From contig JAGLRQ010000053.1 of NCBI GenBank assembly GCA_023136205.1, positions 1 through 11,631 of the forward strand: a stretch of DNA of 11,631 nucleotides, in the 5' to 3' direction. This stretch comes from Candidatus Auribacterota bacterium. Its GTDB lineage: Bacteria; Auribacterota; UBA6266. Shown one piece after another: positions 1 through 11,631 of the stretch. The translations under genes were made by a program, and so were the position numbers. The notes below the pieces were generated by a model. It was given only the letters and a program-made list of their open reading frames with translations, was not told the DNA's origin and made no database searches. Within the stretch, counting starts at the first letter, position 1, and each line of letters begins with the position of its first letter.

Positions 1-52
1 CATCTGCCTTCTAAGCAGAAAGTCGTTGGTTCGAGTCCAACCGGGCGTGCCA
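1..52 (+). tRNA. tRNA-Arg (anticodon TCT), 3' portion; the 5' part lies off the left edge
   Basis: Anticodon stem tctgc (3-7) pairs with gcaga (15-19). The 7-nt loop cttctaa (8-14) has U33 and A37 in place, giving anticodon TCT (10-12). Variable loop aagtc (20-24). T-arm gttgg/ttcgagt/ccaac (25-41). Acceptor 3' strand cgggcgt, discriminator g, genome-encoded CCA (50-52), then a T6 run. Confidence 0.8.
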
Positions 53-102
53 TTTTTTCTTAGAGCTGTTTTTCCTGCCGGCCTTATTTTAAAAATATTA
101 CT

Positions 103-130
103 TTGACATACGTGAAAAGAGTTTTAAAAT
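103..130 (+). promoter_or_regulatory. Candidate sigma70-type promoter for the glmM-like/glmU-like gene pair
   Basis: TTGACA (103-108), a 16-nt spacer, then TAAAAT (125-130). It lies about 75 nt upstream of the ATG at 207. Sequence match only. Confidence 0.4.
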
Positions 131-206
131 GGAGTTTTCTCCGCATTAGCAGGGGTTATGGCGGAATGAAGGCTGAGGGAAAGAGTTAACGGAAGGGAAA
201 ACAATC

Positions 207-1562
207 ATGAGCAAGCTGATTGTAAGTGTTTCAGGGGTAAGAGGAATAATCGGGGATTCATTAACGCCCGAGGTTGCTTTTCATTTTGGCGCTGCGTTTG
301 GGAGCCTGAACAAGGGAGGTAAAATTGTTCTGGGCAGGGATTCAAGGGTAAGCGGCCCCATGTTAAGTTCAGCTGTTGTTGCGGGGCTTGTTTCTACCGG
401 CTGTAAGGTAGTGGATATAGGCATAACATCAACACCGACGGTTCAAATAATGACCAAAGAGTTAAATGCTGACGGAGGGATTGAAATAACCGCCAGCCAT
501 AATCCGGTTATGTGGAACGGACTCAAATTTATGTCGGCTGATGGGCTTTTTGTAAGCGAAAGAACTGCAGAAAAGATTAAACAGGCTGCCTTGAATAAAG
601 AGTATTCTTTTATGTCCTGGGATAAGCTTGGAAGTATCAGCCGAGATTCATCGGCCGTTAAAACCCATATTCAGAAAGTTCTTTCGCTCCCTTACCTTGA
701 TGTGGATGCTGTGAGAAAAAGGAGGTTTAAAGTAGTTGTTGATACAGTAAATGGAGCCGGGGGCGGCATAATTCCTGAACTTCTTAAGCGGCTCGGGTGT
801 GAAGTAACGGTTTTAAACGAGGAGATGAACGGGCATTTTGCGCATGAGCCTGAGCCTCTTCCTAAAAACCTAAAACAGCTTTCCGATGAAATTGTGAAAA
901 GAGGGGTGGATATAGGTTTTGCAGTAGACCCTGACGTTGACAGATGTGCCATTGTAGATGAAAAAGGGACTCCGATTGGGGAAGAATATACCCTTGTAAT
1001 AGCAGCAAAGCTGGTTCTTTCAAAGAAAAAAGGAAAGGTAACCGTAAATGTTTCAACATCCATGGCAATTGATGATGTTGCCCGGGAGTATGGCTGTCCT
1101 GTGGAAAGAACAAGGGTGGGAGAAATTAATGTGGCACTAAAGATGAAAGATAACAAATCAGTTGTGGGCGGAGAAGGTAATGGCGGGGTGATGATTCCGG
1201 ATATTCATATAGGAAGGGATGCTCCGGTAGCCTGTGCTCTTGCCCTGCAGTATTTACTTGAATCAGGGAAAACACTTTCTGAGATAAAAGAAACTCTTCC
1301 AAAGTATGTGATATTTAAAGGGAAGGTAGATCTTGAAGATAAAGAACCAAAACTTATTCTCGAAGGGTTAAAAAAGCTTATGGCAAAGGAAAAGGTTGAT
1401 GAAACAGACGGCCTTAAAATTATAAGGGATAAATCATGGGTTCATATCAGGGGGTCTAATACTGAGCCTATAGTAAGAATTTATGCAGAGGCGGAAAATC
1501 TTAAAAAAGCCAAAAGGCTGCATGATGAATTTAGAGAAAAAGTTTTGAGGGTTACCAGATAA
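207..1562 (+). CDS. glmM: alpha-D-phosphohexomutase, phosphoglucosamine mutase type (GlmM/PMM-PGM family)
   Basis: 451-aa ORF carrying all four family signatures in order: phosphoserine loop TASHNP, metal loop FAVDPDVDR, sugar loop GGEGNGG, phosphate loop RGSNTEP. The N-terminus SVSGVRG resembles the archaeal/PMM-like subgroup rather than E. coli GlmM (GTDGIRG). The GlmM assignment rests on context: a GlmU-like gene lies 50 nt downstream and glmS is adjacent. SD ggaaggg precedes the ATG. Confidence 0.7.
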   Translation: MSKLIVSVSGVRGIIGDSLTPEVAFHFGAAFGSLNKGGKIVLGRDSRVSGPMLSSAVVAGLVSTGCKVVDIGITSTPTVQIMTKELNADGGIEITASHNPVMWNGLKFMSADGLFVSERTAEKIKQAALNKEYSFMSWDKLGSISRDSSAVKTHIQKVLSLPYLDVDAVRKRRFKVVVDTVNGAGGGIIPELLKRLGCEVTVLNEEMNGHFAHEPEPLPKNLKQLSDEIVKRGVDIGFAVDPDVDRCAIVDEKGTPIGEEYTLVIAAKLVLSKKKGKVTVNVSTSMAIDDVAREYGCPVERTRVGEINVALKMKDNKSVVGGEGNGGVMIPDIHIGRDAPVACALALQYLLESGKTLSEIKETLPKYVIFKGKVDLEDKEPKLILEGLKKLMAKEKVDETDGLKIIRDKSWVHIRGSNTEPIVRIYAEAENLKKAKRLHDEFREKVLRVTR

Positions 1563-1612
1563 AAAATAGGGTTAAAATAGTTATGTGTTACAGGCCTAAT
1601 TAGGAGTTTGAT

Positions 1613-2869
1613 GTGAAAATGATATGTATCTTTGAAGATGGGGGATATGCGGATTTATTACCATTGGTTTATATGCGCCCTGTATATGAGCTTCGCTGCG
1701 GAATAGATCTTCTTAGAGATAAAATAATAAGAAAATACCCTGCCTCGAAAGTAAACCTGTTTTGCCGTGATTACCTTTCTGCAACATTAAAGGAGCGGAC
1801 AACAGACGCTATAAACGAGATAGTTAATGGAAACAAAGGCACTATTTTCATAAACGGGCGTATACTTTTAAACAGGCAAATACCGGTTGAGGGAAAGGAA
1901 GAGGTAGGTATTAAAGGCAAAACGCTTGTATATGCGAGATTGAATAAAGATCACTCGAAATTAATGACCCCTGAGATGTTTCTTGAAGGAAAGGCCCTGG
2001 CAAAGCTTAAGGGTAAAGTTCCATTTGTAAAGGTTGAAGACATTACGGTTTTTAAATACTCGTGGGAGATAATCCATGAGAACGGAAAACAGATATGTAA
2101 AGACTTTGATGACCTGGCAGAAGGCGGAAAAATAAAGGGCAAGCTCTACGATGGTGTTCATATACTTGATAAAAAGAATTTATTTATAGATGAAGGTTCT
2201 ATTGTTAAGCCTGGAGTTGTGTTGGATGCGAGTGAGGGCTCTATATATATAGGCAAAGGGGTAAAGGTATTTCCTAATGCGGTGATAGAAGGTCCCGCGT
2301 ATATAGGGGATAATAGCACGGTAAAAATAGGGGCAAAGATATATAGAGGAACGAGTGTGGGAGAGGTTTGCAAGGTAGGAGGAGAGGTTGAGGAGAGCAT
2401 ATTTCATTCTTATTCGAACAAACAGCATGAAGGATTTCTTGGACATGCATATATCGGCCAGTGGTGCAACATTGCAGCGGACACAAATGACAGCGATTTG
2501 AAAAATAATTACAGTACTGTCAGGGTCTATGTTAATGGTAAATATGTTGACACAGGGGAAGTGTTTGTGGGGCTGACAATGGGAGATCATTCCAAAACCG
2601 GGATTAACTCGATGTTTAATACCGGTACGGTTATTGGTTTGAATGTTAATATTTTTGGAGCTCAGCTTCCTCCAAAATTCGTTCCTTCATTCTGCTGGGG
2701 GGCTAGCGGTGTATTTGTTGTTTATCAGCCCGATAAAGCAATAAAGGTTGCCGAGAGAGTTATGGCAAGAAGAAAAATCAAATTAACAAAAGCTCAAAAA
2801 GATCTTTTTATGTTTCTTTATAAAATGACCGAAAGTGAGCGAGACTTGAACCGGATTATTCAACTGTAA
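1613..2869 (+). CDS. GlmU-like sugar-phosphate nucleotidyl/acetyl-transferase with a left-handed beta-helix ('alternative bacterial GlmU'-type)
   Basis: 418-aa ORF. The C-terminal half is rich in hexapeptide [LIV]-G-x4 repeats (IYIGKGVKVFPNAVIEGPAYIGDNSTVKIGAKIYRGTSVGEVCKVGGEV...). The N-terminal ~190 aa resemble a nucleotidyltransferase fold but lack the canonical GxGTR(M/L) loop (IFEDGGYADLLPL instead). GTG start at 1613 lies 6 nt after AGGAG (1602-1606); ATG at 1619 is an alternative. The gene sits between the mutase and glmS. Confidence 0.6.
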   Translation: MKMICIFEDGGYADLLPLVYMRPVYELRCGIDLLRDKIIRKYPASKVNLFCRDYLSATLKERTTDAINEIVNGNKGTIFINGRILLNRQIPVEGKEEVGIKGKTLVYARLNKDHSKLMTPEMFLEGKALAKLKGKVPFVKVEDITVFKYSWEIIHENGKQICKDFDDLAEGGKIKGKLYDGVHILDKKNLFIDEGSIVKPGVVLDASEGSIYIGKGVKVFPNAVIEGPAYIGDNSTVKIGAKIYRGTSVGEVCKVGGEVEESIFHSYSNKQHEGFLGHAYIGQWCNIAADTNDSDLKNNYSTVRVYVNGKYVDTGEVFVGLTMGDHSKTGINSMFNTGTVIGLNVNIFGAQLPPKFVPSFCWGASGVFVVYQPDKAIKVAERVMARRKIKLTKAQKDLFMFLYKMTESERDLNRIIQL

Positions 2870-4682
2870 CACTTTTTGCCAGGTTCCTCGGCTGATCGAT
2901 ATTACATCCTCTCTTTACCGCTATGAAATAAGCGAGCAGCTGAAGAGGTATTACCGTTAAAAAAGGGTTTAAAACATCAATTGTTTTCGGTATATATATT
3001 GTATGATCGGCTAATTTTTTAATCTTTTTATCGCCTTTATTTGCTACGGCGATAACTTTTCCGTTTCGTGCTTTTATTTCTTCAATATTAGAAAGTATCT
3101 TGTCATAAACATTATCGCTTGTCGCAATAACAACAATGGGCATGTCTTTATCTATAAGAGCAATAGGCCCGTGCTTCATTTCTGCCGCCGGGTATCCTTC
3201 AGCGTGGATGTAAGATATTTCTTTAAGTTTCAATGCTCCTTCTAAGGCTGTTGGGAAATTATATCCCCTTCCCAGATAGAGAAAATTGTTTTTGTTAGAG
3301 TAGAGGTTTGCAATTTTTTTAAAGCTATTTTCTTCTTTTAAAATAGCTTTAATTTTGGATGGTATGGTTTTTAACTCTTTTAAAATAGATTTAGCCCTCT
3401 TTTTTGAGGTATTGCGCATACGGCCGAGGTGAAGCGCAAGTAAAAGCAAAACCGTTACCTGGGAAGTGAATGCCTTGGTTGACGCTACGCCGATTTCAGG
3501 CCCCGCATGAAGGTATATACCCCCATGTGATTCCCTGGAGATAGATGATCCAACTGCATTACAAATACCCATAATTGTTGCATTTTTTGTTTTTGCTTCA
3601 TGGATAGCGGCCAGAGTATCTGCGGTTTCTCCGGATTGGCTGATTGCAATTACAAGTGTTTGTTTATTTAATATGGGGTTGCGGTATCTAAATTCAGAGG
3701 CATATTCGACTTCAACGGGTATTCTTGCTATGTCTTCTATCATGTATTCGCCGATAAGTCCCGCGTGCCATGAGGTACCGCATGCGGTAATAACAATTTT
3801 TTCTATATCCTTCAATTTGTCTTCAAAAACAAGGAGTCCGCCGAGTTTGGATGTTGAATGTTTCTCATCGATTCTACCTCTCATGGAGTTAGTTATTGAT
3901 TCAGGCTGTTCATGTATTTCTTTGAGCATAAAATGTTCAAAGCCGCCTTTTTCAATCATATCTATATTCCATGAGACCTCTTCGATTTTTTTTGTTACCG
4001 ATTTATTATGGATTGTTTTTATATCAAAAGAATTTCTTCTCATGACGACCATTTCATCGTTTTCTAGATGAATTATTTTTTTTGTGTGCCTTAATGTCGC
4101 GGCGATGTCTGATGCCACAAACATTTCGTTTTTGCCGACGGCAACTATAAGGGGGCTTCCTTTTTTTGCGGCAACAATTTCATTGGGGTTTTTACAGCAT
4201 ATTACAGCAATGCCATAGGTTCCTTCTATGAGCTTTAACGCTGATCTGACCGCGTCTGAAAGATTACCTTTGTAATATTGTGATATAAGGTGGGCAAGCA
4301 CTTCGGTGTCTGTATCGCTCAAGAACCTAACGCCTTTTTTAAAAAGCTTTTTTCTAAGGTAATCATAATTTTCAATTATGCCGTTGTGCGCTACGGCTAT
4401 TTCCCGGGATTGGTCAAAGTGAGGGTGTGTGTTTTTGAGGAGCGGGGCTCCGTGTGTTGCCCACCTGGTATGTGCAATTCCAATATGCCCGGGTAAACTC
4501 TTTTTTTTGAGTTTTTTTTCGAGCTTTGATATATTTCCTACAGATTTAGTACATGATATGTGATTGTCATTAATGGTAGCTATGCCTGAAGAATCGTAAC
4601 CCCTGTACTCAAGGCGCTTTAGTCCGCTAAGTAATATTTCCTTAGCGTTTCGCTTTCCGATATATCCGATTATTCCGCACAT
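2856..4682 (-). CDS. glmS: glutamine--fructose-6-phosphate aminotransferase (isomerizing)
   Basis: 608-aa ORF starting MCGIIGY, the Ntn Cys nucleophile. It has a class-II glutaminase domain, two SIS domains (GTSWHAG..., SQSGETADT) and the characteristic C-terminus ...LAKSVTVE. Confidence 0.95.
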   Translation of the reverse strand: MCGIIGYIGKRNAKEILLSGLKRLEYRGYDSSGIATINDNHISCTKSVGNISKLEKKLKKKSLPGHIGIAHTRWATHGAPLLKNTHPHFDQSREIAVAHNGIIENYDYLRKKLFKKGVRFLSDTDTEVLAHLISQYYKGNLSDAVRSALKLIEGTYGIAVICCKNPNEIVAAKKGSPLIVAVGKNEMFVASDIAATLRHTKKIIHLENDEMVVMRRNSFDIKTIHNKSVTKKIEEVSWNIDMIEKGGFEHFMLKEIHEQPESITNSMRGRIDEKHSTSKLGGLLVFEDKLKDIEKIVITACGTSWHAGLIGEYMIEDIARIPVEVEYASEFRYRNPILNKQTLVIAISQSGETADTLAAIHEAKTKNATIMGICNAVGSSISRESHGGIYLHAGPEIGVASTKAFTSQVTVLLLLALHLGRMRNTSKKRAKSILKELKTIPSKIKAILKEENSFKKIANLYSNKNNFLYLGRGYNFPTALEGALKLKEISYIHAEGYPAAEMKHGPIALIDKDMPIVVIATSDNVYDKILSNIEEIKARNGKVIAVANKGDKKIKKLADHTIYIPKTIDVLNPFLTVIPLQLLAYFIAVKRGCNIDQPRNLAKSVTVE

Positions 4683-4757
4683 AGTTATAAATTAGTAGAT
4701 AGGGTTAAACAAAAGAAGATTATTGCCATATAATTGAAATATTGTAAAGCATAATTT

Positions 4758-6260
4758 TTAGCATATTTTGATATTATACTCCTTAACTTTCCTATCCAGC
4801 CTGTTTCTGGAAATTCCGAGAAGTTTGGCTGCTTTACTTTTGTTGCCGGTTGTATATTGAACAGCTTTTTCTATATGGTTTTTTTCAGCAGATTTTAGCA
4901 TCCAATCAGTTGTTATCGGCGTGCGTTTCGTCCTTATTTCAGCAGGAAGATCTTCTGCTTTGAGAATTTTACCTGTTCCCAAGACCATGGCTCTCTCAAC
5001 CGTATTCTTAAGCTCTCTGATATTTCCATGCCAGTTGTATGAAAGAAGAATATCCATTGCCCTGGGTTCAATTGACGTTATTACTTTTCCCATAGATTTT
5101 GTCTGTTCTTCAATAAGGTGTGTAAGCAGGTCGGGGATATCTTCCTTATGTTCTCTTAATGGAGGCATGTAAAGTTCTATTACCTTTACCCTGTAATACA
5201 GGTCTTCCCTGAAGCGTCCTTCTTCAATTGCTTTCTCGAGGTTTTCATTGGTAGCCGCAATTATGCGGGCCTCGGATTTTATGGTTTCCGTTCCGCCTAC
5301 CCTTTCAAATTCTTTTTCCTGCAAAACCCTTAAAAGTTTTACCTGGATATGGGGTGATAGCGTTCCGATTTCATCCAGGAAAATAGTTCCTTTTGCGCAA
5401 AGCTCGAATCGTCCTATTTTTCTGGCAACAGCTCCTGTAAAAGCGCCTTTTTCATGTCCAAAGAGTTCGCTTTCAAGCAATGTTTCCGGTAGAGCTGAGC
5501 AATTGATACATATGAAGGGATGATGTTTCCTCGGGCTTTTTATGTGGATCATCCTTGCTGCGAGTTCTTTGCCGGTACCGCTTTCACCTCGAATCAGTAT
5601 GGTAGAATCAGTCCCCGCGACGGTATTTATTAGTTCATGAACGGCCTTCATTTTATTGCCGGATCCTATCATTTTTGTTGATTGGGGTATTTGGGTTTTC
5701 AGGTTTTTGACTTCTATCCCCATTTCGTTATGAAGTCGGGCATTTTCAATGGCGATAGCTGCCTGGTTTGTAAATGCGACCAGCAAAGAAAGGTCTTTAT
5801 CATCGAAATTGCCGGATTTGTTATTGATAACTTCGATTACTCCAATTATTTTCCCCCTTATTTTTATGGGGGCGCAGATAATCGAACGTGTCGGGTAATT
5901 TAGTTTCTTACTTATATCTCCGAACCATCGTTTATCTTCCTGGACATTATTGGAGATGGTGGGTTTCCCTTCATTTATTACCCATCCTGCAATCCCCTGT
6001 CCCGCCTTTATCTTAAAATTCTTTATCTCGTTTGCCTTTTTACCGGTAACTGTTTTAAATGCAAGGTAATTAGCGTTTTTTTCAATCAATATTATAGAAC
6101 TTGCTTCAGAATTTAAAACATCACTTGCCGTTTTCAGTACTCGTTCCAGGACTTCTGTGATGTCCAGAGTCGAATTGATGATCTGATTTATTTCAAAAAG
6201 TTTTAGAAGGTTTGTTTTTCCGATATCTTTAAAAAGTTCAGTAGTTTCTTTAGTTTCCAT
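4758..6260 (-). CDS. sigma54-dependent transcriptional activator (bEBP) with GAF sensor, AAA+ domain and Fis-type HTH
   Basis: The N-terminal ~170 aa are GAF-like (ILIEKNANYLAF..., GIAGWVINEGKP..., IGVIEVINN). The central AAA+ domain has Walker A GESGTGKE, the sigma54-contact loop GAFTGA, Walker B IFLDEIG and the R-finger region. The C-terminus carries the HTH GNKSKAAKLLGISRNRLDRKVKEY. There is no receiver domain. The track starts at a TTG (6266). I prefer the ATG at 6260, which lies 8 nt after an AAGGA SD on the - strand. Confidence 0.9.
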   Translation of the reverse strand: METKETTELFKDIGKTNLLKLFEINQIINSTLDITEVLERVLKTASDVLNSEASSIILIEKNANYLAFKTVTGKKANEIKNFKIKAGQGIAGWVINEGKPTISNNVQEDKRWFGDISKKLNYPTRSIICAPIKIRGKIIGVIEVINNKSGNFDDKDLSLLVAFTNQAAIAIENARLHNEMGIEVKNLKTQIPQSTKMIGSGNKMKAVHELINTVAGTDSTILIRGESGTGKELAARMIHIKSPRKHHPFICINCSALPETLLESELFGHEKGAFTGAVARKIGRFELCAKGTIFLDEIGTLSPHIQVKLLRVLQEKEFERVGGTETIKSEARIIAATNENLEKAIEEGRFREDLYYRVKVIELYMPPLREHKEDIPDLLTHLIEEQTKSMGKVITSIEPRAMDILLSYNWHGNIRELKNTVERAMVLGTGKILKAEDLPAEIRTKRTPITTDWMLKSAEKNHIEKAVQYTTGNKSKAAKLLGISRNRLDRKVKEYNIKIC

Positions 6261-6298
6261 TGTCAATTTCCTTTTTCAATATGTTTCATTATATGACA

Positions 6299-6315
6299 TG
6301 CTTCATTTTGAAGCA
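6299..6315. promoter_or_regulatory. 17-bp perfect palindrome TGCTTCA-N3-TGAAGCA; candidate bEBP operator/UAS
   Basis: tgcttca (6299-6305) and tgaagca (6309-6315) are exact reverse complements. The site lies ~40-55 nt upstream of the bEBP start and ~190 nt upstream of the -24/-12 element. Its format resembles NtrC-family sites. No binding data. Confidence 0.3.
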
Positions 6316-6368
6316 ATGTTTTATAACTATCTATTTCATAAGGGGTTATATAATATATTCTATCTGGC

Positions 6369-6386
6369 GTTGCTCCAAAATGCAAC
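6369..6386. promoter_or_regulatory. Inverted repeat GTTGC-N8-GCAAC; second candidate UAS
   Basis: gttgc (6369-6373) and gcaac (6382-6386) are reverse complements. The centre lies ~120 bp upstream of the -24 element, a typical enhancer distance for sigma54 promoters. Confidence 0.25.
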
Positions 6387-6497
6387 CATTGTTTTTATTG
6401 TTGTAATATATGAAGGGGCTTTTGTTTGATACTTAAAAAGTTCTCTATTTTTTTTATCGACGGTATAGTGTATTTTTTAAGTATATGAGGGATTAAA

Positions 6498-6513
6498 TGG
6501 CATGGCTTTTGCT
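6498..6513 (+). promoter_or_regulatory. sigma54 (-24/-12) promoter
   Basis: TGGCATGGCTTTTGCT matches the consensus TGGCAC-N5-TTGCW with a single C-to-T deviation and exact GG-N10-GC spacing. The predicted start is ~20 nt before the ATG at 6544, with SD AAGGAGG (6531-6537) in between. The sigma54 activator gene is divergent from it. Confidence 0.7.
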
Positions 6514-6543
6514 CTGTTATAAACTGGGCAAAGGAGGTGCAAG

Positions 6544-6942
6544 ATGAAAAAGCTAATTTTAATGTTGGTTGCAGTATCAATGGCAACAGGAGTTATTACA
6601 ACTGCTTCGGCAGGAGAGAAAGAATGGGCTACAGCAGGCAAAATACTTGCAGGAGTTACAGCGTATCAGTTTTTGAGCGGGAACTTACTCCCACAGCAGA
6701 GAGCATATTATGGTTACTCATATTATGCGCCAAGACGTTTAAGACATTATTATCAAACACCAAGGCATTATTCACCAAGAAGGTACCGTTCCTCAAACAC
6801 GTATTATGTTCCTTATTCACCAAGAAGGCACCGTTCTTCAAACACGTATTATGTTCCTTCATACACAACGTATACAACTACATATGCTGCTAACTATTCT
6901 GAGCCTGTTGTAATTGTAGAAGAAAACAATCGTTGGTGGTAA
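6544..6942 (+). CDS. secreted Tyr/Arg/Pro-rich tandem-repeat protein, unknown family
   Basis: Strong SD. Sec signal MKKLILMLVAVSMATGVITTASA|GE. By my count the ~109-aa mature part contains 19 Tyr and 12 Arg. It carries reiterated [AST]PRR motifs and two near-identical 15-aa units, SPRRYRSSNTYYVPY and SPRRHRSSNTYYVPS. The tail is TTYTTTYAANYSEPVVIVEENNRWW. I recognise no family. Confidence 0.7.
   Translation: MKKLILMLVAVSMATGVITTASAGEKEWATAGKILAGVTAYQFLSGNLLPQQRAYYGYSYYAPRRLRHYYQTPRHYSPRRYRSSNTYYVPYSPRRHRSSNTYYVPSYTTYTTTYAANYSEPVVIVEENNRWW
6771..6860 (+). repeat. 2 x 45-bp in-frame tandem repeat
   Basis: 6771-6815 and 6816-6860 differ at 3 of 45 positions. They encode the 15-aa units above. 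More degenerate PRR-containing units lie just upstream (about 6730-6770). Confidence 0.9.
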
Positions 6943-6946
6943 TTTT

Positions 6947-7444
6947 ATGAAAAAGCTTATAATTACATTAGTCCTGGGTGCCGCTTTTTGCGGCACCTGC
7001 CTCTTCCCTGAAGATGTTCTGGGAGACGAAAAATTATTCTCATCGAATTGCGTTATAGTTGAGGGAGGGAAGATAAGAGTTGTTGGTACGGGGAAGCCTC
7101 CGGTATCTTCGTATTATGGGAAATCTCAAAAGAGGCTTATGGCTCGCCGGGCGGCGATCATTGACGCTTATAGGAATCTTGCCCGAACCCTTGCTGGTTT
7201 TTCAGGTAGGGCTATAAAGTCTGGCAACATAAAATCAAATGGATATATAGTTGACGCGAGATGCGTAGAAACAAGATATTACAAAGACGGAACGGTTCAG
7301 ATTATTCTGGAAATGCCTGGAATTAGTAAAAAAAGAGTTTGCAAAAGAGAGGGCATAAAGGTTTATAATGATGAATTGGTTTCAATCGATAGAAAAACTT
7401 TTGCAGTAAGTGAACAGGAATGGTTAGGAATGAAACCCAAGTAG
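6947..7444 (+). CDS. exported FlgP/LPP20-like protein, single module
   Basis: The start lies 4 nt after the previous stop. Signal-like N-terminus MKKLIITLVLGAAFCGTC. The lead-in strand IRVVGTGKPP is followed by KRLMARRAAIIDAYRNLARTLAG. This matches the helix signature (RLMA-RAA-lDAYR-LAE) I recall from Vibrio FlgP and the LPP20 lipoprotein family. Confidence 0.6.
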   Translation: MKKLIITLVLGAAFCGTCLFPEDVLGDEKLFSSNCVIVEGGKIRVVGTGKPPVSSYYGKSQKRLMARRAAIIDAYRNLARTLAGFSGRAIKSGNIKSNGYIVDARCVETRYYKDGTVQIILEMPGISKKRVCKREGIKVYNDELVSIDRKTFAVSEQEWLGMKPK

Positions 7445-7531
7445 GGTCATGGGTCAAGGGTGAGGAGAAATTTGTATTCCCCAGAACCTAAAACCCACAA
7501 CCAATGACCCATGGTAAGGAAGGAGGATGAA

Positions 7532-8836
7532 ATGTTAAGGAAATTAGGAGTACTGGTTTTGATGGCGAGTTTGAGTATGCCTCTGGTTTGTATGCCGGTT
7601 TATGCTACAGCCAAAGGTCAGCAGAAGCTTATGGCGGAAAGAGCGGCGAAGGTTGATGCCTATAGAAATCTTGCTGAAAGGGTGAAAGGGCTTAGAATAG
7701 ACGCTAACACCTATGTCAGGGATTTTGTCGCGGAAAGCGACCAGATTAATACATCATTTGATCATTTTATAAAAGGCGCTGCCATTGTTCCGGGAAGCGA
7801 TAGATGGGATGGTGAAGTTTACACTTTAAGAGCCAGGCTTACGTTAGAACAGGTAGTTAAATTTATTAAAACATACTACAAGAAAACAAGGTTTCTTTTT
7901 TGGACGCATACAAAAATTCAGCAGATAGAGACTTACAATAAGGAGTATAAGGTGATAGAGGTTGAAGGTTCGGGGACGATCAGAACCGCTGATCCTTCTG
8001 AGAATTTACAGACTAAACCTGCTAGGATTACCGATGGGATACCCGGCTGGGAAGGAGTTACAGCTCGTGGCAGGTTGATGGCTGAAAGAGCTGCAAAGGT
8101 TGATGCGTATAGAAATCTTGCTGAAAAGGTTAAAGGAGTAAGAATCACTTCAAGTACTTATGTCAGAGACTTTGTGGCGGAGAATGATCAGATAAATACT
8201 GCACTGGACACGTATATAAAAGGCATTCGTTTGTCAGGCCCGTACAGATATTTGCCTGACGGAATAGCTGAATGTGATGTTGAAGTAACTATAGTGGATG
8301 TAATAAAAGAAGTTCATGAAATATGGAAACGGTTTGAAAGAAGAGGCTATAGATTTAGAAAAGTAAGGTGGAAGAAAGTAAGGTGGGAAGAGGTTGTAAC
8401 TCAGCAGAATATTCGCGTGATAAGAGCGACTGGTTCCGGTGTTCCTCCGGAGAAATATATAGAAAAGGGGCCTGTGTCTCAGGCCCCTTCCCAGGCTGTT
8501 TCTGCGCCTTCCTGGGCTTCTCAGGCTGTGTCAGCCAAAGGTTATGGGGTTCCGAGGGAAGGTGAGGCCGGAACCGTTGCAAAGCTTAATGCGGGTAGGG
8601 CGGCTGAGGTAGACGCAAGAAGAAATCTTGCTGAGATTATTTATGGAGTAAAAATTGACGCGAATACAACTGTCAGGGATTTTGCTGTTCAAAATGACCA
8701 GGTGAATGCGAAAGTCAAAACTTTTATGGCAGGTGCTAAAGTAAGCGATCCTCTTTTTCTTGAGGATGGAAGCGTTGAGGTAACAGTTTCGATTTTATTG
8801 CGGGGTTTATGGGATTCCATAAAAAAAAGCAGGTAA
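7532..8836 (+). CDS. exported protein with three tandem FlgP/LPP20-like modules
   Basis: I prefer the ATG at 7532, 5 nt after AGGAGG (7521-7526), over the track start at 7511. Signal MLRKLGVLVLMASLSMPLVCMPVYA|TA. The three modules begin LMAERAAKVDAYRNLAERVKGLRIDANTYVRDFVAESDQINT, LMAERAAKVDAYRNLAEKVKGVRITSSTYVRDFVAENDQINT and LNAGRAAEVDARRNLAEIIYGVKIDANTTVRDFAVQNDQVNA. A basic RKVRWKKVRW repeat and an SQA-rich linker lie between modules 2 and 3. Confidence 0.65.
   Translation: MLRKLGVLVLMASLSMPLVCMPVYATAKGQQKLMAERAAKVDAYRNLAERVKGLRIDANTYVRDFVAESDQINTSFDHFIKGAAIVPGSDRWDGEVYTLRARLTLEQVVKFIKTYYKKTRFLFWTHTKIQQIETYNKEYKVIEVEGSGTIRTADPSENLQTKPARITDGIPGWEGVTARGRLMAERAAKVDAYRNLAEKVKGVRITSSTYVRDFVAENDQINTALDTYIKGIRLSGPYRYLPDGIAECDVEVTIVDVIKEVHEIWKRFERRGYRFRKVRWKKVRWEEVVTQQNIRVIRATGSGVPPEKYIEKGPVSQAPSQAVSAPSWASQAVSAKGYGVPREGEAGTVAKLNAGRAAEVDARRNLAEIIYGVKIDANTTVRDFAVQNDQVNAKVKTFMAGAKVSDPLFLEDGSVEVTVSILLRGLWDSIKKSR
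7631..8200 (+). repeat. Intragenic duplication (modules 1 and 2 of the triple-module gene)
   Basis: Hand alignment of 7631-7753 with 8078-8200 gives 94/123 identical nucleotides and 36/42 identical residues. A third, more diverged copy starts near 8585. A separate 15-bp tandem (aaagtaaggtgg at 8360-8371 and 8375-8386) encodes KVRW-KKVRW. Confidence 0.8.
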
Positions 8837-8892
8837 AATAAATTGATGTCTTTGGCTGGTAAATACAATTGGTTTAGAAAGAGAGGGATCCA

Positions 8893-9018
8893 ATGAAAAA
8901 GGCTGTAATTTTAATAGTTTTGTTTTCTGTCATTTCAATTGTAATTGTGGGATGTACCGAAAAGTATGTTGTTACCGAAAGGACCGTGGTTGAAACAAGA
9001 GAAGTTGTTGTAGAATAG
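8893..9018 (+). CDS. 41-aa lipoprotein, below the ORF-track length cut-off
   Basis: My own translation: MKKAVILIVLFSVISIVIVGCTEKYVVTERTVVETREVVVE*. SD GAGGG (8883-8887) lies 5 nt before the ATG. It has a textbook n/h-region and lipobox IVG|C. The stop is 11 nt before the next gene's ATG, whose SD GGGGAGG overlaps that stop. The 21-aa mature peptide is an alternating Val/Thr/Glu/Arg beta-strand-like sequence. Confidence 0.6.
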   Translation: MKKAVILIVLFSVISIVIVGCTEKYVVTERTVVETREVVVE

Positions 9019-9029
9019 GGGAGGTTGAA

Positions 9030-10163
9030 ATGAAACGGTTAATATTATTATTTTTCGTTTGTATATTTGTAACAACTTGCGTTTTTGCTCAGATGGAAAC
9101 TACTATAGTGGCGAAGGGCATGGCTGCCGTAAGGGGGGTCGGCCCGGATGCTGTTCTCAGCGCGAGAGATGAGGCGATTAACCGTGCTTTAAGGAATGCT
9201 GTGGAACAAGCGGTGGGCAGCCTTATTGATTCTGAAACTATGGTCCAGAATTTTCAGCTGCTGGATGACCAGGTTTATTCAGAGGTAAAAGGATATGTAA
9301 AGAGTTATGAGATTGTAGATGATAATAATGGTGAAGGGGGGATTTATCAAACAAGGGTTAAAGCTGTTGTTTTACTGGGTACCCTAAGAAAGAACCTTAA
9401 AGCTTTTAATATAGTCAAGGAAAAGCTTAACAAACCCAGAATCATGATTGTTTTTTCTGAGACCGTAGATGGCCTTGAGCAACCCGGACAAACGGTTCAA
9501 ACCGGAATGGAAAAGAGTTTTTTGAACAACGATTTTAAACTGATAGATAAAGCTCAAATGGAAGCCGTGAAATTACGGGATGCTGCTGTTTACTATGAAA
9601 ATCCTACAGAAGCAGTTGCTCTTGGCAGGAGGTTCGGAGCTGAGGTTATTGTAGTTGGACAGGTCTCTTCCGATTTAGTTGATTCCAGCTGGCCGTATGG
9701 CGTTTGTGTCTTTGCCTATGAAGCGCAGGCCACCGCAAAAGCTATTGATGTTGATTCTGCCCAGGTTATAGTTTCAGACGGTGCCAGTGCCCAGGCAAGG
9801 GCCGGAGGAAGAGTCCCTTCGGCGCGCAAAGCAGCCAAGGAAGCAGGCGTGAAGCTGGCAGGGAAAATGATGGACCAAATAGTTGAAAACTGGAGAACCA
9901 AAGTTTACAATACAATGGATATTCAGATTGTCGGCTTTAATGCTGACGCCGATAACCGCCTTGCTTTTGAGAAGGCACTTGAGCAGGTCAGGGGCGTAAG
10001 AAGTGTAAACGAAAGAAGTTTTTCAAGGGATGTAGTGATTATAGATGTAACAATTGACGGGGCATTGTATAAAGGTTTTGAAGAGATAATAAATACCCTT
10101 CCTGATGTTGATGTAAAAATTAAGGGAAAAACTCAAAACAGGATAGATTTAGATTTTTTATAA
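9030..10163 (+). CDS. exported FlgT-like multidomain protein: LPP20/FlgT_N-like head, TolB-N/CsgG-like alpha/beta domain and a C-terminal domain
   Basis: Signal MKRLILLFFVCIFVTTCVFA|QM. The N-domain reads IVAKGMAAVRGVGPDAVLSARDEAINRALRNAVEQAVGSLIDSETMVQNF...YQTRVKAVV, which fits the pattern x-G-x-A...AR-xA-xxAL-xxA-xQ-xG I associate with FlgT_N/LPP20. The middle region (PRIMIVFSE...FKLIDKAQ...GAEVIVVGQV) resembles the CsgG/LpoB/TolB-N type fold. The family call is by eye only. Confidence 0.45.
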   Translation: MKRLILLFFVCIFVTTCVFAQMETTIVAKGMAAVRGVGPDAVLSARDEAINRALRNAVEQAVGSLIDSETMVQNFQLLDDQVYSEVKGYVKSYEIVDDNNGEGGIYQTRVKAVVLLGTLRKNLKAFNIVKEKLNKPRIMIVFSETVDGLEQPGQTVQTGMEKSFLNNDFKLIDKAQMEAVKLRDAAVYYENPTEAVALGRRFGAEVIVVGQVSSDLVDSSWPYGVCVFAYEAQATAKAIDVDSAQVIVSDGASAQARAGGRVPSARKAAKEAGVKLAGKMMDQIVENWRTKVYNTMDIQIVGFNADADNRLAFEKALEQVRGVRSVNERSFSRDVVIIDVTIDGALYKGFEEIINTLPDVDVKIKGKTQNRIDLDFL

Positions 10164-10242
10164 GATTGTAACACTTTTACATTGAGTGGTGTATTATCTG
10201 TATATAATTTGTGGTGTGCTAAGAACTTACAGGGGTATTAAG

Positions 10243-11298
10243 ATGCTTTTTATGAAAAGATGGTTTTTTATAGTGGGCATGTCTTTTTTGATTATTGCTG
10301 TTGTCGGCCTTGATGGTACTGCTGCCGCGAGGAGAAGAACATCTTACGATAGAAAAGAAAGGCCGGCCCGAAAAAAGAAGAAAAAGAAAGTTGTCCAGCA
10401 GATGGTGCTTCCTCCTATTGTTGGGCCGAGAAAGACTATAGCGGTTGCCGATTTCGAGAACAAGGCAGGTGCTCAAGCGCGGTGGAATCTCGGAAACGGT
10501 ATGGCAGAAATGCTTACCACTTCCCTGGTAAACACGAACAGATTTATTGTTGTTGAACGCCAGAATATCCGGGGTATTATTCAGGAACAGGATTTTTCTG
10601 TAAGCGGCAGAACAATTAATGTCGGGGCCCCTGAGATAGGGCGCCTTTTAAATGCTCAGATTCTTGTAAGCGGAGCCATAACAGAATTTTCACAGCGTTT
10701 TTTTGATTCTGGAAGCCTTTTTCAATATAAAGGTGTTTCTCTGGGGGTGAAATCAGCCACTGCTCATGTAGCCCTTAATATAAGGATGTATGATACTACT
10801 GCCGGTGAAGTAATTGCCTCTAAGCGTGTTGAAGGCAAGGGGAATGTTTCCGGCCTTAGTATCGGCTATTCTGAAAGTGATTGGGGGGTTGATTTTGATA
10901 ACTTTAAAGCATCTCCACTTGGTAAGGTAACTCAACAAGCGATTGACGAAGCGGTCTATTATATCTGTTTGGAGATGCAGAAGGTTTCATGGCAGGGTAC
11001 TGTTGTTACTATCAAAGGCGGTAAAATATATCTTAATTGCGGCGCGAATTCCAATGTTAAAGCCGGTGATGAATTTGAGGTTTACAGAAAGGGCGAGGAG
11101 CTTATTGATCCTGATTCAGGGCTGTCTCTTGGTTTTGAGACAAAAAAAATAGGATTGGTTAAGGTTTTCGAAGTTGAAGATAAGTTTTCGCTTGCAGATT
11201 CTGTTTCGGGCGGAAAATTTGAGAGGGGAGATATAATTAAATTTATTCCACCACCACCGGTTCCATTGCCCGAGGAGGGTACAGTAATATCTCAATAG
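10243..11298 (+). CDS. CsgG-family outer-membrane channel-like protein with a polybasic N-terminal linker and an extra C-terminal domain
   Basis: It aligns by eye to E. coli CsgG block by block: KTIAVADFENKAG...GNGMAEMLTTSLVNTNRFIVVERQNIRGIIQEQ matches KIFVSVYNIQDETGQ...ATAMLVTALKDSRWFIPLERQGLQNLLNER, ILVSGAITEF matches IMVEGSIIGY, and HVALNIRMYDTTAGEVIAS matches QIAVNLRVVNVSTGEILSS. I prefer the ATG at 10243, 7 nt after AGGGG, to the GTG at 10186. There is no Cys after the hydrophobic segment, so it is not a canonical lipoprotein. A RRR...RKKKKKK tract spans 10324-10389. The C-terminal ~100 aa (GKIYLNCGANSNVKAGDEFEVYRKGEELIDPDSG...GDIIKF) end in PPPPVPLPEE. Confidence 0.75.
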   Translation: MLFMKRWFFIVGMSFLIIAVVGLDGTAAARRRTSYDRKERPARKKKKKKVVQQMVLPPIVGPRKTIAVADFENKAGAQARWNLGNGMAEMLTTSLVNTNRFIVVERQNIRGIIQEQDFSVSGRTINVGAPEIGRLLNAQILVSGAITEFSQRFFDSGSLFQYKGVSLGVKSATAHVALNIRMYDTTAGEVIASKRVEGKGNVSGLSIGYSESDWGVDFDNFKASPLGKVTQQAIDEAVYYICLEMQKVSWQGTVVTIKGGKIYLNCGANSNVKAGDEFEVYRKGEELIDPDSGLSLGFETKKIGLVKVFEVEDKFSLADSVSGGKFERGDIIKFIPPPPVPLPEEGTVISQ

Positions 11299-11301
11299 GG
11301 A

Positions 11302-11383
11302 AAATCACAAATTCCAAATCCAAAGTTACAATGACCGAAACACTTGTTCCTATTTGTGATTTGTTGTTTGTAAATTGTGATTT
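11302..11383. repeat. Three copies of an 11-nt motif (one inverted, two direct) between the two CsgG-like genes
   Basis: aaatcacaaat (11302-11312) is the exact reverse complement of atttgtgattt (11352-11362). A third copy, aattgtgattt (11373-11383), has one mismatch and ends 7 nt before the SD GGAGG (11391-11395). Confidence 0.6.
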
Positions 11384-11401
11384 CTAAAGGGGAGGGTTTT
11401 T

Positions 11402-11631
11402 ATGAAAGGGTTTTTATCATGTATATTTGTTTGGGTTTTTGTTCTTTTGGTTTCTTATGCCGGTGCCGGCATAAAAAAAACCATAGCAGTTTCTGATTTC
11501 GAAAACAAAGCGGGGTTCAGTTCCGAATGGAATCTTGGCAGCGGCATGGCAGAAATGGTTACCACTTCCCTTACCAATTCGGGTAGTTTTATTGTCGTGG
11601 AAAGGCAGAATATTCAGGGTATCCTTCAGGA
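11402..11631 (+). CDS. second CsgG-family paralogue, 5' partial; continues past the right edge
   Basis: Absent from the ORF track because no stop is reached. SD GGAGG lies 6 nt upstream. My translation: MKGFLSCIFVWVFVLLVSYAGAGIKKTIAVSDFENKAGFSSEWNLGSGMAEMVTTSLTNSGSFIVVERQNIQGILQ. It is collinear with residues ~65-130 of the preceding gene but lacks the polybasic linker. Confidence 0.75.
   Translation, partial: MKGFLSCIFVWVFVLLVSYAGAGIKKTIAVSDFENKAGFSSEWNLGSGMAEMVTTSLTNSGSFIVVERQNIQGILQ

Follow-up and report, generated by a model that had tools for sequence, protein, structure and literature searches.

The DNA analysed here (the window, an 11,631-nt stretch from a Candidatus Auribacterota bacterium) contains a two-way control region of 283 bases, at 6261-6543, which lies between the gene for a sigma-54 activator (bEBP) and an operon of envelope proteins. 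Ahead of the operon it carries a -24/-12 element of the sigma-54 type that has been kept in lineages whose operon and activator proteins are only ~45-55% identical, whilst the gene on the other side encodes an activator with a GAF domain. It is considered likely that these parts form one switch, in which the sigma-54 promoter would be served by the divergent, dyad-binding GAF activator, itself gated by a cyclic nucleotide, probably cAMP. The features on which this explanation draws are collected in Table 1.

Table 1. Features of the control region and the flanking genes (+, forward strand; -, reverse strand).
Feature	Position	Strand	Basis
Activator (bEBP) gene, 500 aa, ATG 6260	4758..6260	-	ORF; identical to database protein P0001; Pfam domains
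C-terminal Fis-type helix-turn-helix, HTH_8	4776..4892	-	PF02954 46.2 bits vs cut-off 22
Sigma-54 interaction AAA+ domain	5172..5672	-	PF00158 235.6 bits vs cut-off 20.2
Walker B, IFLDEI	5367-5384	-	sequence motif
GAFTGA loop, residues 272-277	5430-5447	-	sequence motif
Walker A, GESGTGKE	5565-5588	-	sequence motif
GAF sensory domain, residues 32-172, predicted cyclic-nucleotide-binding type	5745..6167	-	Pfam GAF_2, solved relatives, model
Candidate sigma-70-type promoter of activator gene: TTGCTT 6316..6311, 17 nt, TATAAT 6293..6288	6288..6316	-	sequence reading
Dyad A, TGCTTC-ATTTT-GAAGCA, candidate activator-binding site (enhancer)	6299..6315	.	conserved block, alignment A1
Dyad B, TTGCTCCAAAATGCAAC, second candidate activator-binding site	6370..6386	.	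conserved in L004, L005, L013
Sigma-54 promoter, TGGCATGGCTTTTGCT	6498..6513	+	sequence reading, consensus scan, conservation
Shine-Dalgarno AAGGAGGTG (6531-6539) and ATG 6544 of operon gene 1	6531..6546	+	invariant in alignment A1
Operon gene 1, 132-aa secreted protein, Tyr/Arg-rich repeats, no family match	6544..6942	+	ORF, profile searches
Operon gene 2, 165-aa secreted protein, no family match	6947..7444	+	ORF, Pfam
Operon gene 3, three LPP20 (FlgP-family) repeats	7511..8836	+	PF02169 67.2 bits, 3 matched stretches
Operon gene 4, 41-aa lipoprotein-like small ORF	8893..9018	+	called in L001, L002, L003, L005
Operon gene 5, 377-aa secreted protein, no Pfam match, weak similarity to LipL46	9030..10163	+	
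Operon gene 6, CsgG-family, FlgT_C-like tail	10186..11298	+	PF03783 117.6 bits
Operon gene 7, second CsgG-family protein, runs off window end	11402..11631	+	frame translation

The sigma-54 promoter

The promoter is composed of TGGCAT (6498-6503), GGCTT (6504-6508) and TTGCT (6509-6513), with the -24 GG at 6499-6500 and the -12 GC at 6511-6512 separated by exactly 10 bases (GG-N10-GC), and the start codon of operon gene 1 is found 31 nt past the end of the element. A -24/-12 element with this spacing, followed by a Shine-Dalgarno sequence and an ATG, had been proposed in the initial annotation, and each of these parts was confirmed. Going by the spacing usual for sigma-54 promoters, transcription would be predicted to start near 6523-6524. 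The element departs from the consensus TGGCAC-N5-TTGCW at a single position (C to T at the sixth base), and when both strands were scanned it was the one match with at most one mismatch in the whole window. Such a match alone is not significant, because 0.34 are expected by chance and at least one was found in 61 of 200 shuffled windows, about a third of them; when two mismatches are allowed, the window holds 8 matches vs 4.8 expected. Chance alone would give ~1.5e-5 matches for each position and strand, which comes to ~0.002 in an upstream region of 150 nt, and it is position, strand and conservation in related loci that raise the predicted promoter far above chance.

The element has been found before the first gene of the operon in nine of the 11 lineages with readable upstream DNA (L013, L004, L005, L007, L016, L021, L027, L029 and L009, the last with TTGAT at -12, so that GA replaces GC). 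A tenth lineage, L017, has a weaker match, and in L020 the operon is present with no -24/-12 element upstream. In three loci compared in alignment A1, GGCATG-N2-TTTTGC is invariant whilst the rest of their intergenic DNA has diverged. The 345 kb of fetched loci contain no match to the RpoN box, and rpoN is not encoded in any of them; its presence in the genome would be suggested indirectly, by the intact activator and the conserved promoter. The shuffling result and the L020 locus could be taken to mean that the match arose by chance in A/T-rich DNA and that the operon is transcribed by housekeeping sigma-70 polymerase, but this reading is highly improbable when set against an element that holds the same position in nine of 11 lineages between diverged flanks, a sigma-54 activator encoded next door and a + strand of 6261-6543 in which the scan found no sigma-70-like site at its threshold.

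The envelope operon and its flagellar parallel

Homologues of operon gene 1 occupy the same position in L004, L005 and L013, and those of operon gene 2 have been found in L004, L005, L007, L009, L013 and L016. The start of operon gene 3 is placed at 7532 by gene callers. Operon gene 4 encodes 45 aa in L009, and operon gene 7 is complete in L002 and L003, where its product has 297 aa. The protein of operon gene 5 served as the query with which loci L010-L025 were collected. Beyond its CsgG-family match, the product of operon gene 6 gave 25.8 bits with FlgT_C and 24.4 bits with FlgT_M, both under the cut-offs of these families.

An echo of flagellar ring genes had been suggested for this operon, and a true parallel does exist in the literature, in that FlgOT and FlgP of Vibrio are FlrC/sigma-54 class III genes (PMC6504787). 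A functional link did not hold up: none of the loci has a flagellar gene within 10 kb, and the two Ace Lake Auribacterota MAGs that are the sources of L009 and L016 carry the operon, whilst Ace Lake Auribacterota MAGs have been reported to be without flagella (PMC9324843). Because operon-carrying relatives lack flagella, the echo is to be read as a parallel and nothing further.

The divergent activator and its own promoter

The product of the divergent gene matches GAF_2 (7e-23), Sigma54_activat (3e-70), AAA_lid_14 (2e-25) and HTH_8 (4e-12) in Pfam, and the Pfam search found no receiver domain. From its sequence it is thus predicted to be a bEBP, with an AAA+ domain that has both Walker motifs, a GAFTGA loop and a C-terminal helix-turn-helix; the initial annotation, which had described it as a bEBP with a GAF domain in place of a phospho-receiver, was correct on these points. 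The ORF tool places the start of this gene at a TTG at 6266, two codons upstream of the ATG.

Upstream of the gene are a Shine-Dalgarno sequence, AAGGAA, at 6273..6268 on the reverse strand and the candidate sigma-70-type promoter, which we infer to act as the promoter of the activator gene: TTGCTY-N17-(T/C)ATAAT has been preserved in L004, L005 and L013. The promoter scan did not list this site because its -35 hexamer matches at 3/6 positions only.

Orthology with a flagellar bEBP was considered and rejected, since the N-terminal domain is a GAF domain rather than a receiver or FleQ domain and the models of flagellar regulators score far under their cut-offs (FlgR 279 bits vs 750, FlbD 300 bits vs 750).

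Candidate enhancer sites

Both dyads have TGCTYC as the half-site, and on the strength of their sequence and distribution they are probably enhancer sites. L005, L009, L027 and L029 carry the 17-bp form of dyad A ahead of the sigma-54 promoter, and L007 has two copies of it there; six of its nine unique sites in 345 kb sit in these intergenic regions, against ~2.6 expected anywhere by shuffling. The form of dyad B, whose centre in the window is 121 bp upstream of the -24 GG, adjoins the activator gene in L006, L026 and L028, all of them without the operon, and eight of its nine matches in 345 kb are intergenic and upstream of the activator gene (shuffle mean 1.1). In L027, where the activator gene is 3 kb distant, the motif stays with the promoter. 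A related pair, GAAGCAATC...GATTGCTTC, with half-sites 21 nt apart, is found upstream of the promoter in L016. Dyads A and B are possibly not equivalent sites, because their spacing differs by 3 bp, and part of the conservation of dyad A, which overlaps the -35 hexamer of the activator gene's promoter, could be explained by that promoter.

A terminator scan listed both dyads, the first at 6299-6315, followed by a T-rich run, and the second at 6369-6386, as would be expected if they were RNA hairpins (terminators or leader structures) instead of protein-binding DNA. Against this, no + strand gene ends upstream of the dyads, and where the arms differ between loci, a change in one is not balanced by a change in the other (TGCTCT...GAAGCA in L005, TGTTCC...AGAGCA in L004): it is the sequence of the half-sites that has been preserved rather than their pairing, even at the 21-nt separation seen in L016. 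Hairpins are therefore hardly credible as the explanation, and binding sites for a protein remain the preferred one.

Linkage of activator and operon

The activator gene is divergent from the operon or near it in seven of 12 orthologue lineages, being divergent in the window/L013, L004, L005, L007, L009 and L029 and 3 kb away in L027; in the other five, no operon was found within 8-10 kb of the activator. In a neighbour-joining tree the lineages with activator-operon adjacency are scattered over deep branches, whilst the four ligA-type loci that lack the operon group together in a single clade; rough as it is, this tree suggests that adjacency is ancestral. Because of the adjacency in seven of 12 lineages and the dyad motif common to gene and promoter, the divergent GAF-type protein is the best candidate, judged from sequence, for the activator of the operon promoter. 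To this extent the core of the initial annotation, an operon under a conserved -24/-12 element and a neighbouring activator, was upheld. Its description of the switch as 'dedicated' is unproven in view of the five orthologue lineages without a nearby operon, of L016 and L021, in which the promoter is present with no activator gene within 7 kb upstream, and of L027, where a second -24/-12 element, TGGCACACAAAATGCT, directly follows the activator gene and precedes beta-helix and RHS genes.

These same three observations are what would be expected if the sigma-54 promoter were real but answered to a different bEBP, or not solely to its neighbour, with the neighbour having other targets. Divergent adjacency has nonetheless been kept across deep branches of the tree, and the same dyad motif stands beside the activator gene and the operon promoter even where, as in L027, the two are 3 kb apart, so that control by another bEBP appears unlikely.

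Another set of partners is offered by the amino-sugar genes glmS and nagA, the activator's most persistent neighbours, in which case the activator would control the synthesis of cell-wall precursors, much as sigma-54 acts indirectly through GlmY in enterobacteria. In 10 of 12 lineages no more than 4 kb separate glmS from the activator gene, and in the window, L004 and L005 it is the next gene downstream, on the same strand. Sigma-54 is known to be linked to glucosamine-6-phosphate synthase (PMC3162934). However, none of the loci has a -24/-12 element (at most two mismatches, GG...GC kept) before glmS, nagA or the leading genes of their operons, a sigma-70-like site is present in the 75 nt that precede glmS, glmS runs on the same strand as the activator gene in some loci and convergently to it in others, and L027, L029 and L110 have no glmS nearby. 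It is thus very improbable that these genes, rather than the envelope operon, are the real partners of the activator.

The GAF domain and its candidate ligand

By sequence and by modelled fold, the GAF domain appears nearest to cyclic-nucleotide-binding GAF domains. Its best relatives by sequence among solved structures are Lcd1 (5w10, 4e-21), PDE5 (2e-19) and CyaB2 (2e-15), with PDE2A and PDE10A also present, whilst the GAF domain of the bEBP Nlh1 matched at 4e-8. The model of the domain (pLDDT 91.4) gave as its top fold match the 'Lcd1 GAF domain in complex with cAMP ligand' (E = 1e-14, TM 0.83). NKFDE is the signature motif of cyclic-nucleotide-binding GAF domains; in the corresponding region here (NNKSGNFDDKD, encoded at 5793-5825 on the reverse strand; NNKSGNFDDKDL) N, K, F and D are kept and E is replaced by L. 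The cAMP-binding Lcd1 likewise has D-L where other cNMP-binding GAF domains have D-E.

NifA, FhlA and NorR, named in the initial annotation as examples of GAF-type bEBPs, proved to be poor models for the sensor. None reaches its cut-off with the whole activator (NifA 407.6 bits vs 528.85, NorR 325.4 vs 476, FhlA 297.1 vs 830), and with the GAF domain alone NifA gave 44 bits, FhlA 19 and NorR no match, whereas cyclic-nucleotide-binding GAF domains score 60-79 bits and lead the fold search.

A gene for a protein with a CHASE2 domain and a class III cyclase is found in the same neighbourhood, outside the window, in L001 (15245-17245), L009, L012, L013 and L014. It overlaps the gene of a phosphatase of the GAF-PP2C type, and the GAF domains of this phosphatase and of the activator share 43% identity (E = 1e-42). 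In seven loci of other lineages, consecutive genes encode a GAF-bEBP, a TPR protein and a CHASE2 cyclase, so that two unrelated gene arrangements place CHASE2 cyclases close to members of this activator family. With the GAF domain nearest to cyclic-nucleotide-binding relatives and the cyclases linked in this way, cAMP becomes the leading candidate signal on grounds of similarity and gene linkage.

There is nearly, though not quite, an even chance that the switch operates as described with the GAF domain sensing something else, such as 2-oxoglutarate or another metabolite, a partner protein, or a signal from metals or redox state, and that the cyclase is unrelated. The ligands known for GAF domains are many (PMC3162934), the NKFDE motif here lacks one residue, the NifA model does find the isolated domain, GAF domains of PtsP and methionine-sulfoxide reductase are in the fold list, and as far as the neighbourhoods of L021 and L027 have been sequenced they contain no cyclase gene. 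A cyclic nucleotide is favoured over such ligands by the first places of cyclic-nucleotide-binding GAF domains in both sequence and fold comparisons, by the two arrangements in which the cyclases are linked, by the likeness of the phosphatase GAF domain and by the low FhlA score and missing NorR match.

More tentatively, the protein may be the first sigma-54 activator gated by a cyclic nucleotide, with a membrane CHASE2 adenylate cyclase sensing a cue outside the cytoplasm and its cAMP acting through the GAF domain to turn on the LPP20/CsgG-like envelope operon and also reaching the GAF-PP2C phosphatase. In other phyla, relatives with a GAFTDA loop have their genes in line with those for a TPR protein and a CHASE2 cyclase, which hints at a signalling module that is widespread and so far undescribed; no paper that combines CHASE2, GAF and sigma-54 came up in literature searches.

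A model for control of the operon

In the rightward direction, the sigma-54 (RpoN) promoter would drive an operon of seven genes, whose products are envelope proteins of the secreted and lipoprotein kinds, with sigma-54 RNA polymerase expected to wait in a silent closed complex until it is remodelled by the activator. In the leftward direction, the sigma-70-type promoter would drive the activator gene. Activator dimers most likely bind the two 17-bp dyads, 120-190 bp upstream of the -24 element, and the bound protein would assemble into a ring and reach the polymerase by looping of the intervening A/T-rich DNA. Since dyad A overlaps the -35 hexamer of its gene, the activator probably holds down its own expression as well. 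Gating of the ATPase is ascribed to the GAF domain, whose ligand would set the activator on or off; this ligand is most likely a cyclic nucleotide, probably cAMP, made by the CHASE2-domain class III cyclase encoded a few kb past the operon, an enzyme that would relay a cue arising outside the cytoplasm.

Comparison with known systems

Control of the cell exterior by sigma-54 is an established theme (PMC3162934), and textbooks describe the pairing of a sigma-54 promoter with a GAF-type activator encoded divergently from it, so that the suggested signal is the sole new part; what was confirmed is thus one more example, taken from a candidate phylum that has been little studied, and no new principle. 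What is gained is a testable regulatory map (promoter, two candidate enhancer sites and predicted start) for uncharacterised FlgP/FlgT/CsgG-related envelope proteins in non-flagellated bacteria, which may help to learn when and why the envelope structure is made. The evidence also singles out one candidate signal, cAMP made by a CHASE2 cyclase; if true, this would tie transcription by sigma-54 to signalling by cyclic nucleotides and establish a module that occurs in several phyla.

The gene layout resembles that of NorR in E. coli, a GAF/AAA+/HTH sigma-54 activator encoded divergently from its norVW operon, with several dyad binding sites in the common intergenic region and with NorR limiting its own expression. 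NorR senses nitric oxide through iron, binds the motif GT-N7-AC and targets a detoxification enzyme, whereas here the motif is TGCTYC-N5-GRAGCA, the targets are envelope proteins and the NorR model falls under its cut-off (325 bits vs 476). NifA is the best curated-family match (TIGR01817, 407.6 bits, aligned from GAF through AAA+), and it has in common with the activator a GAF-gated architecture and enhancer-like dyads ~100-200 bp upstream of a -24/-12 promoter. It differs in that the score is under the family cut-off of 528.85, no nif genes are near the activator, the NifA site (TGT-N10-ACA) is unlike the dyads here and the GAF domain is nearer to cyclic-nucleotide GAF domains (79 vs 44 bits, obtained by different methods). 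The dyads themselves resemble those of NtrC, whose binding site is TGCACC-N5-GGTGCA: both are 17 bp long, with outer TGC...GCA triplets 11 bp apart that suit a Fis-type HTH dimer, and NtrC usually has two or more sites upstream of a sigma-54 promoter. The half-site differs in its inner part (TGCACC in NtrC, TGCTYC here), and NtrC depends on receiver phosphorylation whereas this activator is without a receiver.

With respect to the genes controlled, a counterpart is found in the Vibrio H-ring genes flgO, flgP and flgT. Their products are likewise envelope proteins of the LPP20/FlgP family or similar to FlgT/CsgG, and their expression relies on sigma-54 promoters and a bEBP, FlrC (PMC6504787). 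FlrC is a phosphorylated response regulator in a flagellar hierarchy, whilst the operon described here has a GAF sensor as its candidate regulator and no flagellar genes nearby.

For the sensor, the closest solved relative is the GAF domain of Lcd1, a cAMP-dependent diguanylate cyclase of Leptospira interrogans (PDB 5W10), which is 30% identical by fold and was solved with cAMP bound; its likeness to the activator GAF domain is one of sequence and overall fold. The outputs of the two proteins differ, the GAF domain of Lcd1 being joined to a GGDEF cyclase and that of the activator to a sigma-54 AAA+ ATPase.

Promoter of the envelope operon

A candidate −24/−12 promoter lies ahead of the seven-gene envelope operon, and re-reading of the sequence bore out the GG-N10-GC spacing, the Shine-Dalgarno sequence and the ATG that had been described in the initial annotation: the GG at 6499-6500 and the GC at 6511-6512 are separated by ten bases. 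Taken by itself the match is weak evidence. When TGGCAC-N5-TTGCW was sought with at most one mismatch, this was the single match in the window, where 0.34 are expected, and at least one match was obtained in 61 of 200 shuffles.

Positions of features in the window and of corresponding elements in the compared loci
Feature	Locus	Position	Strand	Remarks
tRNA gene, 3' part	window	1-49	+	Rfam RF00005, 37.9 bits, model positions 24-71; cut by window start
glmM-like phosphoglucosamine mutase gene	window	207-1562	+	
glmU-like NTP_transf_4/hexapeptide protein gene	window	1613-2869	+	
glmS	window	2856-4682	-	14-nt 3'-end overlap with glmU-like gene
Activator gene	window	4758-6260	-	500-aa protein identical to P0001 (database copy)
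Plausible sigma-70 promoter of activator gene	window	6316..6288	-	TTGCTT-N17-TATAAT, then AAGGAA, ATG
Dyad A	window	6299-6315		perfect TGCTTC-ATTTT-GAAGCA; in block A, conserved in alignment with L004, L005
Block B (dyad B)	window	6370-6386		TTGCTCCAAAATGCAAC; conserved in alignment with L004, L005
Predicted sigma-54 promoter	window	6498-6513	+	TGGCAT (6498-6503), GGCTT, TTGCT (6509-6513); sequence reading
Shine-Dalgarno sequence	window	6531-6539		AAGGAGGTG
ATG	window	6544		
-24/-12 element just 5' of first operon gene	L013			TGGCATGGCTTTTGCT
-24/-12 element just 5' of first operon gene	L007			TGGCACAGAACCTGCT
-24/-12 element just 5' of first operon gene	L016 (Ca. Tritonobacter lacicola)			TGGCACGCAAATTGCG
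-24/-12 element just 5' of first operon gene	L021			TGGCACGCTACTTGCG
-24/-12 element just 5' of first operon gene	L027			TGGCATGGTAGTTGCT
-24/-12 element just 5' of first operon gene	L029			TGGCATCTTTTTTGCT
-24/-12 element	L009 (Ca. Theseobacter exili)			TGGCACGCAAATTGAT; -12 GA replaces GC
CHASE2 + class III (adenylate/guanylate) cyclase gene	L001	15245-17245		after FecR/LPP20 gene
rpsA/GAF-bEBP/TPR/CHASE2 module, example	L075	113-6518		sizes across the module's loci: TPR ~240 aa, cyclase ~805 aa

Loci for comparison were gathered as three sets: those of activator orthologues with 50-71% identity, retrieved by exact look-up (L004-L009, L026-L029 and L110), those from species-representative genomes scanned with the 377-aa protein of the operon (L010-L025), and those from a metagenome scan with an alignment of the activator GAF domain (L030-L109). 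The window itself also forms part of the MAG GCA_030639325.1 and of a metagenome scaffold of 96 kb (ENA ERZ23498405), and among named organisms its proteins have their closest relatives in Candidatus Auribacterota (= Aureabacteria) MAGs. When the intergenic region was aligned with those of L004 and L005 (activators 69-71% identical to that of the window), most of it was found to have diverged, and GGCATG-N2-TTTTGC was invariant and in register across all three, as were the Shine-Dalgarno sequence and the start codon. Further elements precede the operon in other loci (see table), with a weaker match, TGGAATACCAATTGCA, in L017. The chance rate at up to one mismatch is ~1.5e-5 per position and strand; because this amounts to ~0.002 per 150-nt upstream region, recurrence in separate lineages cannot be chance, and on this comparison of sequences the operon promoter is judged to be real. 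A true exception is L020, from a MAG labelled Omnitrophota, where no −24/−12 element was found 5' of the operon (1801-1888); that operon begins with an LPP20-repeat gene 88 nt past lepA-lepB, and a hairpin resembling a terminator lies ahead of it in the same stretch, together with repeated copies of GATTACACAGA. Two distant Syntrophaceae-type loci have AGGCCYGNTTTTTGCA in common, ~170-180 nt upstream of the first gene, which is only suggestive.

No sigma-70 site was found at the threshold of a scan of the + strand of 6261-6543. Matches resembling a −24/−12 element at 6636, 8068 and 11536 (+) were treated as chance, since each has two mismatches, lies within coding sequence and is conserved only in the near-identical L013. 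There is also an apparent partial duplication close to the promoter, in which TATTGTTGTAATATATGAAGG (6396-6416) is similar to TATTTTTTAAGTATATGAGGG (6471-6491), and GGCTTTTG occurs twice (6417-6424 and 6504-6511), the upstream copy being without a −24 element.

The activator and its pairing with the operon

The gene on the opposite strand had been described as encoding a bEBP with a GAF domain in place of a receiver, and both Pfam and motif reading confirm this. The protein matches GAF_2 (7e-23), Sigma54_activat (3e-70), AAA_lid_14 (2e-25) and HTH_8 (4e-12), no receiver domain was found in the Pfam search, and the GAFTGA, Walker A (GESGTGKE) and Walker B (IFLDEI) motifs are intact. The sequence statements of the initial annotation were thus all correct, and its core interpretation, a sigma-54 promoter of the operon paired with a GAF-type activator, is supported by conservation of the element across lineages. 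No RpoN box was found by a regular-expression search of six-frame translations of all loci retrieved as sequence, and sigma factors are unmentioned in the paper on Ace Lake Auribacterota (PMC9324843).

Among the 12 orthologue lineages, operon and activator gene diverge in the window/L013, L004, L005, L007, L009 and L029, the two are 3 kb apart in L027 (with htrA and a DUF4416 gene between them), and no operon lies within 8-10 kb of the activator gene in L006, L008, L026, L028 and L110. The metagenome scan recovered no Auribacterota orthologues and no envelope operon and so adds nothing to this count. In an approximate neighbour-joining tree, the four ligA-type loci that have no operon group as a single clade, L110 pairs with L027 as its sister, and adjacency is spread across deep branches, so that the adjacent state looks ancestral, with about two separations. 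Adjacency is strong evidence that this is the cognate activator, though it is not universal. The claim of a 'dedicated' switch therefore cannot be kept: five orthologue lineages have no nearby operon, and in L016 and L021 the promoter is present without an adjacent activator gene. L027 carries a second good −24/−12 match, TGGCACACAAAATGCT (11601-11616, +), 125 nt past the activator stop and 33 nt ahead of a 991-aa beta-helix gene that is followed by a 1606-aa RHS/YD-repeat gene; in that lineage the activator may have a further target here.

Candidate enhancer sites

Dyads A and B are candidate enhancer sites to which the activator would bind. In 345 kb of non-redundant retrieved DNA, ~1% of which is made up by the intergenic regions concerned, TGCTYCANNNYGCAAC with at most one mismatch has nine matches, eight of which fall in the intergenic DNA 5' of the activator gene (shuffle mean 1.1), and TGCTYCNNNNNGRAGCA has nine unique sites, six of them in the intergenic regions (shuffles give ~2.6 sites anywhere). 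The motif is kept beside activator genes that have no operon (L006, L026 and L028), where it abuts a TTGACA −35 hexamer, and beside the L027 promoter with its activator 3 kb off (GTGCTCCATTTTGTGGCA, ~85 bp upstream of the −24); in L016 there is a related pair, GAAGCAATC...GATTGCTTC. Distances from dyad to −24 are about 60 to 190 bp, which is the expectation for enhancer-like sites. NtrC sites have a 17-bp TGC-N11-GCA geometry, and the dyads share it. That they are instead terminators or RNA hairpins, as their listing in a terminator scan might imply, is most improbable: no gene ends at either dyad, and where the arms differ between loci the changes do not compensate one another, a pattern that favours protein binding over an RNA hairpin.

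If dyads A and B are bound by the activator, its own expression may also be affected. The −35 hexamer of the plausible sigma-70 promoter of its gene overlaps dyad A, which suggests self-repression, and in the window's own clade the activator would repress its gene by occupying dyad A over this hexamer. When the sequence between the dyads and the promoter was read by eye against the IHF consensus, it showed A/T tracts and no convincing site. The stretch from dyad B to the promoter contains an inverted repeat of 20 nt (6429-6448 / 6465-6484, 85% complementary), which is present in the near-identical L013 and not in L004 or L005. For the switch proposed here, we infer both the transcription start and the protein that binds the dyads.

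Amino-sugar neighbours

The gene found most regularly beside the activator gene is glmS, often with nagA (10/12 lineages), and on that ground these genes might themselves be its regulated targets. This is highly unlikely, and the two were rejected as targets: no −24/−12 element was found 5' of glmS, nagA or their operon leaders in any locus, and their orientation varies. The proximity of glmS is read as inherited gene order, and it fits the general association of sigma-54 with cell-surface precursor genes (PMC3162934). In L004 the glmU-like NTP_transf_4 gene has, 31 nt ahead of it, a weak −24/−12-like sequence, AGGCAGCTTCTTTGCT (10950-10935, -; two mismatches), and no such match was seen at the equivalent place in the window or L005.

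Operon proteins and the flagellar parallel

The first operon gene (6544-6942, +) codes for a secreted protein of 132 aa in which Tyr, Arg, Ser and Pro are abundant; it has a tandem YSPRR(Y/H)RSSNTYYVP repeat and no Pfam or NCBIfam match. Its homologues reach only ~50% identity, and this holds also for L004 and L005, whose other operon proteins are 67-75% identical. Between the LPP20-repeat and 377-aa genes lies a 41-aa ORF (8893-9018, +) with a lipoprotein-like signal (…IVGC); several related loci have it annotated as a gene, with 41 aa in L005 and 45 aa in L009. The 377-aa protein (9030-10163, +) has no Pfam match and aligns weakly with the model of the Leptospira lipoprotein LipL46 (NF033164; 5e-11, 41.9 bits against a cut-off of 400), and its homologues extend to Thermodesulfobacteriota and Syntrophaceae MAGs at 33-34% identity.

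The structural genes have matches to LPP20, the family to which FlgP belongs, and to CsgG, with FlgT_M and FlgT_C below threshold. An echo of sigma-54-dependent flagellar genes had been proposed, and as a parallel it stands in the literature, FlgOT and FlgP being FlrC/sigma-54 class III genes (PMC6504787). A functional flagellar link was rejected, as no flagellar genes were found in any locus examined and the Ace Lake Auribacterota MAGs, among them the source genomes of L009 and L016, reportedly have no flagella (PMC9324843).

The sensor domain and its candidate signal

The comparison of the sensor with those of NifA, FhlA and NorR did not hold. None of the curated models of these proteins reached its cut-off for the activator, and the GAF domain alone scored 44 bits with NifA and 19 with FhlA and gave no match with NorR; membership of the NifA, NorR, FhlA, FlgR or FlbD families was rejected, every score being under the curated cut-off. 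The best sequence matches among solved structures are all cyclic-nucleotide-binding GAFs, namely Lcd1 of Leptospira (5w10, 4e-21), PDE5 (2e-19), CyaB2 (2e-15), PDE2A and PDE10A, and the bEBP GAF of Nlh1 scored 4e-8. An AlphaFold model of the domain (40 aligned sequences, mean pLDDT 91.4) had as its top fold match 'Lcd1 GAF domain in complex with cAMP ligand' (E = 1e-14, TM 0.83, 30% identity), followed by an HD-GYP GAF, PDE5, PDE2, PDE6, PDE10 and CyaB2, with Nlh2 at rank 23. Lcd1 is named 'a cAMP-dependent diguanylate cyclase' in the title of its reference (PMC11800159). In the activator GAF NNKSGNFDDKDL retains four of the five NKFDE positions, and the D-L ending of this segment is common to Lcd1.

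Past the window's end (L001 12602) the conserved neighbourhood runs on with a second CsgG-like gene; L001 13120-18533 then holds, on the opposite strand, genes for DUF3307 and a FecR/LPP20 protein of 441 aa, followed by the CHASE2 cyclase gene, the end of which overlaps a GAF-PP2C (SpoIIE) phosphatase gene; the phosphatase GAF is 43% identical to that of the activator over 166 residues (E = 1e-42). The cyclase was found in L001, L009, L012, L013 and L014, and the cyclase/GAF-PP2C pair occurs again in the metagenome locus L033. In this lineage's enzyme FDKYVGD supplies a Lys and FYDYTVIGD an Asp, the adenylate-type pair of class III enzymes. The metagenome scan also uncovered a module with a CHASE2 cyclase: in seven loci of other lineages (L044, L045, L046, L053, L067, L072 and L075), genes for rpsA (S1), a GAF-bEBP, a TPR protein and the cyclase are consecutive on one strand. 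The activators of this module are 41-43% identical to that of the window and 51-88% to one another, and they keep the C-terminal HTH and have a GAFTDA or GAFTNA loop; the G-to-D loop change is known in functional FlgR (PMC3162934). No literature description was found of this module, or of a link between CHASE2, GAF and sigma-54. Another CHASE2 sensor near the activator family is found in L026, where the activator gene is without an adjacent envelope operon: a CHASE2-GGDEF protein of c-di-GMP synthase type (1753-3477, -) and a PilZ protein are encoded 6-9 kb from the activator gene.

Gene context points to cyclic-nucleotide input, as do the sequence and fold relatives of the GAF domain, and because of both, cAMP from the CHASE2 cyclase is tentatively rated the most likely signal, one possible ligand that we would hold with some doubt. 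We infer both the ligand and the direction of its effect on the activator. Taken together, the promoter and activator would make up a switch of a known kind, and the hint of cyclic-nucleotide input is a specific one that can be tested.

Follow-up and report, generated by a model that had tools for sequence, protein, structure and literature searches.

Gene organization of the locus

In the right-hand part of the window, by which we mean the whole stretch of 11,631 nt analyzed here, from an uncultured Auribacterota bacterium, seven open reading frames (P1 to P7) follow one another on the same strand, preceded by a sigma54-type promoter and a divergent activator gene (Table 1). Their coordinates and the gaps between them reproduced those given in a preliminary description of this DNA. 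All seven proteins carry an N-terminal hydrophobic signal, as claimed there; the SD sequences also claimed for every gene were found as SD-like motifs upstream of P1, P3 (7532), P4, P5 and P7, and in weaker form at P2 and P6. In P3, an in-frame ATG at 7511 lacks an SD, and a strong one is located upstream of 7532. For P6, gene callers set the start at GTG 10186, resulting in a protein of 370 aa. Among the seven proteins, only P4 has a canonical lipobox (IVGC). The Pfam search detected no cytoplasmic proteins or enzymes in the run, which bears out the earlier statement to this effect. Terminator-like sites occurred at chance level (6 observed vs. 5.0 ± 2.7 expected), and it is plausible that P1 to P7 lie on one transcript.

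Table 1. Positions of genes, protein domains and control elements in the window.
Feature	Position (nt)	Strand	Description
Activator	4758-6266	-	GAF / sigma54 AAA+ / HTH_8 enhancer-binding activator (Pfam), divergent from operon
Sigma54 -24/-12 promoter	6498-6513	+	TGGCATggcttTTGCT; 31 nt 5' of first ATG
P1	6544-6942	+	132 aa, secreted
P2	6947-7444	+	165 aa, exported, one FlgP/LPP20-type module; gap after P1, 4 nt
P3	7532-8836	+	434 aa, exported, three FlgP/LPP20 modules; gap after P2, 87 nt
P3 modules	about 7616-7852, 8066-8344, 8531-8800	+	Pfam LPP20
P4	8893-9018	+	41-aa mini-lipoprotein; gap after P3, 56 nt
P5 (T5)	9030-10163	+	377-aa FlgT-like protein; gap after P4, 11 nt
P5 N domain	9222-9290 (insert)	+	SHS2/FlgP-like with conserved 22-aa insert
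P5 M domain	about 9438-9908	+	CsgG/FlgT_M-like, without hairpins
P5 C domain		+	C-terminal part, small alpha/beta domain
P6 (G6)	10243-11298	+	351 aa, CsgG-family and FlgT_C-like; gap after P5, 79 nt
P6 CsgG-family domain	10429-10998	+	Pfam CsgG, 5.4e-34
P6 hairpin segments	10690-10761, 10834-10914	+	Inside CsgG-family domain
P6 FlgT_C-like domain	11020-11244	+	Pfam FlgT_C, 1.3e-5, sub-threshold
P7	11402-11631	+	N-terminal 76 aa, CsgG-family, cut by window end; gap after P6, 103 nt

Sigma54 promoter and activator

The promoter TGGCATggcttTTGCT is the only site in the window with at most one mismatch to the sigma54 consensus. The activator scored 3.2e-70 for Sigma54_activat, 7.4e-23 for GAF_2 and 3.8e-12 for HTH_8 (Pfam). 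A matching divergent activator was found in 11 distinct related loci, and the motif [TC]GGCA[TC]N5TTGC[TA] occurs in 9 of the 11 intergenic regions of these activator-cassette loci, with 8 non-redundant matches in 6.3 kb vs. 0.045 expected. The earlier designation as a sigma54-driven operon was thereby upheld. Expression would be switched on by a signal sensed through the GAF domain.

Recurrence and extent of the gene cassette

The 377-aa gene (P5 type) adjoins a CsgG-family gene (P6 type) in 49 of 64 loci. Loci with this pair span Auribacterota, Omnitrophota, Geobacter-type Desulfuromonadales, Acidobacteriota and others, and the cassette recurs as a unit with differing flanks. While recurrence of the gene set as a unit was thus found, its conserved core is narrower than the preliminary description had it and consists of the 377-aa protein and the CsgG-family protein, often together with a FecR-domain protein. 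LPP20 proteins, present in 25 of 61 loci, are accessory to the cassette, and both the sigma54 control and the Tyr-rich ORF of the P1 type are confined to part of the Auribacterota-like lineages.

The rest of P7 lies downstream of 11631. Next come DUF3307 and a FecR+LPP20 protein, encoded on the opposite strand, and then signaling genes. The system probably extends past 6544-11631, taking in the activator to the left and, to the right, DUF3307 and the FecR+LPP20 protein, so that the extent proposed earlier holds for the ORFs and is probably too narrow on both sides.

As to the flanks, hexosamine-pathway genes border the cassette in several Auribacterota lineages. The 377-aa gene lies 3' of FHA-T2SSE/T2SSF genes in a distant locus, near a pilT-like gene in Geobacter, and alone next to giant autotransporters in Verrucomicrobia. 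A delta-type (deltaproteobacterial-type) cassette variant includes a TPR+SLH cell-wall-binding protein, and in a variant of this type (L050) a GNA1162-like gene separates the CsgG gene from the 377-aa gene.

FlgP/LPP20-type proteins P2 and P3

P3 matched Pfam LPP20 in three stretches (1.7e-18, 67.2 bits), and each of its modules aligned ungapped to the FlgP chains 8z5n_2, 9yfg, 9yds and 9hmf_C from solved (in situ) motor structures (E about 3e-6 to 9e-6). The Pfam search at E≤1 gave no match for P2; its module (aa 58-130, nt 7118-7336) was recognized by BLASTP against the P3 modules (5e-8 for P2 residues 58-103, 2e-6 and 3e-4). The four FlgP/LPP20 copies announced earlier, in one single-module and one triple-module protein, were therefore recovered, three by Pfam and one by BLASTP only. 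Homologues of P2 with 165-285 aa are located 5' of the triple-module gene in other loci. Unlike FlgP and Lpp20, P2 and P3 lack a lipid anchor.

The FlgT-like protein P5

For P5, an AF2 model with a pLDDT of 76.6 was compared by Foldseek. The best two matches were 8z5n_0 (5.7e-11), a 352-residue chain which we take to be FlgT, and FlgT 3w1e (4.6e-9), both at low TM values of 0.26-0.31. P5 itself matched Pfam FlgT_N below threshold (E 0.013), and among 36 family members 20 matched FlgT_N and 4 matched CsgG. Its N-terminus aligned to C. jejuni FlgP (9hmf_C; E 2e-3) and its M domain to the CsgG core of P6 (hhalign; E 1.2e-3). The best conserved part of the family is the 22-aa insert (D67, S68, E69, N74, Q76, L77, L78, D80, Y83), which has low pLDDT in the monomer model. 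It occupies the same position, between the SHS2 helix and strand 2, as the insert of the ring-forming subset of the FlgP family (PMC12222027). The family comprises 9,099 cluster representatives; a search with its sequence profile did not retrieve FlgT, and the C-terminal domain is unlike that of FlgT. An identity of P5 with LipL46 was ruled out because its score of 41.9 bits against the NCBIfam LipL46 model (5e-11) is far under the model cut-off of 400.

The CsgG-family proteins P6 and P7

P6 starts with a signal or anchor followed by a polybasic linker. Besides the domains in Table 1, it matched FlgT_M below threshold (3.3e-5), and phmmer detected E. coli CsgG (6e-5) and, in the C-terminal half, TsaP (9e-4). 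The fragment of P7 matched CsgG with 1.7e-9; in full, as taken from the source contig (L002:5956-6849), P7 has 297 aa and scores of 1.3e-41 for CsgG and 2e-6 for FlgT_C. Its orthologues share 62-64% identity with P6. In Foldseek, the AF2 model of P6 (pLDDT 80, pTM 0.72) matched FlgT M+C with 2.8e-19 (TM 0.57) vs. 6e-9 (TM 0.33) for CsgG. Significant profile or fold matches to the families proposed in the preliminary description were thus obtained. Its division into one FlgT-like and two CsgG-like proteins was correct regarding the strong Pfam CsgG matches of P6 and P7, but too sharp, since FlgT is the top structural match of all three.

CsgG needs a lipid anchor to reach the outer membrane. 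The absence of a lipobox from P6 and P7 therefore weakens the earlier designation as CsgG-type pores. A pore may still be formed, because both hairpin segments are kept: they have the length of CsgG TM1 and TM2 and alternating hydrophobic residues, conserved in 41 sequences. Since the M domain of P5, although paralogous, has lost both segments, we argue that they are functional in P6 and P7. The chances that the amphipathic Gly-rich hairpins form a CsgG-type outer-membrane barrel are about even.

The same data also bear on another reading, a periplasmic collar or brace without its own channel. P6 and P7 would then act like FlgT_M, TolB_N, LpoB or TsaP domains, and a ring or lattice with the FlgP-like proteins would link outer membrane and cell wall or encircle another outer-membrane machine, for example an autotransporter or the secretin of a type IV or Tad pilus. 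This would explain the far better fit of P6 to FlgT M+C than to CsgG, the missing lipoboxes, the weak matches to LpoB and TolB_N, and the match of the C-terminal part to TsaP, a protein that encircles the PilQ secretin as a ring. It also agrees with the presence of FHA-T2SSE/T2SSF, pilT-like or giant autotransporter genes near the 377-aa gene in some loci, with the TPR+SLH protein of the delta-type variant, and with the Vibrio H-ring, in which FlgT is periplasmic and pore-less and no membrane pore exists (bioRxiv 10.64898/2025.12.02.691832). However, the Pfam CsgG matches are strong and full length (5e-34, 1e-41), hairpin length and amphipathic pattern are conserved in P6 and P7 and lost in the P5 M domain, and the Auribacterota/Omnitrophota loci contain no pilus, secretin or autotransporter genes. 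We consider such a collar a serious but somewhat unlikely alternative.

The small proteins P1 and P4

P1 has a signal peptide, a segment resembling a Gly/Ala zipper, a repeat rich in Tyr, Arg and Pro, and PVVIVEE..WW at the C-terminus; its gene contains a 45-nt tandem repeat in two copies (6768-6859), and the Pfam search gave no match. P1-like ORFs hold the equivalent position in L012, L013, L020, L023 and L044. The mature part of P4 consists of 21 aa with VVxE repeats and a C-terminal VVVE. Between the genes for LPP20 and the 377-aa protein, loci of the Auribacterota and Omnitrophota types carry one to three members of its class, which is defined by lipobox and VVE-type tail. P1 and P4 thus each stand for a class of small proteins that recurs, and the C-termini of the two classes are alike (…VVE, …VVEE-type). 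Presence of mini-lipoproteins and lipidation of the P6-type protein showed an inverse trend only (OR 0.23, p 0.08), confounded by phylogeny.

The preliminary description favored secretion and anchoring of the curli or holdfast type. Strictly understood, this would make P6 and P7 the channel, P1, possibly with mini-lipoproteins, the exported fiber or anchor subunit, and the FlgP/FlgT-like proteins periplasmic accessories. This is a sub-case of the explanation preferred below. It is suggested by the CsgG-family matches with retained hairpins and by P1, which is secreted, low-complexity, repeat-bearing and encoded first 3' of the promoter, a position at which similarly built ORFs recur. In A. baumannii, the non-curli CsgG/GNA1162 cluster, which is widespread, has effects on PNAG, pili and biofilm (bioRxiv 10.1101/2021.05.19.444899), and a delta-type variant contains a GNA1162-like gene. 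The hexosamine-pathway genes beside the cassette would fit as well, but may reflect inherited synteny. Furthermore, homologues of CsgA/B/E/F and HfaA/D were not detected in the Pfam search of the ORFs, most cassette-bearing loci have no P1-type gene, and fiber formation by P1 is conjecture. Taken strictly, this type of secretion is rather improbable.

Relation to flagella

No flg/fli/mot genes follow 3' of 11631, and ten Pfam-annotated neighborhoods contained no flagellar gene cluster within 10 kb, confirming the separation from flagellar loci. The cassette was found in Ca. Tritonobacter lacicola (type MAG, Ace Lake) and Ca. Theseobacter exili as well as in Omnitrophota and Verrucomicrobia MAGs; it is reported that flagella are encoded by none of the Ace Lake Auribacterota MAGs, and the cassette-bearing Auribacterota MAGs reported as flagella-less are 88-100% complete (PMC9324843). 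This distribution speaks against a normal accessory of the flagellum, H-ring or basal disk, with genes apart from the flagellar loci. The same holds for the proteins, which were rejected as FlgT/FlgP orthologues: the profile retrieved no FlgT, lipoboxes are missing, and the architectures differ (triple module; hairpin-bearing CsgG domain). Such an accessory would, on the other hand, account for the flagellar members of every domain family and for the occurrence of the cassette in at least one Auribacterota species reported to be flagellated, Ca. Auribacter fodinae. In one locus (L005), a 126-aa ORF with a weak Flagellin_N match is located 5 kb from the cassette. Many bacteria control their flagellar genes through sigma54 and an enhancer-binding protein, and FlbD and FlgR were among the many models that the activator matched below threshold. 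We regard a flagellar accessory as very improbable.

Since this gene set is found again in many phyla, among them lineages that are reportedly without flagella, it probably represents a ring or channel assembly of the outer membrane that is separate and as yet undescribed. In the literature searched, no description of a FlgP/FlgT/CsgG-like gene set was found, in line with the preliminary description. Of the latter, gene content, sigma54 control, recurrence and non-flagellar setting were retained, and protein split, core and extent were corrected.

Proposed assembly and comparison with known systems

As best explanation, we propose that the operon encodes a non-flagellar assembly under and tethered to the outer membrane, made from paralogues of flagellar outer-ring parts, and we see this as evenly poised between right and wrong. 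The function of the cassette, including ring formation and a role in secretion or anchoring, we infer by homology only. The FlgP-type modules (one in P2, three in P3, and the N domain of P5) would polymerize into rings in the manner of FlgP, via the insert that follows the SHS2 helix and precedes the next strand, and P3 would correspond to an FlgP trimer joined covalently. P6 and P7 would oligomerize into a central ring like CsgG, FlgT, PelC and TsaP. Because the large subunits have no lipoboxes, P4 probably provides the lipid anchor from a separate chain via its VVE tail. P1 could be one more accessory or a substrate that the complex displays or exports. As the likeliest output, a surface polymer or fiber would be exported or anchored, or the outer membrane would be braced. 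Rings beneath the outer membrane are known from relatives of the same fold, FlgT with C26 and FlgP and FlgO with C58 symmetry (bioRxiv 10.64898/2025.12.02.691832), and CsgG, the PelC dodecamer and TsaP are among the sequence or structure matches of the cassette proteins. Against this assembly stand the lack of a lipobox in P6 and P7 and their top fold match, the periplasmic, pore-less FlgT, as well as the missing lipid anchors of P2 and P3 and, for P5, the low TM values with FlgT, the deviating C-terminal domain and a family profile that does not recover FlgT.

With the Vibrio H-ring (FlgT, FlgP, FlgO) and the Campylobacter basal disk (FlgP, FlgQ), the cassette shares SHS2/LPP20 modules, aligned ungapped across the ring-forming hairpin, and exclusively exported parts; the known parts work beneath the outer membrane. 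The likeness further includes a FlgT-like protein with SHS2 N and CsgG/TolB_N-like M domains, and FlgT_C-like domains. Multi-module analogues exist in the basal disk, where the model of FlgQ looks like two units of FlgP and FlgP trimers make up the innermost ring. In contrast, the cassette has no nearby flagellar genes, occurs in lineages reported flagella-less, and has unlipidated large subunits and no MotX, MotY, FlgH or FlgI partners. In addition, the C domain of the 377-aa protein is distinct and its family profile misses FlgT, the M+C-type proteins belong by sequence to the CsgG family with hairpin inserts, and FlgO was absent from the top 50 structural matches.

Like CsgG (E. coli) and HfaB (Caulobacter), P6 and P7 match the full Pfam CsgG model, with TM1 and TM2 equivalents of similar length and Gly-rich alternating pattern. 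They differ by the missing lipobox, the extra FlgT_C domain and the absence of csgA/B/E/F or hfaA/D genes; the fold match of P6 to CsgG is below that to FlgT, and the pore is putative. TsaP (around PilQ) and PelC (a lipoprotein, around PelB) are periplasmic rings round an outer-membrane conduit. TsaP is matched by P6 in sequence, and PelC by the P5 M domain and the P6 core in fold, but the locus has no LysM domain, secretin or PelB-like porin.

The widespread CsgG/lipoprotein/GNA1162 (DUF799) cluster (Neisseria GNA1162; A. baumannii D1G37_12595-12605) also combines CsgG-family and small envelope lipoproteins, and its GNA1162-like gene recurs in the L050 variant. The operon in the window lacks a GNA1162-like or DUF4810 gene and adds FlgP-type and FlgT-like proteins, FlgT_C on the CsgG proteins and sigma54 control. 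The only named and experimentally handled relative of P5 that was found is Leptospira LipL46, whose NCBIfam model covers P5 residues 43-333; it differs in being a lipoprotein and has been studied only as antigen, adhesin and plasminogen binder.

Operon organization and export signals

The seven genes P1–P7 form a real, conserved, non-flagellar envelope cassette, under σ54 control in this lineage. Their products can best be regarded as FlgP/FlgT ring-part paralogues that are free-standing and occur together with CsgG-family domains. The genes encode a 132-aa Tyr-rich secreted protein (P1), FlgP/LPP20-type proteins with one (P2) and three (P3) modules, a 41-aa mini-lipoprotein (P4), a 377-aa FlgT-like protein used as family marker (P5, termed T5 in comparisons), and two CsgG-family proteins with an additional FlgT_C-type domain (P6, termed G6, and P7). 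All seven same-strand ORFs were found where the preliminary description had placed them, and the gaps of 4, 87, 56, 11, 79, and 103 nt between them were confirmed. The start codon of P3 implied by the 87-nt gap has a strong ribosome binding site, while none is present at an in-frame ATG of the same gene. For P6, the 79-nt gap implies an ATG; gene callers favour a GTG. Coordinates of all features are listed in the table, in which L numbers denote the genomic loci compared and L002 is the source-contig locus with full-length P7.

As had been proposed, each of the seven proteins bears a hydrophobic N-terminal export signal, and according to the Pfam and NCBIfam matches of the operon proteins the run is free of cytoplasmic proteins and recognisable enzymes. 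A canonical lipobox (IVGC) is present among the seven in the 41-aa P4 only. Pfam matches to Sigma70_r4, HTH_67, E3_binding, MiaE_2, and PpPFK_gamma were dropped as sub-threshold noise. One transcript covering all seven genes would be consistent with the short gaps, the single strand, and terminator-like sites at chance level (6 vs 5.0 ± 2.7 expected); as a scan for terminators this was uninformative, and so was the sigma-70 promoter scan. The ENA version of this contig lacks 171 nt in the region of the paralogous CsgG genes as well as an intact P6; the two paralogues may have been collapsed during assembly.

Coordinates of the operon, its control elements, and features of the loci compared
Feature	Sequence	Position (nt)	Strand	Detail
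Operon P1–P7	window	6544-11631	+
Divergent activator gene	window	4758-6266	-
σ54 site	window	6498-6513		TGGCATggcttTTGCT
σ54-type site	L011			TGGCACgcaaaTTGAT
P3 start implied by 87-nt gap	window	7532		GGAAGGAGG
P3 in-frame ATG	window	7511
P6 start ATG implied by 79-nt gap	window	10243
P6 start GTG of gene callers	window	10186
P6 basic linker	window	about 10320-10400		RRRTSYDRKERPARKKKKKKVV
P1 class	window	6544-6942
P1 class	L020	5408-5725
P1 class	L023	5370-5654
P1 class	L044	5276-5596
P1 duplication	window	6768-6859		45 nt
P4 class	window	8893-9018
P4 class	L004, L007, L018, L019, L025, L030
Two CsgG paralogues, contig copies compared	L001	11134-13095
Two CsgG paralogues, contig copies compared	L002	4740-6849
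DUF3307 and FecR/LPP20 genes	L002	6874-8909	-
Geobacter-type cluster	L084	5291-16437
T5 homologue with T2SS-type genes	L009	248-5937
Flagellin_N match	L005	16494-16874		126-aa ORF
CHASE2-cyclase region	L001	15245-18533
CHASE2-cyclase region	L091	15389-19384
CHASE2-cyclase region	L011	13416-15395
Hexosamine-pathway flank	window	207-4682
Hexosamine-pathway flank	L091	1-5747
Hexosamine-pathway flank	L004	2107-4881
Hexosamine-pathway flank	L011	1377-4354

σ54-dependent control

The operon had been described as σ54-driven, and both a promoter upstream of the first gene and an adjacent enhancer-binding activator were found. The site shown in the table is the only one in the window with at most one mismatch to the σ54 consensus (−24 GG/−12 GC) and is located 31 nt upstream of the first ATG of the operon. 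The divergently oriented gene encodes an enhancer-binding protein with GAF, Sigma54_activat (Pfam, 3.2e-70), and HTH_8 domains. This activator is kept in eleven distinct related loci, and in nine of these eleven the intergenic region contains the motif [TC]GGCA[TC]-N5-TTGC[TA]; one further locus, L011, has a σ54-type site of its own sequence. Across the 2.24 Mb of locus sequence, the strict motif was counted 16 times; the non-redundant activator-cassette spacers, 6.3 kb in all, account for eight of these against an expectation of 0.045 (~175-fold over background). With the activator conserved and the motif enriched in the spacers, predicted σ54 control of the cassette is well supported in this lineage, yet it is not universal: the activator is missing beside the cassette in the relatives L004, L005, L007, and L010. 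Upstream of the promoter, only AT-rich repeats came up when activator-binding palindromes were sought.

FlgP/LPP20-type modules in P2 and P3

The four FlgP/LPP20 modules recognised earlier were upheld, three by Pfam and one indirectly. P3 matched Pfam LPP20 (PF02169, InterPro IPR024952) in three stretches with 67.2 bits (1.7e-18; cut-off 25.9). P2 had no Pfam match at E ≤ 1 but is similar to the P3 modules by BLASTP (5e-8), and the fourth FlgP-type module is therefore supported indirectly. FlgP and Lpp20 are lipoproteins with an N-terminal lipobox cysteine. A canonical lipobox is absent from the signal peptides of P2 and P3, and among their homologues in PVC-type loci it was found in 3/19 and 4/27 cases, respectively. 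Each P3 module could be aligned without gaps to FlgP chains of solved in situ motors from Vibrio (8z5n_2, 9yfg, 9yds) and C. jejuni (9hmf_C) with E-values of about 3e-6 to 9e-6. These alignments span the region of the insert between the SHS2 helix and the second strand, and in the LPP20/FlgP family a β-hairpin insert at this position correlates with ring oligomerisation (PMC12222027).

P5, P6, and P7 as probable variations on the FlgT plan

The structure of P5 was predicted with 36 homologues (pLDDT 76.6). The two best PDB matches in Foldseek, both over the full length, were chain 0 (352 residues) of the LPHT-ring structure 8z5n from Vibrio (5.7e-11), a chain we regard as FlgT, and 3w1e, a crystal structure of FlgT (4.6e-9); these matches are low in TM-score (0.26–0.31). 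The last domain of P5 is predicted to be alpha/beta and unlike FlgT_C. At the sequence level, P5 scored below the gathering score of Pfam FlgT_N (16.4 bits vs 28.8), and its N-terminus matched C. jejuni FlgP (E 2e-3). The latter protein was also the sole match of the T5-family profile among PDB chains (E 0.005), a search which did not retrieve the FlgT chains of 3w1e and 8z5n at E ≤ 1. Within the family, FlgT_N was matched by 20 and CsgG by 4 of 36 members, and for Geobacter-type members both domains are listed in precomputed Pfam annotation. Between the SHS2 helix (residues 39–65) and the next strand (88–98), P5 has a nearly invariant 22-residue segment, in which conservation across the T5 family is at its highest. 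This segment is of low confidence in the monomer model and sits where FlgP bears its ring-building β-hairpin (PMC12222027). Designer PPR proteins found by phmmer with P5 were rejected as artefacts: a single 50-residue stretch was matched eight times at 8 bits, and no stretch was significant alone.

P6 matched Pfam CsgG (PF03783) with 117.8 bits (5.4e-34, model positions 9–208 of 210; cut-off 20.8). For P7, the fragment in the window reached 37.7 bits and the full-length protein from the source contig 142.7 bits (1.3e-41). Each of the two bears an additional C-terminal domain with sub-threshold FlgT_C matches and a phmmer match to TsaP (9e-4); under the Pfam gathering scores, P6 reached 24.5 bits vs 31.2 for FlgT_M and 26.0 vs 27 for FlgT_C. 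The AF2 monomer model of P6 (pLDDT 80, pTM 0.72) matched best the M and C domains of FlgT, without the N domain (2.8e-19, TM 0.57 over 291 columns; 3w1e 8.4e-18). Its match to CsgG was about 6e-9 with a TMq of 0.33 and was nearest to the pre-pore form. Having a CsgG-family sequence and a FlgT_C-type C-terminus, P6 and P7 therefore would amount to FlgT minus its N domain, and P5, P6, and P7 appear to be variations on the FlgT plan. The preliminary division into one FlgT-like and two CsgG-family proteins thus stands as far as the Pfam CsgG assignment of P6 and P7 is concerned, while the sharp split does not, since all three have FlgT as best structural match. P6 was no longer considered FlgO-like, given an E-value of 0.2 for Pfam FlgO and no FlgO chain in the top 50 Foldseek matches. 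Residues 28–50 of P6 form a strongly basic linker between the N-terminal hydrophobic segment and the CsgG domain, which is missing from the paralogue P7.

Pore or periplasmic ring

In CsgG, lipidation of a cysteine is required for outer-membrane targeting, and each subunit contributes two transmembrane β-hairpins, which build the barrel. In an alignment of 41 sequences, the P6 segments 150–173 and 198–224 have the same lengths as TM1 and TM2 of CsgG, and the hairpin region aligns to CsgG TM1. Both segments are Gly-rich with an alternating hydrophobic/aromatic pattern conserved in the 41 sequences (F160, V162 and F165, L167, L169 in the first; L205, F207, Y209 and W214, F216, F221 in the second). 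In the AF2 monomer, P6 has long strands with low-confidence tips. P6 and P7 might instead be periplasmic ring proteins that form no pore: neither has a lipobox, which counts against a pore, and the closest fold of P6 is that of a periplasmic ring protein, FlgT. The Vibrio H-ring forms no membrane pore (bioRxiv 10.64898/2025.12.02.691832). However, the hairpin-like segments are kept in P6, and it is exactly these two that are absent from the paralogous P5 M domain in a profile-profile alignment (E 1.2e-3, probability only 19%). Also, the CsgG-family partner is usually a lipoprotein in deltaproteobacterial-type loci, where 22/30 G6 homologues have a lipobox vs 8/44 in PVC-type loci. We consider the chances of a CsgG-type barrel built from P6/P7 to be about even.

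Distribution and variants of the cassette

The T5 family is very large: with a limit of E ≤ 1e-3, 9,099 cluster representatives were obtained, and with E ≤ 1e-30 still 901, nearly all of full length. A scan of GTDB species genomes yielded 79 loci. Relatives with 40–75% identity were found in Auribacterota, Omnitrophota, Chlamydiota-labelled MAGs, Verrucomicrobiota, and one Planctomycetia MAG. Distant full-length relatives (24–35% identity) are present in Geobacter and other Desulfuromonadales, Syntrophaceae, Acidobacteriota, Nitrospirota, Fibrobacterota, WOR-3, and Armatimonadota. The ORFs of all T5 loci were labelled using HMMs built from the window proteins. Thereby, a CsgG-family gene was found to adjoin T5 in 49 of the 64 non-redundant loci having enough flanking sequence, and LPP20-type genes were located upstream of T5 in 25/61 loci. 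The gene set thus recurs as a unit in other genomes, with the T5-CsgG pairing extending across many phyla, and a chance co-location of unrelated exported genes was rejected on account of this recurrence with differing flanks in many phyla.

Several variants were observed. Omnitrophota- and Planctomycetia-type loci have a minimal trio of T5, G6, and a FecR-domain gene on the opposite strand. In the deltaproteobacterial-type operon L050, the order is LPP20, TPR+SLH, T5, GNA1162-like, CsgG, PEGA, and FecR. The Geobacter-type cluster consists of T5, a 664-aa TPR+CsgG protein, a 739-aa protein with three fn3 domains, and a 105-aa ORF. It is bordered by alaS at one end and by recA, a pilT-like gene, and recX at the opposite end. 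FecR-domain genes were found repeatedly near T5 in distant phyla, and because they recur beside the T5/CsgG pair in Omnitrophota-, Planctomycetia-, and deltaproteobacterial-type loci, their products probably belong to the system. In L009, a distant T5 homologue directly follows FHA-T2SSE, two T2SSF, and FHA genes (Tad/type IV pilus-like). In the Verrucomicrobia MAG loci L037–L040 and L055, T5 stands alone, without a CsgG-family or LPP20 neighbour, and adjoins an opposite-strand gene for a protein of 1,600–2,600 aa, which in L039 is an autotransporter (PF03797, 6e-58). A search for cultured hosts with the Geobacter-type T5 homologue returned metagenomic or MAG proteins only.

Small proteins P1 and P4

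In Auribacterota- and Omnitrophota-type loci, one to three P4-class ORFs of 41–79 aa are located between the LPP20 and the 377-aa genes and are sometimes overlooked by gene callers. All of them have the lipobox cysteine, after which TYHEHYY or TEKYVV often comes, and at the C-terminus a conserved tail of the VVE type. Since the large subunits in those loci are mostly without a lipobox, it is a reasonable inference that a P4-type protein supplies their lipid anchor separately; the per-locus inverse relation between mini-lipoproteins and G6 lipidation is a trend only (OR 0.23, p 0.08).

P1 is recognisable by sequence in the closest relatives only, and the P1 class had no database family matches. 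Proteins of similar build at the same position in L020, L023, and L044 have a signal peptide, a Gly/Ala zipper-like segment, and a Tyr/Pro/Arg-rich tail. These tails are extremely Tyr-rich, with up to 27 Tyr in 106 aa, and end with PV[VY][IVY][VY]EE..C/W, reminiscent of the P4 tail. In P1 itself, the duplication encodes a YSPRR[YH]RSSNTYYVP repeat.

Flagellar context

The preliminary description had considered that flagellar genes might follow to the right of position 11631. The source contig has none there: the rest of P7 is followed on the opposite strand by two genes lying tail-to-tail to the operon, one for a DUF3307 protein, presumably membrane-located, and one for an exported protein of 441 aa that has a FecR domain at its N-terminus and an LPP20 module at its C-terminus. 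The observation of DUF3307 or FecR+LPP20-type genes also covers L011, L091, L092, L010, and L050. Ten Pfam-annotated cassette neighbourhoods (±10 kb) contained no flagellar gene cluster. The sole flagellum-related match in them was a weak one to Flagellin_N about 5 kb downstream of the cassette in L005.

The cassette was found in Ca. Tritonobacter lacicola (type MAG, Ace Lake) and Ca. Theseobacter exili, and also in Ca. Auribacter fodinae. According to the paper describing these organisms, flagella are encoded by none of the Ace Lake Auribacterota MAGs (88–100% complete), but by Ca. Auribacter fodinae (PMC9324843). With both reportedly flagellated and reportedly flagella-less Auribacterota bearing it, the occurrence of the cassette seems unrelated to flagella.

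Comparison with known systems

High-torque flagellar motors are often said to have gained their FlgP/FlgT outer disks and rings as evolutionary add-ons, and to our knowledge the motor literature says on the origin of FlgP only that it stems from a broad family. The nearest characterised assemblies, which have building blocks in common with the cassette, are the Vibrio H-ring and the Campylobacter basal disk. In the former, a C26 ring of FlgT occurs together with C58 rings of the lipoproteins FlgP and FlgO (bioRxiv 10.64898/2025.12.02.691832); in the latter, FlgP is arranged in concentric rings, with trimers making up the innermost one, and FlgQ looks in its model like a pair of FlgP units (PMC12222027). 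The cassette is unlike both in flagellar context, lipidation, and sequence-level FlgT identity. With the CsgG/curli system it shares the Pfam CsgG domain, but the CsgG lipid anchor and all curli partners are missing; no Pfam or NCBIfam matches to csgA/B/E/F partners were obtained among the operon proteins. The nearest non-flagellar relative is the non-curli CsgG/lipoprotein/GNA1162 cluster, whose loss in A. baumannii reduces PNAG, Cup pili, and biofilm (bioRxiv 10.1101/2021.05.19.444899). It is linked to the cassette via the distant L050-type variant, the only one with a GNA1162-like gene (5.1e-20); the window contains no GNA1162-like (DUF799) or DUF4810 genes by Pfam and NCBIfam. A distant named relative of P5 is LipL46 of Leptospira, studied as antigen and adhesin only. 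A full-text literature search combining LPP20, CsgG, and FlgT returned flagellar-motor papers only, and such clusters are not described in the flagellar-evolution literature searched.

The earlier interpretation was borne out in part, namely as to a non-flagellar, σ54-controlled envelope cassette; that its proteins form rings and a channel, are lipid-anchored by P4, and have P1 as a cargo is what we infer. It is possible, although we judge it rather unlikely, that the cassette encodes an autonomous outer-membrane machine in which FlgP-type rings and a FlgT-like adaptor surround a CsgG-type barrel and are anchored by mini-lipoproteins. Such a machine would be widespread in non-flagellated diderm phyla and a free-standing relative or ancestor of the flagellar H-ring/basal disk, with the Tyr-rich VVE-tail proteins as substrates or anchors. 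The complete set of FlgP-type, FlgT-like, and CsgG-family proteins occurs in a conserved, separately regulated operon of mostly uncultured phyla, including some lineages reportedly without flagella, and ties the widespread non-curli CsgG/GNA1162 clusters to a larger envelope-assembly family. Should the complex form rings around a CsgG-type conduit, PVC-related and deltaproteobacterial-type bacteria would have in it a new envelope machine serving export or surface anchoring, and it would be a concrete, testable candidate for a non-flagellar precursor of the H-ring and basal disk.

Further genes flanking the cassette

Beyond the FecR+LPP20 gene, the source contig encodes a CHASE2 cyclase, a GAF-SpoIIE phosphatase, and Mla/ABC proteins. 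The CHASE2-adenylate/guanylate cyclase is conserved downstream of the cassette in the Auribacterota loci L001, L091, and L011, and the GAF-SpoIIE phosphatase in L001 and L091, the latter having also an RsbW-like kinase and a STAS protein. These genes would be a second signalling module beside the σ54 one. Hexosamine-pathway genes flank the cassette in the window and three relatives: a glmM-like PGM/PMM gene, a gene for an NTP_transf_4 + hexapeptide protein, and glmS, with nagA-like and nagB-like genes in relatives. The Auribacterota lineages sharing this flank differ in their other flanks; it may point to a connection with an amino-sugar polymer or be inherited synteny.

Follow-up and report, generated by a model that had tools for sequence, protein, structure and literature searches.

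The gene at positions 6544 to 6942 of the window (the whole 11,631-nucleotide stretch of Auribacterota DNA analyzed here) raises the question of what a small Tyr/Arg-rich protein, referred to here as the Y/R protein, does at the head of an operon that also encodes CsgG-like proteins. An earlier note on this DNA proposed that it may be the substrate of those proteins, acting as pores. The best reading, which we put forward tentatively, is that the Y/R protein is an envelope-retained adaptor or tether of a ring assembly. New here are the uncurated family that shares its N-terminal module, a linkage found only in Auribacterota, and operon partners that are FlgP/FlgT-like as much as they are CsgG-pore-like.

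The Y/R gene encodes an exported protein with a disordered body

The open reading frame (6544 to 6942, + strand) starts with ATG and encodes 132 aa. A ribosome-binding site, AAGGAGGTG (6531 to 6539, + strand), lies 4 nt before the ATG and is invariant in a four-locus alignment. The sequence is of low complexity and is overlapped by alternative open reading frames (6537 to 6893 on the + strand and 6656 to 6877 on the - strand), as a chance frame in a low-complexity, repeat-containing region might be. That explanation is effectively refuted: the frame is under purifying selection, the ribosome-binding site does not vary, same-frame homologues occur in hundreds of clusters, and the indel between relatives (see below) preserves the frame. 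The stretch is a real gene under selection.

The strongest hydrophobic window of the protein (Kyte-Doolittle value of 2.0) falls in a Sec signal peptide comprising residues 1 to 23 (6544 to 6612, + strand; MKKLILMLVAVSMATGVITTASA), with a cleavage site at ASA|G and GEKEW following it. The claim of a clear Sec signal was borne out by 139 family members, in which the SPase-I -3/-1 pattern is kept: position -1 is Ala in 137 of the 139, position -3 is small, and position -2 is bulky or charged. Sec-dependent export of the Y/R protein is likely.

The 109-aa mature part contains 19 Tyr and 12 Arg, in exact agreement with the earlier count. Tyr makes up 17.4% of it, compared with 2.8% of neighboring proteins (binomial P, ~3e-10), and Arg makes up 11%, compared with 5.7% (P = 0.02); the protein is cationic, with a net charge of +9. 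The middle region (residues 53 to 117; 6700 to 6894, + strand) holds 17 Tyr and 11 Arg in 65 aa, carries the [AST]PRR motifs, and differs in length and sequence among homologues. The clusters AYYGYSYY and TTYTTTY and the motifs APRR, SPRR, and SPRR (plus TPRH) were located in the protein, which terminates in PVVIVEENNRWW, as had been described. AF2 modeling from a 59-sequence alignment predicted a helix at residues 25 to 44 (pLDDT of 75 to 87), while residues 50 to 132, the middle region included, had a pLDDT of <55 and formed no sheet.

Only 4 Gln, 6 Asn, and 5 Gly are present in the mature protein. Pfam and NCBIfam scans of the Y/R protein and nine diverse relatives, taken to an E value of 5, returned nothing relevant, and a profile search of PDB sequences with the family gave only noise. 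The missing Pfam and NCBIfam matches and the disorder predicted by AF2 are in keeping with the earlier view that this is not a classical Q/N-rich amyloid.

A 45-bp duplication and a clade-specific C terminus

Two in-frame 45-bp units lie in tandem at 6768 to 6812 and 6813 to 6857 (+ strand). TRF reported a 45-bp unit repeated 2.0 times at 6768 to 6859, with 95% matches and a score of 170, which is far beyond chance. The units encode YSPRRYRSSNTYYVP (residues 76 to 90) and YSPRRHRSSNTYYVP (residues 91 to 105). Three mismatches between the units had been reported; the duplication itself stands, with a count of 2 in the best register and of 2 to 3 depending on the register. A recent duplication and variation in copy number also had been suggested, and the copy number does vary, because a close relative, L014 (95% DNA identity), carries exactly one 45-bp unit. 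The indel between the two genes is clean, exactly 45 bp, and in frame.

The C-terminal module (residues 105 to 132, PSYTTYTTTYAANYSEPVVIVEENNRWW, plus the stop codon; 6856 to 6942, + strand) is clade specific. It is kept in the closest operon-linked relatives (P0002 to P0006, L014, and L015), and its last 15 residues show a dN of ~0.09 to 0.15 at saturated dS. Neither L065 nor the unlinked relatives have this module. The operon-linked copy of "Ca. Theseobacter" lacks the VVIVEE..WW tail, and this lack counts against the adaptor reading.

The N-terminal module defines a large uncurated family

The N-terminal module of the mature protein (residues 24 to 52, GEKEWATAGKILAGVTAYQFLSGNLLPQQ; 6613 to 6699, + strand) contains the helix that defines the family. 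Positions E27, W28, A29, G32, K33, L35, and G37 are invariant, dN/dS is ~0.05, and comparison with L014 revealed 4 synonymous changes and no nonsynonymous change. The family signature, A|G-[DE]-[KR]-EWATAGK[IV]L[TA]G, stands immediately behind the signal cleavage site, and residues 21 to 37 of the Y/R protein, ASA|GEKEWATAGKILAG, conform to it. Exactly at the cleavage site, Gly is found at +1 in 136 of 139 members and Asp at +2 in 110 of 139; the Y/R protein has Gly-Glu here, not Gly-Asp.

A profile search with the module recovered at least 378 clusters at 50% identity, mostly from Verrucomicrobiota/PVC. Family members are ~70 to 240 aa long and end in a variable P/V/Y/R/H-rich tail, a description that fits the Y/R protein with its 132 aa and its Y/R/S/T/P-rich tail. 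The tails are hypervariable and of low complexity, while the module is conserved; their composition across the family is 13.5% P, 13.4% V, 11.7% Y, and 11.1% R. WxxGxW-type repeats occur in the tails of L044, L048, L066, and L091, and a weak PXPV repeat in the tail of P0028 was the sole match in the scans taken to an E value of 5. This large family is uncurated, with no Pfam, NCBIfam, or PDB relative. Most matches in a second protein search with this N-module profile were short, nameless fragments.

With its mild hydrophobicity and the many Arg residues behind it, the module might make the Y/R protein a small inner-membrane protein: it would serve as a second transmembrane (or stop-transfer) helix, and the tail, being Arg rich, would be cytoplasmic by the positive-inside rule. 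We regard this as highly improbable. Predicted insertion is strongly unfavorable at +8.3 kcal/mol (family median, +6.7), the Kyte-Doolittle value is 0.7 against a threshold of 1.6, an invariant Lys sits in midsegment, and position -2 varies as it does at genuine SPase-I sites, unlike the turn of a helical hairpin. A transmembrane anchor was rejected on the Hessa sum, and an amphipathic helix was rejected on a hydrophobic moment of only 0.13.

A conserved leader ahead of a variable body usually represents a sorting, docking, or assembly signal. We consider it unlikely, but worth stating, that members of the PVC superphylum and neighboring groups use the module as a hitherto unrecognized signal for sorting or anchoring. 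It would then be a handle by which disordered tails of many kinds reach a machine of the outer-membrane or ring type (in Auribacterota, the adjoining FlgP/FlgT/CsgG-like assembly, a nonflagellar relative of the flagellar disk) or a site of peptidoglycan attachment, and the family would be a new kind of modular disordered envelope protein whose tails (Tyr/Arg, Pro/Val/His, or WxxGxW) can be exchanged for one another.

The Y/R gene heads an operon with a sigma-54 promoter

The sole consensus match to a sigma-54 (-24/-12) promoter in the window, TGGCATGGCTTTTGCT, lies at 6498 to 6513 (+ strand), and its core, GGCATG-N4-TTTGC, is invariant across four diverged loci; L065 has a sigma-54 promoter with 1 mismatch. 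No sigma-70-like site was found upstream of the Y/R gene on the + strand. The sigma-54 site is confined to Auribacterota copies (2 of 76 further loci, compared with 1 of 1,440 control windows), and a search ahead of the family genes of other phyla found no such promoter.

The palindromes TGCTTCATTTTGAAGCA (6299 to 6315) and GTTGCTCCAAAATGCAAC (6369 to 6386) were found as stem-loops in the region from 6299 to 6386 (+ strand), and their cores, GAAGCAA and TGCTC..A.GCAAC, are invariant in the four-locus alignment. The divergent gene (4758 to 6266, - strand) encodes an enhancer-binding protein with the Pfam architecture GAF-AAA+(sigma-54)-HTH_8 and is syntenic in all Auribacterota loci. This protein is likely the activator of the Y/R operon, and the two palindromes are candidate upstream activator sites for it. 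An Rfam scan of the window identified only a truncated tRNA at 1 to 49.

The Y/R gene does head the operon, as was implied when it was called promoter proximal. The next gene begins 4 nt past the Y/R stop codon, and a gap of no more than 4 nt or an overlap between these two genes is found in the window, L007, L010, and L011. The Y/R gene probably is translationally coupled to the gene that follows.

Operon partners resemble ring proteins as much as secretion pores

The second gene (6947 to 7444, + strand) encodes LPP165, a 165-aa protein with one LPP20/FlgP-like domain. Its match to the LPP20-domain profile (1.7e-27) is partly by construction, because the five window segments in the profile include LPP165 residues 46 to 135. 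Independent but weaker support comes from phmmer comparison with LPP441 (~6e-11), and a weak match to FlgP chains also was seen. LPP441 (441 aa; 7511 to 8836, + strand) has three LPP20/FlgP-like domains (Pfam LPP20, 1.7e-18 in 3 stretches) and matches the FlgP chains 8z5n_2, 9yds, and 9yec at an E value of ~3e-6. A 41-aa mini-lipoprotein (8893 to 9018, + strand; lipobox IVG|C, mature sequence CTEKYVVTERTVVETREVVVE) is called also in L001 to L003, L010, and L011. The LipL46-like protein (377 aa; 9030 to 10163, + strand) scores 5e-11 against NCBIfam LipL46, which falls short of that family's cutoff, and has an N-terminal LPP20/FlgP-like domain that is backed by domain alignment and profile.

CsgG370 (10186 to 11298, + strand) comprises a CsgG domain (Pfam PF03783, 6.2e-34 over profile positions 9 to 208 of 210) and a FlgT_C domain (1.4e-5). 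A second CsgG/FlgT-like paralogue starts in the window (11403 to 11631, + strand) and runs off its end; L003 and L007 have this gene complete, at 297 aa. No Cys in a lipobox context was found in either paralogue. The AF2 model of CsgG370 (pLDDT of 81.5) has long strands at 159 to 174, 189 to 203, and 208 to 223, with lower pLDDT at their tips. Foldseek placed the model closest to FlgT (8z5n and 3w1e, 1e-18), ahead of the pre-pore form of CsgG (4e-10), and nearer to that form than to the membrane form. CsgG channels are 36-stranded barrels to which each protomer gives two transmembrane beta-hairpins, and the stretch of CsgG370 that corresponds to the TM1 hairpin can be aligned gap-free with Escherichia coli CsgG. 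As regards the designation "CsgG-like pores," the PF03783 domain holds up; the pore part is weakened by the lack of a lipobox, the presence of FlgT_C, and the best fold being that of FlgT. FlgP and FlgT form outer-membrane-associated rings (PMC12222027). The FlgT-type features, together with the LPP20-FlgP matches, therefore make a ring scaffold as likely as a secretion pore. A literature search on LPP20 together with CsgG returned no paper.

LPP165 and LPP441 are basic (pI of 9.6 to 9.9), as is CsgG370; the only acidic products of the operon are the LipL46-like protein, the second CsgG paralogue, and the mini-lipoprotein. Charge-based pairing of the cationic tail with its operon partners was rejected for this reason, and the failure of such simple attraction for LPP165 and LPP441 counts against the adaptor reading.

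These partners bear directly on the proposal that the Y/R protein is a secreted substrate or fiber subunit of the CsgG-family channel(s), with the N-module as an N22-like targeting handle and the unfolded body threaded across the outer membrane to become a surface adhesive or matrix. CsgA N22 binds CsgG and is enough to direct secretion (PMC7217966), a precedent for such a handle. The Sec signal, the disordered body, the position as first gene beside two PF03783 genes (6e-34, with the whole Pfam model covered), the gap-free TM1-hairpin alignment, and synteny that is stable throughout Auribacterota all fit, and the beta-prone C terminus (SYTTYTTTY...VVIV) could seed aggregation. However, curlin-type repeats are lacking, no Pfam or NCBIfam curlin or HfaA match was obtained, and the AF2 model shows no beta-solenoid. 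The CsgG-like proteins have no lipobox and carry FlgT_C, and their best fold is that of a nonpore ring protein, followed by the pre-pore rather than the membrane form of CsgG. In addition, no CsgE or CsgF homologue was found among the operon proteins with Pfam or NCBIfam.

Linkage to the operon is restricted to Auribacterota

Synteny between the Y/R gene and the LPP20/CsgG-like genes is kept in every Auribacterota-type relative, and the operon and its divergent activator are kept even in the distant "Ca. Theseobacter," whose genome holds one linked and one unlinked copy. Outside Auribacterota, none of ~70 genome loci had an LPP20/CsgG-like gene within ±8 kb, and none was nearby in the 31 metagenome loci that had at least 1.5 kb of downstream sequence. 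Linkage to LPP20/CsgG genes, like the sigma-54 promoter, is thus restricted to Auribacterota. The proposal that the Y/R protein is a CsgG substrate finds support in the synteny of its own phylum and is undercut in part by the unlinked homologues of other phyla, a situation named in advance as evidence against it. The great majority of N-module family members show no linkage to CsgG genes, and the CsgG-like core module is present in Omnitrophota and KSB1 without a Y/R gene. With operon linkage in its own phylum only, a curli-like fiber cargo therefore is a conceivable role, and we keep it as a serious, if somewhat questionable, rival.

The same distribution raises the alternative that the Y/R protein is independent of its operon partners: a general envelope protein, for example, a disordered spacer associated with peptidoglycan or the outer membrane, perhaps attached via Gly-Asp/Glu at its mature N terminus, that shares only sigma-54 regulation with the ring genes. 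Most family members stand alone. In Verrucomicrobiota the surroundings are of the housekeeping type: an MBL-fold hydrolase gene lies upstream and a gamma-CA-like gene 4 to 100 nt downstream; secretion-type conserved neighbors were looked for there, and only housekeeping synteny was seen. One distant homologue, P0007, also ends in a Tyr/Arg-rich tail, although no operon accompanies it. In Brucella, L,D-transpeptidases join outer membrane proteins to peptidoglycan via an N-terminal Ala-Asp (PMC10787603), which offers an analogy, and only an analogy, for the Gly and Asp conserved at +1 and +2. Nevertheless, Gly-Asp is replaced by Gly-Glu in the Y/R protein, and the first-gene position, the tight spacing to gene 2, and the retention of this arrangement over deep Auribacterota divergence argue for functional coupling. 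We rate independence as a somewhat questionable alternative. A point against the adaptor reading is that the N-module is equally conserved in ~100 loci with no LPP20/CsgG neighbor, and its partner therefore probably is not encoded in the operon.

No flagellar genes were found within ±10 kb of the Auribacterota loci. "Ca. Theseobacter" and other Auribacterota from Ace Lake are reported to lack flagella (PMC9324843).

A possible envelope adaptor of a nonflagellar ring assembly

The adaptor reading draws on the export signal, conservation pattern, disorder, operon structure, promoter, and partner identity observed here. According to it, Auribacterota would have recruited the Y/R gene to head a sigma-54 operon with its own GAF-domain activator. 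The protein is built of a near-invariant N-helix, a fast-evolving Tyr/Arg/Pro linker whose length shifts by gain and loss of repeats, and a clade-specific, beta-prone acidic C terminus (...VVIVEE..WW). Kept in the envelope, it would act as an adaptor, tether, or cement of the ring assembly. The N-helix may dock to a conserved partner or self-associate via its small-xxx-small face, the C-terminal strand may join onto beta-rich operon proteins, and the sticky Tyr/Arg linker may make flexible multivalent contacts, for example, with peptidoglycan or other polyanions. The occurrence of the core module in Omnitrophota and KSB1 without a Y/R gene suits an add-on accessory more than it does an obligatory cargo. 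Against the adaptor, a signal peptide, a conserved N-segment, and an unfolded repeat body encoded by a first gene beside a CsgG-family gene would also suit secreted substrates like HfaA and the N22-bearing CsgA.

If the coupling is true, the operon represents a nonflagellar, sigma-54-controlled relative of the FlgP/FlgT disk and CsgG systems with a dedicated disordered Tyr/Arg component in a poorly known phylum, and it provides a handle on envelope rings beyond flagella and curli. Regardless of coupling, the analysis exposes an exported family of at least 378 clusters with an exceptionally conserved 20-residue N-module and freely exchangeable tails, and finding the partner of the module would extend PVC cell-envelope biology. 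If the Y/R protein is merely another uncharacterized periplasmic low-complexity protein, the interest is modest.

Comparison with known systems

Like CsgA and CsgB, which are paired with CsgG (type VIII secretion), and Caulobacter HfaA, which is paired with HfaB, the Y/R protein is small, Sec exported, and unfolded in the periplasm, and its gene adjoins a CsgG/HfaB-family (PF03783) gene. HfaA also is the first gene of its operon, which runs hfaA-hfaB(CsgG-like)-hfaD. The similarity to HfaA, for which no NCBIfam or Pfam match was obtained, extends only to this layout of a small first gene with a CsgG-family gene. As in CsgA and HfaA, a conserved segment stands right behind the signal peptide and is followed by the repeat body (compare CsgA N22; PMC7217966). 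Unlike curli subunits, the Y/R protein has no curlin repeat (PF07012; S-X5-Q-X-G-X-G-N-X-A-X3-Q), Q/N/G ladder, or predicted beta-solenoid, and its N-segment is a predicted helix that does not resemble N22 in sequence. The Auribacterota operon lacks CsgE, CsgF, and CsgC, its CsgG-like partners are unlipidated and carry FlgT_C, and most Y/R homologues are not beside any CsgG gene.

The partners share domains and folds with FlgP (LPP20 family) and FlgT of the Vibrio H-ring and the Campylobacter basal disk. Flagellar genes of this sort typically are under sigma-54 control. The Auribacterota operon contains no flagellar genes. A small accessory protein coencoded with a ring former recalls flgP-flgQ (PMC12222027); FlgQ, however, resembles the FlgP repeat, whereas the Y/R protein is a disordered Tyr/Arg-rich chain.

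PXPV (PF12778) and WXXGXW (PF12779) proteins also are small, signal-bearing, P/V/Y/W-rich, low-complexity proteins of unknown function. A literature search on these repeats found nothing relevant. The Y/R protein matches neither model, and its family is defined by the N-module, outside those entries. The Ala-Asp peptidoglycan-anchoring motif of Rhizobiales outer membrane proteins is alike in that a small residue followed by an acidic one (here the conserved Gly-Asp/Glu) makes up the mature N terminus left by SPase. Those proteins, however, are beta-barrels with an Ala-Asp motif, whereas the conserved stretch described here runs for 20 more residues and is helical.

Coding evidence and repeat structure of the Y/R gene

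The ORF at 6544-6942 (+), the Y/R gene, encodes 132 amino acids. The N terminus of its product, MKKLILMLVAVSMATGVITTASA|GEKEW, contains a standard Sec signal, as the earlier note had claimed, with an SPase-I site, and the mature part (109 residues) contains exactly the 19 Tyr and 12 Arg that were counted there. Tyr accounts for 17.4% of the mature protein compared with 2.8% in neighboring proteins (P about 3e-10), and Arg accounts for 11% compared with 5.7% (P = 0.02). The quoted Tyr clusters, the [AST]PRR motifs, and the C terminus PVVIVEENNRWW were all located. The reported in-frame duplication of 2 x 45 bp is present, and its units differ by two mismatches in the best register. Tandem Repeats Finder returned a 45-bp unit x 2.0 with 95% matches at 6768-6859, and the units encode YSPRRYRSSNTYYVP and YSPRRHRSSNTYYVP. 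Recent expansion and copy-number variation also had been predicted. Indeed, L014, a close relative (DNA 95% identical), lacks exactly one 45-bp unit, and the difference is a clean in-frame deletion of one whole repeat.

Judged by its conservation, the ORF is a real, translated gene. An identical protein was found on six metagenome contigs, and diverged homologues (50 to 72% identity) are encoded in Auribacterota (= Aureabacteria) MAGs. Over residues 24-52, comparison of the window with the MAG homologues gave a dN of about 0.05-0.07 with dS saturated, and comparison with L014 revealed four synonymous and no nonsynonymous changes. The ribosome-binding site AAGGAGGTG is invariant across four diverged loci. 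There is virtually no room for the reading that the ORF is not a gene.

Domain architecture and the N-module family

Alignments, together with AlphaFold2 (AF2) modeling from a 59-sequence alignment, indicate that the mature protein has three parts: a conserved N-terminal helix segment, which we designate the N-module (residues 24-52; helix 25-44, pLDDT 75-87); a Tyr/Arg-rich middle (residues 53-117; 17 Tyr and 11 Arg in 65 residues, pLDDT below 55) that differs in length and sequence among relatives; and a C-terminal module, P-S-Y-T-T-Y-T-T-T-Y...S-E-P-V-V-I-V-E-E-x-x-x-W-W, the conservation of which is limited to the closest clade. The N-module was ruled out as a membrane anchor (Hessa sum, +8.3 kcal/mol; Kyte-Doolittle, 0.7; invariant mid-segment Lys), and a membrane-anchor topology for the protein is essentially excluded. 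No amphipathicity was found in the N-module. Membership of the curlin or HfaA family was rejected, as the repeats, fold, and accessory genes of these families were looked for and not found.

A family profile built from the first homologues was searched against 1.84 billion cluster representatives, and this recovered 378 proteins with E <= 1e-3, of which 39 reached E <= 1e-10. All members have a signal peptide, and immediately after its cleavage site comes G-[DE]-[KR]-E-W-A-T-A-G-K-[IV]-L-[TA]-G-[VI] (-1 Ala in 137, G+1 in 136, D+2 in 110, L+12 in 137, and G+14 in 138 of 139 sequences). After about 25 residues, the sequences split into several tail classes: Tyr/Arg/Pro-rich tails, the window protein among these; PAPVV-type tails ending in a His-rich ...GRW or ...CR; WxxGxW repeats; and a folded-looking domain with an ...EEYPSIW end. 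Genome matches are mostly from Verrucomicrobiota, with others from Kiritimatiellia, Lentisphaeria, Auribacterota, and a few more groups; 133 loci were confirmed, and the sequences of 80 were retrieved. No relative of the family was found in Pfam, NCBIfam, or PDB sequences. The family is definable here and previously was neither described nor curated.

The terminal residue is Trp in 51 of the 139 members. Many verrucomicrobial tails carry a conserved ...PAPVVSF.FGFGG..., followed by a stretch rich in His and, as the last two residues, C-R, C-W, or R-W (loci L098, L104, L106, L112, L113, L116-L118, L123, and L125). One subfamily joins the N-module to a C-terminal domain (...D-P-I-I-V...RRIYQPRIKGATAYLQVY..C.EWVTIEEYPSIW) that contains cysteine, seems to be folded, and has no Pfam match (L013, 462-959; L023, 2151-2645; L029, 299-793; L040, 1907-2407; L072, 7968-8408).

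The operon resembles FlgP/FlgT ring systems

The gene starting 4 nt past the Y/R stop codon encodes a 165-residue protein with one LPP20 domain. It is followed by genes for a 441-residue protein with three LPP20 domains, a 41-residue mini-lipoprotein with the canonical lipobox IVG|C (8893-9018 (+)), a 377-residue LipL46-like protein whose N terminus also is LPP20-like, and, last in order, two CsgG-family paralogues with an FlgT_C domain. The same gene order was observed in every Auribacterota-type locus, including that of the distant Ca. Theseobacter exili.

A Foldseek comparison of the AF2 model of the 370-residue CsgG-like protein (pLDDT 81.5) with PDB structures gave as best matches FlgT of the Vibrio H-ring (8z5n, E 1.3e-18; 3w1e, E 4e-18) and then the pre-pore form of CsgG (4uv2, E 4e-10), the lead of FlgT stemming partly from its coverage of both domains. 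CT253, HpaA, PelC, and GNA1162 came next, and all of these matches are ring or lipoprotein scaffolds. At the sequence level, CsgG is the best-fitting Pfam model (6e-34), and the alignment with E. coli CsgG is ungapped across the TM1-hairpin region; no lipobox was found in either paralogue. The LPP20 domains match FlgP chains of flagellar motor structures (E about 3e-6). FlgP, Lpp20, and FlgT have an SHS2-like fold in common, and FlgP and FlgT belong to outer-membrane-associated rings (PMC12222027). Ace Lake Auribacterota, Theseobacter included, reportedly are without flagella (PMC9324843), and no flagellar genes were found near the operon. The operon therefore appears related to FlgP/FlgT ring systems while being non-flagellar itself, and it is a new variant of FlgP/FlgT/CsgG envelope ring systems.

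The mini-lipoprotein has a predicted mature lipopeptide of 20 residues, CTEKYVVTERTVVETREVVVE, which is conserved in the Auribacterota-type locus L010 (MKNITFPMLVILCLISLVFSGCTEKYIMREQVVVETREVVK) and called in several more loci. It is the only clear lipoprotein of the operon, the CsgG/LPP20-like proteins being without lipoboxes, and its V/E-rich strand is similar to the ...VVIVEE tail of the Y/R protein. A 15-bp tandem repeat in the three-domain LPP20 gene (8360-8391) encodes KVRWKKVRWEE, which lies in the basic segment linking domain 2 to domain 3. The CsgG/FlgT-like protein at 10186-11298 (+) has a very basic stretch, RRRTSYDRKERPARKKKKKK (residues about 45-66), after its N-terminal hydrophobic segment; such a stretch is unusual right behind an export signal, and the predicted start codon and topology are tentative.

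Promoter and activator

A divergent gene for a GAF-AAA+-HTH sigma-54 activator precedes the Y/R gene, and the sole sigma-54 consensus match in the window, TGGCATGGCTTTTGCT (6498-6513), lies between them, upstream of the Y/R gene. The core, GGCATG-N4-TTTGC, is invariant across four loci, and the promoter is kept with one mismatch in Ca. Theseobacter exili. No sigma-70-like site was found upstream of the Y/R gene in the window, and no sigma-54 promoter was found upstream of family genes in other phyla. Two palindromes, TGCTTCATTTTGAAGCA (6299-6315) and GTTGCTCCAAAATGCAAC (6369-6386), lie 110 to 200 bp upstream of the promoter; their cores are conserved in four loci, and they are likely binding sites for the activator.

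Amino-sugar genes surround the activator gene in all Auribacterota loci (window 207-6266) and encode a GlmM-like phosphomutase, a GlmU-like NTP_transf_4/hexapeptide protein, and GlmS, with NagA and NagB additionally in loci L007 and L009. Because glmS has the same orientation as the activator gene and follows it by 75 nt, the two may be cotranscribed. The window starts within a tRNA gene, the 3' part of which occupies 1-49 (Rfam RF00005, 37.9 bits).

Linkage across phyla and role of the Y/R protein

In order to find operon neighbors, ORFs of 93 loci were searched with phmmer and profile HMMs, the CsgG profile being based on 56 homologues and the LPP20 profile on five domains encoded in the window. 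LPP20-, LipL46-, CsgG-, or activator-like neighbors were confined to Auribacterota-type loci, with none within +-8 kb in about 70 others. Among 80 further metagenome loci, the one linked case was an Auribacterota relative, and the 31 with at least 1.5 kb of downstream sequence yielded no such match. Operon linkage is specific to Auribacterota. Theseobacter has a second family gene (L091), which is unlinked and encodes a WxxGxW tail; P0007, a distant homologue with a Tyr/Arg tail, has a stand-alone gene; and the Verrucomicrobiota family gene lies between genes for an MBL-fold hydrolase and a gamma-carbonic-anhydrase-like protein. Close homologues of the window CsgG-like protein occur in a LipL46-like, CsgG-like, and FecR/LPP20 module of Omnitrophota and KSB1, in which no N-module gene was found.

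In the Auribacterota lineage, the Y/R protein is likely to be functionally coupled to the ring proteins, given that its gene is stably first in the operon, is tightly spaced to gene 2, and is under dedicated sigma-54 control. We argue that it is a recruited accessory and not the reason for the channel's existence, because conservation of the N-module extends far outside this lineage to loci that lack such neighbors, the core module occurs without the Y/R gene, and the partners are no less similar to scaffolds than to pores. On these three observations we tentatively favor an envelope-retained adaptor, tether, or cement. The N-helix would dock or self-associate, the C-terminal strand would add onto a partner, and the Tyr/Arg linker might make multivalent contacts. 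The N-module and the non-flagellar ring operon are themselves real features, for which this mechanism is an inference.

The same observations speak against the proposal of the earlier note that the protein is secreted cargo of a CsgG-family channel, which is still plausible, if somewhat less likely. HfaA is encoded by the first gene of its own operon, a position that the Y/R gene parallels. The layout of the Y/R protein, in which a signal peptide is followed by a conserved N-segment and then by an unfolded body with repeats, is like that of CsgA with its N22 targeting segment (PMC7217966). A role independent of the operon, as in the stand-alone relatives, seems to us about as likely as the cargo role. 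The invariant Gly-Asp/Glu at the mature N terminus recalls, purely by analogy, the Ala-Asp motif by which Brucella outer membrane proteins are anchored at their N terminus to peptidoglycan (PMC10787603).

Gene neighborhoods in other phyla

The conserved Omnitrophota/KSB1 core comprises genes for a LipL46-like protein that has an FlgP-like domain at its N terminus, for a CsgG/FlgT-like protein, and, in convergent or adjacent position, for a FecR-domain (+LPP20-like) protein (L094, 7864-11027; L095, 7863-11042; L096, 598-2671). This three-gene module appears to be uncharacterized. Auribacterota have the same FecR/LPP20 protein, encoded by a downstream gene of opposite orientation (L001, 16316-17641; L007, 16274-17590).

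Verrucomicrobiota loci L018-L093 have conserved housekeeping synteny around position 8001, with the divergent upstream MBL-fold hydrolase gene in 46 loci. The gamma-carbonic-anhydrase-like hexapeptide gene lies only 4-100 nt downstream of the family gene in 34 loci, which suggests that the two are cotranscribed.

Follow-up and report, generated by a model that had tools for sequence, protein, structure and literature searches.

FlgP, FlgT and related proteins are known as accessories that flagellar motors acquired to raise torque or to cross the outer membrane, and Lpp20 of Helicobacter pylori (HP1456, PDB 5OK8) is, by its PDB title, a single-module lipoprotein. In Campylobacter jejuni, FlgP (Cj1026c, PDB 9hmf), a single module of about 170 residues, forms the basal disk of the motor, the inner ring of which is built of 17 trimeric repeats (PMC12222027). 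The original prediction for the locus described here took characterised FlgP and Lpp20 proteins to be small, single-module lipoproteins that assemble into rings, a description that stands only in part: FlgQ is predicted to resemble a repeat of two FlgP protomers in one chain, and Lpp20 has been shown only to share the fold, the ring-forming beta-hairpin being called unique to FlgP (PMC12222027). Moreover, the lipobox of C. jejuni FlgP is dispensable, its membrane localisation needing instead the small lipoprotein PflE, and FlgQ is, according to the same authors, seemingly no structural part of the disk (bioRxiv 10.1101/2025.04.02.646747). In Vibrio, FlgP belongs with FlgT and FlgO to the H-ring set (PDB 8z5n, 3W1E).

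In a window of 11,631 nucleotides from Candidatus Auribacterota, an uncultured bacterium of the PVC group, the open reading frame at 7532-8836 encodes three FlgP/LPP20-type (SHS2-like) modules joined by two flexible linkers. It lies in a cluster of conserved order, where it follows the gene of a one-module paralogue and is itself followed by those of a micro-lipoprotein, a FlgT_N-like protein and one or two CsgG/FlgT_M/FlgT_C-like proteins (Table 1). In this lineage the cluster is preceded by a sigma-54 promoter-like site and a divergent GAF-type activator. By analogy with the systems above, we give an even chance to the reading that the cluster proteins form a non-flagellar, oligomeric periplasmic scaffold tethered by the micro-lipoprotein.

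Table 1. Features of the window and the basis on which each was assigned
Feature	Position	Strand	Basis
Divergent activator with GAF, sigma-54-interaction and HTH_8 domains	4758..6266	-	Pfam
Sigma-54 promoter-like site TGGCATGGCTTTTGCT, ahead of the cluster's first gene	6498..6513	+	Sole match in the window; 0.01 expected
Secreted Tyr/Arg-rich protein, 132 aa, first gene of the cluster	6544..6942	+	ORF list
Secreted one-module FlgP/LPP20-like paralogue, 165 aa, insert shortened	6947..7444	+	hhalign against the module profile
Three-module FlgP/LPP20-family protein, 434 aa	7532..8836 (with stop codon)	+	ORF list, RBS, Pfam PF02169 in three stretches
Signal peptide, aa 1-27, MLRKLGVLVLMASLSMPLVCMPVYATA, type I, no conserved lipobox	7532..7612	+	Read from sequence; pLDDT about 50
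Module 1, aa 28-151: long helix, two-helix insert, beta-hairpin, C-terminal helices, trailing strand YKVIEVEGSG (7946-7975)	7613..7984	+	Secondary structure of the model; conserved in 60 homologues
Linker 1, aa 152-167, low-confidence, variable in length	7985..8032	+	pLDDT <50 at aa 154-161; gapped in the homologue alignment
Module 2, aa 168-306: leading IPGWEGVTARG (8039-8071), helix, insert, hairpin, C-terminal helices with KVRW-KKVRW (8360-8386), trailing strand IRVIRATGSG (8411-8440)	8033..8449	+	Model and alignment
Linker 2, aa 307-325, start of the SQA-rich stretch	8450..8506	+	pLDDT <50 at aa 314-322; variable in the homologue alignment
Module 3, aa 326-434: FlgP-like order, leading strand PSWASQAVSAKGYGVP then helix, no trailing strand	8507..8833	+	Best stretch against FlgP structures
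Micro-lipoprotein, 41 aa, lipobox IVGC, mature peptide CTEKYVVTERTVVETREVVVE	8893..9018	+	ORF list; called as a gene in L001-L006
Secreted 377-aa protein, N-terminal FlgT_N/FlgP-like module	9030..10163	+	FlgT_N in family members; FlgP profile
CsgG-like protein, FlgT_C-like C-terminal domain	10186..11298	+	Pfam
Second CsgG-like gene, start only, leaves the window	11402..11631	+	phmmer

The product of the three-module gene is 100% identical to a database protein of the same length (P0001, "LPP20 family lipoprotein", Candidatus Aureabacteria). An AGGAGG ribosome-binding site (7521-7526) lies 5 nt before ATG 7532 which, given the position of this site and the database gene calls, is the correct start of the 434-aa protein; for the same two reasons the in-frame ATG 7511 was judged the less likely start and rejected. 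The Pfam family LPP20 (PF02169, InterPro IPR024952) matched in three stretches (E 1.7e-18, 67.2 bits against a cut-off of 25.9), whereas NCBIfam gave no useful match for this protein or for the 165-aa paralogue. Local alignment scores of the module pairs were 214 (modules 1 and 2), 148 (1 and 3) and 163 (2 and 3), against a mean of 25 (sd 5) for shuffled sequences, that is, z = 26-39. The proposed internal triplication is thereby borne out, both by the domain count and by the presence of LPP20-like domains in all three segments.

The details of the original prediction fared unevenly. The helix LMAERAAKVDAYRNLAE heads the copies at aa 30-53, 179-202 and 349-372 (nucleotides 7619-7690, 8066-8137 and 8576-8647), and copies 1 and 2 do have 36 of 42 residues in common, counted from LMAERAA on; the accompanying nucleotide identity of 94/123 was recounted as 92/123 or 94/126, depending on the register. 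Both the KVRW-KKVRW micro-repeat (aa 277-285; Tandem Repeats Finder, period 15 at 8360-8391) and the SQA-rich linker (aa 316-335) are present. The module had been put at about 60 aa, which is too short, the folded unit comprising about 90-125 aa. The spacers called unique are not wholly so, each containing a conserved helix and one of the two strands YKVIEVEGSG and IRVIRATGSG.

All three modules are kept in 60/60 aligned homologues, and the nearest neighbour is the module at the same position for 178 of the 180 modules. A relative was found in at least 369 species-representative genomes of Auribacterota, Omnitrophota, Verrucomicrobiota and Planctomycetota. These comparisons show that the triplication is ancient and retained across the PVC superphylum, with all copies older than the radiation of the family. 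The original prediction called copy 3 older, an order that cannot be dated; copy 3 is the most FlgP-like. At the DNA level, Tandem Repeats Finder misses the triplication, its copies being too far diverged and lying apart; a recent duplication or an assembly artefact was rejected on these grounds, and the clustering of modules by position agrees. Any gene conversion affecting modules 1 and 2 can have had a minor effect at most, because their identity within proteins (0.53) is barely above that between proteins (0.49).

Multi-module proteins are not rare: the best 150 representative clusters all had 2-6 modules, and relatives with two, four, five or six modules were found besides those with three. 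Three of the relatives (P0121, P0156 and P0166) have long coiled-coil spacers between their modules. Searching the literature for LPP20 together with the names of PVC phyla yielded nothing but planctomycete papers on other subjects, and searching for LPP20, CsgG and FlgT nothing but papers on flagellar motors; no paper describing LPP20 proteins of several modules was found. From the published description (PMC12222027), C. jejuni FlgQ offers a precedent for tandem FlgP-like modules, differing in having two modules instead of three and in being flagellar.

The closest solved relatives by sequence are FlgPs, four of whose PDB sequences were matched by profile (E 6e-15 to 6e-8). Module 3 is the best stretch against both C. 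jejuni FlgP (9hmf_C, E 6.3e-15) and Vibrio FlgP (8z5n, E 3.6e-9), being collinear with FlgP over strand, helix, insert and hairpin save for two single-residue gaps. An AlphaFold model of the full-length protein (pLDDT 83.8, pTM 0.48) has a long helix plus strands in each module and low confidence in both linkers. Its top Foldseek matches were C. jejuni FlgP (9hmf_A) and H. pylori Lpp20 (5ok8_A), with TM-scores of about 0.53-0.54 on the target and E-values of only 0.02-0.09, followed by Tip-alpha chains. On this evidence the model agrees with the SHS2-like fold of the LPP20/FlgP family, in which one helix lies against a sheet of three strands. Unrelated folds, which would have spoken against the prediction, were not seen for the whole protein; module 1 modelled alone had no structural match. 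Lpp20 and Tip-alpha are in the same Pfam family; Lpp20, the closest superposition (TM 0.53), differs in being a lipoprotein with a single module.

Regarding strand order, the modules are of two kinds. A conserved strand of the KVIxATGxG type closes modules 1 and 2, whereas the strand of module 3 stands in front, as in FlgP. The complete two-module relatives likewise close each module with a trailing strand. Modelled alone with its trailing strand, module 1 reached pLDDT 86.7 and pTM 0.79, the strand itself being at about 91, and in the model the trailing strands of modules 1 and 2 would pack on their own modules. In these two, the strand standing before the helix in FlgP may thus be supplied from behind the module, an arrangement resembling a circular permutation, with module 3 keeping the FlgP order. 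This reading of the strand order is based on AlphaFold confidence for a truncated construct and on strand counting, not on inspected coordinates; for module 1 modelled in isolation, Foldseek gave no significant PDB neighbour on which the putative permutation could be superposed. A leading P-x-W...V-x-A-x-G motif is common to modules 2 and 3 (8039-8071 and 8507-8554), of which G172 and W173 of module 2 are invariant in the 60 homologues.

The low full-length pTM and the low-confidence linkers mean that nothing fixes the three modules relative to one another, and the model argues against a rigid trimer within the monomer. The segment that matches the ring-forming beta-hairpin of FlgP is predicted as two helices both in the full-length model and in module 1 alone, and in this respect the insert looks more like Lpp20. 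The same segment has the length of that in C. jejuni FlgP and aligns to it without gaps in the profile alignment, while about 12 of its residues are absent from the one-module paralogue.

These features suggest a different reading, in which the protein would be a flexible periplasmic adaptor, like beads on a string and forming no rings, whose three Lpp20-like domains each bind a partner, the cell wall or the membrane, repetition adding only avidity or reach. The helical insert and the flexible linkers fit such an adaptor, as does the superposition, which at equal TM-score is closer for Lpp20 5ok8_A (4.0 A rmsd) than for the FlgP C-alpha trace 9hmf_A (9.3 A), and the coiled-coil-spaced relatives look like extended tethers. 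However, among proteins of solved structure those closest in sequence are FlgPs that form rings, with which the modules are nearly collinear through the insert, and the other cluster products include CsgG-like and FlgT-like proteins, the characterised relatives of which form rings. We regard the adaptor as somewhat unlikely. For the scaffold reading, the three-module chain would represent three pre-linked subunits.

As for membrane attachment, both the family name LPP20 and the NCBI product names imply a lipobox. A lipobox-like motif was found in the first 40 aa of only 3 of the 60 homologues, and the signal peptide has no conserved cysteine; as read from its N-terminus, the three-module protein is secreted and non-lipidated. 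Because not every FlgP needs a lipobox, this does not exclude the protein from the fold family. Directly 3' of the gene lies that of the micro-lipoprotein, and in 32 of 74 loci a lipobox micro-ORF follows the three-module gene within 700 nt, where 0.011 would be expected per window of this kind. The C-terminus of the micro-lipoprotein is hydrophobic-hydrophobic-acidic ([VIL][VIL][ED]) in 28 of 40 cases. By analogy with the 57-aa PflE, on which FlgP relies in C. jejuni, the micro-lipoprotein may provide the large proteins with the lipid anchor missing from them. The two cases differ in that pflE (Cj0978c) and flgP are not adjacent in C. jejuni, and in that a C-terminally tagged PflE was used in mutant complementation whereas the C-terminus here, VVE or IVE, is free and conserved.

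The adjacent 165-aa protein, proposed earlier as a single-module paralogue, proved to be a one-module relative. It had no Pfam match and profile-profile comparison was needed, by which it matched the module profile (hhalign probability 99.1%, E 1.4e-18) and C. jejuni FlgP (E 1.3e-7). In loci of Auribacterota and Verrucomicrobiota its gene is kept immediately before that of the three-module protein. The 377-aa gene follows that of the three-module protein in Auribacterota and Omnitrophota and in many loci of Planctomycetota. FlgT_N was detected in 3 of 4 members of its family (best E 2.1e-6), together with a weak LpoB match; residues 27-113 match C. jejuni FlgP (E 0.012), and the N-terminal domain aligns with the three modules at z = 7-10. 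The product of 10186-11298 matches CsgG (E 6.2e-34), FlgT_C (1.4e-5) and FlgT_M (3.7e-5) in Pfam and, in the PDB, CsgG (about 7e-5) and the C-terminus of TsaP (1e-3). The second copy, complete in L001 and L003, contains CsgG (E 4.9e-39), FlgT_C and FlgT_M. Scores against Pfam CsgG (PF03783) were 117.6 and 134.3 bits for the first and second copy, respectively, against a threshold of 20.8. The set resembles that of the Vibrio H-ring in placing FlgP-like modules beside FlgT_N-, FlgT_M/CsgG- and FlgT_C-like domains, and differs in distributing the types of FlgT domain among separate proteins, in having no FlgO match and in its apparently non-flagellar context.

The strength of the CsgG matches raises another reading, namely that the LPP20-like proteins are periplasmic accessory factors of a CsgG-like secretion channel in the outer membrane, through which a fibre-forming or surface protein would be exported, in this case the Tyr/Arg-rich one. 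The first gene of the cluster indeed encodes a secreted repeat protein, and all cluster products have signal peptides. Nevertheless, this gene is restricted to the closest relatives (phmmer matches in L001-L003, L007-L010 and L033 alone); the CsgG-like proteins have FlgT_C/TsaP-like domains and no lipobox visible at their N-termini; and the pair of three-module and 377-aa genes persists in Planctomycetota loci without a detected CsgG-like gene. By single-sequence phmmer, CsgG-like genes went undetected beside the three-module gene in Verrucomicrobiota and many Planctomycetota loci, and Pfam revealed no csgA-, csgB-, csgE- or csgF-like genes in the window. We consider such an export channel improbable. 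The proposed scaffold would be membrane-proximal, a non-flagellar kin of the Campylobacter basal disk and the Vibrio H-ring assembled from the cluster products.

Could the cluster nonetheless serve a true flagellar motor, as a basal-disk or H-ring part in a flagellated Auribacterota lineage? The similarities to FlgP, FlgT_N, FlgT_M and FlgT_C would agree with this, as would the sigma-54 promoter-like site, sigma-54 control being common among flagellar genes. The motif was found upstream in 13 related loci, 12 with a detected divergent activator and one (L012) without, and a GAF-type activator, the likely regulator, occupies the same position in 16 related loci. The flagellar sigma-54 activators known to us, however, are of the FleQ type or have a receiver domain, unlike this one with its GAF input domain.

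Genomic context also bears on a motor function. A homologue (P0114) occurs in Ca. Auribacter fodinae, which is reported to encode flagella (PMC9324843). Against this, no flagellar Pfam family is annotated within 10 kb in four loci (L001, L004, L005 and L006), and Ca. Tritonobacter lacicola (L023) and Ca. Theseobacter exili (L033) also have the cluster, the MAGs of both of which are reported to lack flagella, an absence that is uncertain at 88-92% completeness (PMC9324843). In these four loci and two MAGs, the encoding with, or dependence on, flagellar genes that marks the ring-forming FlgP subgroup was not found. The setting thus looks non-flagellar, and a motor accessory is very unlikely.

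The layout is ancient and widespread, and its module builds flagellar disks in other bacteria. It apparently represents a large, conserved, non-flagellar branch of the FlgP family in at least four PVC phyla, marked by fused modules, a strand order that seems altered in the model and a partner micro-lipoprotein. If the scaffold exists, it would be a candidate for the ancestor, or a cousin, of flagellar disks that stands on its own; it would let nature show whether the number of subunits is set by covalent linkage; and it would be a second, independent case, after PflE, of a small lipoprotein anchoring a lipobox-less FlgP. A stronger version, in which a flagellum-independent ring or disk lies under the outer membrane of PVC bacteria with the fused triplet as its repeating unit, comparable to the trimeric repeats of FlgP, seems unlikely; if true, the flagellar basal disk and the H-ring would have been recruited from a structure of the envelope that is older and free-standing, and this structure might match unexplained surface structures of Planctomycetota such as crateriform pits. 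If there is no assembly, the protein is a well-conserved multi-domain periplasmic protein and nothing more.

Two smaller observations concern single genes of the cluster. The true start of the gene at 10186-11298 is probably an internal ATG (MLFMKRW...), and the Tyr/Arg-rich gene contains a tandem repeat of two 45-nt units at 6768-6859.

The 434-aa product of the three-module gene is a secreted protein with three FlgP/LPP20 modules (M1, M2 and M3); it is ancient and conserved, and it lies within a conserved operon of exported proteins. Its reading frame almost certainly starts at the ATG listed in the table, preferred because an AGGAGG ends 5 nt before it and because database gene calls yield the same 434-aa product. 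P0001, a protein from a Candidatus Aureabacteria MAG named 'LPP20 family lipoprotein', is identical to it (100%). The Pfam LPP20 profile (PF02169) matches three stretches of the one polypeptide (E 1.7e-18, 67.2 bits, cut-off 25.9), and the copies, which open with LMAERAAKVDAYRNLAE or a variant, begin at aa 30, 179 and 349. Local alignment scores were 214 for M1-M2, 148 for M1-M3 and 163 for M2-M3, against a mean of ~25 (sd ~5) for shuffles (z = 26-39). The three helix-headed copies of the original prediction are thus confirmed, as is the Pfam domain count proposed to check them. Its hand counts for copies 1 and 2 also hold: 36/42 residues were reproduced, and the 94/123 nucleotides reported became 92/123 or 94/126 depending on register.

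Features of the window and their positions
Feature	Position	Strand	Remarks
GlmM-like phosphoglucosamine mutase	207-1562		
NTP_transf_4 + hexapeptide protein	1613-2869		
GlmS	2856-4682	-	
GAF / sigma-54 / HTH_8 activator	4758-6266	-	Divergent to cluster
Sigma-54 promoter-like site	6498-6513	+	TGGCATGGCTTTTGCT, ~30 nt before first cluster gene
Gene run	6544 to window end	+	From ORF list
First cluster gene	6544-6942	+	132-aa secreted Tyr/Arg-rich protein
45-nt x2 tandem repeat	6768-6859		In first cluster gene
One-module relative	6947-7444	+	165 aa, upstream of three-module gene
Three-module ORF	7511-8836	+	Start ATG 7532, 434-aa product
15-nt x2.1 tandem repeat	8360-8391		KVRW-KKVRW micro-repeat
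Micro-lipoprotein	8893-9018	+	41 aa, textbook lipobox IVGC, directly downstream of three-module gene
377-aa protein	9030-10163	+	N-terminal FlgT_N/FlgP-like module
CsgG-like protein, N-terminal region	10186-10420		Annotated start GTG 10186

Both the KVRW-KKVRW micro-repeat and the SQA-rich linker described between the modules are present. The former, a tandem repeat at the DNA level, is confined to the window lineage and its nearest relatives (KRVRWEKVRW in the homologue P0010), other homologues being unrepeated there. The spacers had been called unique, which does not hold: a conserved helix and a strand of consensus KVIxATGxG(V)P (aa 139-148 and 294-303) lie behind M1 and M2, and a P-x-W...V-x-A-x-G motif precedes M2 and M3, with G172 and W173 invariant.

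Sequence comparisons indicate that the triplication is old and widespread, and no local event. A word-indexed search retrieved 880 relatives, the best 120 of which measure 368-471 aa (nearly all 412-471) and mostly span >90% of the query. When 60 homologues as little as 40% identical to the window protein were aligned, conservation extended over all three modules and much of what lies between them. The nearest neighbour of 178 of the 180 excised modules was the same-position module of another protein, and mean M1-M2 identity was 0.53 within a protein versus 0.49 between proteins; the three copies therefore appear older than the family radiation, and gene conversion, if any, would be minor. Scanning a single genome for each species confirmed at least 369 relatives, those listed falling in Auribacterota, Omnitrophota, Verrucomicrobiota (including a Methylacidiphilum MAG) and Planctomycetota (Phycisphaerae, Planctomycetaceae and Brocadiia).

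Searching 1.84 billion representative proteins with a one-module profile yielded 3517 matches at E <= 1e-3. Every one of the best 150 has more than one module, with two matched stretches in 96 representative clusters, three in 47, four in five, and five and six in one each. Among the relatives retrieved, some are complete proteins of ~320 aa with a signal peptide and two modules, some have four modules in 500-585 aa, and in others, such as P0121 (1448 aa), long coiled coils split the modules. Since all of these best matches are multi-module and the retrieved architectures are varied, multi-module LPP20 proteins form a large, varied group. The window protein is no rarity, and literature searches found no paper on multi-module LPP20 proteins, on the PVC cluster or on its micro-lipoprotein. 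The C. jejuni protein FlgQ is a predicted precedent for a tandem FlgP-like chain. In the metagenomic relatives P0121, P0157, P0156 and P0166, the long, coiled-coil-like spacers are rich in Gln, Lys and Glu; such relatives have 2-6 LPP20 modules, and a conserved PERFVPEWA motif stands ahead of each later one.

AlphaFold, with the 60 homologues as input, returned a model with a mean pLDDT of 83.8 and a pTM of only 0.48, confidence falling below 50 at aa 15-25 (signal peptide) and at 154-161 and 314-322 (two linkers). Taken together, these values picture three well-folded units joined by flexible tethers. Each predicted unit comprises, in order, a ~25-residue helix, two short helices where FlgP has its insert, a beta-hairpin and a C-terminal helix. 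Against the PDB, Foldseek placed the full model closest to C. jejuni FlgP (9hmf_A, TM 0.54 on target) and H. pylori Lpp20 (5ok8_A, TM 0.53, rmsd 4.0 Å), then Tip-alpha, all with weak E-values (0.02-0.09). Among solved structures, a sequence profile ranked C. jejuni FlgP (E 6.3e-15) and Vibrio FlgP (E 3.6e-9) first, both matches falling on module 3.

FlgP carries an A-x-G-x-G-x-x-P strand (SFTAVGEGIAP) ahead of its helix. With one full strand per module, M1 and M2 would take theirs from behind and M3 from in front. Modelled alone, M1 with its trailing strand formed one compact domain (pLDDT 86.7, pTM 0.79, strand ~91), for which Foldseek found no significant PDB neighbour. In complete two-module relatives, the trailing strand closes every module and the first module starts right after the signal peptide. 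We infer from the models that the strand order of M1 and M2 is a permutation of that in FlgP.

The signal peptide lacks a conserved Cys, and a lipobox-like motif occurs in only 3/60 homologues; judged by sequence, the three-module protein is not a lipoprotein. The micro-lipoprotein encoded next to it would mature to a 21-residue peptide ending in VVVE, and its gene is annotated in all loci retrieved by identity. Strict filtering placed a lipobox micro-ORF in the 700 nt that follow the three-module gene in 32/74 loci; equivalent windows elsewhere in these loci gave 0.011 each. Such micro-ORFs range from Auribacterota to Planctomycetota, with two or three in some loci, and 28/40 have the C-terminus [VIL][VIL][ED]. 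The position just 3' of the three-module gene recurs across phyla (related loci L004-L086). In two-module relatives, the protein's own C-terminal tail resembles the micro-lipoprotein sequence (...VIEVE, ...VIIID). In C. jejuni, the 57-aa lipoprotein PflE is needed for outer-membrane localisation of FlgP, whose lipobox Cys is dispensable, and among the Helicobacter species surveyed a FlgP lipobox is predicted only where PflE is absent (bioRxiv 10.1101/2025.04.02.646747). The micro-lipoprotein and three-module gene resemble this PflE-FlgP pairing, which offers a functional precedent.

The upstream 165-aa protein had no Pfam match. Aligned with the module profile by hhalign, it proved to be the single-module relative originally predicted (probability 99.1%, E 1.4e-18), with an insert short by ~12 residues, and it also matched C. 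jejuni FlgP (E 1.3e-7). FlgT_N matches 3/4 members of the 377-aa family (best E 2.1e-6); the 377-aa protein itself matched C. jejuni FlgP at E 0.012, and its comparison with M1-M3 gave z = 7-10. The one or two genes that come next are CsgG-like and also resemble FlgT_C and FlgT_M, with a TsaP-like C-terminus. In one rival reading, the LPP20-like proteins would assist a CsgG-like export channel. Jointly, the exported proteins cover every domain type of FlgP and FlgT. The order one-module, three-module, micro-lipoprotein, 377-aa and CsgG-like is repeated across Auribacterota-type loci; the three-module and 377-aa pairing is kept in many Planctomycetota loci, and the one-module and three-module pairing in Verrucomicrobiota. 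The CsgG-like gene probably begins downstream of its annotated GTG, at an internal ATG (MLFMKRW...) that fits a signal peptide better; this region has a six-lysine run (ARKKKKKKVV) after a hydrophobic segment and no lipobox.

A true flagellar accessory is a further rival explanation, and Ca. Auribacter fodinae also has a homologue. In four loci of distant homologues, no flagellar annotation was found within 10 kb. Two type MAGs, those of Ca. Tritonobacter lacicola (L023) and Ca. Theseobacter exili (L033), contain the cluster; the paper describing them reports flagella in Ca. Auribacter fodinae but in no Ace Lake Auribacterota MAG (PMC9324843). The L023 and L033 MAGs being 88-92% complete, this non-flagellar evidence is good, not conclusive.

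By profile and predicted fold, the three-module protein belongs to the LPP20/FlgP fold family. It lacks the lipoprotein feature implied by the LPP20 name and the flagellar context of the ring-forming FlgP subgroup, and the segment equivalent to FlgP's ring-building beta-hairpin aligns with C. jejuni FlgP without gaps but is predicted helical by AlphaFold, an ambiguous picture; it was therefore not filed as a FlgP orthologue. Relatives of CsgG and FlgT form rings. FlgP itself builds concentric rings, the innermost of 17 trimeric repeats with one FlgP touching the next two (PMC12222027). The proposal that linked modules build rings thus has real precedents; the predicted helical segment, the flexible-looking linkers and the low pTM argue against it, and a non-oligomeric multivalent adaptor is a rival reading. 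The originally proposed fixed stoichiometry, stacked or concentric rings and bridging of radii are accordingly hypothetical. We propose that the exported cluster proteins assemble into a membrane-proximal periplasmic scaffold, of which the micro-lipoprotein would be the tether.

The sigma-54 promoter-like motif has a single match in the window (0.01 expected) and recurs in 12 related loci with the activator and in L012, where the activator was undetected. UDP-GlcNAc supply genes flank the activator, and GlmS adjoins it in the distant locus L005 too. The Tyr/Arg-rich protein has no family match and is present only in the closest relatives; its tandem repeat encodes YSPRR[YH]RSSNTYYVP. Outside the window, the opposite strand carries, a few kb further downstream (15328-16653 (-) of locus L001), the gene of a second LPP20 protein of ~441 aa, with a FecR-like N-terminal domain and a C-terminal LPP20 module (Pfam E 5.4e-6). 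It holds the same position in L003, L005, L007, L013, L015, L023 and L033, adjoined by genes for a DUF3307 protein and a CHASE2-guanylate cyclase.
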